Of a stretch of 64,000 nt of DNA, positions 1-64,000 are shown piece by piece. The notes below the pieces were generated by a model. It saw only the letters and a program-made list of their open reading frames with translations, made no database searches and was not told the DNA's origin. The translations under genes were made by a program, and so were the position numbers. The DNA lies in assembly GCA_965279515.1 (NCBI GenBank), contig CBDIID010000003.1, forward strand, positions 4,160,001 to 4,224,000, in the 5' to 3' direction. Source of the DNA: Turneriella sp. (GTDB taxonomy: Bacteria; Spirochaetota; Leptospiria; Turneriellales; Turneriellaceae). The stretch's first letter is position 1, and every line of letters begins with the position of its first letter.

Positions 1-1626
1 GACATACGGCCGGGGGGCGAAGTCACCGGCAAGATCGTCAGCATCACCCCTGATTTCGCTATCATCGATATGGGCGGCAAATCTGAAGGCCGCATCGGCA
101 TCCGTGAGTTCGATGTCACACCCGCCGTCGGTGAAACCGTCGAGGCGCTGGTAAAATCCTATGACCGTGAAACGGGCCTGGTTCATCTCTCGAAGCGCGA
201 GCTCGAAATGCGCCGCGGCTGGGAAGTGGTTAAAGAAGCATTTGAGAAAAATGTTCCTGTCAACGGCCTCGTCAAGCGCTCGATGCGCGACGGTTACATG
301 GTGAATGTCGAAGGCGTCTTTATGTTCATGCCGCATACAGCGGTGGGTCTTCTGGGGCCACGCGACCGCGGTTCAAAGCGGATCAACATCGTTGGCCAGA
401 ATTATCTCGTCAAGATCACCGAGCTGAACGACCGCCGCAAAAGCGGTTCGGTATCGCGCAAAATTTTCCAGGATGAGCAGAATGCAACCGTCTGGAAAGA
501 TATCGGCAGCAAAATCCAGCTCAACCACAGCGTGAAAGGCATTGTTACCAAGCACACGAACTCCGGCGTCTTCATCAACGTCGAAGGCATCGAAGGCTTT
601 CTGCACCGCAGCAACATGACGTGGGAGCGCAAAGCCGACACCGCAAAAGAAAAACTCGAAATCGGCGCTGAAGTCACTGTCCGCGTTCTTGAGATCGAGC
701 CGGAAAATCACCGCCTGTCGCTCGGCCTCAAACAACTTACCGACGATCCATGGTCGACTGTGCTCACCCGCTTCAAAGTCGGTGATAAGGTTGAAGGAAA
801 AATTTCCTTTGTCGCGAACTACGGTGCATTCGTCGAGCTCGGTTCAGGCCTCGAAGGCCTCTTGCACGTCACCGAGATGAGCTGGACGCGCAAGGTAAAC
901 CACGCCAACGAAATCGTCAAAGTCGGCCAGGACATCGAAACCAAAATCATCGGCATCAACAAAGACGACAAACGCATCTCTCTCGGCCTGCGCCAATTAC
1001 ATGCCAACCCATGGGATACGATCCGCACCGAAGTCAAGGTCGGCGAAACCATGAAGGGCAAGATCCGTGGTCTCACGAACACGGGTATTTTTGTCGCGAT
1101 CACCGACAACATCGATGGTCTGATCAAAAAAGAAGATATCGGCTGGACTGAACCCGCTCCGGACCCTAAAAAGACATACAAGATCGGCGACGAGATCGAA
1201 TTCAAAGTTATTGAAATCAACAGCGAAGACCGCAAGGTGCAGTGTTCGATACGCCATACACTGCCGAACCCATACAAAAAACTGCGCGACAAGTATCCCC
1301 GCGGTACCGTCGTTTCCGGCGTTGTTTCGGGTGTGGTCGACTTCGGCCTCTTCATCAAGTTTGATGAAGGTTACGAAGGTCTTGCGCACCTTTCTACCAT
1401 GGAAAGAGAGCAGAGCGCCAACTTCAAGAAGACGTTTACCAAAGGCCAGGAAATCAAGGCCGTGATCAAAAGCATTGATCCAGAAAGCCGCAAGATTTCC
1501 CTGTCGCTCAAAGATGTCACGTTCGCCCTGGAAAAAATCGAGATGCGCCAGTATCTTGAGAAAGAAAGCTCGAACAAAACGGAAACCGCGAGCCCATTCG
1601 CGAACCTGAAAACACTAGTGTCGTGA
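1..1626 (+). CDS. rpsA: 30S ribosomal protein S1 (5' end lies upstream of the window)
   Basis: Tandem S1 domains (e.g. NYGAFVELGSGLEGLLHVTEMSW, DFGLFIKFDEGYEGLAHLS). The frame is open from base 1, so the ATG at 70 is internal. Confidence 0.97.
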   Translation, partial: DIRPGGEVTGKIVSITPDFAIIDMGGKSEGRIGIREFDVTPAVGETVEALVKSYDRETGLVHLSKRELEMRRGWEVVKEAFEKNVPVNGLVKRSMRDGYMVNVEGVFMFMPHTAVGLLGPRDRGSKRINIVGQNYLVKITELNDRRKSGSVSRKIFQDEQNATVWKDIGSKIQLNHSVKGIVTKHTNSGVFINVEGIEGFLHRSNMTWERKADTAKEKLEIGAEVTVRVLEIEPENHRLSLGLKQLTDDPWSTVLTRFKVGDKVEGKISFVANYGAFVELGSGLEGLLHVTEMSWTRKVNHANEIVKVGQDIETKIIGINKDDKRISLGLRQLHANPWDTIRTEVKVGETMKGKIRGLTNTGIFVAITDNIDGLIKKEDIGWTEPAPDPKKTYKIGDEIEFKVIEINSEDRKVQCSIRHTLPNPYKKLRDKYPRGTVVSGVVSGVVDFGLFIKFDEGYEGLAHLSTMEREQSANFKKTFTKGQEIKAVIKSIDPESRKISLSLKDVTFALEKIEMRQYLEKESSNKTETASPFANLKTLVS

Positions 1627-2354
1627 AACGCAACCCTTTGACAGTCGTCTGGCAGATTTGCCGGCGCGAGCTCAAAAGTTACTTTCAGTCCGCGCTGGCG
1701 TATTTTATCCTCAGCGTTACGTTTACCCTCGCATTTCTGTGGGGGTATGCCTATATCAAACATGAGAGCACGTCGACCCTGGCGATGCAGCGCATCTTTT
1801 ATATGCTCTCTGGTACGACGATGATTACCGGGGTACTGATTTCGATGCGTCTCATCGCCGAAGAAAAAATGCAGGGTACGATCGAGCTGCTTTTTACCTC
1901 ACCTATTACGGAAACACAGTTAGTGCTGGGCAAATTTGCATCGGCACTCATTTTCCTGGGCATTCAGGCACTCATCACTCTGCCGATTCCCCTTTTGGTT
2001 GTGCTCTACGGCGGCTCAAACCTGGGGCATCTCGTCTCCGGCTTTATCGGTGTGCTGCTGATTGGCGCGGCCACGGCTGCCATGGGAACATTCTATTCCT
2101 CGCTGACTAAGACACAGCTTTTGGCGGCGCTCATGACCGCGGCGAATCTCGTGTTGTTTTTGCTGCTTGGCTTTTTCTCCCCCTTTATAGATCAGCCGCT
2201 CAAGAGTGTTTTGCGCGAGATGAGTTTTTACGTGCATTTTATGGATTTTGAGAAAGGCGTCGTTTCGGTGAAACATGTCCTGTTTTACCTGAGCATCATT
2301 GTTTTCTACCTCTATGCCGCATCGCTCTCGCTGAGTTCGCGGCGCTGGCACTGA
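1623..2354 (+). CDS. ABC-2 type permease, GldF-like
   Basis: Multi-TM protein with ICRRELKSYFQS and ISMRLIAEEKMQGTIELLFTSPITETQLVLGKF motifs. GTGA overlap with rpsA. Confidence 0.88.
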   Translation: MKRNPLTVVWQICRRELKSYFQSALAYFILSVTFTLAFLWGYAYIKHESTSTLAMQRIFYMLSGTTMITGVLISMRLIAEEKMQGTIELLFTSPITETQLVLGKFASALIFLGIQALITLPIPLLVVLYGGSNLGHLVSGFIGVLLIGAATAAMGTFYSSLTKTQLLAALMTAANLVLFLLLGFFSPFIDQPLKSVLREMSFYVHFMDFEKGVVSVKHVLFYLSIIVFYLYAASLSLSSRRWH

Positions 2355-2355
2355 T

Positions 2356-4164
2356 ATGAATATGAACCAAATCGTTGCATTTGTCCGCAGTTATCTCAGC
2401 CCGCTGCTGATTTTTTCGCTGCTGTTGTTTTATATAGCCTCGGGTTTCTCCGTGAAGGGGTTTGGCTATTTTTTCGTGCTCTTCATTGCCTCGCTGATCT
2501 ATGTAGGCGCTGGTGTCGTACTCTATACGCTCTTTAAGAACGATGAAAAAAAAGGCGGATCATTCCGCGTGTTGCAGCTGGCTTACTGGTTGATTCTCTT
2601 CTCACTGTTCTGTTATTTTATCCAGATCGATTTTTTCTGGACTAAGTTCGCGGGCGAATCTGCGGGCGCGACATTCGAGCGCCTGCGCCAGATTCTGCAG
2701 ATTATCTACTTCAGCGGCTTTGCCATTTCTTTCGCTGCGCTCTTTGTCTCTTCTGTGATACGCGCAGAGGCCAAAGAAGCTTCCGGCGCAATTTTGACGC
2801 TGGGGGGATTGCTGTTTTTCCTGATTGCACTCAACTACTGGGCACATATCCGTCCCGCCGCGGTGGATATGACGTTGATGCGCAAATTCTCGCTCTCTCA
2901 CGAAAGCCGCAGCCTGCTTTCAGGCATCGATAGCGAAGTGAAGATCACGGCGTTTTATCCGTTTTTCAGCGATATGTACCGCGACGTCGAGTTGATGCTG
3001 CGCGACGCAGCTTCGGCGAACGGTAAGATCTCCTACAATTTCATCGATCCGCTGCGCGAAAAGAATCTCGCGGACGAGAAGAAGATTGATCGTATCGGCA
3101 CTATTCTCATCGAAACGACAGATAAAGATGAAGCTGACCCCAAAAAGAAAATCAAAACGGCAAAATTTGAGATTCTCGATGAAGATGCGGTTAAACGGCT
3201 CGAGCGCGAACTCGTTTCGAATATTTTACAGATCAGCGGCAAGAAGCTGAATATATTTTATGCACAGGGCCATGAAGAAAAATCTGTCTCGGGCGCCTTC
3301 AAGGACGATACGATCGAATCGTTCGACGAAAACCTGCGTGCGCTGCGGCACCACCTGAAACAGCTCTCACCCGCTGAAGGTTTTCCGCAAAAGATGCCGC
3401 AGGCCGACCTGGTGCTGGTGATTGGCCCGCGCCGTGATTTTTCCCAGGCGGAGAAAATCACTCTCAAGAAGTACTTTGACGATGGCGGTAAACTGTTTGT
3501 GGCCGTTGATCCGGAATCGGCTGCTGATTTCTCTTTCCTCCTGGAACCCCTCAAAGTTAAGTTCATTAAAGACAAGGTCCACAGCGATTTTGCCTTACCT
3601 CCCGGTAAGACGACGATCCAGTCGATGAACTATTCAGAGCACGCGATCACAGCACCGTTTGTAAAACGCGGCGAAGAGCGCAAGCTGACGGTTTTCCCGG
3701 GTGTGGGCTACCTCGAAACCAGCAACGAGTCGAACCCCGATTATGACGTGAATTATTTCCTGCTCAGCCACTTCACGAGCTGGATTGATAAAATTCCTAA
3801 CGGCCTGAGGGACGATAAAAAAGAACCCATCGCTTCCTTTAAGATCGGCATGGCCGTGAAATCCAAGAAAAATGCCGGGCGTCTTATCTTTGTAGGCGAT
3901 TCCGACTTTCTCGTGAACAAATTCATCGACATGCAGCAGAACAAAGAGCTGGCGATGCGCACGATCGGTTGGCTGGCCGAAGACGACAAGCTGACGGGTA
4001 TCGTGGCCGGAAAGTATGACGACGAAAAGGTTAAACTCACGGGTACTAAAGACACGGTGGTGTTTCACCTGTTCCTCTACATTTACCCGGGCTTGATTCT
4101 TATTGTTGGTTTTATGGTTGTGCGCTCAAAGCGCAGGCGTATGACCGAACACAGAGCGGCGTAG
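2356..4164 (+). CDS. GldG-like ABC transporter auxiliary component with extra N-terminal TM segments
   Basis: DMTLMRKFSLS, IFYAQGHEE, ADLVLVIGPRRDFS and GRLIFVGDSDF motifs; C-terminal TM helix; follows the GldF-like permease. Confidence 0.85.
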   Translation: MNMNQIVAFVRSYLSPLLIFSLLLFYIASGFSVKGFGYFFVLFIASLIYVGAGVVLYTLFKNDEKKGGSFRVLQLAYWLILFSLFCYFIQIDFFWTKFAGESAGATFERLRQILQIIYFSGFAISFAALFVSSVIRAEAKEASGAILTLGGLLFFLIALNYWAHIRPAAVDMTLMRKFSLSHESRSLLSGIDSEVKITAFYPFFSDMYRDVELMLRDAASANGKISYNFIDPLREKNLADEKKIDRIGTILIETTDKDEADPKKKIKTAKFEILDEDAVKRLERELVSNILQISGKKLNIFYAQGHEEKSVSGAFKDDTIESFDENLRALRHHLKQLSPAEGFPQKMPQADLVLVIGPRRDFSQAEKITLKKYFDDGGKLFVAVDPESAADFSFLLEPLKVKFIKDKVHSDFALPPGKTTIQSMNYSEHAITAPFVKRGEERKLTVFPGVGYLETSNESNPDYDVNYFLLSHFTSWIDKIPNGLRDDKKEPIASFKIGMAVKSKKNAGRLIFVGDSDFLVNKFIDMQQNKELAMRTIGWLAEDDKLTGIVAGKYDDEKVKLTGTKDTVVFHLFLYIYPGLILIVGFMVVRSKRRRMTEHRAA

Positions 4165-4173
4165 CCGCATCCC

Positions 4174-4971
4174 ATGAACCTCAAAGGCAAAACGGTCTGG
4201 ATTACGGGAGCAAGTTCCGGTATAGGTCGGGCGCTTTCGCTAGAGGCGGCACGGCTGGGTGCAAATCTTGTGCTTTCGGCGCGCAATACGGCTGAACTTA
4301 AAAAACTGCAGGCAGAGGCGAAGCTGACGGCGGCGACCTCACTGATTATCCCGCTCGATTTGAAGAAATATAAACAATTCGGTAAGGCAGTCGCGGCTGT
4401 TACAAAAAAATTTGGTGCGGTGGATATTCTCATCAATAACGGCGGCATCAGCCAGCGTTCGCTGGGGCATGAAACTAAAATCGAAGTCTATGAAGAAATC
4501 ATGGCCGTGAACTTTTTCGGCAATATTGCGCTGACGCTCGCCGTTTTACCGGCGATGCGTGCGCGCAAGTCGGGCACCATTGCCACGATTTCAAGCGTCG
4601 CCGGCAAGATCGGCACACCGCTGAGAACCGGTTATTCCGCCAGTAAATTTGCCAACAATGGGTTTTACGACGCGCTGCGCGCCGAAAATTATAAAGAAAA
4701 TATCCAGGTGACGATCGTCATGCCGGGTTTCGTGAAGACCAATGTTTCCAGGAATGCGCTCACTGCCGAAGGCAAAAAACAAGGCAAGAGTGACGGCGCC
4801 ATCGAAGCCGGCATCAGCGCCGAAGAATGTGCGCGTCGTGCCTGGTCGGCCATACTTGCTGGTAAGAATGAAATCTACATCGCCGGCCGTCGGGAAAGAT
4901 TCGCCATGTTTTTACAGAAATTTTTTCCAGGCCTTCTGGCAAAAATGATCCGTAAGGCAAAAGTAACCTAA
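4174..4971 (+). CDS. Short-chain dehydrogenase/reductase
   Basis: TGASSGIG Rossmann motif, INNGG, catalytic YSASK. Confidence 0.93.
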   Translation: MNLKGKTVWITGASSGIGRALSLEAARLGANLVLSARNTAELKKLQAEAKLTAATSLIIPLDLKKYKQFGKAVAAVTKKFGAVDILINNGGISQRSLGHETKIEVYEEIMAVNFFGNIALTLAVLPAMRARKSGTIATISSVAGKIGTPLRTGYSASKFANNGFYDALRAENYKENIQVTIVMPGFVKTNVSRNALTAEGKKQGKSDGAIEAGISAEECARRAWSAILAGKNEIYIAGRRERFAMFLQKFFPGLLAKMIRKAKVT

Positions 4972-4975
4972 GCCG

Positions 4976-5521
4976 ATGCGTCTCGCCATTCTCGCCGCTA
5001 CGCTGTTGCTTCTGATGCTCTCGGCGTGCCGGAAAAATGAGGCGTTTATCGACGAAGCGCGGCGGTTTGAGGCGCTCGAAGGCAGTGCGGCGTTTTCCCT
5101 CGATGCGACGCCCAAAGAAATCCAGAAGCTGATCGTCAATTTTTTCGCCCCGGATTGCCCTCCTTGCGAAAAAGAAATTCCGGCACTGAAAAAGTTTTTT
5201 GAAAAGTACCGCCAGGCAACCGACGTTGGTTTTGTTGCCATTGGTTCATCCCTGAAGGCTATTGAACAGAATCCTAAACCGGGCAAAGATCCGCCGCTGA
5301 CGGCAGAACAAATCAAGGCGGAAGTTTTCCAGTTTGGAAAAAAATTCGATCAGCCATACCCGCGCTACCTGGCAACCGCTGATGAACTCAGGGCCTGGCG
5401 GGTGACAGGGTTTCCTGAGACCTTTATCTTCATACGCGAAAAGGGAAAATTAGGGTTTCGCAAGAAGATCATCAGCGAAGTGACGCTCGAAGATCTCGAG
5501 CGGGAGCTTCAAGGGAAATAA
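4976..5521 (+). CDS. TlpA/ResA-like thioredoxin-fold lipoprotein
   Basis: Lipobox LSAC, NFFAPDCPPCEKEIP (CxxC) and the cis-Pro GFPETF motif. Confidence 0.85.
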   Translation: MRLAILAATLLLLMLSACRKNEAFIDEARRFEALEGSAAFSLDATPKEIQKLIVNFFAPDCPPCEKEIPALKKFFEKYRQATDVGFVAIGSSLKAIEQNPKPGKDPPLTAEQIKAEVFQFGKKFDQPYPRYLATADELRAWRVTGFPETFIFIREKGKLGFRKKIISEVTLEDLERELQGK

Positions 5522-5522
5522 C

Positions 5523-7523
5523 ATGGAAAACCCCGGACGGACAGAGCACTCGGGTCGGCACGCACGTGTAACGATAGCCGGCCTTCTTGTCTCGCTGGGG
5601 ATTATCTATGGCGATATCGGCACTTCGCCACTCTACGTGCTCTCCGCTGTCTGCAACGGCAAGGTTCTGACGCGCGATCTGATATATGGAGCCCTTTCCT
5701 GTGTGTTTTGGACTTTGGTGCTGGTAACCACGGTCAAATATGTGATCGTTACACTGCGCGCGGATAACAAGGGTGAGGGTGGTATTTTCTCCCTCTATAC
5801 ACTGGTGCGGAGAAGGGGGAAATGGCTGATTGTTCCCGCGATCCTTGGCGGCTGTGCCTTGCTTGCCGATGGTATGATTACGCCACCCATTTCCGTCTCT
5901 TCTGCAGTGGAAGGGCTCGAATATCTGATTCCGGGAATCCCTACGGTCAAGATCGTGCTCATTATTCTCACAGGCCTGTTCTTCGTGCAGCAGTTTGGGA
6001 CTAACGCCGTCGGCAAGGCTTTTGGCCCCATGATGCTCGTCTGGTTCGGTATGCTGGCCGTGTTGGGCTTTGCGCATATCCGGCACCATCCGGATGTTTT
6101 GCAGGCGCTCAATCCTTATCATGCCTACCATTTGCTCACCGAGTATCCTAAAGGCTTTTTTATTCTCGGTGCGGTGTTTCTCTGCACAACGGGTGCCGAA
6201 GCGCTCTATACCGATCTGGGGCATTGCGGCCGCGGTAATATCCGATTCACCTGGGCTTTTGTGCTCATCGCATTACTCCTCAATTATTTTGGACAGGGTG
6301 CTTTTCTGCTGGGGCACGAAGGTGAAACCGTTTCACTCGAAGGTAAGATGGCATCGGGACTGACTCCGTTTTATGCTTTGATGCCGCCGTGGTTTTTGCC
6401 ATTCGGCATCGTCGTTGCGACAACGGCAACCATCATCGCGTCACAAGCTCTCATTAGCGGCACCTACACACTGATTGCAGAGGCAATCCGCCTCAACCTC
6501 TGGCCTAAGGTGCGCGTTAAGTTTCCTTCTATGCTCAAGGGACAGATTTATGTGCCGAGCGCGAACCGCATTTTGTGGCTGGGGTGCTGTGGCGTAACAC
6601 TTTATTTCCAAAAGGCCGCCAACATGGAAGCGGCTTACGGGCTGGCGATTACGCTTAACATGATCGTCACTTCGCTCTTGCTTTCGGTTTGGCTGAGAAT
6701 GCACGGAACAAAGATACCGGTCGTCGTAGTGACGCTGGGCGGATTTCTTGCCATCGAGGCCTCATTCCTTGTCGCCAACCTTGATAAATTCTCTCATGGC
6801 GGTTATGTCTCGCTGGTTATGGGCCTCGGCTTCTTTACCGTCATCTGGTCCTGGTACGCTGCACGCAAAATACGTAACCGCTATGTCGAATTCGTGAGGC
6901 TCGAAGACTATTATGACACACTGCATAACCTGAGCCATGACACATCGATCGGTAAATATGCAACCAATCTCGTCTACATGACGAGCGCAAATAATAAATA
7001 TGAAATAGAATGGAAGGTTATCTATTCGCTGCTTTACAAACAACCCAAGCGGGCGGATATTTACTGGTTTGTCCACGTCGACGTCACCGACGAACCCTAT
7101 ACGCGTTCCTGTACCGTCGACGTGCTGGTGCCGAACGACGTGATCCGCGTCGATTTTAAGCTGGGTTTTCGCGTTGAGCCGCGCATTAACCAGTATTTCC
7201 GCAAGGTTGTTACAGAACTCGTCAACAAGGGTGTTGTCGATATCACGAGCCGTTATGCATCGCTGCATGAAAAGAATATCATCGGTGATTTTCGCTTTAT
7301 CGTGCTCGACCGGGTGCTGACTCACGATAATGAACTGAATTTTTATGAGAAGATCGTCACGTCGCTGCACTGGCTGTGGAAATCGCTGTGCCCAGGAGAA
7401 GAAAAGGCGTTCGGGCTCGACACCTCAATCGTTGAAGTGGAACGCGTACCTCTGATTGTGTCAAAGCCGCGGGAATTTAGCCTTGATATATCGCTCTCCT
7501 CGGGAGAAGCTGAGAAGCAGTGA
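5523..7523 (+). CDS. kup: KUP/HAK/KT potassium transporter, copy 1
   Basis: [45 protein letters not shown]. Confidence 0.97.
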   Translation: MENPGRTEHSGRHARVTIAGLLVSLGIIYGDIGTSPLYVLSAVCNGKVLTRDLIYGALSCVFWTLVLVTTVKYVIVTLRADNKGEGGIFSLYTLVRRRGKWLIVPAILGGCALLADGMITPPISVSSAVEGLEYLIPGIPTVKIVLIILTGLFFVQQFGTNAVGKAFGPMMLVWFGMLAVLGFAHIRHHPDVLQALNPYHAYHLLTEYPKGFFILGAVFLCTTGAEALYTDLGHCGRGNIRFTWAFVLIALLLNYFGQGAFLLGHEGETVSLEGKMASGLTPFYALMPPWFLPFGIVVATTATIIASQALISGTYTLIAEAIRLNLWPKVRVKFPSMLKGQIYVPSANRILWLGCCGVTLYFQKAANMEAAYGLAITLNMIVTSLLLSVWLRMHGTKIPVVVVTLGGFLAIEASFLVANLDKFSHGGYVSLVMGLGFFTVIWSWYAARKIRNRYVEFVRLEDYYDTLHNLSHDTSIGKYATNLVYMTSANNKYEIEWKVIYSLLYKQPKRADIYWFVHVDVTDEPYTRSCTVDVLVPNDVIRVDFKLGFRVEPRINQYFRKVVTELVNKGVVDITSRYASLHEKNIIGDFRFIVLDRVLTHDNELNFYEKIVTSLHWLWKSLCPGEEKAFGLDTSIVEVERVPLIVSKPREFSLDISLSSGEAEKQ

Positions 7524-9478
7524 AACCAGAGGGGGTGCACGGAAAAATTTCCGCCGCCGGGCTGATCGTCGCGCTGGGGATTATTTACGGCGATATTGGC
7601 ACCTCGCCACTCTATGTGTTTTCGGCGATTGCCGGGCAACGTATCATTACCGAAGAACTTGTTCTCGGCGGGTTATCCTGCATTTTCTGGACGCTGACGC
7701 TCATCACGAGTATTAAATATGTCACAGTAACGCTCAGGGCGGATAACCACGGCGAGGGCGGTATTTTCTCGCTCTATACCCTGGTTCGTCGCCGCAGCCG
7801 CTGGCTGATTATTCCCGCCGTGATCGGTGGCTGTGCTCTTCTTGCAGATGGTATGATCACGCCGCCGATTTCGGTGTCGTCCGCTGTCGAGGGGCTAGAG
7901 GCCCTGATTCCGGGCATACCGACCGTCAAGATCGTGGTCGCGATTCTCACGGCGCTCTTTATCTTTCAGCAGTTTGGTACGAATATCGTCGGCCGTTGGT
8001 TTGGCCCGATTATGCTTGTGTGGTTTTTTATGATCGCCGTGTTTGGATTTGCACATCTTGTGAAAAATCCGGCGGTAATCAAGGCGGTCAACCCCTGGTA
8101 TGCTTATAACCTGCTCGTTAATTATCCCAAGGGATTCTGGCTTTTGGGTGCTGTGTTCCTCTGCACTACGGGTGCCGAGGCTCTTTACACAGATCTCGGG
8201 CATTGTGGCATTAAGAATATCCGTTCGAGCTGGAGTTTTGTAAAACTGACATTGCTCCTGAACTATTTCGGGCAGGCAGCGTTTCTCCTGACTATCACTG
8301 GCCAAACCCTCGACGCCAATGGACGTACAGCTGCCGGGCTCACGCCGTTCTATTCGCTAATGCCGGCCTGGTTCTTGCCGGTCGGCATTTTTATCGCGAC
8401 GATAGCAACGGTCATCGCGTCTCAGGCAATTATCAGCGGTACCTTCACGCTCATCGCAGAAGCTATCCGCTTGAATCTTTGGCCGAAAGTGCGCATTAAA
8501 TACCCATCGAATCTGAAGGGGCAGATCTACGTGCCCAGCGCAAATCGTGTGCTCTGGGTCGGGTGTATGATGGTCATGGTTTGGTTTGGCCGCGCATCGA
8601 ACATGGAAGCCGCTTATGGGCTCGCCATTACCTTTAACATGATGATGACCACGACACTTTTGCTTGTTTATATGCACAACCAGGTACGCCGCGTTTGGTC
8701 CCCTTGGCTTGGGTTTGTTATTTTTATCTCTGTCGAATTGGCATTTCTTGTTGCGAATCTGGAAAAATTTTCCCATGGCGGATGGGTGACCCTCGTCATC
8801 GGTGTCGGGCTTTTTCTCGTCATGTGGTCCTGGTATGCTGCCCGTAAGATTCGGAACAGGTTGGTAGAATTCGTGCGCTTATCGGATTATTTTGATATTC
8901 TGCATGAACTAAGCCATGATACCTCAGTTCCTAAATACGCCACAAATCTCGTTTATCTGACGAGTGCAAATAATTCCGGAGAAATTGAATGGAAAGTCAT
9001 ATATTCTCTGTTTTATAAGCAGCCGAAACGAGCCGATGTGTACTGGCTTGTTCATGTCGACGTCACCGACGAACCCTATACTATGGCCTACAAGGTCGAC
9101 GTGCTGGTGCCGAACGATGTTATCCGCATAGATTTTAAACTCGGGTTTCGGATTGAACCACGCATCAACCAGTTTTTCCGTAAGGCCGTTTCGGCTTTAG
9201 TGGAAGAAGGGATAGTCGATATAACCAGCCGCTATGCTTCGTTAAATCAGAAAAATATCCTTGGCGATTTCAGGTTTATCATATTCGACAGGGTCTTGAG
9301 TCATGACAATGAACTGAATATCTACGAACGCATCGTGACACGTCTTTATAAAATTCTCAAATTTGTCAGCCCGACCGAAGAGAAAGCCTTTGGCCTCGAT
9401 ACGTCTATTGTAGAGATAGAACGAGTGCCGCTGATCGTCTCGAAGCCGCGCGAATTCCAGCTGGAGCGCCTACCGTAA
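7520..9478 (+). CDS. kup: KUP/HAK/KT potassium transporter, copy 2
   Basis: Same motifs as copy 1; GTGA overlap with copy 1. Confidence 0.97.
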
Positions 9479-11121
9479 TGCCCGTTTTTGAATCCAAAAT
9501 AGCCCCTCAAAGCGCCGATTTCAAACTCAATAGCGAAGCGTATGGCGCGCACCTGCAGAAATTCCGCGATGCACTGCAGCGTATTGCTCCCACGAACCGC
9601 GCGGCGGCAGTCAAGCGCCACACCGAACGGGGCAAACTCTTTGCCCGCGACCGTATTTTCGGGATTCTCGATGCCGGTTCGCCGTTTCTCGAACTCGGTG
9701 CTTTTGCGGGTTTTGATCTCTATGCGGGTGAGGATATTCCCGGTGCGGGCGCCATCGCTGGCATTGGCTTCGTGCATGGTCGCCTGGTGGCGGTTTTGGC
9801 GAACGATGCAACCGTCAAGGGCGGTACATATTATCCCATTACCGTGAAGAAACATTTGCGCTTCCAGGAATTCGCCGCCCTCAACGGCCTGCCGTGCATC
9901 TACCTTGTCGATAGCGGCGGCGCCTTTCTGCCGATGCAGGACGAGGTTTTCCCGGATCGCGACCATTTCGGCCGCATCTTCTATAACCAGGCACGCATGT
10001 CGGCCGCCGGTATTCCGCAGCTGGCGCTGGTCATGGGCTCGTGTACTGCGGGCGGTGCTTACGTGCCCGCGATGTGCGATGAGACGATTATCGTTGAAAA
10101 GCATGGTACGATTTTTCTCGCGGGGCCACCCCTCGTCAAAATGGCGACGGGTGAAGAGGTGAGCGCTGAAGATCTCGGCGGTGCGCGTCTCCATACCCAG
10201 AAGTCTGGTGTTGCCGATCACTACGCGCTCGACGATCTCGACGCGCTGGAAAAGGCCCGCCGGATCATCGAGACCTTGCCGCCGGTACGTGAAAATACTC
10301 TCGCCAGCTCGCGCAAGACCGGGTATGCAGAGCCGCTTTTTTCGCCGGAAGAAATCCCCGGTATCATGCCTGCAGATACCAAGAAGCCGTTCGATGTACG
10401 CGAGATCATCGCGCGTATCGTCGACGGCAGCGAGTTTTATGAATTTAAGGGCGACTATGGTAAGACGCTGGTTTGTGCCTTTGCCGAGATCGGCGGTTTT
10501 CGTGTCGGCATTCTCGCCAATAACGGTGTGCTGTTTTCGGAGTCGGCGCTGAAAGGCACGCATTTTATCGAGCTGTGCTGCCAGAGGGAAATCCCCCTGA
10601 TCTTTTTACAGAACATCACGGGCTTCATGGTCGGCAAAAAATACGAAGAGGGTGGTATCGCGAAAGACGGCGCCAAGATGGTGAGCGCGGTTTCGAACGC
10701 GAATGTGCCGAAGTTCACTGTGATCATTGCGGGTTCGTATGGCGCCGGCAATTACGGCATGTGCGGGCGCGCGTATTCGCCCGACCTCTTGTTCATGTGG
10801 CCCAATGCGCGCATTTCCGTGATGGGCGGCGAGCAGGCGGCGGGTGTGCTCAATATTGTGCGTGAGCAGGCTGCGGCGGCGCAGGCAAAAAAAACCGGTA
10901 AACCCGTAGATGCTGCTGCGCTGACAAAAGAAACCGCTGAGACTAAGGAGCGCATCACGGCGCAGTTTGAAAAACAATCGGGCGCATTGTATTCATCGGC
11001 AAGGCTGTGGGATGACGGTATTATCGACCCGCGCGACACGCGCCAGGTGTTGCTGATGGGACTCACGGCGGCGTCGGCGCGCCCGCTGGAAAAATTCCGG
11101 CAGCCCGTTTATCGCATGTAA
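9478..11121 (+). CDS. liuB: 3-methylcrotonyl-CoA carboxylase, carboxyltransferase (beta) subunit
   Basis: [70 protein letters not shown]. Confidence 0.92.
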
Positions 11122-11128
11122 GGACATT

Positions 11129-11878
11129 ATGATCACTACCAGTTTCGAAAATTCTGTTTATAGTATCACGCTCAATCGCCCCGAAAAACATAATGCCTTC
11201 GACGCCGAAATGATCAAGGCTGTCACGATGGCGGTCCAGGATATTCCCGCTGAAGCGCGGCTCGTGCTCTTTAGCGGCAACGGCAAGTCGTTTTGTGCGG
11301 GTGCCGATGTCTCTTACATGCGCCTGCAGGCAACATTTTCAGAAGAGCAGAACCGCGAGGACGCAAAAAAACTATCGCAGATGTTTGAAGCCATCTATGC
11401 ACTGCTGGTGCCGACGGTCGTCTACGCGCATGGCAATATTTTCGGCGGTGGCCTGGGTATTCTGGCCGCCTGCGATATTGCAATCGCCAGTGACGATGCG
11501 AAATTCTGTTTTTCCGAGGTTAAGCTGGGGATTATCCCCGCAGTCATTTCACCTTTTGTTTTAAGAAAAACCGGGGTGGGCTTTGCGCGGCGTTATTTCC
11601 AGTCGGGTGAAGTCTTTTCAGCGCAGGTCGCAGAGGCGGCGGGTCTCATCTCGCAGCGGATCAGCGGCTCGCAGTCGGCGGGTGTACTTGCCAACCTGCT
11701 CGCGGCGCTGACGGGTGCCGGCCGTGATGCGCAAAAAAGCGCCAAGAGACTTTTACGTTCTTATGAAAATTTTGAACCGATGAGCCGCGACCAGCTGATC
11801 CACGAACTGGCTAAACTGCGGTCGAGCGAAGATGCTCAGACGCGCATGAAAGATTTTCTCGATAAGGCAAAGAAATAA
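11129..11878 (+). CDS. Enoyl-CoA hydratase family, probable methylglutaconyl-CoA hydratase
   Basis: LNRPEKHNAF, FCAGAD, GGGLG, FSEVKLGIIPAVISP; directly follows the MCC beta gene. Confidence 0.85.
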   Translation: MITTSFENSVYSITLNRPEKHNAFDAEMIKAVTMAVQDIPAEARLVLFSGNGKSFCAGADVSYMRLQATFSEEQNREDAKKLSQMFEAIYALLVPTVVYAHGNIFGGGLGILAACDIAIASDDAKFCFSEVKLGIIPAVISPFVLRKTGVGFARRYFQSGEVFSAQVAEAAGLISQRISGSQSAGVLANLLAALTGAGRDAQKSAKRLLRSYENFEPMSRDQLIHELAKLRSSEDAQTRMKDFLDKAKK

Positions 11879-11912
11879 CGCCCCCTCCGTCTGGGGGAGG
11901 GGGATAGGGGCG
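11879..11912. repeat. GC-rich palindromic element between convergent genes (partial copy of the 39317-39422 element)
   Basis: CCCCCTCC...GGAGGGGG hairpin ending in GGGGATAGGGGCG, the exact reverse complement of CGCCCCTATCCCC at 39318-39330. Confidence 0.6.
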
Positions 11913-11914
11913 TT

Positions 11915-12838
11915 TTACGCGGGCAGTTGAAATAAACCTTCGATCGACAGGTAACGCTCGCCGGTGTCGTAGTTAAAGGTCAGCACGCGCGAACCCTTTT
12001 TGAGTTCGGGAAGTTTTTTCGCAACGGCAGCGAGTGAGGCACCGGAGGAAACTCCCACAAAGAGCGCCTCTTCTTTAGCGGCGCGTTTGGCGTATTCAAA
12101 TGCCTCTTCTTTCGTGACCTGTATCACACCGGTTAAGAGTTCTTTTTTCAGGTTCTTCGGAATAAACCCGGCGCCGATGCCCTGAATCGGGTGCGGGCCC
12201 GGCGCGCCGCCGGAAATCACGGGAGATGCCGAAGGCTCAACCGCGAAGACCTGCAGGTTCGGCCATTTCTGGCGCAGCACTTCGGTGACTCCCGTTAAAT
12301 GCCCGCCCGTGCCGACGCCGGTGATGAGTACGTCGATGCCTTCGGGGAAATCGCGCAGAATTTCCTGTGCGGTTGTCTTACGGTGTACTTCAATATTGGC
12401 TTCGTTTTCAAACTGTTGCGGCATCCACGAGTTGGGTGTTGCAGCCACAAGTTCGGTGGCCTTCTCGATCGCGCCCTTCATGCCTTTTTCGCGCGGCGTC
12501 AGTTCAAAACTGGCGCCGTAAGCAGCCATAATGGCCCGGCGCTCAACCGACATACTCTCAGGCATGACCAGAGTCAGTTTGTAGCCTTTTGCGGCCGCAA
12601 CCATCGCCAGACCGATACCGGTGTTACCCGATGTCGGTTCAATGATGATGCTGCCGGCCTTGAGGATGCCCTTGCGTTCGGCGTCTTCAATCATCGAAAG
12701 TGCGATGCGGTCTTTGATGCTGGCGCCGGGGTTCTGGCGCTCGAGCTTCACCCAGACTTCGTAGTCTGCGCTGTAGAGCTTGTTGATCAGGAGATGGGGG
12801 GTATTGCCGATAGCCTCGGTCATGCTTTTATATTTCAT
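11915..12838 (-). CDS. cysK: Cysteine synthase A
   Basis: [16 protein letters not shown] (PLP lysine), [32 protein letters not shown]. Start placed at MKYKSM (12838). Confidence 0.96.
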
Positions 12839-12961
12839 GCGCCTGAAATGGGCTGCGGACACGCTACGGCAACACTTAAAGGCCGGTCGCGCAGCAAAAA
12901 AGTTAACGGGAATATGCTTTATGATTTACGCGTGTTCACGCCCGGGCTAACGGTATTCAGG

Positions 12962-13501
12962 ATGGCTTTCAACCGGGGACTCAAAGTTTTTATTCCGGTA
13001 TTTATCCTCATCGCTGGCGCGGGATGCCGGCTCGAGCGCCGCGAAGATTTTGATTTTTCGACGGATGTGCCGCTGCGCTGCGGTATTTTCAAGTCATACT
13101 ATTTTGTCCGTGAAGTGAAAGAAGAGATTTACCCCGATCTGGGCCTGGTTTTTATCAATCGTAAGCGCCTTGCGCTCGAGCCAGACCAGCAAAACAGCCT
13201 GGAGGTTGCCGCACGCGCCTGTACGGAACTCTGCGAAGTGAAAAAAGATCAGCTGCGTATGATGCAAGAGGCGATCAAGGCAAAGCTGGCCCTCAACGAA
13301 ATCAAGGGCGATCTGCGTCTTTTGGCGAAAGAGGTGCGTGAATTCGAAGCTGCCAAAGCCGAATGGCTGGCGGAGCATACGGCCCGCTATCACAAGGGTC
13401 TCGAAATATTAACGGAAGCGCAGCGAGCGCATTGGGTTATCGCCGAACGGTCTTTGAAAGCGTTGCCGCCGGGCGGTGCGAAGAGCGCGGAAAAGCGCTG
13501 A
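12962..13501 (+). CDS. Helical lipoprotein, Spy/CpxP-like
   Basis: Signal peptide MAFNRGLKVFIPVFILIAGAGC, helical body, C-terminal LTEAQR (LTxxQ-like). The listed 400-aa ORF has a spurious N-terminus antisense to cysK. Confidence 0.6.
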   Translation: MAFNRGLKVFIPVFILIAGAGCRLERREDFDFSTDVPLRCGIFKSYYFVREVKEEIYPDLGLVFINRKRLALEPDQQNSLEVAARACTELCEVKKDQLRMMQEAIKAKLALNEIKGDLRLLAKEVREFEAAKAEWLAEHTARYHKGLEILTEAQRAHWVIAERSLKALPPGGAKSAEKR

Positions 13502-13507
13502 GCTGTT

Positions 13508-14746
13508 ATGTTCTGGCAGCGGATCCGGGAGTTACCTTGGTGGGCGATCAGTTTATCGCTCGGCGTCAACATCGTGTCGCTTGGCGGCGCGATTATCTGT
13601 ATCTCTGTTTTCCGCGAGCGGATTCCCCTGATCGTCGTCGGATTTTTGTTTGTGCACATTTTCATCTCGCAGCCGCTCAAAGACTGGATCATTGCGCGCA
13701 TGGGTTTAAGCGCGCGCTACTCGGGCCAGACCACGTTTCTCAGCTTTGAGAACCGTACGCAGCGCATCATGCACGTGCGCGATATTCTCGATTTTTTGAG
13801 CTGGCTGATACGCGCGTGGAAGCTGACACGTGTGCGGATTGTCATCTTCGATGAAGAGGACTTCGTGTATTTCCTCACGCGCGATAAACGTGCGCGTAAG
13901 ATGAAGCTGCGCGACGATATTACCGATGAATTCAGGCGTGAGCTGGCGCTTTATCCCGGCGGCCATGCGGTGAGTTCGCTGTCGCCGCCGCTCAAGGCCT
14001 ATATGCAGGCGCGCAAGGTAAAATTTGTCGTACCCCTCTTATTCCGTGAGCGCCTGATCGGCATTCTGGGTTTCACCGAACTCATCGACAAGGCCCGCCA
14101 GCCGTTTGTCGACCACGCCGCGCACCGCATTAGCCTCGCGATCGAAAACGACCAGCTGGAGCGTACTGTTCCGCGCAGCGAATTTCTGAAAAAGGAGTTT
14201 CGCCTTGCCGAGCGCATCGAGCGGCACCTCAGTGGGGCATCCACCTACCGTGCCGGCGCCTACACGATACAAAAACTCGATACCGCCTGGGAGAAAAAAC
14301 ATTTTGCCGCGATCTTTGGCTGCACCGAGGGTGACGGCGTCTTTTTCGTGATGCTCTTGCGCCTCAGCCATGCCTCGACACGTTCGAATGCGCTGCAGCT
14401 GTTTTCCACGCAGGGGTATTTTTATGCGCTTTGCCGCGGCCAAAGCGACATCACGGCCCTGGGCCGGTCGTTGCACCAGAGCCTCGTCAGCAATGAGAGC
14501 CAGCCGCTTTTCCTCGAAGGTTTTCTCGTCGCCTTGCCGCCCGCGCATAAGCCCGTGGGAATTTTAGCGTTTGGCAGCCACCTCGCCTACCGCGGCCTCG
14601 GCGGCTGGACCTGGATTAAAGAGAGCGTGCCGCTGGGCGCAGAGGCGTTTAACCCTGCTGATGCTCTCGAGCTGCCGTCGCAAAAGGAGCTTATCCTCAG
14701 CATGCGTGAATATCCGCTGCTGCTCATCAGTGGAGGCGCCGCGTGA
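13508..14746 (+). CDS. Membrane protein with GAF-like segment and degenerate SpoIIE/PP2C-like C-terminus
   Basis: Two N-terminal TM helices, VVPLLFRERLIGILGF...ISLAIEN, linker KKEFRLAERIERHL; PP2C catalytic aspartates not recognisable. Confidence 0.6.
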   Translation: MFWQRIRELPWWAISLSLGVNIVSLGGAIICISVFRERIPLIVVGFLFVHIFISQPLKDWIIARMGLSARYSGQTTFLSFENRTQRIMHVRDILDFLSWLIRAWKLTRVRIVIFDEEDFVYFLTRDKRARKMKLRDDITDEFRRELALYPGGHAVSSLSPPLKAYMQARKVKFVVPLLFRERLIGILGFTELIDKARQPFVDHAAHRISLAIENDQLERTVPRSEFLKKEFRLAERIERHLSGASTYRAGAYTIQKLDTAWEKKHFAAIFGCTEGDGVFFVMLLRLSHASTRSNALQLFSTQGYFYALCRGQSDITALGRSLHQSLVSNESQPLFLEGFLVALPPAHKPVGILAFGSHLAYRGLGGWTWIKESVPLGAEAFNPADALELPSQKELILSMREYPLLLISGGAA

Positions 14747-17007
14747 TACGCGCGCTCTGGCTCGCCGGCTACCTGGCCCTGCTTGTCGCGGTGCCGCTGC
14801 AGCTCTGGACGACCGTGCATTTTGTCGACCAGCACAAGCCGCGGATTCTCACCACCCCCAATGACCTGGCACTGATTCCATTAACCTTCAACATACCCGA
14901 CAAGGCTTTCTATCTCAGGCCCTATGCGGGAATCCCCGCCGATCCGGGCGAACTCAAGTACGTACAGGCATTGCTGCCCATTTACGCCGCAGCGTTTTTC
15001 TTCTGGTTTACCGGGATTTTCCTCTACATCTTCTCCCGTGTGCGCCGCCTCGAACGCGCGTATATACTGTTCAGCGCTTTTGTCGCGACCTACCTGCTCT
15101 TGTTTGTGGATTTTTTTACGCGGAGATATACCGGTAATTTTTTCCTCTCCTATAATATTATCGTGATTGCCCCGTTTCTTTATCTGTACCGCAGCGTCTA
15201 CGAGCTCGAGACGCGCGGCTTTTTTTATCCCGTCATCATGGCGGCAGGCACTGCGGTATTTTTTCTTTTGCCCGTGAAGAGCGCTGCGGATGAAATTCTT
15301 TTCATAAAAATTCTGGGCGGCGTGTTCTTCGCTGTATTTCTCTACTGCGCTTATTTGTTTGTCCGGTCGGAGCGACACCGCGAGCGCGCGCAGAATACGC
15401 GCAAGCTGTGGGCAGGCCGCATCTTCAATTTATCGCTGATCTTTGCCGTTGCCTTACCCCCGGCATTTTTCTTTATGCTCTATTATACGCCGGTGCGGAT
15501 CGACATCAATTATAACGCGCTGTTCTTTTTGCCAGCACTTTTTCCGATTATTTTCCTGACGCTGAGCCTGAGATGGGGCCTTGTCAGCTTCCATGTGCCG
15601 ATCAGTCTTATGGCCGTGCGTTTCATGTATTTCGCTTTTTTCGGATTTCTCTACTGGTTCACGATCGGCTTCAGCCTTGGTGAGATTTACCAGAGCGAGA
15701 CGACACGGGTCGGGCATGTCTGGATCCTGGGACTTTTTCTTTTGCTCATCGACCCTTTCCGCACGGCGCTGCTTGCCTCGCTCGATTCTTATACCAGTGC
15801 GCGCCGCAAGGTGCTCGATTCGTTTCTGCTGCAGAGTTCGCAGCAGATCGCCAACCCCCGCCGTGTGAGCCACTTCATCGACCGGCTTGCCGGTTCGCTG
15901 AGCGAAGGTTTGGGCACCGGCTGGACCAAGGTTATCATGAGTCGCGATCTGTTCCTCAACTGGGATACCGACAGCGATAAAGTGATCTATCTGCCGTCAG
16001 ACGATCCGTTCTGGTCGCAGACACGGGGTCGCCTGCGGCGCGGTAAATATCCGGTGCTGACGCGCACTTTTATCGGTCCCGTGCGCGACTTTTTGCAGAG
16101 CCATGGCGGATATCTCGCTGTGACGATGGGCAAATTCAAGGCGGGCATTCTCATTCCTGAACGCCGCGAGAATATTCCGTATTATAATGAGGATATCCGG
16201 TTTTTACGCCAGATCGCGCGTGAGGCGGAGATTCTCATCCAGAACTATCTTTTCCTTATTGAAAACGTGAAACTCAAGCGGCGCGAACGCGAGCTCGCCG
16301 ACAATGCGCGTATCCAGCGGCGGATTATCCCCGGTTTTCTTGAGTTTGAGCGCTTCTCGTTCTGGTCTTACAGCCATGCGTATGAAAGCGTGACCGGAGA
16401 CTATATCGACCTCATCGAGACCGAACCCGGCAAGTACGTGGTGCTGCTCGGCGACGTTTCGGGGCATGGCATTTCGAGCGGTTATCTCGTGTCCTTTGCG
16501 CGCGCCTACCTCAGGGGTGGCCTTGTCGACAGAAAAGAAACCCTTGCCTCGGCGATTGGCGGGCTCAATGCCTATCTCGCTGAAAACTACCGCGGCAATG
16601 AATTTATCACGCTCTTTGCGCTGCAGATGCGGTTTACCGAACAGGAAATTCAACTCAGCTATATCAATGCCGGCCAGCACCCGGCGTTACTCTACCAGGG
16701 TGGCAGGCTGACAGAGCTGCAGGAGAGCCAGCGGCTTCTGGGTGTTACGCAGAATGACTACAACGAAACGAGCCTGAAGCTCGAGGGCGATCCGGCCAGG
16801 TTGATCTTATATTCCGATGGCGCGTTCGATGTTTTCAATAAGTCGGGAAAACTTCTCGGGCAGAAGAAATTCTTTGATTGGGTTGAATCGTCGCTCGATA
16901 AGACCGCCCCCGATCAGCTTGCTTTTCTCAGACAGCGGATTGAATCTTATACGGGGTCGGGCGATGAGAGCGACGATCTCGCCCTCATCATTATACAGAC
17001 GCGTTAA
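14743..17007 (+). CDS. Multi-TM SpoIIE/RsbU-family PP2C serine phosphatase
   Basis: VTGDYID, LGDVSGHG, YINAGQHP, LYSDG and SDDLA motifs after a multi-TM region and a GAF-like region. Confidence 0.92.
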   Translation: MIRALWLAGYLALLVAVPLQLWTTVHFVDQHKPRILTTPNDLALIPLTFNIPDKAFYLRPYAGIPADPGELKYVQALLPIYAAAFFFWFTGIFLYIFSRVRRLERAYILFSAFVATYLLLFVDFFTRRYTGNFFLSYNIIVIAPFLYLYRSVYELETRGFFYPVIMAAGTAVFFLLPVKSAADEILFIKILGGVFFAVFLYCAYLFVRSERHRERAQNTRKLWAGRIFNLSLIFAVALPPAFFFMLYYTPVRIDINYNALFFLPALFPIIFLTLSLRWGLVSFHVPISLMAVRFMYFAFFGFLYWFTIGFSLGEIYQSETTRVGHVWILGLFLLLIDPFRTALLASLDSYTSARRKVLDSFLLQSSQQIANPRRVSHFIDRLAGSLSEGLGTGWTKVIMSRDLFLNWDTDSDKVIYLPSDDPFWSQTRGRLRRGKYPVLTRTFIGPVRDFLQSHGGYLAVTMGKFKAGILIPERRENIPYYNEDIRFLRQIAREAEILIQNYLFLIENVKLKRRERELADNARIQRRIIPGFLEFERFSFWSYSHAYESVTGDYIDLIETEPGKYVVLLGDVSGHGISSGYLVSFARAYLRGGLVDRKETLASAIGGLNAYLAENYRGNEFITLFALQMRFTEQEIQLSYINAGQHPALLYQGGRLTELQESQRLLGVTQNDYNETSLKLEGDPARLILYSDGAFDVFNKSGKLLGQKKFFDWVESSLDKTAPDQLAFLRQRIESYTGSGDESDDLALIIIQTR

Positions 17008-18296
17008 TTCTCGGGTGCGCCTTTTGCTTTGTTGTAACGTACGATACGGATATTGTGGCGGTGGATTTCGAGAGCCGCGGTGAGCAGCTGGCCGTAGTTG
17101 CCTTTGCCGGCTGTATCAAAAGATTTTTCGAAAGTGATGTCTTTGGGCAGGTCTTTAACCTTCGCCAGTTCAGCGGCACCGTTGTCGATTTTTGTATAAG
17201 CTGCGGCGGCGGGCAGAGCTGAACTCTTGCGGCCTGTGACGGAAAAGAAATATGTAAATCCACCGGCATCGACCGGGCCGACGATTTGGCCGACAGGGGC
17301 CGAGACGCGCTGTTTGACAAAAACATCAGACTGCGAAAGCGGAGAGAGGCTGATGGCAGCATTGTCTTTTCCTTTTTTGGAGTCGAGATCTGTGGCGAGG
17401 CCGACATCATCGATGGCGATGGTTTTGGTGCCGGCCGCCGTGGCAACGGCGTCGATGCCGGCTTTCGAGGCCTGGGTGAGCGCAGTTGCGAAATCTTTTT
17501 CGAGCGTTGCACGTTTTTCATTGAAGAGCGTCGCTTTGATGGTATCGCGTTTCGGCTGGTCGAGCACCGATTTGGGATCTTTACTCAGGAACTCTGCCTT
17601 GAACTTGTCCTGGATTTCCTGTTCTGCGGGGTTAAAACGACCCCGCAGAATCTTATCTTTGCTGCCGGAGTCGACGGCGACAATGCGGAATGAATTTTGC
17701 GTGGTGGCGAAACGGATGTCGTCGAGCACCGCAAAATCTGAAGCGTAACTCGTCGCCTGCAGCATCTCGTACGCTTTCTGCGGACCGTAATCGTGCAACA
17801 TGTTGCGGCCGATCTGGTCGAGGGTCAGGCGGCGTTGGGAGAGAAATTCATTGAGCCGCTCGGTGTCGAGCTTGCCGTTGACGATATATTCGCCAAACTG
17901 GCGTTTATAGAATGTGGCGAGAATCTTCGCTTCGCTGGAACTCATGGGCACATAACCGGCGCGGTTCAGAATCTGCGTGAAAATTTTGCGGTCGATCGCC
18001 TCGTCGAGGGCACGGCCTTTGGCCATATCTTCGAACAGTTTGCGGTTTTTTTCGTCCAAGCCCTTCATGTTCTGCATCATGCGTTCTTCGATGCGTTTCT
18101 GGTAGTCGGCGACCTCGGCTTTGCTGAGGTATTCGGTGCCGACTTTCGCGGCATTATAGGCATCCATCCGTGAACTCGACCCCATAAAGTCCGGCATGCC
18201 GAACGATACGACGATAATCGCAAACAAAAAGATGAGGAAGATCCAGGTTCCGAATTTGACAAGCTTCTCACGGAACGTCACGGGTGATTCTGACAT
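17004..18296 (-). CDS. SurA N-terminal domain / PpiD-like membrane-anchored chaperone
   Basis: N-terminal TM followed by AAKVGTEYLS; GQIVGPVDAGGFTYFF resembles a degenerate parvulin end. Confidence 0.7.
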   Translation of the reverse strand: MSESPVTFREKLVKFGTWIFLIFLFAIIVVSFGMPDFMGSSSRMDAYNAAKVGTEYLSKAEVADYQKRIEERMMQNMKGLDEKNRKLFEDMAKGRALDEAIDRKIFTQILNRAGYVPMSSSEAKILATFYKRQFGEYIVNGKLDTERLNEFLSQRRLTLDQIGRNMLHDYGPQKAYEMLQATSYASDFAVLDDIRFATTQNSFRIVAVDSGSKDKILRGRFNPAEQEIQDKFKAEFLSKDPKSVLDQPKRDTIKATLFNEKRATLEKDFATALTQASKAGIDAVATAAGTKTIAIDDVGLATDLDSKKGKDNAAISLSPLSQSDVFVKQRVSAPVGQIVGPVDAGGFTYFFSVTGRKSSALPAAAAYTKIDNGAAELAKVKDLPKDITFEKSFDTAGKGNYGQLLTAALEIHRHNIRIVRYNKAKGAPEN

Positions 18297-18357
18297 TTGC
18301 CAGTTTCGATTTTTGATTTACCCCATCAAACTGAATTCAAGGCCGACGGCACATCTC

Positions 18358-19617
18358 ATGAATGACTATATCAGCCGGATTGCCGACGACGCGCTCGAAG
18401 TTTCTGCCGAACTCAGGCAGGTGTCGACCGCGCGTAAAAACGCGGCACTCACCAAACTGGCCGAGCTTATCGTCAGCCATGGTACAGAACTCAAAGCCGA
18501 AAACGCACGCGACATCGCCTATGCCCGCGAAACGGGTCTCGAGGCGAGCCTTTTAGACCGCCTCACCATCACCGACAAAGTGATTGCCGCGATGAGCAAG
18601 GCGGCTCTCGAAATTGCGGCATTGCCCGACCCGGTGGGAGAGGTCGTCGAAGGCCGTACCCTCGCCAGCGGCATCCGCCTCACCAAGGTGCGCACTCCTT
18701 TGGGCGTCGTGGCACTGATCTATGAATCGCGGCCGAATGTCACCATCGACGTCGGTGCGCTTTGCTTAAAATCGGGGAATGCCGCAATTCTGCGCGGCGG
18801 CAAAGAAGCGATTCACAGTAACCGTGCCCTGACCAAAATTTTCCATGAGGCGCTCGAATCGCAAAAGATTCCGGCCGCAGCGGTGCAGCTGATCGAGAAA
18901 ACGGAACGCAGCCTGATCGTCGACCTGGTGAAATGCACAAAACAGATCGATCTCGTTGTGCCGCGCGGCGGTGAGGCGCTGATCCAGTTTGTCACCGAAA
19001 ACAGTCTTATACCCGTCGTGAAGCACGACAAGGGTGTCTGCAATATCTACATTGAAAAAGATGCGCCGCTGGCGATGGCACGCGACATTGTCATCAACTC
19101 GAAGACGCAGCGTCCCGGTGTCTGTAACACGGCGGAGTGCCTTCTGGTACACAAGCAGTGGCCGCACACGGCTGAACTGATGGCCGCGCTCAATGCGAAG
19201 GGCGTGACACTGCACAGCGATGCGGGTGGCATTCAGGATTTTGGTGAGCTCGGTGTCAAAGTCGAGCCGTTCGTCAACGATCTTGGTTTCGGCCACGAAT
19301 ACCTGAGCCTCGACATTGGTGTGCGTATCGTGGGCGATCTGGACGAGGCGGTTAGGCATATTTTGGAATACGGCTCGAAACATTCGGAAGCGATTATCAC
19401 CGAAGAGCTGCCCCTTGCGCAAAAGTTCATCGATGCGCTCGATTCGGCAGCGGTGTTTGTCAACGCCTCCACGCGGTTCCATGATGGCGGCGAGTTTGGC
19501 CTCGGCGCCGAAGTCGGCATCGCCACGGGCAAGCTGCATGTGCGCGGGCCAATGGGCCTCAAAGACCTGACCACAACCAGGTATATTGCCATGGGGCACG
19601 GGGAAATCCGCAACTGA
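18358..19617 (+). CDS. proA: Gamma-glutamyl phosphate reductase
   Basis: PLGVVALIYESRPNVT, LKSGNAAILRGGKEA, QRPGVCN, VNASTRFHDGGEFGLGAEVGIATGKLHVRGPMG. Start at MNDYIS. Confidence 0.97.
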   Translation: MNDYISRIADDALEVSAELRQVSTARKNAALTKLAELIVSHGTELKAENARDIAYARETGLEASLLDRLTITDKVIAAMSKAALEIAALPDPVGEVVEGRTLASGIRLTKVRTPLGVVALIYESRPNVTIDVGALCLKSGNAAILRGGKEAIHSNRALTKIFHEALESQKIPAAAVQLIEKTERSLIVDLVKCTKQIDLVVPRGGEALIQFVTENSLIPVVKHDKGVCNIYIEKDAPLAMARDIVINSKTQRPGVCNTAECLLVHKQWPHTAELMAALNAKGVTLHSDAGGIQDFGELGVKVEPFVNDLGFGHEYLSLDIGVRIVGDLDEAVRHILEYGSKHSEAIITEELPLAQKFIDALDSAAVFVNASTRFHDGGEFGLGAEVGIATGKLHVRGPMGLKDLTTTRYIAMGHGEIRN

Positions 19618-19643
19618 GCGATTCCGCTGTCAGTGACGGGGCT

Positions 19644-20204
19644 TTGCAGAAGATCTATTTTTTCGGCGGTACCTTTGACCCGCCGCACCGCGGCCACTTA
19701 CAGATTATCCGCCATATTCTCCGCAGCGAGCCCAATGCTTCGGTGATCGCCATGCCGGCGGCGAGTGCGCCGCTGCGCGCCGACGAGCGCCTGTTTTCAT
19801 ACCGCGAACGTTTTTATCTTTTGCGCAGGCTCTTGCAGAAGGAAATAGCACAGGGTAAGGTGATTCTGTCGGTTTTGGAAAAGCGGCTGCCGAAACCCGG
19901 CTTTACGGTGAACACGCTTTCAGCACTGGCTAAAATCTGCACGATAAAACCCATTGTCGTCATCGGTGCCGATCAGGCGAAAAAGCTCAGTTCGTGGCAC
20001 CGCAGCGAAGATTTAATCCGCGATTTTCAGTTTCTGATTTTTGCCCGGGACTGTCTCTTGCCCCAGGAACTGCCCAAGCTCAAGGCAAGTTTCGTCGCAG
20101 ATTTCGCTGAAGATGTTTCGGCAACCCAGATGCGCGCTCGCCTCGCAGGGTTGCCGCCACAAGAACGGCTGCAGGCAGCTCTCGCTGCGGGCAATCCGCC
20201 TTAA
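19644..20204 (+). CDS. nadD: Nicotinate-nucleotide adenylyltransferase
   Basis: FGGTFDPPHRGH, VIGADQ, VSAT; follows proA. Confidence 0.88.
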   Translation: MQKIYFFGGTFDPPHRGHLQIIRHILRSEPNASVIAMPAASAPLRADERLFSYRERFYLLRRLLQKEIAQGKVILSVLEKRLPKPGFTVNTLSALAKICTIKPIVVIGADQAKKLSSWHRSEDLIRDFQFLIFARDCLLPQELPKLKASFVADFAEDVSATQMRARLAGLPPQERLQAALAAGNPP

Positions 20205-21100
20205 CCGACAAAATACAATAAAAACCGCATGCCGATTTGGGCGAGTGCATGGTGCGGGCGGCGCCAAAACGGCAGCGCCTTAAAGAGAAAATGCGGAGTG
20301 ATTGCGGCGGCGAACAGGAAAACGATGAGGCTGGCCTTGGGCGAAATATAGAAGACGAGCGCGCCGTAATAAACCGCCAGTTGCGCTACGTGAAATAGCA
20401 AAAATCTGCCGGAGAACCAACCAGGAAAATTTTTATCAGCGTTCCAGATGCGGAAGGCCGAGACCGTGGCGGCGCCGGTACCGAGCAGGGGCACAGCGCC
20501 GGCGGTGTTGACAGCAAAACTTTCGCCGCGGATGATTTCAGGTTTTGAAGCAGTGACGGCCTGCAGATAGTCGGCATAGTTTTTCTTTTCAAAAAAACTA
20601 TTCAGCCGGATATTCTGCGCTTTGCTGAGCCGTCTTTTATGCAAAGCAAAGGCATGGCCATTCTGCGCGCCTTGCGGGTAGAGGTAGTTCTTTAACGCCA
20701 GCCGCGCGTTGCGCCATAAGAATGCGAAGACAGATTCACCCGGACGTTTCTGCGCGCGCGTGGCGTCGAGTTGCACGACCGCATGGCGTTCAGAGAGCCC
20801 CATCAGGTGCCAGACATCAGGCGCGGCAATCAGCAGTGAATCGTCCAGCACGACGACGGTATCGCTTGTCGCGGCGGCGATGCGTTCAGCGAAAGGAAAA
20901 TTTTCGCCGCTGCGCAGGCGCGTGTAGCGCACACCCTCGTGGGGTTCGGCCCAATCGAGCAGCTTTGCAGGCTCATGGTAGTAGATTTCGAGACTTGCCG
21001 GCGTTGTGCTTTTGCGGATAATCCGCTTTAACAGTGCAATGTTCCAGCGGTCGATGCGCGAGTCATTTCCGGCACGGTAGAGGAGGGTGTGTCCGGTCAG
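20201..21100 (-). CDS. Glycosyltransferase-2-like membrane protein, probable CTG start at 21100
   Basis: The frame stays open upstream of the listed GTG (20932) to a CTG at 21100 preceded by AAGGGAGGG. TSDTVVVLDDS resembles a GT-A DxD strand; C-terminal TM helices. Confidence 0.55.
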   Translation of the reverse strand: MTGHTLLYRAGNDSRIDRWNIALLKRIIRKSTTPASLEIYYHEPAKLLDWAEPHEGVRYTRLRSGENFPFAERIAAATSDTVVVLDDSLLIAAPDVWHLMGLSERHAVVQLDATRAQKRPGESVFAFLWRNARLALKNYLYPQGAQNGHAFALHKRRLSKAQNIRLNSFFEKKNYADYLQAVTASKPEIIRGESFAVNTAGAVPLLGTGAATVSAFRIWNADKNFPGWFSGRFLLFHVAQLAVYYGALVFYISPKASLIVFLFAAAITPHFLFKALPFWRRPHHALAQIGMRFLLYFVG

Positions 21101-21116
21101 GGGGCCCTCCCTTATG

Positions 21117-22007
21117 TTAGGCGCGGTTCTCGACGAGCGAGCGGCGCATGAAAGCAGTCACAACATAACCCAGCGACACCGTCATGAGAATCAGCGAGAG
21201 AAACTGCGCCTGCGAAACGCCGAATACGTCGCGCGGGTTCAGGCGGATGAATTCGATCGAAAAGCGGAACAGCGCGTGGAGAAAAAGGTAGAGGAAAAAT
21301 TTAGAGCCGAGCGGCCATTTTTTCTTGCGCACCGACCAGAGAAACACGAAGCACAGGAATGAGAACAGGCATTCGAAAAACGGCGTATTGATCGCGGTCG
21401 CCGCGGGATTTCCGCCGGCATGTTTCATCAGCCACTCGGGCCAGCTGGCCGCGCCGTTGGGGAAGGTCATACACAGTGGAGCCGGCAGGTTCCACGTACA
21501 GAGCCCGCCATAACAGCCGTCGCCCGAAAAGATGCAACCCGCACGTCCGAAGACATAACCGAGCGCCAGCATCGGCGTCATGGTATCGATGCCGAACAAA
21601 ATGTTGATTTTGTTTTTCCAGAGAATGAAAATAATCGCCGCGGCCGCGAGAATAAAACCACCATACCAGGTGAGGCCCGCACCCGAGAACAGGTGTGAGA
21701 ACAGCGAGCCCTGCATGAATTCCGGTGTATTGCGGATTTCAATCACGTAGGCGATCTTGGCGCCGATGATGCCGCCGATGACACCCGCGAGCAAAATATA
21801 ATCACCGAGCTGTACCTTGAGGCCCACGCGAGGGAATTCGCGTTCGATTAAGAGAAAAGAACTGTAAAACGCGAGTGCCATCGTGATACCATATGGAGAA
21901 ACCTGCGCCCACGAGACGATCGTGCTTTTGAGCATGCCTTCTTTATAAGTACAAGCGGCGAGGATAAGCGGGGAGAGCCACAAAAGGGGCTTCAGGCGTT
22001 TCAGCAT
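21117..22007 (-). CDS. lgt: Prolipoprotein diacylglyceryl transferase family
   Basis: PYG, GGIIGAKIAYV, GLTWYGG, GRAGC..SGDGCYG and RFSIEFIR match Lgt-family motifs. Start placed at MLKRLK. Confidence 0.85.
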   Translation of the reverse strand: MLKRLKPLLWLSPLILAACTYKEGMLKSTIVSWAQVSPYGITMALAFYSSFLLIEREFPRVGLKVQLGDYILLAGVIGGIIGAKIAYVIEIRNTPEFMQGSLFSHLFSGAGLTWYGGFILAAAAIIFILWKNKINILFGIDTMTPMLALGYVFGRAGCIFSGDGCYGGLCTWNLPAPLCMTFPNGAASWPEWLMKHAGGNPAATAINTPFFECLFSFLCFVFLWSVRKKKWPLGSKFFLYLFLHALFRFSIEFIRLNPRDVFGVSQAQFLSLILMTVSLGYVVTAFMRRSLVENRA

Positions 22008-22096
22008 GAGGCAGACATGTGCCTGAAAACGCGCGGTCAATCTATTGAGGACAAAATCTTCTTTACGTCGAGGCTCCGTCTTTTAGCGCCTGAACT

Positions 22097-22846
22097 ATGT
22101 TTGAACGTATTGGGCGGGGCATTGGTCTGCCGCTGAACAGTTTCGGCTATATTTCGCAAAAAAAACTATGGGGATACACAATTTTCCCCCTCATTGTCAC
22201 CGCGGCTATTGTGGCGCTGCTTTCGATCGTTGTCTGGTATTTCATAATTAGCTATATTACGAGCTGGATGAATGTCGATGCGAGTAACTGGTTTTTTCTG
22301 CTGCGCTGGTTTTATAATCTGTTCCATTTTATTTTCAAGCTGGTGATTTTCTATCTGCTCTTCTCCCTTGTGCTCCGCCTTTACCTGGCGCTGTTTTCGA
22401 TCATTGTGATTCCCTTCCTTTCGCCGCTGGTAGAGAAAATCCTGCAGGCCGAAGGCATTACTACCATGGAGATCAAAGGCTCTGAGATCCCGGGGTACAT
22501 CCTCGCGACGATTTGGTACAGCATCAAGATGCTGATCTGGCAGAGTTTTGTGGCGCTCTTGCTGCTCTTCACCGGGCCCTTACAGCCGTTTCTCAACTTT
22601 GGTTTCAGCAGCTACTTTCTCGGCCGCTCGTATTTTGATACCGTGTTCGATCTTTTGGGCAAGCCCAAGGAATTCAGTGCGATGATCAAAGGTTTTCGTT
22701 CTGAAGCGACGGGGTTGGGCATTTTTTCGACATTGTTCGTTTTTATTCCGGTATTCGGTACTGTTTTTGCCCCGGTACTTTCGATAGTCGCCGCGACCCG
22801 ATTGTTTGCCGAACGGAAGAATTCGCCTGCAGCCAAACTGGTTTGA
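22097..22846 (+). CDS. EI24/CysZ-like membrane protein
   Basis: Hydrophobic profile, IIVIPFLSPLVEKI, FIPVFGTVFAPVLSIVAAT. Confidence 0.75.
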   Translation: MFERIGRGIGLPLNSFGYISQKKLWGYTIFPLIVTAAIVALLSIVVWYFIISYITSWMNVDASNWFFLLRWFYNLFHFIFKLVIFYLLFSLVLRLYLALFSIIVIPFLSPLVEKILQAEGITTMEIKGSEIPGYILATIWYSIKMLIWQSFVALLLLFTGPLQPFLNFGFSSYFLGRSYFDTVFDLLGKPKEFSAMIKGFRSEATGLGIFSTLFVFIPVFGTVFAPVLSIVAATRLFAERKNSPAAKLV

Positions 22847-24336
22847 ATGTAAAACGCACCGGTCTTTTTCTTTTATTGCTATTCGCACCCGGCTTTGCGC
22901 ATGCGAAGCTCTATCTTTTGCTCGATGAGCGGCTGAAAAAGAGCCGTACCGAGCAGACGATCTATAAGTTCGTGCCGCTCACCAACGCATCTGAGGTTGA
23001 ATTACTCTATGTGCAGGGTTTTATGAAAGACCAGAGCGCGGCGGCTTTTGCCACACGCCTCAAGGGTGACGACAGGGGGATGTACATCGGCGCCGATACC
23101 TGGCCCGACGACAAATATATCGACGAACTCACGCAGAGCCGCGCCTGGCCCGAGACGCTGGGCAAGATTTCGTTTCTGATCGAAAGTAATGCGCCCGAAT
23201 ACGCACGTCTGCCGAAAGGCCTTTATGCGCGGCGCGAACTCTGGAAAAAATACGCAGAACTCATCCATACCAAATATGCGGGTTTTTTCAGCACGCACTA
23301 TCTCGATACGAACCAGAACGAACTGCAAAATTCAGACTGGAAAAGTTTCACCTGCATCCACGAATCGGGGCGCGAGCTGAAACCGGGTAAAAATTCGCCT
23401 CTCAGTATTTCACAAAATCGTTTTCAAATAAGTTTTCGCCAGGCAAAGCAGCTCGATTTCGTCGGGGCTCTTGTCTGCATCAATGTGCCGAAGGCAGATG
23501 CGATGTTCGAAGTCCATACCGCCAAGACCGACGTTGTTATCGAAGCCGATTCGGGGCGTTTTTCGCTGTGGAATGAGGCGCAGCCGCTTAAAATTCGTAT
23601 CCGCTCGGCGCGGCAGATCACTGCGCCCCTGGCTCTCGAGATCAGACCCGAAATCAACCAGTCGCAGACCGAATTCTTTTTCCAGGGTGAGCGCATCACC
23701 TGCACTTCGAACCGCTGCCGCCGCAAAGACGCGCGCTTTCTCTTGCCGCAGTTCCGGGATTTCAATGAGAACTTTGAATTTGCGATTCGTGCGTCGGGCG
23801 ACAGTTATTTCCGCGGCACATTGCGCCTCATGGCGGGCGAGATCGAAATCGCGCGCACGGAATTTCGGTTCACGCCGCAGAGTTGGGTGGCAGAGACTTC
23901 GTATGCGCTGAAGAACCCTTCCGAGTATCAATCCGCCTTTCTGATTATTCTCATCTTATGCGCGGCCGCCGTCGGGCTGGCCATACTTGCCTGGCTGGGC
24001 CTCAAAAACCTCGCCGCCACGCTGGCGGAGAAAAACGCCCGGCAAATTCCCCGGCAATCGAGCGCCAGCGTTACCATTGAGCGTGATGTGGCCTACCGCA
24101 TGACGGCGGGGGAGAACCCGTTTGGCTGTGAACTCTATGCGTTTGGCGGTATTGTTACTCTTTCTGTCGAAGGCGATGAGGTTACGGTAAGGCATGGTGG
24201 TGCTGTTGAACAGAGGCTGCCTCTGGATAATTTCCGCTATGATTTGCCCGACGGCTATCGTCTCGAAATCAAGATTTTGCCTGATAACGCTTTGCTGCTG
24301 ACGGCGTATTTGCTGGAACTCGCTGTGGTGCGCTAA
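22843..24336 (+). CDS. Hypothetical exported protein with a late TM helix
   Basis: Signal peptide (AHA cleavage site), TM near residues 365-390, coupled to the upstream gene. Confidence 0.7.
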   Translation: MNVKRTGLFLLLLFAPGFAHAKLYLLLDERLKKSRTEQTIYKFVPLTNASEVELLYVQGFMKDQSAAAFATRLKGDDRGMYIGADTWPDDKYIDELTQSRAWPETLGKISFLIESNAPEYARLPKGLYARRELWKKYAELIHTKYAGFFSTHYLDTNQNELQNSDWKSFTCIHESGRELKPGKNSPLSISQNRFQISFRQAKQLDFVGALVCINVPKADAMFEVHTAKTDVVIEADSGRFSLWNEAQPLKIRIRSARQITAPLALEIRPEINQSQTEFFFQGERITCTSNRCRRKDARFLLPQFRDFNENFEFAIRASGDSYFRGTLRLMAGEIEIARTEFRFTPQSWVAETSYALKNPSEYQSAFLIILILCAAAVGLAILAWLGLKNLAATLAEKNARQIPRQSSASVTIERDVAYRMTAGENPFGCELYAFGGIVTLSVEGDEVTVRHGGAVEQRLPLDNFRYDLPDGYRLEIKILPDNALLLTAYLLELAVVR

Positions 24337-24340
24337 ACCA

Positions 24341-25420
24341 TTACTTAAACGGATTTGTCACCGACAGCGAGGAAACTTTGACGAAGTCAACGTCGGTTTT
24401 TGCCGAGCGGCTGACTTTTTTCAGGCAGCGGAACGCTGTGTCGTCTGCCGCGTCGACGGCCATCACGCGTGAAACATTTTCACCGGAACGCGCGGCGAAA
24501 CTTTCGAGCGTCGAGCAGAAGTTATTCTTTTTATCGGGCATCACCTGCGCACGGAACGTGCGGAAATTCATGATGCGCCCGGTCTCATAAAAGGAAGAAG
24601 TGACGTGGTGGTCGGCGTCTAAAAGCACGAGATCCTTGCCGTCGTTTTTGTCGCGCAGTGCCGCGAAGAGTGCGCGCAGCGCAGGCACGTTTTTGCAAAA
24701 GCGCGAACAGTAGAGCGGGCTGGCGCCGGCAATGCCGTCGTCGTCGTCCAGTACACTCAGGTACTCGGCGAGTTTTTCAGAATCGAGTGCTTCATTGATT
24801 GTCAGCAAATTGCCGTCGGCAATGTCGGTATTCTCATCTTCGAGCGGAATCGCCAGCCAGACTTCATCGCCATACGATGAAACCTGCTGCATGAGTTCTT
24901 TCGAATCGCCGCGGCCGAGTGTGACGCCGAAGGTCAGCGGCACACCGAGCGTGCGCCACTTGACGAGATCCGCACTGGCGCGCACATTTTGCACATAGAG
25001 CGCGACCTGTTTGCCCTGCACCGGGTTTTTCGGCCACAGGTCGAAAGCGTTGCGTACAAAGAGTTTAAAATAAACCGTGTCGTTGCCGTATTTGGTTTTG
25101 TAGAGATACATGCCATTCTGCGGCCGTAATTTGTAGGTCTCTCTCTTGACGCTGAAGAAGTTCTTCAGCAGTATGTCGACAAATTTCGCGCGCTGGCCGG
25201 CTGTGTAACTGCCATTGCAGGCGACAGAGGCGAGGGGATACCCTTTCTTTTTGATGAGGATGGTTTCACAGGCATCTTCTGCCCACAGCGCTTCGAGCTC
25301 TTTGGTCGTCTCGGCGAGGGCTTCAGGCAGAGTCGACTGAAGAGCAGGGCGTGCCTTGCCCGGTGATACCGCAGCCAGCAGTACGAAGGCGAATAACAGT
25401 GTCTTACTTAGTAAGCTCAT
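24341..25420 (-). CDS. Exported protein with degenerate divergent polysaccharide deacetylase (YibQ-like) domain
   Basis: VALYVQNV...LGVPLTFGV...GDEVWLAIPLE follows the YibQ pattern with catalytic residues replaced. Confidence 0.6.
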   Translation of the reverse strand: MSLLSKTLLFAFVLLAAVSPGKARPALQSTLPEALAETTKELEALWAEDACETILIKKKGYPLASVACNGSYTAGQRAKFVDILLKNFFSVKRETYKLRPQNGMYLYKTKYGNDTVYFKLFVRNAFDLWPKNPVQGKQVALYVQNVRASADLVKWRTLGVPLTFGVTLGRGDSKELMQQVSSYGDEVWLAIPLEDENTDIADGNLLTINEALDSEKLAEYLSVLDDDDGIAGASPLYCSRFCKNVPALRALFAALRDKNDGKDLVLLDADHHVTSSFYETGRIMNFRTFRAQVMPDKKNNFCSTLESFAARSGENVSRVMAVDAADDTAFRCLKKVSRSAKTDVDFVKVSSLSVTNPFK

Positions 25421-26111
25421 TGGGTAAAATAAAGTTATCGTCGTACATTGTCGGCCCCGTCGGCTGTTGCTCTGGTTGCGGTGTGCTTGTCTTCATCAGT
25501 GCTTCGGGAGGCATGACCGGCAAATTTCCCGGAATGTTCACAAAATAGAGTTTCGCGAGTTCGTCCACCAAATTGACTTTCATTTTTTTGCCTGTGGTAG
25601 CGTCGCCGCGGTCGGCTTCGAGAACCAGGGAGTAGAAGGCGTTTTCGCAGTGCGTGCGGTATTTGTCTTCCTGGTCGCGGGGGATAAGGCATGAGACGAC
25701 AACAGGCCCCAGGTCAGAAATCACGATGGCAGTTTCTTCCCGGTAAAGTTTTCCCCGCGAGCGGACCTCCCACACGGAGAGATGCAGGTTCTCTTTGAAT
25801 TTCGAGTCTTTTTCTTCGATTAGGCGCACGAGCGGGTATTCGGAAGAAAGCCGCGCGGCCTTCTGGTTGACGATCTGCGGTATCGTCAGCTTCTCTTTGC
25901 CGGCAAAACTGCGCACTTCGATACGGGCATTGCCCTTGCGGAACTGGGCGATGACGCCGTTACGTTTCACCGATTCCCAAGTGCGCCAGGTTTCAGGCAC
26001 ATCGAGGGTAAAGGGCGACTCGCCCGATTTGGACTCCCACTGGTAGGGTATAGCATGGCCCGCCCCTGAAATCAGGGCATAAAACAAGGCTATGCGTGGA
26101 AAGAAACGCAT
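25404..26111 (-). CDS. Hypothetical exported protein
   Basis: Signal peptide (GHA), FTLDVPETW; overlaps the downstream gene. Confidence 0.7.
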   Translation of the reverse strand: MRFFPRIALFYALISGAGHAIPYQWESKSGESPFTLDVPETWRTWESVKRNGVIAQFRKGNARIEVRSFAGKEKLTIPQIVNQKAARLSSEYPLVRLIEEKDSKFKENLHLSVWEVRSRGKLYREETAIVISDLGPVVVSCLIPRDQEDKYRTHCENAFYSLVLEADRGDATTGKKMKVNLVDELAKLYFVNIPGNLPVMPPEALMKTSTPQPEQQPTGPTMYDDNFILPNELTK

Positions 26112-26204
26112 CTCTGTTAATTCTCGGCGTTTTTGGAGGGGGAACGATAGGAAAATAGTCCTGAATAGGATTGACGATGCCGGGGAGGGGGCAGCCGCTT
26201 GACT

Positions 26205-27089
26205 ATGGCCAAATACCCATCAAAGATAATCGCCTTGTGTGTTATTCATATCATAGCTTTATTCTTTACGGGGTGCAAAAATGAGAGCGGGAATTCTGCC
26301 CAGACCAGCGGATCCTTGACGATGACAATCGACGGCGTTGCCGCTACATATACTACGGATCGGCTTTACTGTTCTCAGTCCGCTGGGCTTTCCTGCAGAT
26401 TTTTTCCAGTAGGGACAGCCTCATTCCCCCAAATACGGTTCTCCTTTAATCGTACTCTTACGGCAGGCAGTGCTTTCACGACTGCACCTTCGACGGAGTT
26501 TCTGGGTGATCTGATCACCTATTATGAGAATGAGTGCCAGTACGACGCCGGCGGGGCTTACTACAGCTACAACACCAGTGGCGGCTCTATGCAAGTCGCT
26601 GTCACGCAGCAGACGAGCGATTTATATGGTACCGACATCAAGCTCAATTTTTCTGGAACTGTCAACAAAGGAACGCCAGCTTATGCCCGATCCATTACTT
26701 CAGGGACTGCGAATTTACATCTCTGCACCCATGACGATTGCAATCCTCCCATAGTCACACCAGCGAGTTTCATTTATCGCCCAGACACAATGAACCGGAA
26801 TCAGTTATATAACGGCGTAACGATCGGGCAAAAAGAAAGTAAATGCTATTATTTTACGCCACCGAGCTCGCAAACGTATTCGCTGCAATTCAGTTCACCT
26901 GTCACCGTCACCTCTATGAACGTTAATTATGGCTATCGGACTTCTTCAGGTTTTAGCGGCGGTTTCTGTGGTACCGCTGCCAATGGCTCATGCAATCTTG
27001 TCATTCCTAACGCAAACGTGCGGACAGCCATCGAAATCACCGCTGGCAACAATCTCGCCGGTTCGTTTTCCATGCAGCTTACGCCCTAG
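26205..27089 (+). CDS. Ser/Thr/Cys-rich lipoprotein of unknown function
   Basis: Lipobox FTGC after a hydrophobic stretch; beta-rich composition. Confidence 0.75.
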   Translation: MAKYPSKIIALCVIHIIALFFTGCKNESGNSAQTSGSLTMTIDGVAATYTTDRLYCSQSAGLSCRFFPVGTASFPQIRFSFNRTLTAGSAFTTAPSTEFLGDLITYYENECQYDAGGAYYSYNTSGGSMQVAVTQQTSDLYGTDIKLNFSGTVNKGTPAYARSITSGTANLHLCTHDDCNPPIVTPASFIYRPDTMNRNQLYNGVTIGQKESKCYYFTPPSSQTYSLQFSSPVTVTSMNVNYGYRTSSGFSGGFCGTAANGSCNLVIPNANVRTAIEITAGNNLAGSFSMQLTP

Positions 27090-27373
27090 CGTAAATTCTT
27101 CAGATCGTGCTCAGTCCGCTCGATCTGCTGTTCGATCGTCGGCGTATGCGAACCGGGAATGCAGTTTTGCGGCGGCGTGTTCTTTCGTCGTGCGTCGAGG
27201 TTTTCATAGAGTTCAAACCAGTCGACCTGTTTGTCTTCGTCGAGATATTTGACATTCGAAAGATGCATCTTGCGCGTCGCATAACCGAGGTCTTCGTCGC
27301 AGGGGTCTACGCTGAGTTTGGGTTTGGCGCAGGCGATGAGGGTGAAAGAAACCAGGATGAGGGATATCCGCAT
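27086..27373 (-). CDS. Small lipoprotein
   Basis: Signal MRISLILVSFTLIAC with lipobox; two further cysteines. Confidence 0.65.
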   Translation of the reverse strand: MRISLILVSFTLIACAKPKLSVDPCDEDLGYATRKMHLSNVKYLDEDKQVDWFELYENLDARRKNTPPQNCIPGSHTPTIEQQIERTEHDLKNLR

Positions 27374-27414
27374 TTCAGTTTAGTATCGGCCGTCTATGGC
27401 CCTTAAGTTAAGAT

Positions 27415-27432
27415 CGGGGGCCGAAGCCCCCG
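27415..27432 (-). terminator. GC hairpin after the FecR gene (terminator-like)
   Basis: On the minus strand CGGGGGC-TTCG-GCCCCCG, 7 nt after the stop codon at 27440; weak U tract. Confidence 0.5.
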
Positions 27433-27439
27433 GCCAGGA

Positions 27440-28102
27440 TCAGTCGTAGTTGTTCTTCAGCAGGTCTTTATAAGCACCCTTGAGGCTGCTCTTGTCTTCG
27501 ACCTCGCCTTTCGACGCATCCATGTTCCAGTTCAGCTTCTTGGTCCATGAATATGCTTTGGGTTTTGGAATCTGTTTGTCGGTGGGGATAATAATACCTT
27601 CGCCGGCATTGACATCGACATTGCTCTGTGTGCCCGAGTCCACGACATTGACCTTGCCTTCGTTCACGCACAGCCACATGTCGGCCTTGGCTTTCTTTTT
27701 GTCGCCGTAGGCAAAATAAAACTCGGTGCCGCGCACCGCCGCAACCATCGTCTGCGCGCGGATCTGGAATGTCTGCCCAGCCTGGCGGCGATCGACTTTC
27801 GAGAACACGGAACCTGCACCCACGTCAATCGAGGTGGCGTTGCCCACAGCGCTCAGTGTGATCTGTGAATCAGATTTGAGCTTGAGGACTGCGCCGGATT
27901 TCAGGCTGATGATGACCGTGCCTTTCGGGCCGGTCTTGATTTTATCGGCTTCGTTGACGATCGTGCCGAGCTGGGCCTTTTGCCAGCCTTTGCCGCCGTC
28001 GACGCTGACGTCGCCCGAGACGAAGGTCAGTTTGCCGGCATCGGCTGCCAGCCCGCCTGTCATTAATGCAGCTGCGATCAGCATTATTTTTTGTATTTTC
28101 AT
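27440..28102 (-). CDS. Exported FecR-domain protein
   Basis: Signal peptide MKIQKIMLIAAALMTGGLAA, LTFVSGDV, DKIKTG, VAAVRGTEF, VNEGKVNV. Confidence 0.88.
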   Translation of the reverse strand: MKIQKIMLIAAALMTGGLAADAGKLTFVSGDVSVDGGKGWQKAQLGTIVNEADKIKTGPKGTVIISLKSGAVLKLKSDSQITLSAVGNATSIDVGAGSVFSKVDRRQAGQTFQIRAQTMVAAVRGTEFYFAYGDKKKAKADMWLCVNEGKVNVVDSGTQSNVDVNAGEGIIIPTDKQIPKPKAYSWTKKLNWNMDASKGEVEDKSSLKGAYKDLLKNNYD

Positions 28103-28289
28103 TGATGCTCCTGGGATACCTAATGTATCCGGAAACGGCAGGTGCCGTGTCCTTATGTTGTTATGGCACAATCGCGGCCCCCGCATCCGGCAGGCAACCA
28201 CAATTTCTCAGTACATGCCTTTAAAGCTGAACCCTGCGTCGGGCCGTGAAAATCTGTTTACGGTGTGAAATCAATCTAAAGAGGAAAAA

Positions 28290-28790
28290 ATGCGCAGAAT
28301 CTCATTCGCGGGCAAAGCACCGATCCTGCTTGTTTTTCTGCCCCTGTTGTATTGCTCGAGCCGCTTCGTGAAGAAAGAAGAGGTGCTGCGTATCAGCAAA
28401 GACTACGATAAAGTTTATTCGCTCAAAGAGCGCATGGAAGTCGGTAATTTCGACAGCCTGAACAAGGGTGCCAAAGTAAAAATTTACTTCAAAACAACGG
28501 GTGATTACATTTCCATCTACGCCTACCCGCATTCGCAGGCGCGCGAAGAGGCGGTGGGCAAGAATGTGCTGCAGCTCTTCGATACCGATTTTCCGGATAA
28601 AAAATTCAGCGAAGAAGTTTTTCGCCAGAAACTCGCGCTGGCATTCGAGGAGTATAAAGGCAAGCTGGATAAAATACCTGTCGATCAGGGTTTCGGCTCA
28701 GATCTCAATAAAGGCAAAATGCCGCTTGCAGATGGCAGCAAACCTTCCCGTGGCGGCGGCGGTGGTCGCCGCGGCAAGCGCGGCAGATAA
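28290..28790 (+). CDS. Spirochaetal lipoprotein (resembles the Leptospira T2SS-associated lipoprotein family) with a Gly/Arg-rich tail
   Basis: LLYC lipobox variant. The family resemblance is from recall only and was not verified. Confidence 0.6.
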   Translation: MRRISFAGKAPILLVFLPLLYCSSRFVKKEEVLRISKDYDKVYSLKERMEVGNFDSLNKGAKVKIYFKTTGDYISIYAYPHSQAREEAVGKNVLQLFDTDFPDKKFSEEVFRQKLALAFEEYKGKLDKIPVDQGFGSDLNKGKMPLADGSKPSRGGGGGRRGKRGR

Positions 28791-28793
28791 AAC

Positions 28794-30056
28794 ATGCGCA
28801 TCGGAATTTTTGGTTTAGGCACCGTCGGCCAGGGCCTGGTTGAAATTATCCGCCAGAAAGAGAGCGGCATAACCATTGCTGCGGTCGTCGACCGCAGCTT
28901 TGCGAAAAAGCAACAGGTTCTGCAGGACATCCCCGCTTCTGCTGACCGCAACCTGATTCTCAAAGACCCCTCGATCGACACGGTAGTCGAACTCATGGGC
29001 GGCATCGACGATGCTCTCTATGTCGTGCGCTCGGCTCTCGAGCACGGCAAGAACGTTGTCACGGCCAATAAGGCGCTGCTCGCGGAGCACGGTTACGCAC
29101 TTTTCCAGTTCGCCGAAGAGAAAGGTAAATTTATCTGCTTCGAGGCCGCGGTCGCAGGTGCGATTCCGATTATCCGCAACATCGAAACTATTTTCCGCAA
29201 TGAGCGGATTACCCGCCTCATGGGAATTATCAACGGCACTACAAATTACATTCTCACGCGTATGCGCAAAGACGGCATGTCTTATGGCGATGTGCTCGAG
29301 GTCGCGCAGAAACAAGGGCTTGCGGAAGCCGACCCGACGCTCGACGTGGGCGGCTACGATGCGCAGCAGAAGCTGGCGCTGCTGTTGTCGCTCATTACCG
29401 GTAAATGGGTAGAAGCAAAAAATATTCCGGTGCGCGGCATTTCAGAACTCTCCAGCCAGGATGTCGTCTGGGCCGAGAGGTTTCATAACCGTATTCGCCT
29501 TGTCGCCGATTACACCTTCCTTAACGGCAACCATTACATGCATGTGACGCCGGCTCTCGTCAATGAACAGAATGTGCTCTACGACATTGAGTATGAAAAC
29601 AACGCGATTCTTTTCCATGGCGAATATTCGGGTGAGCACCTTTTCATGGGCAAGGGCGCCGGAAAGTTCCCGACGGCCTTTTCCGTCTATTCCGACCTTA
29701 TGCACCTGAAATCAGGCAATGCGCGCTGGCCGTCGGGTACGCGAAGCGGGCAGTATTCACAGGGGCAGGGCTATCTCGCTATCGGCGACATTGCCGACAC
29801 AAGCTCTGCGTTTTACCTGCGCCTGCGCGTTAAAGACCAGCCGGGTGTGCTTGCCGCGATTGCGCAGATTCTGGGTAACAACGCCTTGTCGATTGCCTCA
29901 GTGCACCAGGACCATTCGGCGGTGGCGGCGGGCGAGGTCGATATTGTTATCCACACGCATGCCGCGAAGCGCAGCAGTTTCTATAAAGGCCTGAGGGAAA
30001 TCCAGAATCTGAAGAGTATTGTTCTCCACCAGATTTATTTGCCCGTGCTCGCCTGA
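28794..30056 (+). CDS. hom: Homoserine dehydrogenase with C-terminal ACT domain
   Basis: GLGTVG, VVTANKA, FEAAVAGAIP, INGTTNYIL, AEADPTLDV, DQPGVLA. Confidence 0.96.
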   Translation: MRIGIFGLGTVGQGLVEIIRQKESGITIAAVVDRSFAKKQQVLQDIPASADRNLILKDPSIDTVVELMGGIDDALYVVRSALEHGKNVVTANKALLAEHGYALFQFAEEKGKFICFEAAVAGAIPIIRNIETIFRNERITRLMGIINGTTNYILTRMRKDGMSYGDVLEVAQKQGLAEADPTLDVGGYDAQQKLALLLSLITGKWVEAKNIPVRGISELSSQDVVWAERFHNRIRLVADYTFLNGNHYMHVTPALVNEQNVLYDIEYENNAILFHGEYSGEHLFMGKGAGKFPTAFSVYSDLMHLKSGNARWPSGTRSGQYSQGQGYLAIGDIADTSSAFYLRLRVKDQPGVLAAIAQILGNNALSIASVHQDHSAVAAGEVDIVIHTHAAKRSSFYKGLREIQNLKSIVLHQIYLPVLA

Positions 30057-30058
30057 GT

Positions 30059-31564
30059 TTAAGGCCCTGCGACCACCGATTTTACCCGCGGGGGTTTGGG
30101 TAATTTCTTTTTTGTTATTTCAAGCAGGGACGGCTTTGATGAAACCAGTAATTTCCGGTACTCGCGGTCATAGACGCCGATCTTCCAGTAATATTTTCCC
30201 GGCGGCAGAAAGGCAACAAAAGCAGTTTCTGTAGTCTTTTGGCTCTGCAAGGCATGGCTGAACGTCTCGTTACGGGCGATGGTGATTTTAAATGTCCGTT
30301 GCGGCCCCGGGTATTTCCATAACAGGTGTGCATGGCCCTCGGCGGCGTCGGGTTCAATCGAAATTTTTTTGTCGGATTTAGGATCTGCATAAGGCAGAAA
30401 CTCGCTTTGCGGGGAAATTGTGAAGCGCGCGGTCAGCGGCTTGTATTCTGCCCGGCTCTTGGGTTCCACTTTCCAGTAATAATTGCCAGGCCGCAACGGG
30501 CCGGGTTTGACGAGGCCTGCCGATGAATCCTGAACCATGACGGGATCAGAAAAATCCGCTTTCCGGGAAAGCGAGAACCTGGACGAAACGACATCGTCTT
30601 CACCGGGGAGATCCCAGCGGAAGACCAGGTCATCGGCCTGGTTGCGCGGAATTTGTTCGCCAGGATTGGGATAGATAATGCGCAGTGCAGTCGCTGGCCG
30701 CACGCGTATCGTCGCCGCCGGCGACTGGCTTTCCGGAGTTGCGGCATTTTTTTCATGCGCCGTTTCGCACGAGACCTGCCAGACATAGGTTCCCGAGGGC
30801 AGCGTGCGGCTCACCGAACTGCCCTTGACGGTGAATTTCCGGGACATGCCGGCTGAGTCTTTCAGCTGCACAGAGCAATTGTCTGCCGGCGACGCCGTTT
30901 GCCACTGGAATGCGACAGGTTCATCCGGTCTTGTCACCACAATGCCGTCCTCGGGTTTAACGAGCCTGATGGCGAAGTTCTTTTTGATGATGTTGCCGCG
31001 CTCGTCGCGGCTTAAAGCCTGGCCGGATTGAACGTCGGTTTTTTGCCCGGCTTTTTCGACGCGGGCGCTGCCTTCTGTAACGGCGAGTTCGCTGCTATCT
31101 GCCGTGGATGAAATGCGTGTATTGGCATTTTTCAGGTCCATACGCGTGCCATCCGCCGTGGTCACGACCGCATGTGCGCCTGCCGAACCTTCTGTGTGTA
31201 CGACACCGCCCTTGAGGGCGATATTCGCCGTATTGCCGAGCATATCGATTTCGACCATCGAATTCGGATCTATCTGGATCTTCAGTCCGTTCTGCATGGT
31301 AATCTTTGCGTCGGATTCACCGTTGGTCATAATCGAATCGTATAAATAGATTTCTTCTTCAGCCTCGAGATCTTCCCACATCATGCGGTCAGAATATTTT
31401 CGCAGCACTTCGCGGTAGCGGTATTCGACGGTGCCGACGGGTTTGAGATCCTCTGAGAGAATGCCGCGCTGCCGGCTGTGCCAGTAGATCAGGTAGATAA
31501 GCAGTGCTATCACCGCCGACGCTACCGCGGCGAAAAAATAATCGTTTCGTGTAAGTTTTGTCAT
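30059..31564 (-). CDS. Membrane-anchored FecR-domain protein with three Ig/Fn3-like repeats
   Basis: N-terminal TM, LYDSIMT...IQIDPNSMV FecR segment, repeats LPSGTYVWQV / LRPGNYYWKV / LPPGKYYWKI. Confidence 0.8.
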   Translation of the reverse strand: MTKLTRNDYFFAAVASAVIALLIYLIYWHSRQRGILSEDLKPVGTVEYRYREVLRKYSDRMMWEDLEAEEEIYLYDSIMTNGESDAKITMQNGLKIQIDPNSMVEIDMLGNTANIALKGGVVHTEGSAGAHAVVTTADGTRMDLKNANTRISSTADSSELAVTEGSARVEKAGQKTDVQSGQALSRDERGNIIKKNFAIRLVKPEDGIVVTRPDEPVAFQWQTASPADNCSVQLKDSAGMSRKFTVKGSSVSRTLPSGTYVWQVSCETAHEKNAATPESQSPAATIRVRPATALRIIYPNPGEQIPRNQADDLVFRWDLPGEDDVVSSRFSLSRKADFSDPVMVQDSSAGLVKPGPLRPGNYYWKVEPKSRAEYKPLTARFTISPQSEFLPYADPKSDKKISIEPDAAEGHAHLLWKYPGPQRTFKITIARNETFSHALQSQKTTETAFVAFLPPGKYYWKIGVYDREYRKLLVSSKPSLLEITKKKLPKPPRVKSVVAGP

Positions 31565-31570
31565 ATCTGC

Positions 31571-33394
31571 TTAGTATTTTATTTTTTTACCGGGATACAT
31601 ATCCACAAGTTTATGCAGTTCTTTCAGGTTTTGGGGTGCCTTTTTATCTCCGGCATAACCGAGTACGGCAAAGACTTTCTGTTCGCTTTGTTTGCCCTTG
31701 ACTTTTACTTTGCGCATCGGCACACAGTGGAATTTTTCTTTTACCAAAGCGTGAGTGTTTTCACTGATCAGGATATCGGTGCCGAAAACTTTGTTCAGGC
31801 CTTCGAGGCGCGATGCGAGATTGACGGCGTCGCCAATGACCGTATATTCCAGGCGGTCCTCGCTGCCGATCTGGCCGGCGAGCACGGGGCCGGTGTTAAT
31901 GCCCATGCCGATTTTGATAATGGGTTTGGCGCGGCTGCCGCGGCCGACATTATACTGGCGCAATGCGTCGCGCATCATCAGCGCTGTCTCAACGGCATTC
32001 ACGGGATCGTTCGCGGTGCTCAGCGGCGCGCCGAACAGGGCCATGATGGCGTCACCGATGAATTTATCCACCGTGCCGCCTTTTTTACGGACGATGCCGA
32101 CCATCAGTGTCAGGTATTCGTTCAGAAAACCGACAACCTCAAGCGGCGTGAGTTTTTCTGAAATGCTGGTGAAAGAACGAATGTCAGAGAAGAAGATCGT
32201 CACTTCTTTACTTTCACCGCCGAGGGCCAGGCGGCCGCTGAGAACCCTTTCTGCGATCTCTTCGTTGACGAATTTTCCGAATGCGCCCTTGAGTTTCTCT
32301 CTCTCTTCGAGCCCCTTGGCCATGGCATTAAAATCTGTGGTCAGATCGCCGATCTCATCGTGGGTGCTGGGTTCGAGTTTGACTTCATAGTCACCTTCGC
32401 GGATCTTTTTGGTGCCGAGCGCGAGTAATTTGATCGGCTCGGAGATCGTTTTTGAAAAAAAATAGATAAACAGTACTGCAATGGCGATAATCAGCAGCGC
32501 AATGAGTAATGCACGCGTGCCGGCGCGGCGTACACTCTCGAGGGCGATGTCTTCGTTGACAGTCGTCAAAATGGCGGCATCCGCGGTGCTCAACCTTTGA
32601 AAGGCACCCAGCTCGTGGATACCGTCGATTTCATAGCGCCTGACGCCATTCTTGCTGATTTTCTGCGCAGTCATGTACGACACGACGGGATGCGCGCTGA
32701 GGTCTTTTCCGACGGGGTTTTTTTCCGATTCGGAATCTGCGACCAGCCTGTGCTGTCCGTCGGTAAGAAAAGCCCGGTAAAGCGAGGTTGTTGAGCCGCG
32801 TGACTTCAGCGTTGAGAACAGCGCCGCCAGTGTATCGGAGCGCATCAAGGCAACGACCACACCGCGGCGTTTTTGTCCGTTGTAGCGTGCACCGGCGAGT
32901 ATCCACGCGCCTGCCTTGGTATCGCTGAGTGCCCGGATGCTCGTCTTGCCCTGCGATGCCAGGGCGAGGTCTATTGCCGGCAATTGCAGGGCCTTTTCTA
33001 CCTGCGCCAGGGTAATTTTTGTATGCCTGAGTTTTGTATCCCGGTAGAGTATCTTTTCGCGCTCGAATCTGCCTTCCGATTCGGTATACCAGGTGATGGC
33101 GAGAAACTCCCCCGTATCTTCAAAGTAGTTATCCTCCAGAGCGGGATTGTTTTCCCTGCCTGCGTCCAGCAGCCGCAGTGATTCGAGTGTATGGCTGATT
33201 TCCGAATCGATCTTATCCGACATCATCCGCGCATTGTTGCCGTTATTGAGCGTAACCATGTTCCGCAGGTCTTTCTGGAAAAGATTCAGGGTCGTGGTAA
33301 TCAGGAAGAAAAGGCTGAGCAGCACAAGCGCCGAGATAATCACCATGAGTTTCGTGCGGATGGATATAAACCGAAGTTTTCTGATCATGATCAA
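31571..33394 (-). CDS. Membrane class III adenylate cyclase (Cache-like sensor, HAMP)
   Basis: Two TM helices, HAMP (DEIGDLTTDFNAM), FSDIRSFT, DKFIGDAIM, EYTVIGDAVNLASRLE. Confidence 0.94.
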   Translation of the reverse strand: MIMIRKLRFISIRTKLMVIISALVLLSLFFLITTTLNLFQKDLRNMVTLNNGNNARMMSDKIDSEISHTLESLRLLDAGRENNPALEDNYFEDTGEFLAITWYTESEGRFEREKILYRDTKLRHTKITLAQVEKALQLPAIDLALASQGKTSIRALSDTKAGAWILAGARYNGQKRRGVVVALMRSDTLAALFSTLKSRGSTTSLYRAFLTDGQHRLVADSESEKNPVGKDLSAHPVVSYMTAQKISKNGVRRYEIDGIHELGAFQRLSTADAAILTTVNEDIALESVRRAGTRALLIALLIIAIAVLFIYFFSKTISEPIKLLALGTKKIREGDYEVKLEPSTHDEIGDLTTDFNAMAKGLEEREKLKGAFGKFVNEEIAERVLSGRLALGGESKEVTIFFSDIRSFTSISEKLTPLEVVGFLNEYLTLMVGIVRKKGGTVDKFIGDAIMALFGAPLSTANDPVNAVETALMMRDALRQYNVGRGSRAKPIIKIGMGINTGPVLAGQIGSEDRLEYTVIGDAVNLASRLEGLNKVFGTDILISENTHALVKEKFHCVPMRKVKVKGKQSEQKVFAVLGYAGDKKAPQNLKELHKLVDMYPGKKIKY

Positions 33395-33550
33395 TGCCCC
33401 TGATGGATATTTCAGATGATATTAGCGGGAAAAATCAAAAAGTCAAGGCGGCCCAATACCGGAAAAACCGCGTATTTTTACCTGCCCGCCGCCTGCCAGT
33501 GCATACGCGAAAGAACTTGCAGGCCGCAGAATTGCTGGAATACTGCCATT

Positions 33551-35080
33551 ATGGTAGTGTGGCAATTTATCACTGAGCGTCCCATAGCAAGCCTCTTCAT
33601 CGCTATCGGCGTGTTTTTTCTCCTGGTTTTTATCCGCGACATCTTTCAGCGCAAGCGGACAATCCAGCACAATTTTCCGCTGGTCGGTCACCTGCGTTAC
33701 ATGCTCGAAGTGATTGGGCCCGAACTGCGCCAGTATTGGGTTGCGGATGACAAAGAAGAGATGCCGTTCAACCGTGCCGAGCGGCGCTGGGTTTATGCGA
33801 CGGCGAAGGGCCAGAATAATAATTTTGGCTTCGGCACCACCGAGCAGCTCTACGAACCCGGCTACCCGATTATCAAACACGCGGTTTTTCCTTTCCCCGA
33901 GTCGAGGGCCGTGGTGATCCATGAAGATCCGTCGGCGATACCTTCGCTCAAAGTGATCGGCGAATCGCATAAGCGCGCGAAGGCCTGGCGGCCGCCGTCG
34001 ATCATCAATATTTCGGCAATGTCGTTCGGTTCCCTGGGTGACCATGCGGTTACAGCGCTTAACCAGGGCGCCAAAAAGGCGCATTGCTGGCATAATACCG
34101 GTGAGGGCGGATTTTCCCCGTACCATACGAAAGGCGCCGACGTGGTCTGGCAGATCGGCACGGGATATTTTGGCGCGCGCGACGAAAATGGTTTTAACCT
34201 GGATAAGGTCGTCGCGCGCATTGATGAAAATCCGCAGATTCGCATGCTCGAGATAAAATTATCGCAGGGCGCAAAGCCCGGTAAGGGGGGGATTCTCCCC
34301 GGAGCCAAAGTCACGGCGGAGATTGCAGCGATTCGCGGCGTCAAAAAAGGAAAGGATTGCCTCTCGCCGAATTTTCACACCGAATTTTCGACGGCCTCCG
34401 AGATGATCACGTTTATCGAGCACCTCGGCGCCGCCACGGGTTTACCCGTGGGTATCAAGAGTGCGATCGGCGAGCTGGCGTTTTGGGAAGAACTTGCGGA
34501 GCGTATGGCGCAGACAAAAAAAGGCCCTGACTTTATTACCATCGATGGCGGCGAGGGCGGCACGGGTGCGGCGCCTTTAACCTTTGCCGATCACGTCTCC
34601 CTGCCTTTCAAAGTTGGCTTCGCCCGTGTTTACCAGATCTTTCAAAAAGAAAAAATTTCCGAACGGATTACTTTTATCGGTTCGGGTAAGCTTGGTTTTC
34701 CTGACCGCGCGGTTGTGGCATTGGCGATGGGCTGTGACCTCGTCAATATCGCGCGCGAGGCGATGCTCGCGATCGGCTGTATCCAGGCGCAGAAATGCCA
34801 TACGGGCCATTGCCCCGCCGGCGTGGCGACGCAGAACTGGTGGCTGCAGCGCGGGCTCGACATCGACGATAAGACCGAGCGCACGGCGCGGTTTATCAAG
34901 GGGTTTCGTAAGGAGTTACTCGCCCTCGCGCACGCAGCGGGTTACGAACATCCGCTGCAATTCACCGGCGAAGATATCGAAATCAGTTCGGGCATGAATA
35001 AATATAAGACGCTCACCGAAGTTCTGGGCTATCGGCGCGACAAAGTTAATTTCCCCGGCATGGCGAAGTTGGTGGCTTAA
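33551..35080 (+). CDS. FMN-binding glutamate synthase family protein
   Basis: SAMSFGSL, NTGEGG, EIKLSQGAKPGKGG, IDGGEGGTGAAP, CIQAQKCHTGHCPAGVAT. Start at MVVWQF. Confidence 0.93.
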   Translation: MVVWQFITERPIASLFIAIGVFFLLVFIRDIFQRKRTIQHNFPLVGHLRYMLEVIGPELRQYWVADDKEEMPFNRAERRWVYATAKGQNNNFGFGTTEQLYEPGYPIIKHAVFPFPESRAVVIHEDPSAIPSLKVIGESHKRAKAWRPPSIINISAMSFGSLGDHAVTALNQGAKKAHCWHNTGEGGFSPYHTKGADVVWQIGTGYFGARDENGFNLDKVVARIDENPQIRMLEIKLSQGAKPGKGGILPGAKVTAEIAAIRGVKKGKDCLSPNFHTEFSTASEMITFIEHLGAATGLPVGIKSAIGELAFWEELAERMAQTKKGPDFITIDGGEGGTGAAPLTFADHVSLPFKVGFARVYQIFQKEKISERITFIGSGKLGFPDRAVVALAMGCDLVNIAREAMLAIGCIQAQKCHTGHCPAGVATQNWWLQRGLDIDDKTERTARFIKGFRKELLALAHAAGYEHPLQFTGEDIEISSGMNKYKTLTEVLGYRRDKVNFPGMAKLVA

Positions 35081-35101
35081 ATACTCAGCAAAACTGCTCG
35101 C

Positions 35102-37261
35102 GTGATGGTGAAAATAGCGCTCTTCGGCGTTGCGGTCTTCTTCTCGCTGAGTGGCCAGTCGGTTCGTGCTCCGGTTACCGATATTTTTGATACGGAAACA
35201 CTCGAGGCTCTCGATCAACCTGGTTTATTTTCGCTGGCAACCGTCTTGCAGCCGGAAAACGCCGGTAATGAAAAATCTGAAATGTACGCTAATGCCATAA
35301 GGAATGGCGATAGGCTCAAAAAATTGCGGCTAAACAGCCTTTATCGAGAAAGTACTTACTTCAGAGACATTGCCGATACAATCGCGGCCGATACCCGTGA
35401 GCTCATGGCACAATCCGGATTAAAGTTTGCCTATAGTGCGCAACAGGCCGAAAGTCTCGCACCTGCCGGTAATATCGGGCGACACTTTGACTGGCACTGG
35501 CTGACATCGGCCAGTGCGGCTTTTACCCTCGTCGCGGTCGTAAACCGTATTGACCGAAAGGACTTTTACGATTCTGGGTGTGGAGAAATCCGCCTGATTT
35601 ACCGGCTGGCATACAGCCGCCGCGTCAAAAAAGGAAAGCAATTCCATGAAAATTATTCTACGTTACCGGTTTTTCTCAATGTCGTCTTTGAACGTAAAAC
35701 AGCTGATTGCCGCGCCGCCGCACGTGAATGGTCCGTTGTGCCTCAGCTTCCCGATCTGCTGAGCCGGAATCACCTGCGCCTGAGGCAAATCGAGCTCAAC
35801 ATGCAGGTATTGCGCTTTCCTTCGGGTCAAATGACCGACTTTGGAGGGCAGGCCGTTTACCTCCTGCGAATATTCGGGGATTCTGAAGGGAAGTTTCAGC
35901 CGTTGCCTCTGGAAAACACACCAGATGTGTCACTGATCGCCAGCGATGTTTCGCTGCAGACCGATCTCGCGCGTCAGCTCAGTGATGAAAAAAATCTGCC
36001 ATTGATCGATCGCGGCACTTTCGTATTGCATAATACCAGCGGAAAGATGCTGGCAAAGCGGGCGCTATCGTTTTCAACAACGGGTCGGCAGAGGCTCGCA
36101 AATAAACCTTTTGCCTCGCTGTACGGGCATTCGCCTGTGATCAGAGATGTCCTGAGTCAAGCGAAGCTTGAATCTATGCGATTTGTCGCCAGTATTCCGG
36201 GTTTACTCGAGCGACTGGATGCAATGAGCTGCATGGGTTGCCATCAGACCAATAGCACAGCGGGCTTTCATACTCTGGGAATCAACGCTGAGAATAATTC
36301 CTCATTCAATCGCACGCTTATCCCTTTTTCTCCGCATTTTCATTCAGAGAGAAACCGCCGGATCTCATATTTATTTGCACTCGCCGGGGAAGCAAATCCT
36401 GATTTATTCCGGCCTCACCCTGCGTATGTTCTGAATTCAGCGGTGCCCGGTGCCATTGCAACGCCACAGAAATCGGGAGTTCGTGGGCTGTGTCTTCGGG
36501 ATACGCGGCATTTTAAGATGCCCCTCGCATGTGCGGATAAGGAAGCCGAATGCTTGATTACTGCGCAAAATGAGCGGTTGGGGTTTCAGATTGGTGAATG
36601 TGTGGTTCGGCGATCGGCACCGGCAAAGGCGATGTTTGGCGGTCATATCTGCCGGCTTGGAAAAATTAGTGATGCTTCACCCGGGGCTCTGCAAAAGATT
36701 CCCCCACATCAGGATTTTAATTTGTCCAGTTTTAAAGATCGGATTACAGACCTGGGAGGTACCGGGATTCCCGCCGAGCTCTATGCGAATTCAGCAAGTC
36801 TCCGGAATTTTTTCTGTGGTGAGCCAAGAAAAGGTACGCCGCTGGGCAGGATCGCCAAAAAATGCGTCAATAACTCAGCAGAAGGTCGTCTGGAGTTTGC
36901 CGAGAATTTGTCAGGGAATATAATTTCCCGAGAGGTGTGTGCCGTAAGTGGTGGAACGCATTTTGATGCCTGCGCGGCGGGTGAAGATCCTGTGACATGC
37001 CTGACCAATACCCCTGTTGCGCGGACGATGCTGGATATTTGCTATCAAGGACAATTTTGCCGCGAGGATTACATTTGCCAGAAACTGCCGCGGGAGATAG
37101 CTTTGCGTTATACCGGAACAGAGCGGCACCAGGTTTCAGAACGGATCGATGCTTTTTCATCACGTGGGTATGGGTTCTGTACGCCGAATTATTTCATTTT
37201 TAACATGCGCATTGACGGGCATATCCTGCCAGAGAAACGTCAGCAGGAAGCTAAACGATGA
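35102..37261 (+). CDS. Exported Cys-rich protein with a single CxxCH (putative c-type heme)
   Basis: N-terminal signal-like segment, SCMGCHQ, 18 cysteines in total. Confidence 0.75.
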   Translation: MMVKIALFGVAVFFSLSGQSVRAPVTDIFDTETLEALDQPGLFSLATVLQPENAGNEKSEMYANAIRNGDRLKKLRLNSLYRESTYFRDIADTIAADTRELMAQSGLKFAYSAQQAESLAPAGNIGRHFDWHWLTSASAAFTLVAVVNRIDRKDFYDSGCGEIRLIYRLAYSRRVKKGKQFHENYSTLPVFLNVVFERKTADCRAAAREWSVVPQLPDLLSRNHLRLRQIELNMQVLRFPSGQMTDFGGQAVYLLRIFGDSEGKFQPLPLENTPDVSLIASDVSLQTDLARQLSDEKNLPLIDRGTFVLHNTSGKMLAKRALSFSTTGRQRLANKPFASLYGHSPVIRDVLSQAKLESMRFVASIPGLLERLDAMSCMGCHQTNSTAGFHTLGINAENNSSFNRTLIPFSPHFHSERNRRISYLFALAGEANPDLFRPHPAYVLNSAVPGAIATPQKSGVRGLCLRDTRHFKMPLACADKEAECLITAQNERLGFQIGECVVRRSAPAKAMFGGHICRLGKISDASPGALQKIPPHQDFNLSSFKDRITDLGGTGIPAELYANSASLRNFFCGEPRKGTPLGRIAKKCVNNSAEGRLEFAENLSGNIISREVCAVSGGTHFDACAAGEDPVTCLTNTPVARTMLDICYQGQFCREDYICQKLPREIALRYTGTERHQVSERIDAFSSRGYGFCTPNYFIFNMRIDGHILPEKRQQEAKR

Positions 37262-38001
37262 AATTCATTTCCTGCTGCCTGGTATTATCCGCCGCTTCGC
37301 TCTTGCCAGCGTTGCCCGGGGATTTTGTATTTCTGAGCGATGTAGATCCATCCATATTGCAGGAGATCCGCTATGCCACCGGGCATAATTTTATGGGTAA
37401 AGCCGACCGACAATACCAGACTGGAACCTGCATCCTACGCAGGCCTGTAGCGGAAGCATTGAAGGAAATCCAGCAAAAACAGCTGCTGCCGAGGGGACTT
37501 TCGTTCAAAGTATTTGATTGTTACCGGCCGCACGGCACTGTGACCCGGTTTGTGGACTGGGTGAGTTCGCCTGTATCCCTTGCCGCTAAGAATCGATATT
37601 TTCCACGCGTAGAAAAGACTGAGCTCATCGTGAAAAGTTATATTGGATCGCCCTCCCTGCATTCTAAAGGCATTGCTGTAGATCTGACTATTGTCCGGGT
37701 TGACGGCAAAAATGATGGCATCCAGACACAGCAGCCGGTTTGCGGAGCCGGGCCTCTAGCGGGAAATCAAAATCCTGAGTTGGAGATGGGGACTGGCTTT
37801 GACTGCTTTGATGAAAAGAGCCGCAGCGGTGCTCCGGAGAACCTCATCGGTAAAAATGCCTTCGCAAACCGCCGCTTCTTGCGGAAACTCATGCAGGCGC
37901 AGGGTTTCAAACCCTATACTGCGGAATGGTGGCATTTTCGCTTTGCTGATACGCAGGCGGGGAAGATTTATTTTGATTTTGATGTTATTTCGCACGATTA
38001 A
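37258..38001 (+). CDS. ddpX: D-Ala-D-Ala dipeptidase (M15D, VanX/DdpX family), exported
   Basis: IRYATGHNFMG, FDCYRP, SLHSKGIAVDLT, MGTGFD, EWWHF. Confidence 0.9.
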   Translation: MKFISCCLVLSAASLLPALPGDFVFLSDVDPSILQEIRYATGHNFMGKADRQYQTGTCILRRPVAEALKEIQQKQLLPRGLSFKVFDCYRPHGTVTRFVDWVSSPVSLAAKNRYFPRVEKTELIVKSYIGSPSLHSKGIAVDLTIVRVDGKNDGIQTQQPVCGAGPLAGNQNPELEMGTGFDCFDEKSRSGAPENLIGKNAFANRRFLRKLMQAQGFKPYTAEWWHFRFADTQAGKIYFDFDVISHD

Positions 38002-38014
38002 CTTTGCCGCTCGT

Positions 38015-38429
38015 TTACTGCCGTGCAAACTGCAGAATTTTCTGCCAATGGTTGCCCGATAAGCGTGCGTTCGGAAGGGGATTCTTTTTTGGCGAGACCA
38101 TAACCCGCGTATTCGACTAAAAGTACGCTGCAGCCGTTGCTGGCAAAAACTCTGCCGAAGATCGCCTCGCGCGCCATGGTGGATGCCTGGCCGTGGAATA
38201 GCACGACAAGATTCGGGCCATGCCTGGCGAAGAATCCATAAACGGTGCGCACCCCATTCCGGGCGGTGACGACAAAGCCACCGCCCAGCGAAGGCAGCCT
38301 GGTGTCAGGATTTTTTTTGAAAATAAACGGCCGTGAAACACAAGCCGCTAATAACAGCGGAAGTAAAAACAGTACGAACCGGCGGCTGTGCCGCCCTAAA
38401 GGCCGCGGCTGCCGTAAAAAATGAGCCAT
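38015..38429 (-). pseudogene. Internally deleted alpha/beta-hydrolase lipoprotein
   Basis: LAAC lipobox, VVLFHGQ, VLLVEYAGYG..SPSE, then no GxSxG. A hydrolase-like C-terminus (SGNHWQKILQFARQ*) is present in another frame and ends at 38015. Confidence 0.7.
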
Positions 38430-39313
38430 TCTTCTTTCTCCCGGGTGAAAAATTTCCCGACGTTCTGTGCCTGAAGAAAGTTCGTGAATGATTCGCCTTG
38501 CGCGGTGGGAATCCCCGACAGCGCCCAGGCGCGGCAATGCATGAGCGCCGGTTTCAGCAGGGCCGCATTGGCCTCAAAAATATTCGGCAAAATATTTGCG
38601 ACAAAAACCGTATGCGCAGCATCGGTGTGAATCCCACTCAGAGAACCGAAATCACCGACGGCAAAATCAGCCTGAAAAGCGCGGCCATGCTTTTTTGCAT
38701 TGAGTTCGAGATTTGTGTTTGCAGATTCGATAGCCAGCGTTTCGACGTCGATGCCGTAAACCCGTTCGGCATGCCAGAGCAGGGCGGCGATCGCCAGGAT
38801 ACCCGAACCTGAACCCATGTCGATGACGCAATCGGTCTTGCGGATATTCTCTTCGATGAATTCTACCATGAGCTGTGTCGTTGCGTGTTTACCGGTACCG
38901 AATGCCATACCGGGAACCAGAAAGAGTTTTTGCGCGGACGCCGGTATTTCGGGATTCGCCTCGTCCCAAGGCGGCACCAGCGCCGTCTTACCGGTGAGCA
39001 TGAATGCCTTAAAGGTCTTTTCAAATTCTTTCAGGTAATCCGCGTACCTGACCTGCGACACAGAGAAGGGGGCGTCGGGAAGTTCGATTGTGGCAAGCGC
39101 CATCGGCACGAAGGCGCGCGCGGGAAAATCTTCATTAAAGAAGAAATAAAGGCTGGTATTGTCTTCGAGGATATTCGAAGATCTGCCTTCGGCATAGAGG
39201 AGTTCAAAGGTACTCTGCGCTCCTGATTTGAGAAAAAACTCTTCCACTTCCAGTGCGCGTTCTTTGGGAACGCTGATTTCGATTTGCCAGAAAACGGTGG
39301 AGATGTAATTCAA
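38396..39313 (-). CDS. prmA: Ribosomal protein L11 methyltransferase
   Basis: PPWD, PGMAFGTGKHATT, IDMGSGSGILAI, VANIL. Confidence 0.9.
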   Translation of the reverse strand: MNYISTVFWQIEISVPKERALEVEEFFLKSGAQSTFELLYAEGRSSNILEDNTSLYFFFNEDFPARAFVPMALATIELPDAPFSVSQVRYADYLKEFEKTFKAFMLTGKTALVPPWDEANPEIPASAQKLFLVPGMAFGTGKHATTQLMVEFIEENIRKTDCVIDMGSGSGILAIAALLWHAERVYGIDVETLAIESANTNLELNAKKHGRAFQADFAVGDFGSLSGIHTDAAHTVFVANILPNIFEANAALLKPALMHCRAWALSGIPTAQGESFTNFLQAQNVGKFFTREKEEWLIFYGSRGL

Positions 39314-39316
39314 ATC

Positions 39317-39422
39317 TCGCCCCTATCCCCTGACCCCTTTCCCCGATTCCGGGGCAAGGGGAATGTAAGAAATCTTTTCTCCCTTCCCCCAGACTTGGGG
39401 GAAGGGCCGGGGAAGGGGGCGA
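39317..39422. repeat. GC-rich three-stem palindromic intergenic element (REP/MITE-like)
   Basis: Outer arms TCGCCCCTATCCCC / GGGGAAGGGGGCGA enclose hairpins at 39334-39361 and 39381-39406. Confidence 0.75.
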
Positions 39423-39425
39423 AGA

Positions 39426-40418
39426 TCAGAGGCGCGACCTCGTTTCCGCAAACTCGTGGGCAAAGTAGGTGATGACTGCATCAGCGCCGGCACGGAAAAA
39501 TGCCAGCAGCATTTCATCGCGCGCGCGCTCGGGATCAATCCACTTTTTTTCACCCGCAGCTTTCACCATCGCATACTCGCCGCTGACATTGTAGCAGACG
39601 ACGGGCAGGTCGCTTGCCTCTTTGACGCGGCAGATGATATCGAGGTAGGCGAGCGCCGGCTTTACCATCAGGTAGTCGGCGCCCTCGGCGGCGTCGATGC
39701 GGGCTTCGCGCAGGGCTTCACGCGCGTTTGCCGGATTCATCTGGTAGGTCTTTTTATCGCCGAATTTCGGCGCCGATTGCAGCGCATCGCGGAACGGGCC
39801 ATAATAGGCGCTGGCGTATTTTGCCGTATAAGACATGATCGCGGTTTTTGTATGGCCGGCGGCATCGAGCGCATCGCGTATGTAACCCACGCGGCCGTCC
39901 ATCATATCTGAGGGGCCCAGGATATCGATACCCGCTTCGGCCTGCGCCAGCGACATTTTCGCCAGTACCTCGAGCGTCGCATCGTTTAAAATTTCACCGT
40001 TCTCGACGATGCCGTCGTGGCCGTCGCTGCTGTAGGGGTCGAGCGCAACATCGGAAATCAATACGGCTTCGGGGAAATTTTTCTTAAAGGTGCGGATCAT
40101 CCTCAGGTAAAAATTCTGCGCCGACCAGGAATAAGAGCCCGTTTTATCTTTCAACGCGTCGTCGACCGCAGGAAATAAGATAAAACTCCGGATGCCGAGT
40201 TTGAGCGATGCCGCGATACGCGCCAATGCCTTGTCTTCGCTGAAGCGAAAAACGCCCGGCATCGAAGAAATTTCTTCCGCTTTGTTTATCCCATCGATGA
40301 GAAAAAGCGGTTCGATCAGCTTATCGACGCGAATCTGCGTCTCTTCTGCGAGCGCACGGACGCCATGCAGAGTGCGGTTGCGCCGCGGTCGTTCTCTGAG
40401 GTAATCTGCCTGAGGCAT
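39426..40418 (-). CDS. hemB: Porphobilinogen synthase (Asp-rich, Zn-independent type)
   Basis: DVALDPYSSDGHDG, PSDMMDGRV, SYTAKYASAYYGPFRDA, MVKPA, YNVSGEY. Confidence 0.97.
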   Translation of the reverse strand: MPQADYLRERPRRNRTLHGVRALAEETQIRVDKLIEPLFLIDGINKAEEISSMPGVFRFSEDKALARIAASLKLGIRSFILFPAVDDALKDKTGSYSWSAQNFYLRMIRTFKKNFPEAVLISDVALDPYSSDGHDGIVENGEILNDATLEVLAKMSLAQAEAGIDILGPSDMMDGRVGYIRDALDAAGHTKTAIMSYTAKYASAYYGPFRDALQSAPKFGDKKTYQMNPANAREALREARIDAAEGADYLMVKPALAYLDIICRVKEASDLPVVCYNVSGEYAMVKAAGEKKWIDPERARDEMLLAFFRAGADAVITYFAHEFAETRSRL

Positions 40419-40419
40419 G

Positions 40420-41268
40420 TCAGTTTGAAGGTTTTACTTTTGTGAGTTTGCCGCGCGAATTACTTTCGTTCTCAAAATCCTGGGCCTGCTTGAGGTGTTC
40501 TTCAAAAGGCAGTACGAAAAAATGTTCCGGATCGAGGATGATTCCCTGCTGCGTACGCATCTCAAAGTGCAGGTGAGGCCCGGTCGAGCGGCCGGTATTG
40601 CCCGAGCTGCCGACGATTTGCCCGCGTACGATTTTGTCGCCGACTTTGACGAACGAGTCGGTGAGGTGGGCATACCATGCCACCGTGCCGTCATGGTTCT
40701 CGACAAAAACGCAGTGCCCGTAGGCGCCCTGGTCGCCGATCAGCATCACGGTACCGTCGGTGGCGCCGACAACGATGCTGCCGCGCGAGGCCGCAACGTC
40801 GATACCACCATGCACCTTGCCCCAGCGGTTGCCGACGCGGCTGGTGATGCGGATGCCCATCACCGGCCAGACATACTGGCCTTTTTTCAGCGTGACCTTT
40901 TGGCGGTAGATGCCTTTTTCTTTCAGGTCTTCAATATATTTTGCGATGAAAGGAATAAAATAGAGGCCGTTTTTCTTGATGTGCTTCTGTGATGGATTCA
41001 GCTCGTTGACGAGGCGAAAAAGCATCGGGTCGCACATCTCTTCTTTGCAGGTCTTTTTGATCGATGCCGTCGAGGTGATGTTCGCCCAGACGCCGGCATA
41101 ACCCTGGTACGTCTGGATGAGGCGGTTGTCGATTTCCACGTCGCCTTCTTTCATGAGCGCTTCGGCGCGCTCGGCCATGACCTGCCAGCTCGATTGCGCG
41201 CCACTACCGGCCGAGGCCGCGTCGGCCGCGAGAAGCAAGAGACATAAGATCAGACCCGGTTTATTCAT
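40420..41268 (-). CDS. Exported M23 family peptidase
   Basis: HGGID, YAHL, GNTGRSTGPHLHFE. Confidence 0.92.
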   Translation of the reverse strand: MNKPGLILCLLLLAADAASAGSGAQSSWQVMAERAEALMKEGDVEIDNRLIQTYQGYAGVWANITSTASIKKTCKEEMCDPMLFRLVNELNPSQKHIKKNGLYFIPFIAKYIEDLKEKGIYRQKVTLKKGQYVWPVMGIRITSRVGNRWGKVHGGIDVAASRGSIVVGATDGTVMLIGDQGAYGHCVFVENHDGTVAWYAHLTDSFVKVGDKIVRGQIVGSSGNTGRSTGPHLHFEMRTQQGIILDPEHFFVLPFEEHLKQAQDFENESNSRGKLTKVKPSN

Positions 41269-42658
41269 TGCCGCCGACGGCAGTCGCTGACGCGCCTAAC
41301 GTAGCTGCAAGTTCTTTATAACTGAGCTTCTTCCCCTTTTTGACAATCCCTTCGTCGTCGAAATAACGGAAGAGAAAGTCACGGCTGAATACTGTGAGGT
41401 ATGAGGAAACCAGCGATTCCCAGGGGCTGCGCTCGGTTTTGCCTTCGACCATAGCGTCAATCACGCGGTCGATTTCGCCCAGCAGGGTTTCTGCCTTTTC
41501 ATTCTGACCTTCGAAGCGCAGTATCTCTTCGTGGATATAGCGCTTGAATGCCTGGATATATGTTTCTGTGTTTTTGTTTTTTTTCTGATGATTCTTCTCT
41601 GCGTCGCTGATCAGCTGGCGCATCAGAAGATTAGCATGCTCGCGTTCGCCCAGGGCTTTTTTCAGGTTTTCAATCTGCGGCGCCGTCAGTTCTGATTTTT
41701 CAATCTTGCGCTCTGTTGCGAATTCGTCGAGTTTCTGGTCGACGAAACTTTCTGACAGAAAAAACTGCGCGCTGCCTTCGAGGGTCTTCAGCGCCTTGTC
41801 GGTTTCGGCCCGCACCTGCGCTACGTCGAAGCGCCGTTCGAGATCGGCGCGCACTTTCGTCTTGAATTCGGCGACATTGGCATTGCCTTTGAAGTTTTCT
41901 GCGACGAATGCATCTGTCAGTTCGGGCAATTTCGGTTTGGAGACCTTTTTGATGGTCGCAATAATTTCATAGCTGCGCGTCTTGCCGTCTTCCTGCGCCT
42001 GCATATCTTTTTTGAGTTTGAACTCTTCGCCGGCTTTGCCCTTTTTGTCGATGATCTGCTGTTCGAGCTCGCGGCTCAGGGTGCCGGAACCCAGGTCGAA
42101 AACAAAATCTTTATTGACTTCGCCCGATGGGGCATCGTCGATCCAGATTTCGAAATCGACGGTGAGTTTATCGCTACGCTCGGCCTGTGCCCCTTCACTG
42201 TCTTCGAAGGTGGCAAAACGCAGCAGGCGTTCTTTGATTTCTGCTTCGACATCGCCGTCGTCGATCGCGGGAATATTGCGCGTCAGCTGTGCAACTTTGA
42301 GTTTACCGATTTTTACAAACGGAAACAGGTCGAGTTTTACGGCGAAAGACATCTTATCGCCTTTCTCCTGGACGTCTTCGATACGTACGAGGCGGAACAC
42401 GCGCTCTTCAATTTTCTTTTCGACGTCGCTGAGATGGTGGTCGACGAGCGCAAACAGTGTTTCGAGGCGGATATCCGAGGCATATTTCTGGCGGATCATA
42501 TGCACGGGAGCTTTGCCCTTGCGGAAACCTTTGATTTCGACCTGCGCGCCGACTTTTTTCAGCGCCTGTTCTTCGGCGGGTTTTAATTCTTCGGAATTTA
42601 CGGTGATGTCTGCCTTGACCCGGGTTTCGGACTCACGGCTGATGGAAATGGATGGCAT
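41261..42658 (-). CDS. tig: Trigger factor
   Basis: Ribosome-binding motif IKGFRKGKAP, FKBP-like middle domain, LPELTDAF. Confidence 0.9.
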   Translation of the reverse strand: MPSISISRESETRVKADITVNSEELKPAEEQALKKVGAQVEIKGFRKGKAPVHMIRQKYASDIRLETLFALVDHHLSDVEKKIEERVFRLVRIEDVQEKGDKMSFAVKLDLFPFVKIGKLKVAQLTRNIPAIDDGDVEAEIKERLLRFATFEDSEGAQAERSDKLTVDFEIWIDDAPSGEVNKDFVFDLGSGTLSRELEQQIIDKKGKAGEEFKLKKDMQAQEDGKTRSYEIIATIKKVSKPKLPELTDAFVAENFKGNANVAEFKTKVRADLERRFDVAQVRAETDKALKTLEGSAQFFLSESFVDQKLDEFATERKIEKSELTAPQIENLKKALGEREHANLLMRQLISDAEKNHQKKNKNTETYIQAFKRYIHEEILRFEGQNEKAETLLGEIDRVIDAMVEGKTERSPWESLVSSYLTVFSRDFLFRYFDDEGIVKKGKKLSYKELAATLGASATAVGGNE

Positions 42659-42758
42659 TCCGGCAAAAACGGGATTTTAGACACCCCGTCAACGAGTGCG
42701 AAGCCTGCGCGAACCGGCTTTTCATTGACATTGGAATGGGAGCTTTACCTGTAACGGG

Positions 42759-43706
42759 ATGTTCCTGCTGAAACATCTGTTGCTCTTTGCCATCCTCGCA
42801 AACACAGGTTTTGCCGCCGAAAAAGTCGTCCGCGTGGTCTATCTTGTCTCCGCCGACCGTGAGACCGATGCGGCTTATGCCGCCGGCGCTGAAAATGCCA
42901 TCCGCAGCATCCGTGAGTGGTATAAAAAGCAGATGGGCGGTTACACTTTCAACCTGCATGATCCGGTGGTCGAGGTGGTGAAATCGGGTAAACCGGCCGC
43001 GTATTTTTATACGAACCCCCGGCCTTCGCACAAGGATAACTGGGGATTCGACAACACGCTCGAAGAGGCGAATCGCCTCCTGGGAGTCAGGCATAACGAT
43101 CCCAATACTGTCTGGGTGATCTATTCCGATGGCCCGGGCAATTCGGGCCGCGGCGGCGGGGGGGTCTGTATTATGCCCGAAGACGATCTTCTGGGCCTCA
43201 CAGGCCGGCATCCGACGCAGAAAGATATCAACCGCTGGATCGCAGGCCTGGGACATGAGCTCGGCCATGCGCTGGGTCTGCCGCATCCGAAAGATATGAA
43301 AAAGCATGCGGATGCCATCATGGCGAGCGGCATCTACGGCAAATATCCCGACCAAACGTATCTCACCGAAGAAGACAAGGCGCTCTTGCGGCAGAGTCCG
43401 TTCTTTTTCGACGCGGCGGGAAATCCCGTTGCGGGAAAAAACCAGACGCTTGCTGTTTTTAGTTATGGAACCGGCCGCTTCACGCGCAGCCAGAATTCCC
43501 TGACGCACAAAATCGCCTGGCAAGAGATCAACCCCGAAGGCGAGAGTTTTCGTTTTGACGAAGAAAAAGCCGACGCGCAGTTCTATTACCTGCGCGCCGT
43601 CGACCGCAAGATCTGGATTAAGATCCCGCTGGCGGGCGGGCCGGGTTCTCTTTCCGTTGACGGCAGGGTTTGGCGCGCCTTCCAGAATATGACCGTGCAG
43701 AAATAG
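42759..43706 (+). CDS. Exported metzincin-type zinc metallopeptidase
   Basis: Signal peptide, HELGHALGLPH (HExxHxxGxxH), Met-turn AIMASG. Confidence 0.85.
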   Translation: MFLLKHLLLFAILANTGFAAEKVVRVVYLVSADRETDAAYAAGAENAIRSIREWYKKQMGGYTFNLHDPVVEVVKSGKPAAYFYTNPRPSHKDNWGFDNTLEEANRLLGVRHNDPNTVWVIYSDGPGNSGRGGGGVCIMPEDDLLGLTGRHPTQKDINRWIAGLGHELGHALGLPHPKDMKKHADAIMASGIYGKYPDQTYLTEEDKALLRQSPFFFDAAGNPVAGKNQTLAVFSYGTGRFTRSQNSLTHKIAWQEINPEGESFRFDEEKADAQFYYLRAVDRKIWIKIPLAGGPGSLSVDGRVWRAFQNMTVQK

Positions 43707-43707
43707 C

Positions 43708-44280
43708 ATGCGGGTTTTGCGGCGCATCCTCACCGCTCCGCTCGTCTTCATTGCCGCGGTTATTATCCTGCTCGAAGACTGGCTGTGGGATGACCTGCAG
43801 CGCCTCGCCGCATGGTTTGGCCGCCTGCCGGTTTTCAGGCAACTTGAGGCGCTGATTGTGCGTCTGCCGCCGGCGGCGGCGTTGGGTTTTTTTATCCTGC
43901 CTTCGCTGGTGCTGATTCCCGTTAAGTTTTTGGCGCTCTATTTCATCTCGCGCGGCCAGGCGCTGCTGGGACTCGCGACTATTGTCGCCGCAAAGATTGC
44001 CGGTACGGCGCTTGTCGCGCGGCTTTTCAAGCTCACCAAGCCGAAATTACTCACTTTTGGCTGGTTTGCCTGGGCGTACGGACATATCACAGAATTCAAA
44101 AGGCGGATCTATAACGTTATTCAATCCTCGGCTATTTATAAGCTGGTGCGTGATCGTGCGCACCGGTTACGCCTTTGGGTCAAGAGATGGAATGCAAGGC
44201 GAAAAAGCTGGTTCAGGCGCCGTTTCCGCGCCGCGAGAAAACTCATGCGACAACGGCGGGAGAAGTCGCGTTTAAAGTGA
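43708..44280 (+). CDS. Hypothetical membrane protein with basic C-terminus
   Basis: ILLEDWLWD and LARLF-like segments, hydrophobic stretches; 1 nt after the peptidase gene. Confidence 0.7.
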   Translation: MRVLRRILTAPLVFIAAVIILLEDWLWDDLQRLAAWFGRLPVFRQLEALIVRLPPAAALGFFILPSLVLIPVKFLALYFISRGQALLGLATIVAAKIAGTALVARLFKLTKPKLLTFGWFAWAYGHITEFKRRIYNVIQSSAIYKLVRDRAHRLRLWVKRWNARRKSWFRRRFRAARKLMRQRREKSRLK

Positions 44281-44354
44281 CACGGCCCTCCATTCCCTTA
44301 CCATAAAAACAAAAGTTCCGCTTTACTGGATATATTTGTCTTTTATTTTGTGGT

Positions 44355-44813
44355 ATGACAGCCTCGAATGGCCTGGAACGGGAAATCAATGCCACGGTGG
44401 AGAAATTTGCGGCGGAACCCGACAATCTTATTCTTATCCTCCATGCAATCCAGAACGCCCACGGCTACGTGCCGCGGGAGTCGGCGCTTTTGCTTTCCGA
44501 ACGCCTGGCAATTCCGCTCGCGCGCATCTATGAAGTGCTGACGTTCTATCATTATTTCCGCACTGCGCCGCCGGGCGAACATACGATCGTGGTTTGCCAT
44601 GGTACGAGCTGCTGGCTTGCCGGTTCAAGCAAAGTGCTCGATGAGGCGCAACAATATGCTCAGGCGCATCCCGAAACGAAAGTTGAACAGGTTCGCTGTG
44701 TCGGCTGTTGTGGCCTGGCACCGCTGGCGTTTGCGGACAAGAAAATTCACACTCACCTCGATGATAAAAAAACCAGCGCGATGCTGAAGCAAATGATCAG
44801 GGCGGATGTATGA
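44355..44813 (+). CDS. hydC: NuoE-like [2Fe-2S] subunit of a trimeric [FeFe]-hydrogenase
   Basis: LHAIQNAHGYVP, VLTFYHYF, CHGTSC and CVGCC ligands. Confidence 0.9.
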   Translation: MTASNGLEREINATVEKFAAEPDNLILILHAIQNAHGYVPRESALLLSERLAIPLARIYEVLTFYHYFRTAPPGEHTIVVCHGTSCWLAGSSKVLDEAQQYAQAHPETKVEQVRCVGCCGLAPLAFADKKIHTHLDDKKTSAMLKQMIRADV

Positions 44814-46642
44814 CGATACCCGCCGGCGAAATCCGCGTCGCCATGGATTCGGGTGGTATCGCCGCCGGCGCCGCTGCCGTGTTCGCTGAGCTTACAGAAC
44901 TTGCAAAAGATTACCCACAACTCAAGGTTGTGTCCGTGGGCACCCCCGGTATGTGTTACGCCGATCCGCAGGCGGAGATTGTCCTCGCCGGGCGGCCGCG
45001 CATTAGTTTTGGTAATCTTAAAGCCGATGCGGTTAAACAAATTTTCACAGAGTTTGTCCTCGCGGGAAAATTTCCGGAAAAGAAAAAATCCCCCGGCTGT
45101 GCGTTACTGGCGGGAAGAAATCCCGGTACAGAGCTGCCGGAAAAAATAACGCACCTCATTTTCTGCGACACCACGCAGAGAGAGGCTGAGTCTTTGCTGA
45201 CTGCTTTCACCGCGGTCCCGGGTGCCGCGCTGGAAATTGCCAGGGCGGATGATTTTGGTTTTTATAACCGCGGTCTGGCCGTGCAGGTTTTTCCCGGTGG
45301 CTTGGTCATTGCCGATCTCAAGCGTGACGAACTGGCGCCGGCCGTTGCGGAACTATTGGTGCAGAAAATTCCCCGACGGGGTTCTGTGATTAAAGATCCG
45401 GCGCAACTTAGAATCGCCAGCCGTAATTGCGGCGTCATTGATCCCGAAAGTATCGCTGCGTATGAAGCGGCGGGTGGTTATACAGCATTGCGGCGCGCGC
45501 TCGAACACAAACCCACGGACATCGTTGCTGAAATTTCTGAGAGTGGCCTCAGGGGGCGTGGCGGCGCGGGTTATCCGACGGGCAAAAAATGGCAGCTGAC
45601 GGCCGCAGAAGACGGCGCGCAAAAATATGTCATCTGTAACGGTGACGAGGGCGACCCCGGTGCATTCATGGACCGCAGCCTGCTCGAAAGCGATCCGCAT
45701 AAGGTGCTCGAAGGCCTGATTCTTGCCGGGTTTGCTGTGGGGGCAAGCGTCGGTTATTTTTATATCCGTGCCGAATATCCGCTGGCGACGGCGCGCGTGC
45801 GCAAAGCAATTGAGGCGGCCGAAGCCGAAGGTTATCTCGGCGAGAAAATTCTTGGCAGTATTTTTTCTTTTGAAGTGCGCGTGCGCCTGGGTGCCGGCGC
45901 CTATGTCTGCGGCGAAGAGACTGCGCTCATCGCCTCGGTTGAAGGTAAGCGCGGCAGCCCCCACCCGCGGCCGCCTTATCCCTCTGTGAAAGGGCTCCAT
46001 GATGCACCGACCTGTATCAACAACGTCGAGACGCTGGCGAGTGTGCCCGAAATAATTGTGCGCGGGGGTGCCTGGTATGCGGCGATCGGTGAGGGAAAAT
46101 CCACAGGTACAAAAGTTTTTGCGGTCTCGGGAAAAATCCGCCGTACGCAACTGGTCGAGGTGCCGATGGGCCTGACGGTGCGCCATGTTGTCGACGACCT
46201 CTGCGGCGGCGTTCAACCCGGCAAAAAACTCAAAGCGGTACAAACCGGAGGGCCGTCGGGGGGGCTCGTTCCCGCGAATCTGCTCGAGACACACTTGACC
46301 TACGAAAACATGGCGGCGCTAGGCTCGATCATCGGTTCCGGCGGCATGATTGTGCTGGACGAAGACGTGAATATGGTTGAGCTCATGCGTTTTTACCTCG
46401 GCTTCAACGTCGATGAATCTTGCGGTAAGTGCGCACCCTGTCGTGTCGGCGGATTTCAACTGGCGCGGCTATACGATAAGCTTCTTGCGGGTGAGGGACA
46501 TCAGAGCGATTTGGCACAAATTGAGCGTATCGCTCATGCCATGCAGAGTGCGTCCCTGTGCGGGCTGGGAAAATCCGCGCCATCGCCGCTATTTGCAACC
46601 TTGAAATACTTTCGCGGGGAGTATCAAGCATGCCTGAAATAA
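44810..46642 (+). CDS. hydB: NuoF-like FMN/NAD-binding subunit of an [FeFe]-hydrogenase
   Basis: SGLRGRGGAGYPTGKKW, NGDEGDPGAFMDR, GAGAYVCGEET, GGPSGG, ESCGKCAPC...SLCGLG. Confidence 0.92.
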   Translation: MTIPAGEIRVAMDSGGIAAGAAAVFAELTELAKDYPQLKVVSVGTPGMCYADPQAEIVLAGRPRISFGNLKADAVKQIFTEFVLAGKFPEKKKSPGCALLAGRNPGTELPEKITHLIFCDTTQREAESLLTAFTAVPGAALEIARADDFGFYNRGLAVQVFPGGLVIADLKRDELAPAVAELLVQKIPRRGSVIKDPAQLRIASRNCGVIDPESIAAYEAAGGYTALRRALEHKPTDIVAEISESGLRGRGGAGYPTGKKWQLTAAEDGAQKYVICNGDEGDPGAFMDRSLLESDPHKVLEGLILAGFAVGASVGYFYIRAEYPLATARVRKAIEAAEAEGYLGEKILGSIFSFEVRVRLGAGAYVCGEETALIASVEGKRGSPHPRPPYPSVKGLHDAPTCINNVETLASVPEIIVRGGAWYAAIGEGKSTGTKVFAVSGKIRRTQLVEVPMGLTVRHVVDDLCGGVQPGKKLKAVQTGGPSGGLVPANLLETHLTYENMAALGSIIGSGGMIVLDEDVNMVELMRFYLGFNVDESCGKCAPCRVGGFQLARLYDKLLAGEGHQSDLAQIERIAHAMQSASLCGLGKSAPSPLFATLKYFRGEYQACLK

Positions 46643-48381
46643 AAGCAGAAGTCAACGGCATTGCCGTTACCGTCAAAGCCGGCGGCACGCTGCTCGATGC
46701 GGCCCGGGCCGCGCAGGTGAATATCCCGACCTTGTGCAAACATCCCGATCTTGTCGCCAACGGTGCGTGCGGCCTGTGCCTTGTGCGCGTCGAAGGCATG
46801 AACGGTCTGCCGCGCGCGTGTACCACGCCGGCTGAAGAGGGCATGCGGATTACGACGCATGACGGTGAAATTACCGAAATCCGCAAAACCGTCCTCGAAC
46901 TGATTCTTTCTACACACCCCAATGCCTGCCTGAGCTGCGGCCGCAACCAGAGCTGCGAGTTGCAGACGCTCGCCGCCGATTTCGGCATCCGCGAAGACGT
47001 GTGGGAACATTATCTGCCTGGCTTACCGAAGGACACTTCGACGGGATCTCTGGTCATCGACTTTGACAAGTGTATTCGCTGCGGCCGCTGCGTGCATGTC
47101 TGCCAGGATCTGCAGAATGTGCACGCGCTGTCGTTTCTGGGTCGCGGCATGCAGACGCGCATGGCGCCGGCCGGCGACATCCTGCTTGCCGAGTCGCCCT
47201 GCGTGATGTGCGGGCAATGCTCGGCGCATTGCCCGACGGGAGCCATTGTCGAGGCTGACGAGACGACGCTTGCCTGGGATTTTTTGCGCGGTAAGGAAAA
47301 TTTTACGGTCGCGCAGATTGCGCCATCAGTGCGCGTCGCGATCGGTGAAGAGTTTGGCTACGAACCCGGTACAAACCTCACGGGGCAGCTCTATGCGGCG
47401 CTGCGCCGGTTGGGTTTTGATGCCGTCTTCGATACCAATTTCTCCGCCGATGTCACGATCATGGAAGAAGCCAATGAATTTGTCGAGCGCTTCAAACACG
47501 GCAAGCGAGACATGCCGCTTATTACCTCATGTTGCCCTTCGTGGACTGATTACATGGAAAAGCTGCACAGCGATTTTATCCCGAATTTTTCAACGACCAA
47601 ATCGCCGCAGCAGATCATGGGGGTGCTGGCCAAGACCTACTATGCGCAGAAGATGAATATCGACCCTGCGCGCATGAAAATGGTATCGATCATGCCGTGC
47701 ACGGCAAAGAAATACGAAATCACCCGCGATCACGAGATGTTTGCGTCAGGCCACAAGGATGTCGATGTAGTGCTCACCACGCGCGAGCTGGCGCGCATGA
47801 TCCGCCAGGCGGGCATTGATTTCCGCAAGCTTGCCCCGGAAGAGGCGGATAATTTTCTGGGCGCGTACTCGGGTGCCGGCACCATGTTTGGTACAACGGG
47901 TGGCGTCATGGAAGCTGCGCTGCGCACCGCGCAGTTTGTCCTTTCCGGAGAAAAAATGCCGAAGCTGGTTTTTGAAGAACTGCGTGGCCTTGAGGGAATT
48001 AAAGAAACAAAAGTTGTTATTGGCGGTGAAGAAATCCGCATTGCCGTGGCACACGGGTTAGGCCATGTCGGCGAAGTATTGGACCGGGTGCGTAAGGCAA
48101 AGGCAGAAGGTAAGCCCATGCCCTACCATTTTATCGAAGTCATGGCGTGTCCCGGCGGCTGTATTGGCGGGGGCGGCCAGCCCTATGGCGTCACGGACGA
48201 AATCCGCAAAAAACGCATGCAGGGGCTCTTTAGCGAGGACCGCGACAAGGCGGTGCGTTGTTCACACGATAATCCCGAGGTGCAACAGGTCTACGCTGAG
48301 TTTCTTGAAAAGCCGCTGTCGGAAAAAGCGCACAAGCTTCTGCACACGACCTACCACGCGCGGCCCGTATATCAAAAGTGA
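46630..48381 (+). CDS. hydA: [FeFe]-hydrogenase catalytic subunit (group A)
   Basis: H-cluster motifs TSCCPSW, MPCTAKKYE and EVMACPGGCIGGGGQP. Also an N-terminal [2Fe-2S], HxxxCxxCx5C, and two [4Fe-4S] motifs. Start at MPEIKA. Confidence 0.96.
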   Translation: MPEIKAEVNGIAVTVKAGGTLLDAARAAQVNIPTLCKHPDLVANGACGLCLVRVEGMNGLPRACTTPAEEGMRITTHDGEITEIRKTVLELILSTHPNACLSCGRNQSCELQTLAADFGIREDVWEHYLPGLPKDTSTGSLVIDFDKCIRCGRCVHVCQDLQNVHALSFLGRGMQTRMAPAGDILLAESPCVMCGQCSAHCPTGAIVEADETTLAWDFLRGKENFTVAQIAPSVRVAIGEEFGYEPGTNLTGQLYAALRRLGFDAVFDTNFSADVTIMEEANEFVERFKHGKRDMPLITSCCPSWTDYMEKLHSDFIPNFSTTKSPQQIMGVLAKTYYAQKMNIDPARMKMVSIMPCTAKKYEITRDHEMFASGHKDVDVVLTTRELARMIRQAGIDFRKLAPEEADNFLGAYSGAGTMFGTTGGVMEAALRTAQFVLSGEKMPKLVFEELRGLEGIKETKVVIGGEEIRIAVAHGLGHVGEVLDRVRKAKAEGKPMPYHFIEVMACPGGCIGGGGQPYGVTDEIRKKRMQGLFSEDRDKAVRCSHDNPEVQQVYAEFLEKPLSEKAHKLLHTTYHARPVYQK

Positions 48382-49196
48382 AGCTAACGATTGCCGCACC
48401 GCGCTCACTTGCGGCAGCGCCGCTTCTGTTATTGTCACAGGAAAAACCTGGACTCTGTTCGGTTTCCTTCTTTACTGATCACGATGAGGCGCTTGCCGAA
48501 CTTGCAGCCGGAGAAATAGATATTCTCTGCAGCGGTTATAGCGAGTGCGATCGCGTTACGACTGCGCTTAAACCCCGGCGTGCGCTGACATTTGTGTGGG
48601 GATTGTCGGCGCTTATGGTGCGCGACGCGGGGACTAAAAATTTAGACGACCTGTCGCAGGCACTTACTGCTGTCGCGGGCGCAGCGCTACTTTTGCCCTT
48701 TGCCGGCAGCCCGCTCGATCTTCAGGTCAGGGCATTGCTCGGCCGCCTGTTTCGTGGACAAAATCTTCCACTGACAAACGCCCCGCTGCCGCAAACCATG
48801 CAGGGTTTTATGCACGAACAGGTCTTCGCAGCAGTTATGCCCGAGCCCATGGCGACGCTGCTTGAAAGCAGTGGCAAAGCGCACAGGCTGTGCGATGTTG
48901 CAGACCTGCATGAGCGGGTGACAGGCGGGCGCTGCTCGCCGCAAGTCTCATTATTTCTCCGCGAAGACAAGCGACTCTCAGAAGAGTTTCTTTCTGCCTT
49001 TGAGCAGGCGATCCAGCTTATGCCCGCATTGAATCCGGGCCAGTGCGCGCAAATTGCCGGTAAGCTGGATATTCCTTTGGCTGTATTTGCGCATGCGCTA
49101 CCGCATGTGCTCTTTGGCTTACCGGCCGAAAAAGAGGTGCACCGGCGCGAAACTATTTACGCCGAATTACTTTTAACCGGCCATACCTCTACATGA
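48378..49196 (+). CDS. Periplasmic-binding-protein-fold (NMT1/SsuA-like) protein lacking a signal peptide
   Basis: LAAGEIDI, LLLPFAGSPLDL, AAVMPEPMAT; GTGA overlap with hydA. Confidence 0.6.
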   Translation: MKLTIAAPRSLAAAPLLLLSQEKPGLCSVSFFTDHDEALAELAAGEIDILCSGYSECDRVTTALKPRRALTFVWGLSALMVRDAGTKNLDDLSQALTAVAGAALLLPFAGSPLDLQVRALLGRLFRGQNLPLTNAPLPQTMQGFMHEQVFAAVMPEPMATLLESSGKAHRLCDVADLHERVTGGRCSPQVSLFLREDKRLSEEFLSAFEQAIQLMPALNPGQCAQIAGKLDIPLAVFAHALPHVLFGLPAEKEVHRRETIYAELLLTGHTST

Positions 49197-49497
49197 GCTC
49201 ATAAAGCCAGTGTTCGAGCCGGAATTTCACTTTGCTGAAATCCGGGGTTTCACGAAAAACCAGCCTGACTTCGGGATTACTTTGGTGCGCGCCGGGTACG
49301 AGCGCGACCTCGCTCGTATGGTCCTCTTCCATGAGAATGCGTAAATGCTTGTCCCAACCCGTTCTTTCCATCCAATCTTCAATCGCTTCGGAAAGAGCTG
49401 TCGCAGCGGACGGGTCGTTGCCGCGGATGCGGATGACGCCCACAAGGTTTGTAAGGTTTAAGTCGGTCTGAGCCGTTTGCAGGGTGGTTGCTTCCAT
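49189..49497 (-). CDS. Hypothetical protein
   Basis: 102-aa ATG ORF filling the gap, with globular-looking composition. Confidence 0.6.
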   Translation of the reverse strand: MEATTLQTAQTDLNLTNLVGVIRIRGNDPSAATALSEAIEDWMERTGWDKHLRILMEEDHTSEVALVPGAHQSNPEVRLVFRETPDFSKVKFRLEHWLYELM

Positions 49498-49602
49498 AAT
49501 AACATAGATGACGCAAAGCTGTGAATTTTGTTTTATTTTTTTTACACAAATTTCCGGAATCGGGCTTTACGGCCTAAAAAGCCCCGGGGTGCCGTAACGC
49601 CC

Positions 49603-50121
49603 ATGCTGATGACTGCCGAAGAAGAAGCGCGAGCGCCTGTAAAGCATGACGATCGTCTGTTTGCGGATGGCCTGCCCGCGCTGGTTTCTGCCGTCGTACA
49701 GCGTACCTGGGCCGAACCCTTTATGCTCGCGCGCCGTATTTTCGGCGACCGGGTAGAGGCTGCCCTTGAGGGTGGCGCGCGCTTTGCCGGCAAGTTAGCA
49801 GGACGACTGTCGAAGCCCGCATTCGCCGCGCTGAAAAATCCCGGCGAGCACGTGCTCGAAGACACGCTCAAGGCGACGCGCCTTGCTGAAAACTTTACCG
49901 GCATCTATGGTCAGGACTATTATCTCAATGAAAAAAAGATCGTGCGCCGTATTCATACCTGCCCGTTCCGCGAAAGGGCGGGGGCCAGGGTGCTCTGCCA
50001 TATCGGCGAAGCTGCCGGGCAGGAACTCTTTGCAGAGCTTGTACCCGGAATCCGCCATAAAGTCCATGTGACGATGGCGCGCGGCCACCAGTTTTGCGAA
50101 TATAGCTACGAGACGGACTAA
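49603..50121 (+). CDS. V4R/MetOD/ATC-hydrolase-like small ligand-binding protein
   Basis: IHTCPF...LCHIGE...TMARGHQFCEYSY cysteine pattern. Start at MLMTAEE. Confidence 0.7.
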   Translation: MLMTAEEEARAPVKHDDRLFADGLPALVSAVVQRTWAEPFMLARRIFGDRVEAALEGGARFAGKLAGRLSKPAFAALKNPGEHVLEDTLKATRLAENFTGIYGQDYYLNEKKIVRRIHTCPFRERAGARVLCHIGEAAGQELFAELVPGIRHKVHVTMARGHQFCEYSYETD

Positions 50122-50122
50122 A

Positions 50123-52810
50123 TTGTTTCCCAAGTTTTTTAAAATCCTGATTTCCGGCATCCGCGCCAAGCTCGCGCTCTTTACAGGTAGCCTCATTACC
50201 CTGACGATCCTGATTCTCAGCTGGACCACGGTCAACCAGCAGACGCAGATTCTTACCGAGAGTTACGAGAAGCAGGCGGCGATTTCGAAAAAATATATTT
50301 CACTTTTGGTTGTCGAACTCAATAACATCGCGCGTAACCTGATCCAGATTGAGGAGTTCCGCCGCCAGATCAGCGAGCAACAGGCGGCGCTGCAGGTTTA
50401 CCGGACGACAAAAACCGTTGAAGAAGAAAAGAAGATCAACCTCGGGCTATTTAAGACCAACCTTTTCGGTGCAATGGGCAAGAAAAAGGTCAGTTTCATT
50501 GTCGATACCTATTATTCGCGGTATCTGAATATCAATGATCTCCAGCAATTGGAGATGCGCGTGCGCCAGCAGATCGGCAACGACATTGGCAAACCCCTGT
50601 CGCAATTCGACTGGCTGACGCTGCAAGGCCTCGCGCGCAAGCTTGTCGGGGTCGAAGACAACAAGATTCTTATCAAAGAGAAAACCAAGCTCGATGCCAA
50701 GATCGCGGCCTTGCTTATTCCCTCGCGGAAAAAAATTATCGAAGATACGGGACTCGAACAAAAACTCTTCCGCATCCAGACATTTCCGGCAACCGATCTT
50801 GCGGCTGCGGAAAAACTCGAGTCTTCATTCGACACCAATCTTCTCAGTAAAGAAAGCCCGCTGTCGGTTATGACAGACAACCAGGTTCTCGAACAGAGTC
50901 TGAGGAAAATTTTTCCGATTATGACGCAGGCGCCGCAGAGCGATATGACACCGCATGCCACAGCCGTGCAGGATCATGGTCTCGAGGTTCAGGCACTCTA
51001 TTCGCCGCTGTTTCAACGCCCCAATTCGACCGAATGGGCGCATGCAGTGATCGAACAGAAAGCCGAACTCGCCGCGCACAAGGCTTTTCATGCCAAAGAC
51101 ACGGAAATTGCCGGCCAGATCGCCACGCTTTATCCTAAAATCAAGGCGCGGCTAAAAATTCTGCGCGAACGCAAACCGCCGACCCCGCCTTATTACGATA
51201 AAGATTTCGTCGCGCATTATAAGACCTACACTAAACTCATCGCTGAGCGCGAAAAGGCGCTCGACTTTCTGCCGGGAAAAAACCCAAAACATAACCCGCC
51301 GGACATGGCGCACGAGGCGCTCCGTTCGCTGCGCGAGGCGGCTTGGGAAGATTCGATCATGCTGCGTTACCGCAGTGACGAAACCGAAATCGATAAATAC
51401 ATGACCGATAGCAAGGAACGGGAACTGGTGCGGCAGAGATGGCAGCTCTTGCGCAAATGGGTGAGCGACGCCAATTCCGAGACTGCGCCGCTGGGCCTCA
51501 AACTGCTGTACAACGATGGACAAATCGCCAAATCGCGCAGCGAAGCCGAAGAGGTCCTGTGGGAGCTCGATTCCAAACCGCTCTTTAAGGGCGATGTGCC
51601 ATCTTTCGCTGTGTTGATCCTGCAGGATAATCTCACGGGGATCATGCGCACGCTCGTCGATCGTACCGACGGCGTTAAGCTCGTTAAAGCCAACCGGAAC
51701 AAGGTTCTCATCTCGGCGATTCTCATCGGCCTCGTTTCGATTTTGTTTGCGGTTTATATTTCCGGGATCGTCGTGCAGAAAATCAAGAGGATTATCAACA
51801 GTGCCGAGGCCGTGGGTAACGGCGATCTTTCCGTCGTCTTTGAACACGGCGGCGCAGACGAGTTTGGTCATCTGACGGTTGCACTGAACCAGATGGTGGG
51901 CGGGCTCAACGAGCGCGAAAAGATCAAGGGTATCCTGGGTTCGATGATCGACCCCGTGGTTGTCACCGAAGCGATGAAGGATTTGCAGGCATTAAAAAGA
52001 GGGAGTGAGAAAAATATCACCGCGTTCTTTTCCGATATCGCGTCTTTCTCCGCGATCTCCGAAAAACTTTCCTCGCCCGAGCTCGCTTCACTGCTCAACG
52101 AGTACTTATCTGCCATGACGCTCATTCTGAAAGAATATGAGGGCGTACTCGACAAGTATATCGGCGATGCCATTGTCGGCATTTTTAATTCGCCCGTCGA
52201 TGTCGAAGACCATGCCTATAAAGCGGCGATGGCTTCGATCAAAATGCAGGCCAAACTTGTCGACCTGAAGAAGAACTGGGTTGAAGAAAAAAAATATATC
52301 GCCGAAGCGCAGACGATGAAGTTCCGCATTGGCCTGAATACCGGCCTTGCCAAAGTGGGTTTCATGGGCACGGATGCGCTGGCCTCATACACGATGATGG
52401 GCGATACCGTCAATCTCGCGGCCCGTCTCGAAGCGGCCGGCAAAGATTATGGTGTTTCCATTTTAGCCAGCGATTCCGTATACGATCAGATCAAAGACCG
52501 CATCTTCACGCGTCGCCTCGACGTTGTACGCGTGAAAGGCAAGCACATGCCGGTCACGCTCTACCAGATCATCTGTCCCAAAGGCAAAGAGAATAACCGC
52601 CATGCCGAGTTTGTCGGCCGCTATGAGCAGGGCCTTGCCGCCTATATGCAGAAATCCTGGGATAGCGCGATCGGCTTCTTTAAGGAAGCCCAGCAGGCTC
52701 TCAATGGTGCCGATAAATCTTCACGCCTTCTCATCGAACGTTGCCTGACATACAAAGCCGACCCACCGCCCGCCGACTGGGACGGTGTTTTTACCCGCAC
52801 GACCAAGTAG
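50123..52810 (+). CDS. Membrane class III adenylate cyclase with a large extracytoplasmic domain, HAMP and C-terminal TPR-like helices
   Basis: Two TM helices, DEFGHLTVALNQM, FSDIASFS, DKYIGDAIV, YTMMGDTVNLAARLE, WDGVF tail. Confidence 0.93.
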   Translation: MFPKFFKILISGIRAKLALFTGSLITLTILILSWTTVNQQTQILTESYEKQAAISKKYISLLVVELNNIARNLIQIEEFRRQISEQQAALQVYRTTKTVEEEKKINLGLFKTNLFGAMGKKKVSFIVDTYYSRYLNINDLQQLEMRVRQQIGNDIGKPLSQFDWLTLQGLARKLVGVEDNKILIKEKTKLDAKIAALLIPSRKKIIEDTGLEQKLFRIQTFPATDLAAAEKLESSFDTNLLSKESPLSVMTDNQVLEQSLRKIFPIMTQAPQSDMTPHATAVQDHGLEVQALYSPLFQRPNSTEWAHAVIEQKAELAAHKAFHAKDTEIAGQIATLYPKIKARLKILRERKPPTPPYYDKDFVAHYKTYTKLIAEREKALDFLPGKNPKHNPPDMAHEALRSLREAAWEDSIMLRYRSDETEIDKYMTDSKERELVRQRWQLLRKWVSDANSETAPLGLKLLYNDGQIAKSRSEAEEVLWELDSKPLFKGDVPSFAVLILQDNLTGIMRTLVDRTDGVKLVKANRNKVLISAILIGLVSILFAVYISGIVVQKIKRIINSAEAVGNGDLSVVFEHGGADEFGHLTVALNQMVGGLNEREKIKGILGSMIDPVVVTEAMKDLQALKRGSEKNITAFFSDIASFSAISEKLSSPELASLLNEYLSAMTLILKEYEGVLDKYIGDAIVGIFNSPVDVEDHAYKAAMASIKMQAKLVDLKKNWVEEKKYIAEAQTMKFRIGLNTGLAKVGFMGTDALASYTMMGDTVNLAARLEAAGKDYGVSILASDSVYDQIKDRIFTRRLDVVRVKGKHMPVTLYQIICPKGKENNRHAEFVGRYEQGLAAYMQKSWDSAIGFFKEAQQALNGADKSSRLLIERCLTYKADPPPADWDGVFTRTTK

Positions 52811-52874
52811 CTTTGCGCGGCCAAAACGCTTAATTTTTGACTGACACCCTATCGGGCCTGCGTCCGCATCTCCC

Positions 52875-53801
52875 ATGCGCAAGAAAATATTCTGGCTGAT
52901 AGCGATTCTGCTCCTGGGTATGTGGGGCCACCATGTCTGGTTGAGAATCGGCAAACCGTCGATGACCGACGAAGTGCGGGCGAAAAACGGCAAAAAGTTC
53001 GTGGCCTTGACATCGGGCACCGTTGCCTATGAATATTTCGAGGGTGAGGGCACTCCTGTCGTGCTGGTGAACGGTTTCTCCATGCCTTCGGTCGTCTGGG
53101 ATAATACCTTCAGTGCCCTAAAGCGCTCCGGAACGACCGTGCTGCGCTTTGATCTTTTCGGCCGGGGCTTTTCAGACCGCCCTGATAAAAAGTATAACGC
53201 CGACCTGTTTGTAGGCCAGGTCAAAGAGCTGACAGAGAAAATTCTTCCCGGGCAGAAATTTGTCATTTGTGGCCTTTCGATGGGTGGGGCAATTTCCGTC
53301 TATTTTACGGACAAATATCCTGAGAAAATTGAAAAGCTCATCCTGATCGCACCAGCCGGATTTCCCATGGAGACACCGGCGGTCGCGAGCCTCGTCAAGG
53401 TTCCGCTTTTAGGGGATTACCTCGGTCGTCTCTTTGCGCGGCGTTCGATGGAAAAAGGTATGGCTGATAATTTTACAACGCCCGTGCCGCCACAGATGGC
53501 GGCGCAGAGCCTTGCGCAGACAGAGTATGCCGGTTATGCCGATGCCATTGTGTCGACGCTGCGAAACATGAACATGACGAAAATGGCAGATGTTTACGCG
53601 CGCGTCGGCGCAAAAAAAATCCCTACGCTCTTAATTTGGGGCAAAAAGGATAAAGTCGTACCGTTTGCAAACGCCGCTTCAGTCAAAAAGGCAATCCCAC
53701 ATAGCGAATTTCTCGAACTCGAAAATGCCGGTCACATACCGACGGTCGACGAAGACAAAAAAACGCATGCGGCGATACGCGAATTCTTAAGCGGCGAATA
53801 A
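52875..53801 (+). CDS. Membrane-anchored alpha/beta hydrolase
   Basis: DLFGRGFS, GLSMGG nucleophile, WGKKDKVVP, AGH. Confidence 0.92.
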   Translation: MRKKIFWLIAILLLGMWGHHVWLRIGKPSMTDEVRAKNGKKFVALTSGTVAYEYFEGEGTPVVLVNGFSMPSVVWDNTFSALKRSGTTVLRFDLFGRGFSDRPDKKYNADLFVGQVKELTEKILPGQKFVICGLSMGGAISVYFTDKYPEKIEKLILIAPAGFPMETPAVASLVKVPLLGDYLGRLFARRSMEKGMADNFTTPVPPQMAAQSLAQTEYAGYADAIVSTLRNMNMTKMADVYARVGAKKIPTLLIWGKKDKVVPFANAASVKKAIPHSEFLELENAGHIPTVDEDKKTHAAIREFLSGE

Positions 53802-54368
53802 GCTGCCCTGTACGGGTTTTCCGGGAAGGCTGAGAAAAGGAAATTCTTTTACGGTGCGCCACTTGCCGCGGTGCTCCATGAGGTGCGCCGAGGCGGCCTT
53901 AAATGTCGCAGAGAATTCACGCTGCGAAAATTCATTCCATGCGGCTTCAAAAGTCTGTGGATCGAGATCGCGGTAGGCGACCGTCACGTGCGGCGTGATT
54001 TGACGCGAACCGACGGCGGTATGCGGAAAAGTACGTTCGTTCTTGAGCTTCCAGAATAATAATTCGCGCAGTTTCTGAAACGGCCAGAAGTCTTTGATGG
54101 CCGCAAAAATCGTGTGCGCGGGAAACGCGCCAAAGTCGCTGAGCTCGACATCGAAGGGTGAGGTTGTGGCAAACACTTCGTCGAGCTGTTTCATGAGCCG
54201 CGGTAAATGTTTCTCTTCGTAAAGAAACGTGTCTTGCATGGTGATGTGTCCCATCGGTTTCAGGGCCGCGACGGACTGAAATTTCTGCGCGACCTCTGTC
54301 TTGAGCTGCAGGATCAGTTCTTCCAGGGAGTCTGGAAGCAAAATAGCGATAAAATACAGCTTCTTCAT
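53787..54368 (-). CDS. 2H phosphoesterase (2'-5' RNA ligase family)
   Basis: Two HxT motifs, GHITM and PHVTV. Confidence 0.88.
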   Translation of the reverse strand: MKKLYFIAILLPDSLEELILQLKTEVAQKFQSVAALKPMGHITMQDTFLYEEKHLPRLMKQLDEVFATTSPFDVELSDFGAFPAHTIFAAIKDFWPFQKLRELLFWKLKNERTFPHTAVGSRQITPHVTVAYRDLDPQTFEAAWNEFSQREFSATFKAASAHLMEHRGKWRTVKEFPFLSLPGKPVQGSLFAA

Positions 54369-54609
54369 TTGTTTTCCTCCTTATCAACTAACAGACCCAT
54401 CTGGGTTCGAATTGTTCCAGCAGTAAAGGTAAAAAATTCTGGAACGTTAAAAAATGATTAACATCTGTGTCATTATTGCGTTGAGATTATTTCACATCAC
54501 AACAAAAAAACTGGCCCTGAAAAAGCTCACGTTTCTGCATGAGACAAAATGAGCGGATAATCATGTAGCCAAATCGTTGCCGCACTGTTTCGGGGGCAAA
54601 CTATGGCCG

Positions 54610-55365
54610 ATGAAGTATGGTTTGGAAGATCTGAAGGACGCCGTTGTCATCGTAACGGGTTCAGGTCGCGGTATTGGACGCGGTATCGCTGAGACATTTG
54701 CGGCGCAGGGCTCGAAGCTCGTCATCACCGATATCGATGCCGCTACAGCTGAACAAACCGCACAAGAAGTCGCCAAAATGGGTGTCGAGACCATTTCAAT
54801 GGCCTGCGACGTTTCGAAATATGATCAGGCAGAAGCCCTGGCGAATAAAGCCGTCGAAAAATGGGGAAAAATCGACGTTTTAGTTAACAATGCCGGCATC
54901 ACGATGGATGGCCTGTTCCTGAGAATGAAGCCCGACCAGTGGCAAAAGGTCATCGATATCAACCTTACGGGAACCTATAACTGTGCTCATGCGGTCGTCA
55001 ATCATATGCGCAAGGCACGTAAAGGCGCCATCATCAATATCAGCTCTATCGCCGCCGGCGGAAATCCCGGCCAGGCAAACTACAGCGCGTCCAAAGCAGG
55101 TGTGTTAGGTTTTACCTACGCGCTCGGCAAAGAGCTCGCGCCGATGGGCATCCGCGTGAACGCGGTCGCTCCCGGGTTCATCAAGACCCCCATGACCGAT
55201 AAAATCCCCGATAAAATCCGCGAGCAGATGATTGCCGCGATTCCCCTGAAACGACCCGGCGAACCCGATGACATTGCCAAAGTCATCCTGTTCCTCGCGT
55301 CTGATTTGTCCGGTTACGTGACCGCGCAGTGCGTGCACGTTAACGGCGGACTTTCCGGCCTATAA
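54610..55365 (+). CDS. fabG: 3-oxoacyl-ACP reductase
   Basis: TGSGRGIG, VNNAGIT, GQANYSASK, VAPGFIKT; adjacent to acpP. Confidence 0.93.
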   Translation: MKYGLEDLKDAVVIVTGSGRGIGRGIAETFAAQGSKLVITDIDAATAEQTAQEVAKMGVETISMACDVSKYDQAEALANKAVEKWGKIDVLVNNAGITMDGLFLRMKPDQWQKVIDINLTGTYNCAHAVVNHMRKARKGAIINISSIAAGGNPGQANYSASKAGVLGFTYALGKELAPMGIRVNAVAPGFIKTPMTDKIPDKIREQMIAAIPLKRPGEPDDIAKVILFLASDLSGYVTAQCVHVNGGLSGL

Positions 55366-55444
55366 TTTTGATAATATGAAAATTATGGCAAAAAAACTAA
55401 ACCTTCAACCCCGTTAACGCGGGCTTGAAAAAAAGGAGACCCAA

Positions 55445-55687
55445 ATGGCTTCAACAGAAGAAATCATGGGCAAAGTAAAAAAGATTATCGCTGAGCAACT
55501 CGGTGTTGACGAAGGCGAAATCAATAACGAGAGCCACTTCATCGACGACCTCGGTGCAGACTCACTCGACACAGTCGAGCTCGTAATGGCACTCGAAGAG
55601 GAATTCGGTATCGAAATTCCTGATGAAGACGCAGAAAAAATCCAAACTGTCGGCGACGTACAAAAGTACATCGAAGAACACAGCTGA
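55445..55687 (+). CDS. acpP: Acyl carrier protein
   Basis: [25 protein letters not shown] ribosome-binding site upstream. Confidence 0.98.
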
Positions 55688-55712
55688 GATTTTTCTTATC
55701 TGTTAATTCAGG

Positions 55713-55749
55713 GGCCTGGGCTTTTTCGAAAGCCTCAGGCCTTTTTTTT
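55713..55749 (+). terminator. Rho-independent terminator after acpP
   Basis: GGCCTG-GGCTTT-TTCG-AAAGCC-T-CAGGCC followed by eight T; overlaps the 3' end of the convergent trmH-like gene. Confidence 0.85.
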
Positions 55750-56400
55750 GCCGTAAATTTTCCGCTCTGTCCATTCCAGCCATAGTTTTTCGCGCTCTTC
55801 CTGCGGCATCTGCCAGTCCGATGTTTCTGCGCGCAGCCTTTCGGTCAGAAAATGCAGAATCATCGCACCCGTAACTGAAATATTATAACTTTCGGTAAAG
55901 CCGCGCATCGGCAACGCGATCGCCGCATCGGCGTTTTCTATGGCCCAGTCTGATAATCCCCAATGTTCACTGCCCAATGCGACAGCGTATTTTTTCGTGA
56001 TGTCGAGTTCTCGCAAAGAGTGGGATTTCCCCCGCGGGCTTGTCGCCAAAATTGTATAACCTGCGGCTCTCAGGCTTTCATAGGCCTTTTTTGTGCTTTC
56101 AGGTATCCCCTCAGGCCTGATGCGAAAATCCGTTTTTTCTGGAATCGGCTGCACACGGTAGCGGTGAATGCTGAGCCAGTGCGATGCATGCCCCGAGACT
56201 TTGGAATGCACGGTAAACTTATGCCGGTTTTCCGCGATATGGATGTCCTGTATGCCCAGGCCATCCGCCGTGCGCAACACGGCATTGCCGTTGAGTGGAT
56301 CAAAAATATCTTCCAGAAGTACAGTGATGCGGCGTGTGCGTTGGTTTAGCGCATTGAGAATGCGGTCACGGCGTTTCTCGGTGAGAAATTTTGCATCCAT
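55735..56400 (-). CDS. trmH: SpoU/TrmH-family RNA methyltransferase
   Basis: PLNGNAVLRTADGLG, LGSEHWGLS, LPMRGFTESYNISV. Confidence 0.85.
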   Translation of the reverse strand: MDAKFLTEKRRDRILNALNQRTRRITVLLEDIFDPLNGNAVLRTADGLGIQDIHIAENRHKFTVHSKVSGHASHWLSIHRYRVQPIPEKTDFRIRPEGIPESTKKAYESLRAAGYTILATSPRGKSHSLRELDITKKYAVALGSEHWGLSDWAIENADAAIALPMRGFTESYNISVTGAMILHFLTERLRAETSDWQMPQEEREKLWLEWTERKIYGKKKA

Positions 56401-56690
56401 TGATTGCAAAAAATCTTCGCTGCATATGCTGCCCGTCAACCGCATTTGCGGCGGTAGTCATCGCAGTATGATGTGACATAATATATTCAGGGTGTTTTTT
56501 GCGTCCGGGTAGAAATCCCATTCGTGTTTGACAGGCCAGGCAGGGGGAGCCAGCTTTGTACACGGCCGGTCGGCCATCCCCCTTGCGGGAAAAAAAAGCG
56601 TAGTTTGGGGAATAAAATCCTCATAACGTTTGACGCTCTGTTGAGCATTCACATTGTGGCTTTCGCGAATCGCGTGTGGCGCAGTTCGTC

Positions 56691-56717
56691 GATCTGTTCT
56701 TTGACAGACGGATAATG
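56691..56717 (+). promoter_or_regulatory. rrn leader boxA and 5' arm of the 16S processing stem
   Basis: boxA-like TGTTCTTTGACA at 56695-56706. GATCTGTTCTTT-GAC-AGACGGATAATG pairs with CATTATCCGTCT-ACT-AAAGAACAGATC at 58566-58592. Confidence 0.8.
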
Positions 56718-56986
56718 AATAGAAAATTGTTATGAAGCTTGAAATTGCAGCAATGCAATGGCAAGGACTTCGTAAATTTCTTTAAGAACCTTGAGCAAAA
56801 GTCGTGCCGAACTTGATTCGGCACGCATAAAGTCCTGAGACTTTTCGTAAGAAAGGCCTAAGGCAAAGAATAACATGAACAGCAGCCAGGTTGAGGCGAA
56901 ACGAGAGTTTCGCCATTACAGGTTTGTTTAAAAGGGCTAATTATTAGCTCTTCGTTTAACTTTAGATCGCTATGCGATCTTAAACT

Positions 56987-58504
<1,518 letters not shown>

Positions 58505-58680
58505 AAAGGAAATCAGTTGATCCTGAAGTTTTTCCGCAAGGAAAAGCATTAGGACCTCAAGGTCACATTATCCGTCTACTAAAGAACAGATCAGGGCCTC
58601 GGTTAATTACCAAGGGCTTTGAAAAGAAGAGCTTGTAGCACCTAGTGCGGATAGCTTTCGTTGGGAGGAAATAGGCCGTA

Positions 58681-58813
58681 GCGCTTGTAGCACTTCCGCG
58701 AAATGCTGCGCATTTCGCTCCAGAGAGCGAAGACGCTCGCATCGGTTAGAGCACTCGCCTGATAAGCGAGGGGTCGCTAGCGACGAGAACTGCGACTAAG
58801 AGTTTCAGGCATA
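58681..58813 (+). other. tRNA-Ile-derived element with structured insertions
   Basis: GCGCTTGTAGC at 58681-58691 and a 37/38 match at 58743-58780 to the adjacent tRNA-Ile; the T-loop is replaced. Confidence 0.8.
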
Positions 58814-58816
58814 TAA

Positions 58817-58889
58817 GCGCTTGTAGCTCAGCGGTTAGAGCACTCGCTTGATAAGCGAGGGGTCGCTAGTTCAATTCTAGCCAGGCGCA
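58817..58889 (+). tRNA. tRNA-Ile (GAT)
   Basis: Full cloverleaf: GCGCTTG/CAGGCGC acceptor, CTCGC-TTGATAA-GCGAG anticodon arm, GCTAG-TTCAATT-CTAGC T arm. CCA not encoded. Confidence 0.96.
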
Positions 58890-58923
58890 CACCTCGATGG
58901 GTGGATGTACCTGTCGAACTTAC

Positions 58924-58996
58924 GGGGCTTTAGCTCAGCTGGGAGAGCGCCTGATTTGCATTCAGGAGGTCAGCGGTTCAATCCCGCTAAGCTCCA
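58924..58996 (+). tRNA. tRNA-Ala (TGC)
   Basis: GGGGCTT/AAGCTCC acceptor with G3:U70, CCTGA-TTTGCAT-TCAGG anticodon arm. Confidence 0.97.
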
Positions 58997-59356
58997 AAAG
59001 GCTTTCCGAAGGAAAGTCGGGGAATTTCAGATAAAGATCTGAAATCCATTTGAAATAGGATTAAGGAGATAAGCAAGGCCAAACGGTCGTTGCGGTTGGT
59101 TCACCACCAGCATCTTCACAGAGGGAAACCTCTGGTAGAGTCATAGAGATGGCTCCACCAAGTTTGACAACGAATATGGGTAGAGGATTAATAAGATGCA
59201 CGCGAGTGTATTGAGTTGATCCAACACAATTTTGAAGAAGATTTAAAGAAAAGCGCATCGAATATGCAAGTCAGCATATTCTTTATGAGAAGAAGTCAAA
59301 GTGTCAAAGACGATATAAAGGAAACTCAATCAGGTAGATTGAGTGGAGCATAATAT

Positions 59357-62473
<3,117 letters not shown>

Positions 62474-62679
62474 TGCTCCAGAAACTTTCCGCAGGAAAGT
62501 TAGTGGGCTACCCAATAAGGCTGTTTGAGGCGAAAGCCTCAACGCTAACCCGAAGCAGGCGTAAGCCGCTTTAGCAGGCACTTGCAACGCAAGTGCCGAG
62601 GCTGAGGGTTAGCGAAGCCTTATGGGCAGCCCCAAAAGAAATTAAAACCATATTCGAAATCAAATATTCACAATCCAAA

Positions 62680-62795
<116 letters not shown>

Positions 62796-62814
62796 TTTGG
62801 ATTGTGAAGCACGA

Positions 62815-62838
62815 AAGGCTCCCTTGGGAGCCTTTTTT
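62815..62838 (+). terminator. rrn terminator
   Basis: AAGGCTCC-CTTG-GGAGCCTT followed by a T run. Confidence 0.88.
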
Positions 62839-62885
62839 GTTTTGGAAGTACGCAATAGAGCAAGTAACATGAAGGGCTCCGGGAT

Positions 62886-63302
62886 TTATCTGTTGCAATC
62901 CCTCATTTTCTCTTTTCCCGCGGCAATGAAAACATAGTCTCCGCTTACCATGCCCCTGACTACCGTGAACTCCAGCTTCCCGTCTTTCAGTTTCGTGCTC
63001 AGAGTGTTCACATATGGATCTTCCGGATCATTCCATTCGATAAATACCATGCTTCCGTTAATCCAATACTTTCCTTGTAAGGTTTCCCAGGCTCCGCTGC
63101 TTTGCTCAATGGAATGAAACCAAAGTTCCATTTTATTATTTTTCAGAAAACGGACTCCCCGTAGGCACGAATCCGCGGCAAGCCAGTTCGTTTCTTGCAG
63201 CACGACTTCCAGGCTCTGCTTTTGAGGGCCCTTAGGCGCGGCGCTTCCCGAGTGGAATTGCCAGGCAATAAGGAATGCCGATGCGAGTTTTATCGGCCTC
63301 AC
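62886..63302 (-). CDS. Hypothetical exported protein
   Basis: Signal-like N-terminus, beta-rich body; GTGA overlap with nth. Confidence 0.65.
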   Translation of the reverse strand: MRPIKLASAFLIAWQFHSGSAAPKGPQKQSLEVVLQETNWLAADSCLRGVRFLKNNKMELWFHSIEQSSGAWETLQGKYWINGSMVFIEWNDPEDPYVNTLSTKLKDGKLEFTVVRGMVSGDYVFIAAGKEKMRDCNR

Positions 63303-63976
63303 AGGGCGCCGGAAGGGCCGATTGCAAACTTACAATGCGGTCGCATGACGCAGTCGTCGCATTTCGGGTTTGTCGGGCGGCAGGTCTCGCGTCCCAGAAA
63401 CGAGATACACATACCGGCATGGTGCCAGAGCGGCTTTGAAATGGCCTGCATCAGGTCCTTCTCCATACGTGTGCCATCCTTCGCCTGAGAGATGCCGAGT
63501 CGGGGAATCACGCGCAATACGTGTAAATCCACAATAATGCCTTCGGCAGGTTCTTTCATTTCGCGGCGGATGACATTGGCTGACTTACGTCCGATGCCAT
63601 CCAATGCGGTCAGATCTTCCATTTTCAACGGGATTTTGCCGTCTGCCAGCTTCGTCGCGGTTTTATGAAGCCAGACGCACTTATTGGCAAAATTAACTAC
63701 CCCGCTTAGGTAGGGGTGCAAGGCCTCCGGGCTGGCTTTGGCAATGGCGGCAAAGTCGGGGAAGGCTGTAAAAAAAGGCGGGGCGACCTTGTTGATGTGT
63801 TTATCAGAATCCCGAGCCGATAACACGACCATAACGATTAATTGATAGAGATTTTTATAGAGGAGCGGATGCGGGGTATTCTGGTACTTCGCGATCAGGG
63901 GACCAAATTTTTCATCCCATGAGCCCGGAGGTTCATCCCCGAACAGGTTGTCCTGGCTTTTTTGCTGGCGCGGCAT
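63299..63976 (-). CDS. nth: Endonuclease III
   Basis: VVLSARDSD, HhH motif LDGIGRKSANV, VDLHV, [4Fe-4S] motif CRPTNPKCDDCVMRPHC. Confidence 0.94.
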   Translation of the reverse strand: MPRQQKSQDNLFGDEPPGSWDEKFGPLIAKYQNTPHPLLYKNLYQLIVMVVLSARDSDKHINKVAPPFFTAFPDFAAIAKASPEALHPYLSGVVNFANKCVWLHKTATKLADGKIPLKMEDLTALDGIGRKSANVIRREMKEPAEGIIVDLHVLRVIPRLGISQAKDGTRMEKDLMQAISKPLWHHAGMCISFLGRETCRPTNPKCDDCVMRPHCKFAIGPSGAL

Positions 63977-64000
63977 TTTGCATCGAATGAAAAGCGGGTT

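Follow-up and report, generated by a model that had tools for sequence, protein, structure and literature searches.

A conserved trimeric [FeFe]-hydrogenase operon in Turneriella, predicted to be NADH-linked, in genomes lacking HydE, HydF and HydG

Can a bacterium that respires O2 and lacks the known maturation genes make use of an [FeFe]-hydrogenase? HydE, HydF and HydG are thought to be necessary for building the H-cluster, and [FeFe]-hydrogenases are generally O2-sensitive. A hydCBA operon on a Turneriella contig, within a stretch of 64,000 nucleotides (hereafter the window), stands in tension with the second of these rules, since its host respires O2, and we found none of the three maturases in the host genome. 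Judging from gene content and conservation, we give roughly even odds (about 0.5) to the reading that this intact, selectively maintained operon encodes a trimeric [FeFe]-hydrogenase that is NADH-linked and independent of ferredoxin, with an H-cluster that would be assembled without HydE, HydF or HydG.

An intact operon with a strongly constrained catalytic subunit

The operon comprises three forward-strand genes. hydC (44355-44813) encodes a NuoE-like, thioredoxin-like [2Fe-2S] subunit of 152 aa (PF01257, E 3.1e-34), in which cysteines 81, 86, 115 and 119 form the C-x4-C...C-x3-C pattern expected of such a subunit. hydB (44810-46642) encodes a NuoF-like FMN/NADH subunit of 610 aa (PF01512, E 4.4e-46; PF10589, E 4.6e-26), and hydA (46630-48381) an M3-type group A [FeFe]-hydrogenase catalytic subunit of 583 aa (PF02906, E 7.6e-95; PF02256, E 2.1e-25). 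The open reading frames were called at 44355-44813, 44810-46642 and 46558-48381; the true start of hydA is the ATG at 46630, 13 bases inside hydB, rather than that of the longer frame from 46558, and the protein read from this ATG aligns with A. woodii HydA1 from the first residue of each. All three frames are open and overlapping, hydC and hydB sharing four bases (ATGA), and the genes are translationally coupled.

Directly 5' of hydC lies a candidate promoter (44320-44347, forward strand; GCTTTACTGGATATAnnnGTCTTnTATT), with a -35-like TTTACT and a -10-like TATT placed ~8-15 bases ahead of the hydC ATG. Compared by eye, the motif recurs at four of six same-genus loci (L106, L107, L108 and L112), while L113 and L115 retain only GCTTTACC. 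Downstream, the GTG start of orf272 (48378-49196, forward strand) overlaps the hydA stop. Its product is cytoplasmic-looking and has a type II substrate-binding-protein fold (AlphaFold pLDDT 93.5; Foldseek matches to SsuA, TauA, Thi5, MqnA and CmpA at 11-18% identity). This gene directly follows hydA at five same-genus loci (L106, L107, L108, L113 and L114) and was not found at L112 and L115; it evolves fast (dN 0.43-0.60 among same-genus loci), and all source names given for its 25 homologues are Turneriella. It may be a member of the operon. No accessory gene was common to hydCBA neighbourhoods across genera or phyla.

HydA carries TSCCPSW at residue 299, MPCTAKKYE at 355 and EVMACPGGCIGGGGQP at 503, corresponding to the group A H-domain motifs L1 (TSCCPxW), L2 (MPCxxKxxE) and L3 (ExMxCxxGCxxG). 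It also contains a 2Fe-2S domain (PF13510), a NuoG-type 4Fe-4S domain (PF10588) and two 4Fe-4S (Fer4) domains, with 16/16 accessory-cluster cysteines present. This is the M3 layout: an N-terminal [2Fe-2S], a His-ligated [4Fe-4S], two [4Fe-4S] and a small-subunit-like C-terminus. The protein scored 776.9 bits against NCBIfam NF040763 (NADH-dependent [FeFe] hydrogenase, group A6; cut-off 765), and aligned over its full length with its best solved relatives, 8a6t_A (E 4e-166) and 7q4v_A (E 3.3e-163). The first-pass annotation, which had described an overlapping hydC-hydB-hydA with all H-cluster and accessory Fe-S motifs intact, is thus borne out by the reading frames, the Pfam domains, the NF040763 score and the motifs themselves.

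HydA is the slowest-evolving and most constrained protein at the locus, under very strong purifying selection. Its identity is 86-90% in seven same-genus loci, compared with 69.5-74.5% for HydC across six such loci, 74-78% for tig in six of those loci and 76-81% for hemB in those five where it matched over its full length. Likewise, hydA dN was 0.060-0.086 (six same-genus loci), versus 0.157-0.172 for tig and 0.164-0.178 for full-length hemB.

Maturases and the H-cluster pocket

Beyond the window, in which no hydE, hydF or hydG had been noted at first pass, the whole genome (99.99% complete) is likewise without them: the best HydE score was 59.8 against a cut-off of 254.6, the best HydF score was 80.8 against 325.55, and HydG had no match. 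The HydE-like match is BioB (353 bits to TIGR00433). Each of the three maturases was absent from 20/20 family genomes (this one and 19 relatives). Within the same HydA clade, HydG was also absent from 13/13 hosts belonging to Verrucomicrobiota; the search recovered it from control genomes and from 22/27 hosts of neighbouring HydA clades. This absence across both family and clade appears to be a new point. The sharing of the clade with copies from Opitutales/Opitutaceae, whose hosts lack HydG, had been overlooked in the first-pass annotation.

We found 22 radical-SAM reading frames in the genome and scanned 20 of them, which yielded no replacement maturase; 14 were named housekeeping enzymes. 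Two unassigned frames, compared with HydA for co-distribution, proved strain-specific, one with a homologue in 1/22 genomes, that genome having no HydA, and the other with homologues in 0/22. We know of no route to the CO/CN-ligated [2Fe] subcluster that dispenses with HydG and HydE. With the maturases absent, the enzyme would either be matured by another route or serve another redox role.

The latter is the strongest of the alternatives, though we consider it rather unlikely: HydABC would be made without the [2Fe] subcluster and, working with just its Fe-S chain and the H-site's own [4Fe-4S], would serve as an NADH-dependent oxidoreductase or a redox sensor with a non-proton acceptor. The maturase survey, in family and clade alike, is what this reading predicts, and the failure to find a replacement, the O2-respiring hosts and a HydB remodelled away from the ancestral mechanism (see below) point the same way. 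T. parva, for one, is described as obligately aerobic, growing on long-chain fatty acids (PMC3746428), in keeping with the first-pass view of described relatives as aerobic. The present genome has three haem-copper oxidase (COX1) genes and a HemN (493 bits), and no [NiFe]-hydrogenase was found in it.

Against a role without the [2Fe] subcluster stands the pocket itself. Residues that serve only the [2Fe] subcluster are invariant in 12/12 clade sequences from two phyla: the relay Cys of TSCCP, the Met and Lys of MPCxxK, the Met of ExMxC, the APS motif, and the Glu, Ser and Arg of the proton path. Known HydA homologues that are not hydrogenases, among them the eukaryotic Nar1/NARF, have lost such residues. 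The motifs APSVR, FDTNF, (T/S)SCCP(S/A)W, KSPQQ, MPCTAKKYE and EVMACPGGCIGGGGQP are kept in all 12 clade HydAs, as is TIMEEA(N/S)EF, with a TIVEEASEF variant in L016; every cluster ligand, pocket motif and proton-path motif is retained. The maturase-less clade is as constrained overall as its HydG-bearing sister: 280/583 columns are invariant across the 12 sequences of the former and 267/583 across 16 of the latter. Clade-specific substitutions number just 10, none inside an H-cluster motif. That HydA is under such strong selection with all pocket motifs kept appears to be new as well.

A reduced HydB and the question of bifurcation

HydB retains the FMN/NADH site and a NuoF-type (N3-type) [4Fe-4S], whose cysteines (538, 541, 544 and 584) are the only cluster cysteines left in the protein. 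Its core (residues 199-608) aligns with positions 115-524 of the B subunits in solved bifurcating enzymes (best E 7.7e-154). HydB ends two residues past the NuoF-type domain alignment, where the ferredoxin domain of the solved subunits begins, and the ~75-residue CxxCxxC...C C-terminal domain (2x[4Fe-4S], B3/B4) is absent. This domain occurs in none of the 9/9 Turneriellaceae loci, nor in L015, and is present in L020, L022, L025, L031, L033 and L040. At the N-terminus, two vestigial thioredoxin-like modules have lost all their cysteines (SCG replaced by SGG, GCxGMC by GTPGMC, CGGTAC by C-DT and GCFGFC by DFGFY), and the 10 clade sequences share no invariant cysteine ahead of residue 207. The loss from HydB of all bifurcation-specific Fe-S sites had escaped the first-pass annotation.

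The signature residues give a mixed picture. Bifurcating-type subunits are described as having Ala/Glu-232, Met-234, Phe-367 and GGPSG, and non-bifurcating ones, whose beta subunits form their own clade, as having Thr/Ser-232, Lys/Ser/Ala-234, Tyr-367 and no GGPSG (Losey 2020, PMC7311640). Of the three bifurcating motifs, HydB keeps two, PGAFMDR and GGPSG; only Tyr-367, found in 9/9 Turneriellaceae loci (L015 has Phe), fits the non-bifurcating signature. Our non-bifurcating call therefore follows from the cluster loss and not from these residues. The C-terminal clusters are reported to be present in all characterised bifurcating enzymes and absent from non-bifurcating ones (PMC9499530, PMC9304861). 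Together with the N-terminal ones, they are said to be believed essential (PMC9499530) and, in true Bfu enzymes, to be invariant (PMC9304861). HydB should accordingly be ferredoxin-independent and NADH-only, derived from a bifurcating ancestor, a prediction from its sequence that appears to be new.

A canonical bifurcating or confurcating HydABC requiring NADH and reduced ferredoxin, as in the 2018 classification, is hence improbable. The solved enzymes nearest to HydA and to the HydB core are bifurcating ones, the two signature motifs remain, and the T. parva homologue has been counted among putatively bifurcating Hyd (Poudel 2018, PMC6085437), but the missing C-terminal clusters and the cysteine-less modules at both N-terminal [2Fe-2S]-type positions weigh against it, as does our failure to find in the genome a NifJ-type PFOR that could supply reduced ferredoxin.

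The ferredoxin-independent enzyme that we favour can be set against known systems. It resembles the bifurcating HydABC of Thermoanaerobacter kivui, Acetobacterium woodii and Thermotoga maritima (8a6t, 7q4v, 7p5h) in its three subunits, gene order, fully conserved HydA clusters and NuoE-like [2Fe-2S] HydC. Unlike them, its HydB lacks the B3/B4 ferredoxin domain, the hinge and the N-terminal cysteine ligands, and its hosts respire O2 and lack HydEFG. With the S. wolfei Hyd1ABC type it shares a predicted NADH-only mode without ferredoxin, a beta subunit free of extra Fe-S domains, and hosts that live on fatty-acid oxidation; those syntrophs, however, are strict anaerobes, and their lineage differs from the Turneriella HydB, which keeps PGAFMDR, GGPSG and vestigial bifurcation-type modules. 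The change in HydB thus looks like an independent, secondary loss. A separate HydABC in one family member (G016, L111) has the full non-bifurcating signature.

Host, distribution and possible function

The host 16S is 98-99% identical to that of five same-genus genomes, making this a Turneriella-genus bacterium; the first-pass placement in Leptospiraceae holds in the NCBI sense, and the Leptospiraceae-type rRNA operon that the first-pass annotation placed on the same contig lies at 56987-62796. The 16S gene is ~10 kb from hydA in three further genomes (G002, G005 and G011), and the order hemB-M23-tig / hydCBA / ... cyclase-hydrolase is repeated in six same-genus loci. In runs X1 and X2, possibly the source data, individual contigs cover all of 40000-54000 without any difference, and GC content stays level throughout the region. 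The operon is vertically conserved within the family. It is also dispensable: it was not found in 4/13 same-genus genomes, and G001 shows a clean absence between orf190 and tig.

Two remaining alternatives concern this setting. An apo-enzyme activated in trans, through a [2Fe] precursor or maturation from neighbouring anaerobes, would reconcile an intact pocket with missing maturases; other contigs in runs X1 and X2 are ~5-fold deeper, so the source was possibly a mixed culture, and groundwater metagenomes contain near-identical fragments. We regard it as very improbable, as T. parva, an axenic type strain, carries the operon, and we know of no natural precedent for such activation. An assembly chimera, raised in the first-pass annotation, or a functionless, decaying, horizontally acquired relic might be suspected from the patchy presence within the genus and from nearest homologues outside the family that come from another phylum, but has next to no chance given the synteny with housekeeping genes and rRNA in several genomes, the spanning contigs, the open frames and the lowest dN at the locus in hydA.

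For an NADH-linked hydrogenase matured without HydEFG, electrons would pass from NADH through FMN to the HydB [4Fe-4S], with the HydC [2Fe-2S] nearby, and on through the HydA accessory clusters to the H-cluster; the predicted enzyme would be non-bifurcating. NADH from fatty-acid oxidation might be vented as H2, at low H2 pressure, once O2 is exhausted, or the enzyme may run in the opposite direction as an H2:NAD+ reductase. The [2Fe] subcluster would be supplied by some HydEFG-independent maturation pathway. The first-pass annotation had listed no maturases and no activity among the outcomes that would refute it; the first half is what the 20 family genomes show, which keeps an active H2 metabolism conjectural. 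Its word "unrecognised" was too strong. The HydABC of T. parva DSM 21527 (AFM13386), of the same genus and operon type, is already published as an oddity: putative aerobes account for just 1% of the putatively bifurcating Hyd, and it is among these rare cases (Poudel et al. 2018, PMC6085437). In the available text, that study treats it as putatively bifurcating and mentions neither maturases nor HydB degeneration.

A precedent for activity comes from HydEFG-less genomes of archaea, Giardia and Entamoeba, where an intact [FeFe]-hydrogenase HydA likewise occurs with no full maturase set and for which an alternative maturation pathway has been proposed (Greening et al. 2024, Cell, PMC11216029). 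Those enzymes are mostly minimal or hybrid and belong to uncultured anaerobes or protists. In the Turneriella case, HydA is of the standard M3 kind and part of a predicted trimer, and the bacteria concerned have closed genomes, respire aerobically and include a cultured type strain. More tentatively, and at somewhat less than even odds, the whole Turneriellaceae/Opitutales HydABC clade may be an active NADH-linked hydrogenase, with HydEFG-independent H-cluster building in culturable, O2-respiring bacteria. If so, Turneriella parva would be a bench organism for the maturation pathway suspected in archaea, Giardia and Entamoeba.

The hydCBA operon and its host

The hydrogenase operon consists of three overlapping open reading frames (ORFs) on the plus strand: hydC (44355-44813), matching the NuoE-like [2Fe-2S] family in Pfam; hydB (44810-46642), matching the NuoF-like FMN/[4Fe-4S] family; and hydA, whose longest frame (46558-48381) encodes the [FeFe]-hydrogenase large-subunit C-terminal domain and the small-subunit domain, with 2Fe-2S, NuoG-type 4Fe-4S and two 4Fe-4S domains at its N-terminus. 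The longest hydA frame begins with GTG; judging by alignment, the real start is the ATG at 46630, 13 bases inside hydB, since the protein then lines up from its first residue with the first residue of Acetobacterium woodii HydA1. HydA contains all three H-cluster motifs (TSCCPSW, MPCTAKKYE and EVMACPGGCIGGGGQP) and every accessory-cluster cysteine, and it scores 776.9 bits against a cut-off of 765 on the NCBIfam model “NADH-dependent [FeFe] hydrogenase, group A6”. Among solved structures, the best matches come from two bifurcating enzymes, namely the HydA1 subunits of T. kivui (8a6t, E 4e-166) and A. woodii (7q4v, E 3.3e-163). The ORFs, domains, motifs and model score thus bear out the first-pass annotation, which had placed an intact trimeric [FeFe]-hydrogenase operon here. 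A motif directly upstream of hydC is kept in five of the seven genus loci and looks like the operon’s own promoter.

The host had been taken for an apparent member of the Leptospiraceae. This holds in the NCBI sense, and its 16S gene places it in Turneriella: full-length identity is 98-99% to five genomes of the genus (G002, G005, G006, G011 and G012) and at most 86% to genomes from the order’s other families. NCBI includes Turneriella in the Leptospiraceae; the genome set used here assigns it to a separate family (f1), distinct from family f8 with its 27 genomes. The nearest public HydA records are named “Leptospiraceae bacterium” (90%) and “uncultured Turneriella sp.” (89%), and homologues of orf272, the gene directly 3' of hydA (48378-49196), are named Turneriella sp. 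and Turneriella parva by their sources. A linked rRNA operon lies 8.6 kb downstream of hydA (56987-62796), in the order 16S, tRNA-Ile(GAT), tRNA-Ala(TGC), 23S and 5S. The rRNA genes of Leptospira proper are unlinked, so this arrangement fits a placement outside that genus. The genome has two identical 16S copies, the second at G000:C3:315494-317011.

The window corresponds to G000:C3:4160001-4224000, on a contig of 4,840,723 bases in a genome (G000) of 4.90 Mb and three contigs that is rated 99.99% complete with 1.73% contamination. A chimeric assembly, raised earlier as a possible refutation, is contradicted by several observations. The gene order hemB-M23 peptidase-trigger factor, hydCBA and, further downstream, HAMP-cyclase-hydrolase is found again in six same-genus loci; G002, G005 and G011 likewise have a 16S gene some 10 kb away from hydA; GC content is even over the hyd region; and single contigs from two sequencing runs (X1 and X2), possibly the source data, span 40000-54000 with zero differences. 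Two groundwater-metagenome runs of one study (X5 and X6) yielded short contigs matching parts of 40000-54000 at 99% identity or more; X5 has 13 such pieces, which reach 26 of 30 bins, at low depth. A very close relative thus inhabits groundwater. Separately, the 38-kb contig G000:C1 has the same QueE-like radical-SAM match at 2114-2374 and 25588-25848. The two copies score identically and are separated by about 23.5 kb; the contig may represent a concatemeric assembly of a small replicon or phage.

Within the genus, HydA changes more slowly than any other protein of the locus. Its identity to the window protein is 86-90% across seven same-genus loci; the values in the six flanked loci are 74-78% for trigger factor, 72-74% for HydB and about 70-74% for HydC, and HemB reaches 76-81% in the five loci with a full-length match. 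Since dS was saturated (1.2-4.6, some values undefined), we used dN alone and formed no dN/dS ratios: dN was 0.060-0.086 for hydA, compared with 0.157-0.172 for tig and 0.164-0.178 for full-length hemB; the other two hyd genes gave 0.19-0.23 (hydB) and 0.20-0.245 (hydC). The hyd cluster is real, native and strongly selected.

Missing maturases in a HydA clade

[FeFe]-hydrogenase activity is taken to require the H-cluster maturases HydE, HydF and HydG. The first-pass annotation had found none of them in the window, and a genome-wide search extends this absence to the whole of G000. HydG gave zero matches; HydE reached 59.8 bits against a cut-off of 254.6, with the best match being biotin synthase (353 bits to TIGR00433); and HydF reached 80.8 against 325.55, matching only GTPase domains of other GTPases. 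None of the 20 family genomes, one-contig and two-contig genomes included, exceeded the cut-off for HydG, HydE (best 73.6) or HydF (best 99.2). As a positive control, the HydG and HydA models both passed their cut-offs in the same two control genomes.

The window HydA belongs to a clade that spans two phyla. In a maximum-likelihood tree of 46 rows, ten Turneriellaceae sequences and two from Opitutales/Opitutaceae (66% identical to the window HydA) form one clade with an SH-aLRT of 99. Its sister group (support 86) comprises Kiritimatiellota, Verrucomicrobiota and Spirochaetaceae, with HydG in 16 of 19 hosts. A FastTree analysis of 132 rows united 22 sequences with 72% or more identity to the window HydA (99) and placed this Turneriellaceae clade as sister (98) to a Verrucomicrobiota-dominated clade of 91 rows, not nested within it. 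The Verrucomicrobiota hosts found first (G061, G062 and G067) are without HydG, HydE and HydF. Sampling 61 genomes evenly from the family of G062 revealed 12 with a HydA 64-67% identical to the window’s and three with a 45-49% type only; HydG stayed below the cut-off in all 13 of these carriers that were newly searched (best 203.8 against 312). Overall, HydG was found in 0 of 26 searched clade hosts (12 in the family, G089 and 13 Verrucomicrobiota). Among hosts whose HydA homologue lies outside the clade, 3 of 3 and 19 of 24 had a HydG above the cut-off; the other five are scattered MAGs, and one of these has a truncated match of 257.7 bits. Hosts of other HydA types from the same two lineages (G016, G109, G116 and G125) are also without HydG.

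We then considered candidates for a replacement maturase. G000 has 23 Radical_SAM matches in 22 ORFs, 20 of which were scanned with NCBIfam. Fourteen fall in named families (MiaB, MoaA, HemW, BioB, MtaB, HemN, the MqnC/CofH family, the PA0069 family, RimO, RlmN, LipA, QueE, KamA/EpmB and ArsS), and six (L128, L129, L132, L136, L137 and L144) match none. Co-distribution with HydA was assessed for two of these six, and both were rejected: L132 has a homologue in one of 22 genomes, itself without HydA, and L129 in none of 22. Nor was there support for orf272 as a maturation factor, as it has a generic type II SBP fold, Turneriella-only names where names are given and fast evolution, and is absent from two hyd-positive loci.

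The HydA pocket and proton-path motifs are kept in 12 of 12 clade sequences, invariant columns number 280 of 583 in the clade versus 267 of 583 in the HydG-bearing sister clade (16 sequences), and none of the ten clade-specific invariant substitutions falls within those motifs. Such conservation does not look like a relic pattern, nor like what would be expected were the [2Fe] pocket useless. We give roughly even odds (about 0.5) that the enzyme is an active NADH-linked hydrogenase matured by a route outside HydEFG. An apo-type redox enzyme, in which intact HydA performs a non-hydrogenase job, would agree with the missing maturases and sit less easily with the conserved pocket; we regard it as the less probable of the two, though a serious contender. 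Minor alternatives together share what is left.

To our knowledge, the maturase-less exceptions described until now are in protists and in archaea, the latter mostly uncultured; there, incomplete genomes or poor tractability could account for the missing genes. Greening et al. 2024 (PMC11216029) reports that most archaeal genomes with [FeFe]-hydrogenases are without HydEFG and proposes an alternative pathway, citing Giardia and Entamoeba. A review (PMC8924675) contains the word “maturase” 0 times, and a literature search of main texts, mostly open-access, returned no paper on absent maturases or degenerate HydB in Turneriella or Opitutaceae.

Remodelling of HydB

HydB residues 199-608 align to 115-524 of the solved bifurcating B subunits, and the protein stops where their 2x[4Fe-4S] domain starts. 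This C-terminal domain is absent from nine of nine Turneriellaceae loci, an Opitutales locus (L015) and a Brachyspira locus (L038), and present in the six examined loci from Kiritimatiellota, Verrucomicrobiota, Spirochaetaceae and Desulfovirgula. At the N-terminus, two modules align with the relatives’ cluster-binding thioredoxin-like modules with the ligands lost: SCG became SGG, GCxGMC became GTPGMC, CGGTAC became C-DT (a four-residue gap) and GCFGFC became DFGFY. Across the clade, HydB has zero invariant cysteines before residue 207, and the NuoF-type cluster at 538, 541, 544 and 584 is among the invariant set. An AlphaFold model (mean pLDDT 63.9, pTM 0.42), too poor for a fold search, shows a beta-alpha-beta-beta-beta-alpha order at residues 6-84 and 115-183; given its low confidence, this is a weak hint of two thioredoxin-like modules.

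By the criteria of Losey 2020 (PMC7311640), PGAFMDR and GGPSG match the bifurcating type, and the Phe-367 position is Tyr in nine of nine Turneriellaceae loci. According to published structural work (PMC9304861, PMC9499530), every characterised bifurcating enzyme has the HydB C-terminal clusters, non-bifurcating enzymes lack them, and they are believed essential. Since both the C-terminal domain and the N-terminal ligands are lost, we predict from sequence a ferredoxin-independent, NADH-only enzyme secondarily derived from a bifurcating ancestor. The predicted working mode is like that of the S. wolfei type, but the window HydABC lies outside that lineage.

Brachyspira HydB is also without the C-terminal domain, yet it keeps the N-terminal CGGTAC...GCFGFC ligands, and the Brachyspira hosts (L038 and relatives) have HydG at more than 800 bits. 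The two losses, of the ferredoxin domain and of the maturases, are thus separable.

Distribution, neighbourhood and physiological setting

HydA is present in 12 of the 19 other family genomes, including nine of 13 in the genus, and in none of 14 genomes from the order’s six other families or of the 27 f8 genomes. The genome with the most similar trigger factor (G001; 92% over the first fragment) has no hydCBA or orf272: at its locus L145 (G001:C344, 14309-15769), orf190 lies 169 bases from tig, and the remaining neighbourhood (orf102, orf197, cyclase and hydrolase) is kept. This looks like a clean operon loss or an unoccupied state. By this distribution the operon is an accessory trait, which the genus has mostly retained but some of its lineages have lost.

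An all-against-all BLAST of hydCBA neighbourhoods (the window, L109, L110, L015, L016, L018 and L111) found only hydCBA and shadow ORFs in common, and the G128 locus contributes only a TonB-dependent receptor and a halogenase-like gene. Two apparent fusions proved spurious: HydA-orf272 in G004 (L114, an 855-aa frame) reflects masked bases read as X, and HydB-HydA in G128 (1233/1258 aa) has no NuoF domains in its first 650 residues and is out-of-frame read-through in a GC-rich genome. In a Verrucomicrobiae MAG (L018, G067:C1, 8385-11332), the HydB match ends at query residue 482 and the HydA match abuts it from residue 141; the copy may be rearranged or truncated, or the junction may be an artefact of a long-read frameshift. 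A different hydABC occurs in the family at L111 (G016:C44, 7021-11452), with a HydA 45% identical (TSCSPGW), a HydB of just 396 aa bearing the full non-bifurcating signature (PGTFKDK, GQGAYVCGE, GGAAGM), and then a lipoprotein-like SBP gene 23% identical to orf272; its host is without HydG and HydE.

Upstream of hydC (42759-44280) lie orf315, weakly zinc-metalloprotease-like (Peptidase_M10, E 8e-4) and without a counterpart in the other genus loci compared, and orf190, which has the look of a membrane protein and no family match. In other genus loci orf190 is downstream of hydA/orf272, so the hydCBA-orf272 block is on its other side in the window strain. Downstream (49528-52810), orf197, with a Cys/His-rich C-terminus and a weak MetOD1 match (E 0.23), abuts an 895-aa HAMP and class III adenylate/guanylate cyclase protein. 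This possible sensor-cyclase pair follows the hyd block in six of six flanked same-genus loci and also occurs in the hyd-less G001; its linkage to hyd may be mere inheritance.

G000 encodes three haem-copper oxidase subunit I genes and the oxygen-independent coproporphyrinogen oxidase HemN; cytochrome bd, a [NiFe]-hydrogenase large subunit and NifJ-type pyruvate:ferredoxin oxidoreductase (best 37.8 bits) were not found in it. Beta-oxidation gives NADH and no reduced ferredoxin, which would fit the loss of the ferredoxin-side clusters of HydB. The T. parva genome paper (PMC3746428) never uses the word “hydrogen”, and it describes an obligately aerobic, oxidase-positive organism growing on long-chain fatty acids and alcohols. 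In Poudel et al. 2018 (PMC6085437), T. parva HydABC is counted in the 1% of putatively bifurcating Hyd that occur in putative aerobes.

The point of interest is an intact catalytic pocket without any known maturase. This paradox now extends to bacteria with closed or near-closed genomes, in two phyla and in every one of the 26 searched hosts of a single, well-supported HydA clade, with selection on the pocket as strong as in maturase-bearing relatives and with an aerobic type strain of the genus in culture collections. Closed genomes, pocket selection and a cultured strain thus make the choice between a second maturation route and a non-hydrogenase job for intact HydA directly testable. The enzyme is also, as predicted, a natural example of a bifurcating HydABC pared down to NADH only, and it hints at a hidden low-oxygen redox outlet in “obligately aerobic” fatty-acid-oxidising spirochaetes.

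Follow-up and report, generated by a model that had tools for sequence, protein, structure and literature searches.

The 16S-23S spacer of Turneriella sp., a member of a genus of free-living spirochaetes, carries upstream of its tRNA-Ile(GAT) and tRNA-Ala(TGC) genes part of the tRNA-Ile(GAT) sequence repeated in tandem, with nucleotide T12 of this copy swapped for a 48-nt module with the form A-arm 1-A-arm 2-G (positions 58681-58813 of the window, i.e., the whole stretch of 64,000 nucleotides that was analysed). Comparison with related genomes makes it probable that this element represents an incomplete, spare version of the tRNA gene, occupied by a short mobile piece of non-coding DNA that belongs to the genus. 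The module looks like an undescribed mobile palindromic element similar to the REP and RPE sequences, and not like a tRNA mimic. We read it as a mobile element because it also resides in copies of other tRNAs, in further palindromic repeats and, with the reading frame kept, in protein genes. It obeys a target rule, lies in both orientations, has filled as well as empty sites and turns over, and the copies that host it change in concert with the tRNA. The module is best read as a piece of small palindromic mobile DNA and is not a tRNA, an intron, a MITE or the scar of an integrase.

Organization of the element in the rRNA spacer

All features of the locus lie on the forward strand. The look-alike element is part of the same transcript as the 16S rRNA gene (56987..58504) and is followed by the intact tRNA-Ile(GAT), recognized by both ARAGORN and Rfam (58817..58890), and the intact tRNA-Ala(TGC) (58924..58996). 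A first short copy of tRNA-Ile nt 1-11, identical at 10 of 11 positions (58629..58639), is also present in three other genomes of the genus (G011, G005 and G002; the genome of the window is G000). Behind it lies what, judging from its sequence (A-CC-6-nt loop-GG-A), appears to be a module-type first arm with the same grammar as the GAAGAC arm (58640..58652), and the next 28 positions align as a degenerate second arm together with the remains of a tRNA 5' end in inverted orientation (58653..58680). The G011 counterpart of this last region still closes, in the alignment, an 8-bp hairpin with the tRNA copy that follows. The second copy of nt 1-11 (58681..58691) is an exact match, as the preliminary description of this DNA had recognized, and the junction sequence GCTTGTAGCAC indeed recurs at 58631-58641.

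The module itself stands in place of T12 (58692..58739) and has the form that we call type II. Its arm 1 (58693..58723; pairing 0.76) consists of a 2-bp base, a 3x3 internal loop and a 9-bp hairpin at 58698-58718, and its arm 2 (58725..58738; pairing 0.73) of a 4-bp stem with a GAAGAC loop; both hairpins had been described before and are present where they were placed. A copy of tRNA nt 13-53 follows with 39 of 41 positions identical (58740..58780), spanning the D-loop, anticodon arm, variable loop and 5' T-stem, and the previously reported 38-nt match with a single change corresponds to its nt 16-53 (58743-58780, 37/38, with C for T at nt 32). The T-loop and the 3' half of the tRNA are replaced (58781..58810) by the T-stem strand copied in inverted orientation, by a weak hairpin and by CAGGC, in agreement with the earlier reading of a replaced T-loop; the replacement of the T-loop occupies 58781-58805 and CAGGC 58806-58810. 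The T-stem strand and its inverted copy make up a 12-nt palindrome (58773-58784), and CAGGC is able to close the domain with 58683-58687.

The order of the element rests on comparison; the element does not fold better than its shuffles (whole-element folding energy, z -0.82). A four-way junction was rejected as the stable fold (-30.8 kcal/mol in the model versus -47.1 kcal/mol for the MFE, with D-pairs at 0.01) and is a grammar of the sequence, not the fold that the model favours. The suggestion that GCTC might act as a switch, pairing either within the insert or as the D-stem, fared no better, with a predicted pairing probability of 0.13 as the D-stem versus 0.73 in arm 2; moreover, G005 has GGTC there.

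The assembly is sound. Both rRNA operons of G000 share one and the same spacer sequence, a contig from a run that is possibly the source sample (X1) extends over 58474-58960 with zero differences, and orthologous elements are found at the same place in G011, G005 and G002, with a minimal form in G006. These observations rule out the misassembly that the preliminary description had considered. The comparison with sequencing runs was made on contigs only, with runs of small shares left out. One RNA run (X17) yielded a single 239-nt contig of depth 2 over 58617-58844 with no difference, from which the strand, the ends and the RNA nature are not deducible.

The module and its hosts across the genus

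The grammar of the module can be written as C-[A/T, arm 1, A, arm 2, A/G]-C, with lengths ranging from 24 to 60 nt. An A links the two arms in 109 of 115 cases, and the linker 3' of arm 2 is a purine (A or G) at 80 of the 88 parsed sites; the 5' flanks vary, the base before the C being G in 46, T in 16, C in 15 and A in 15 of 92 sites. The commonest 5' (first) arm, CWCCGAAGRCGGAG, occurs at 111 sites distributed over all 14 Turneriella genomes (1-20 per genome); its reversed sequence occurs at 2 sites, and 1 site was found in six genomes of other genera. By a strict test, arm 2 is present at 33 of 44 sites in the genus versus 1 of 40 viral matches, and the viral matches to the module were dismissed as chance.

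Sorting of the 92 distinct sites (loci L369-L462) into host classes by rough regular expressions placed 28 in tRNA copies and 26 in palindromes of the TTCGAC/TCGATAC type. Repeats that separate cassettes host a further 14 and palindromes of the CCCCTC type 7, and the remaining 17 lie elsewhere. The share of tRNAs is understated here because about 20 further sites, mostly beside tRNAs, lie outside the 92-site count. Targeting of tRNAs is not supported as a defining trait, since 64 of the 92 sites read lie outside tRNA copies; from the earlier proposal of a mini mobile element that targets tRNAs, the mobile element is upheld and the targeting is not.

A second arm could be parsed at 88 of the 92 sites, although several of the parses overrun. 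When each parsed site was rebuilt with each of the four bases and matched elsewhere, an empty site was found for 23 of the 88 (12 tRNA, 11 other), and the base was always T, never A, C or G. Wherever an empty counterpart turned up, the module stands in place of the T in C-T-C, and the GCTC of the D-arm is one such C-T-C site. The module is also found on the antisense strand of tRNA-Asp T-arm copies in G013, again at C-T-C. Pairing at the empty sites is not above background (0.60, 0.47 and 0.56 versus 0.51), and the sites show no replichore bias (7 leading, 9 lagging); both results weigh against the explanation that we favour.

Several protein genes have taken up the module in-frame. In G000, 51 bp made up of a host palindrome and the module lie near the putative start of an MnmC-like methyltransferase gene (PF05430; L358:2280-2330, about position 3190290 of contig C3, minus strand), and the site is empty in four relatives. 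Insertions of 51 bp are also in-frame in a G013 gene and, behind the start, in a leuB-like gene of G008, and two G001 genes carry 48 bp and a bare 27-bp module, respectively; the orthologues of all these genes are empty in G000. Thirteen loci were tried in this check, the remainder being intergenic or without a spanning orthologue.

A GTDB scan for the junction of the module returned 24 loci, of which 9 are real, all from this genus or from Spirochaetota MAGs, and 15 are chance matches without the module; at the class level the junction pattern is found in 8 genomes of the genus and one chance match among 190. An impression voiced in the preliminary description, that similar motifs occur in leptospires, finds no echo in the 114 genomes of family f8, which we take to be the Leptospira group and several of which have incomplete sequence: the junction pattern is present in none. 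The arm-2 motif is found in 2 of 401 genomes of the phylum, and the type II pattern has no match in metagenome contigs. Rfam likewise returned no match for the module or the host repeats in 14 loci, and because of this the names Flavo-1-like, DUF559-type and attC-like are provisional labels.

Some structures in other genera are worth recording. In the neighbouring genera, two leaders of tRNA-Ala(TGC) (L014 from G029 and L015 from G015) repeat nt 1-11 in the sense direction and also contain hairpins and a copy that is inverted in part, and they have no GAAGAC module. In G038, an f8 genome, tandem repeats of the 3' end and trailer of tRNA-Tyr and tRNA-Asp (L300, L303) share a structured insert of about 120 nt at the position of the T-loop, which differs from the Turneriella module.

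Conservation and covariation of the module

The type II form of the window, whose arm 1 holds the long hairpin and whose arm 2 ends in the GAAGAC loop, is represented by nine distinct copies, all of which lie in tRNA copies. The base pair of arm 1 is T-A or C-G in 9/9, and pairs 3 and 5 of arm 2, though not pair 4, score better than all 1000 shuffles of copies that are, as kin, non-independent. The genus comparison thus bears out the expectation that the inserts form a family found in copies of several tRNA isotypes, with covarying stems, and, as the module is genus-wide and its arms covary, it disposes of the opposite case of inserts unique to this locus.

The 48-nt insert is identical at 47 of 48 positions between G000 and G011 and at 37 of 48 between G000 and G005, the latter comparison including three compensatory double changes. 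Elsewhere the same two genomes, G000 and G011, are far apart, with 79/124 positions identical in the 5' spacer, 27/36 in the 3' replacement part and 0.51 at four-fold sites. There is no other copy of the long hairpin in G000 that could refresh it. A purely neutral relic fails to explain this tRNA-like conservation of the insert, a point that weighs against the explanation that we favour. Loops and wobbles, taken as a test of RNA versus DNA, gave GNA 13, its complement 9 and GNRA 4, and internal A-C/C-A 7 versus G-T 1; these small numbers lean away from selection on a sense RNA.

Copies of tRNA 5' ends in leaders

Insert-bearing copies of the adjacent tRNA in G000 flank tRNA-Ile (twice), both non-initiator CAT tRNAs, Arg(ACG, TCG and CCT), His and Asp, and cognate 10-mers are found in the flanks of 11/34 tRNA genes in G011, 11/34 in G002, 10/31 in G007 and 8/30 in G005, a few of these being chance matches. 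Among 163 tRNA leaders from five genomes of the genus, a sense copy of at least 9 nt from nt 1-20 of the leader's own tRNA is present in 31, with 0.7 expected from non-cognate tRNAs, and an antisense copy of at least 9 nt in 22, with 3.4 expected. The earlier judgement that the element is not the product of random decay is upheld by the first of these counts. Loci whose tRNA has TAGCTCA at nt 8-14 are affected in 14 of 20 cases versus 2 of 18 for the others (Fisher p 3e-4, on hand-made lists).

Three forms of leader alternate at one locus between species, viz., a perfect inverted copy of 17-20 nt immediately upstream of nt 1, which several leaders have; a sense copy followed by the module, the D-loop and an inverted copy; and a sense copy with the module only. 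Likewise, the form of the module at a given tRNA locus can change from species to species, and the two rRNA operons of G002 contain one and two copies, respectively. Copies downstream of tRNAs carry inserts of other hairpin pairs in the anticodon loop, the variable loop and the T-loop. The copies keep pace with their genes: nt 16 is C in both gene and copy of G000 and G002 and T in both gene and copy of G011 and G005.

One inverted leader is that of tRNA-Thr(GGT) (G000, C3:895792-895866), in which a perfect 19-nt inverted copy of nt 1-19 is separated from the gene by 4-5 nt, within a transcript that spans several tRNAs; it is also found in G002, G005, G007 and G012, and other species have similar inverted arms upstream of Met, Val(GAC) and Arg(TCG). 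Two further observations concern the tRNA annotation. The second rRNA spacer and a tRNA-Lys of G005 (L235, L236) have many one-base gaps, which are probably long-read assembly errors, and ARAGORN found no tmRNA gene in the whole G000 genome, where it may be divergent or interrupted.

A possible role in tRNA maturation

The alternative that competes best with a mobile module in a spare tRNA copy is that the leader copies, whatever their origin, are kept as functional pre-tRNA leaders, whose competition with the cloverleaf would slow, gate or time the cleavage by RNase P. We regard this as possible, though unlikely. The near-identity of the insert against a background of diverged silent sites and its compensatory double changes with respect to G005 speak in favour of it, as do the excess of antisense leaders, several of them perfect over 17-20 nt, and the antisense copy of tRNA-Thr(GGT), which follows a change at tRNA nt 7 in G012. 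The predicted pairing of the acceptor stem drops from 0.62 behind plain leaders (43 leaders, a random quarter) to 0.24 behind leaders with both kinds of copies (n 11), 0.19 behind those with sense copies (n 27) and 0.00 behind those with antisense copies only (n 16); for the window it is 0.00 versus 0.59 when shuffled. These values come from a folding model without tRNA tertiary contacts or modifications. A precedent exists in a designed system in which, in the available portion of the report, a paired leader blocks RNase P in vivo (PMC7897497). That RNase P riboswitch is comparable in that a structured leader could mask the pre-tRNA from the enzyme, and differs, as far as this portion of the report goes, in being synthetic and ligand-driven with the leader alone masked, whereas in Turneriella nt 1-20 of the tRNA itself are predicted to pair. 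However, the copies take on various forms at a single locus and some species lack them, copies also occur downstream of tRNAs, the same module is found in places unrelated to tRNA, and repair of palindromes together with gene conversion can yield covariation without selection.

The two readings may be combined, in a scheme that we consider doubtful: a selfish hairpin module inserting at C-T-C would have seeded sense and antisense leaders at about two-thirds of the D-arm-compatible tRNA loci, and the cell would now use them as natural masks that gate 5' maturation. If true, the masking leaders would be part of an unrecognised layer of tRNA control. Single-copy essential tRNA genes stand behind perfect antisense arms of 17-20 nt, where by current models RNase P should be blocked, so that cells either resolve such traps routinely or use them. 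The module also gives a concrete source for these odd copies in tRNA leaders.

Other explanations for the tRNA copy

It was suggested in the preliminary description that the copy is a tRNA mimic or a processed RNA. That processing turns it into such a mimic with a stable existence of its own, or that splicing restores a tRNA from it, seems very unlikely to us. In favour, the anticodon arm and a closing 5-bp stem are kept in G000, G011 and G005, and tRNA-Val(TAC) of G007 has full-length copies with an insert in the D-arm alone. However, the copy in the window has neither a T-loop matching the consensus nor the 7-bp acceptor end, ARAGORN and Rfam call the real tRNA alone, the orthologous copies of G002 and G006 end before the anticodon arm, most copies elsewhere stop at nt 24-30, and none of the four sequencing runs (contigs only) has a joint that skips the insert. 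This last result, together with the loss of T12 and the T-arm, a length of only 48 nt and the lack of an intron match in Rfam, also led us to reject a tRNA intron of the group I or BHB kind. The mutant tRNA of Pelobacter is, from what the available text of its description conveys, a different thing (PMC3543383).

Reverse transcription of the tRNA, with template jumps at modified bases and subsequent recombination at the cognate locus, would explain why the copies begin and the inverted copies end at nt 1. Further inserts lie at nt 36/37, 45/46, 55/56 and 58, which are presumably near commonly modified positions of tRNAs. We nonetheless judge this route very improbable: a reverse transcriptase is not found in 8 of 13 genomes of the genus, including the module-rich G007 (99% complete) and G005, the module also lies on antisense strands and in DNA other than tRNA, and some of the tandem units take in DNA upstream of nt 1.

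Integrative elements usually leave partial tRNA copies behind as scars, and such copies do occur at this locus. An attL/attR scar at tRNA-Ile is, however, hardly credible, given that it is the 5' part that is repeated, that 3-60 nt separate copy and gene, that both operons carry the copy and that the same form recurs at no fewer than 14 tRNA loci with no integrase or cargo in between. A MITE or an IS110-type element was rejected on the lack of terminal inverted repeats, the replacement of the target T and the absence of PF02371 from all 20 genomes searched. A plain decayed duplication or a misassembly, for which the unremarkable folding energy of the whole element might be cited, has practically no probability left in view of the read-derived contig without differences, the orthologues in related genomes and a module family with covariation.

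A plausible course of events

If, as we favour, the element is a mobile module in a spare tRNA copy, its history might be as follows. A hit in the sole copy of a tRNA gene would be lethal; survivors would thus hold a damaged copy beside an intact one, and duplication would accompany or precede the hit. Fold-back or template-switch copying would add inverted pieces in the order sense-inverted-sense, slippage or unequal recombination would make and remove tandem units as direct repeats expand or collapse, and gene conversion would make the portion taken from the tRNA follow the changes of the genuine gene. The copy, transcribed within the rRNA precursor, would be cut away; it is not a tRNA.

The weakest step is the identity of the mover, perhaps an HUH enzyme (Y1) that works on single strands and, in the manner of TnpA-REP, would act at C|T in trans. 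Even granted a mobile module, this route is a minority possibility that we put forward tentatively. TnpA-REP, in the available parts of its descriptions, cuts single strands at C|T, one enzyme also cutting at C|A, and tandem units can be built when the freed 3'-OH primes DNA synthesis or attacks a second cut (PMC8266576, PMC3333891). Such chemistry would fit the left junction of the module, which agrees with C|T, as well as the duplication, but not the usual loss of T. The T should be retained in a simple insertion at C|T; the purine that serves as 3' linker at most parsed sites, as given above, counts against the HUH route. Genes for Y1 enzymes are present in G000 and in 11 of 13 genomes of the genus, and were not found in two genomes that bear the module and are incomplete. 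The mover was not found among them, as the 22 Y1 loci read carry palindromes unrelated to the module (the MAGs may be incomplete). The small Y1 genes at L031 and L201-L224 are IS200-like and each is flanked by long perfect palindromes of its own, with one tandem array among them.

Other candidate movers were rejected. Reverse transcriptases, with the distribution described above, do not track the module; neither do stand-alone GIY-YIG proteins, with one match in a 670-aa frame, nor DUF559, which is absent from G011 and G010. None of 20 genomes passes the cut-off for an integron integrase, and IS110 is set aside on the PF02371 search already mentioned.

Relationship to known palindromic repeats

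The nearest relatives in kind are the REP/BIME sequences with their TnpA-REP (RAYT) enzymes, which, in the available portions of the reports, are short non-coding palindromes that form modular arrays, amplify neighbouring DNA in tandem and have a C|T junction (PMC3333891, PMC8266576, PMC6006769). The Turneriella module, a short palindrome dispersed over many extragenic sites (111 in 14 genomes), resembles them in this respect. Unlike them, it has no GTAG foot of its own, GTAG occurring only where the host tRNA supplies it; it is built of two arms with single-purine linkers and usually costs the target its T; it nests inside other repeats; and no cognate REPtron was found, the Y1 loci having other palindromes. 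Its copy number is low for a REP family (1-20 per genome), which counts against the explanation that we favour. The CGTC-tagged repeats and the Rickettsia palindromic elements (RPE) are, in the available text, likewise palindromic, without a known dedicated transposase and in-frame in protein genes, and tRNA duplicates are not described there as the main host (PMC3733652, PMC3184786). The module shares with these repeats the in-frame insertions with empty orthologues. It does not have the terminal CGTC tag with its 8-9-bp stem, its ends being fixed otherwise and its length being 24-60 nt, and in Turneriella repeats of this sort host the module and are not the module. Thus, the module is not filed as a member of the REP or RPE families because it fails their tags and has no cognate REPtron.

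The repeats behind tyrT of E. coli are tandem units that include part of the adjacent tRNA gene and are co-transcribed with it. They are similar to the present case in their tandem units, and repeats of the 3' end of such a kind also occur in the genus Turneriella; they differ in that Turneriella repeats the 5' part upstream, with a mobile insert and inverted copies. For the order sense-inverted-sense, tandem inversion duplication, reportedly worked out in Salmonella, offers a comparison. Inverted triplication has, in the available part of its description, the same order and hairpin junctions (PMC4689423), whereas the units in Turneriella measure tens of bases, not kilobases, contain no origin and have a recurrent insert at the junction.

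No description of the module or of such tRNA leaders was found in the portions of the literature available, although a related repeat from spirochaetes may be listed in the family tables of PMC3733652, and the available part of the T. parva genome paper makes no mention of such repeats. How short palindromic repeats without a transposase of their own originate and move is, in the available text on the CGTC repeats, an open problem (PMC3733652). The module offers for it a sharp and testable target rule, the replacement of the T of C-T-C, with many filled and empty sites, together with nesting inside other repeats and in-frame entries into protein genes, in a genus with a harmless member in culture.

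Larger repeats were also observed in the course of this analysis. Contig C3 of G000 has, at about 90-165 kb and 3.73-3.80 Mb, arrays of branched repeats of about 210 bp with AAC...GTT ends, which are interspersed with a multicopy 1.5-kb insertion sequence and which resemble the attC sites of integrons. In G012 (L373), a group II intron adjoins an attC-like repeat.
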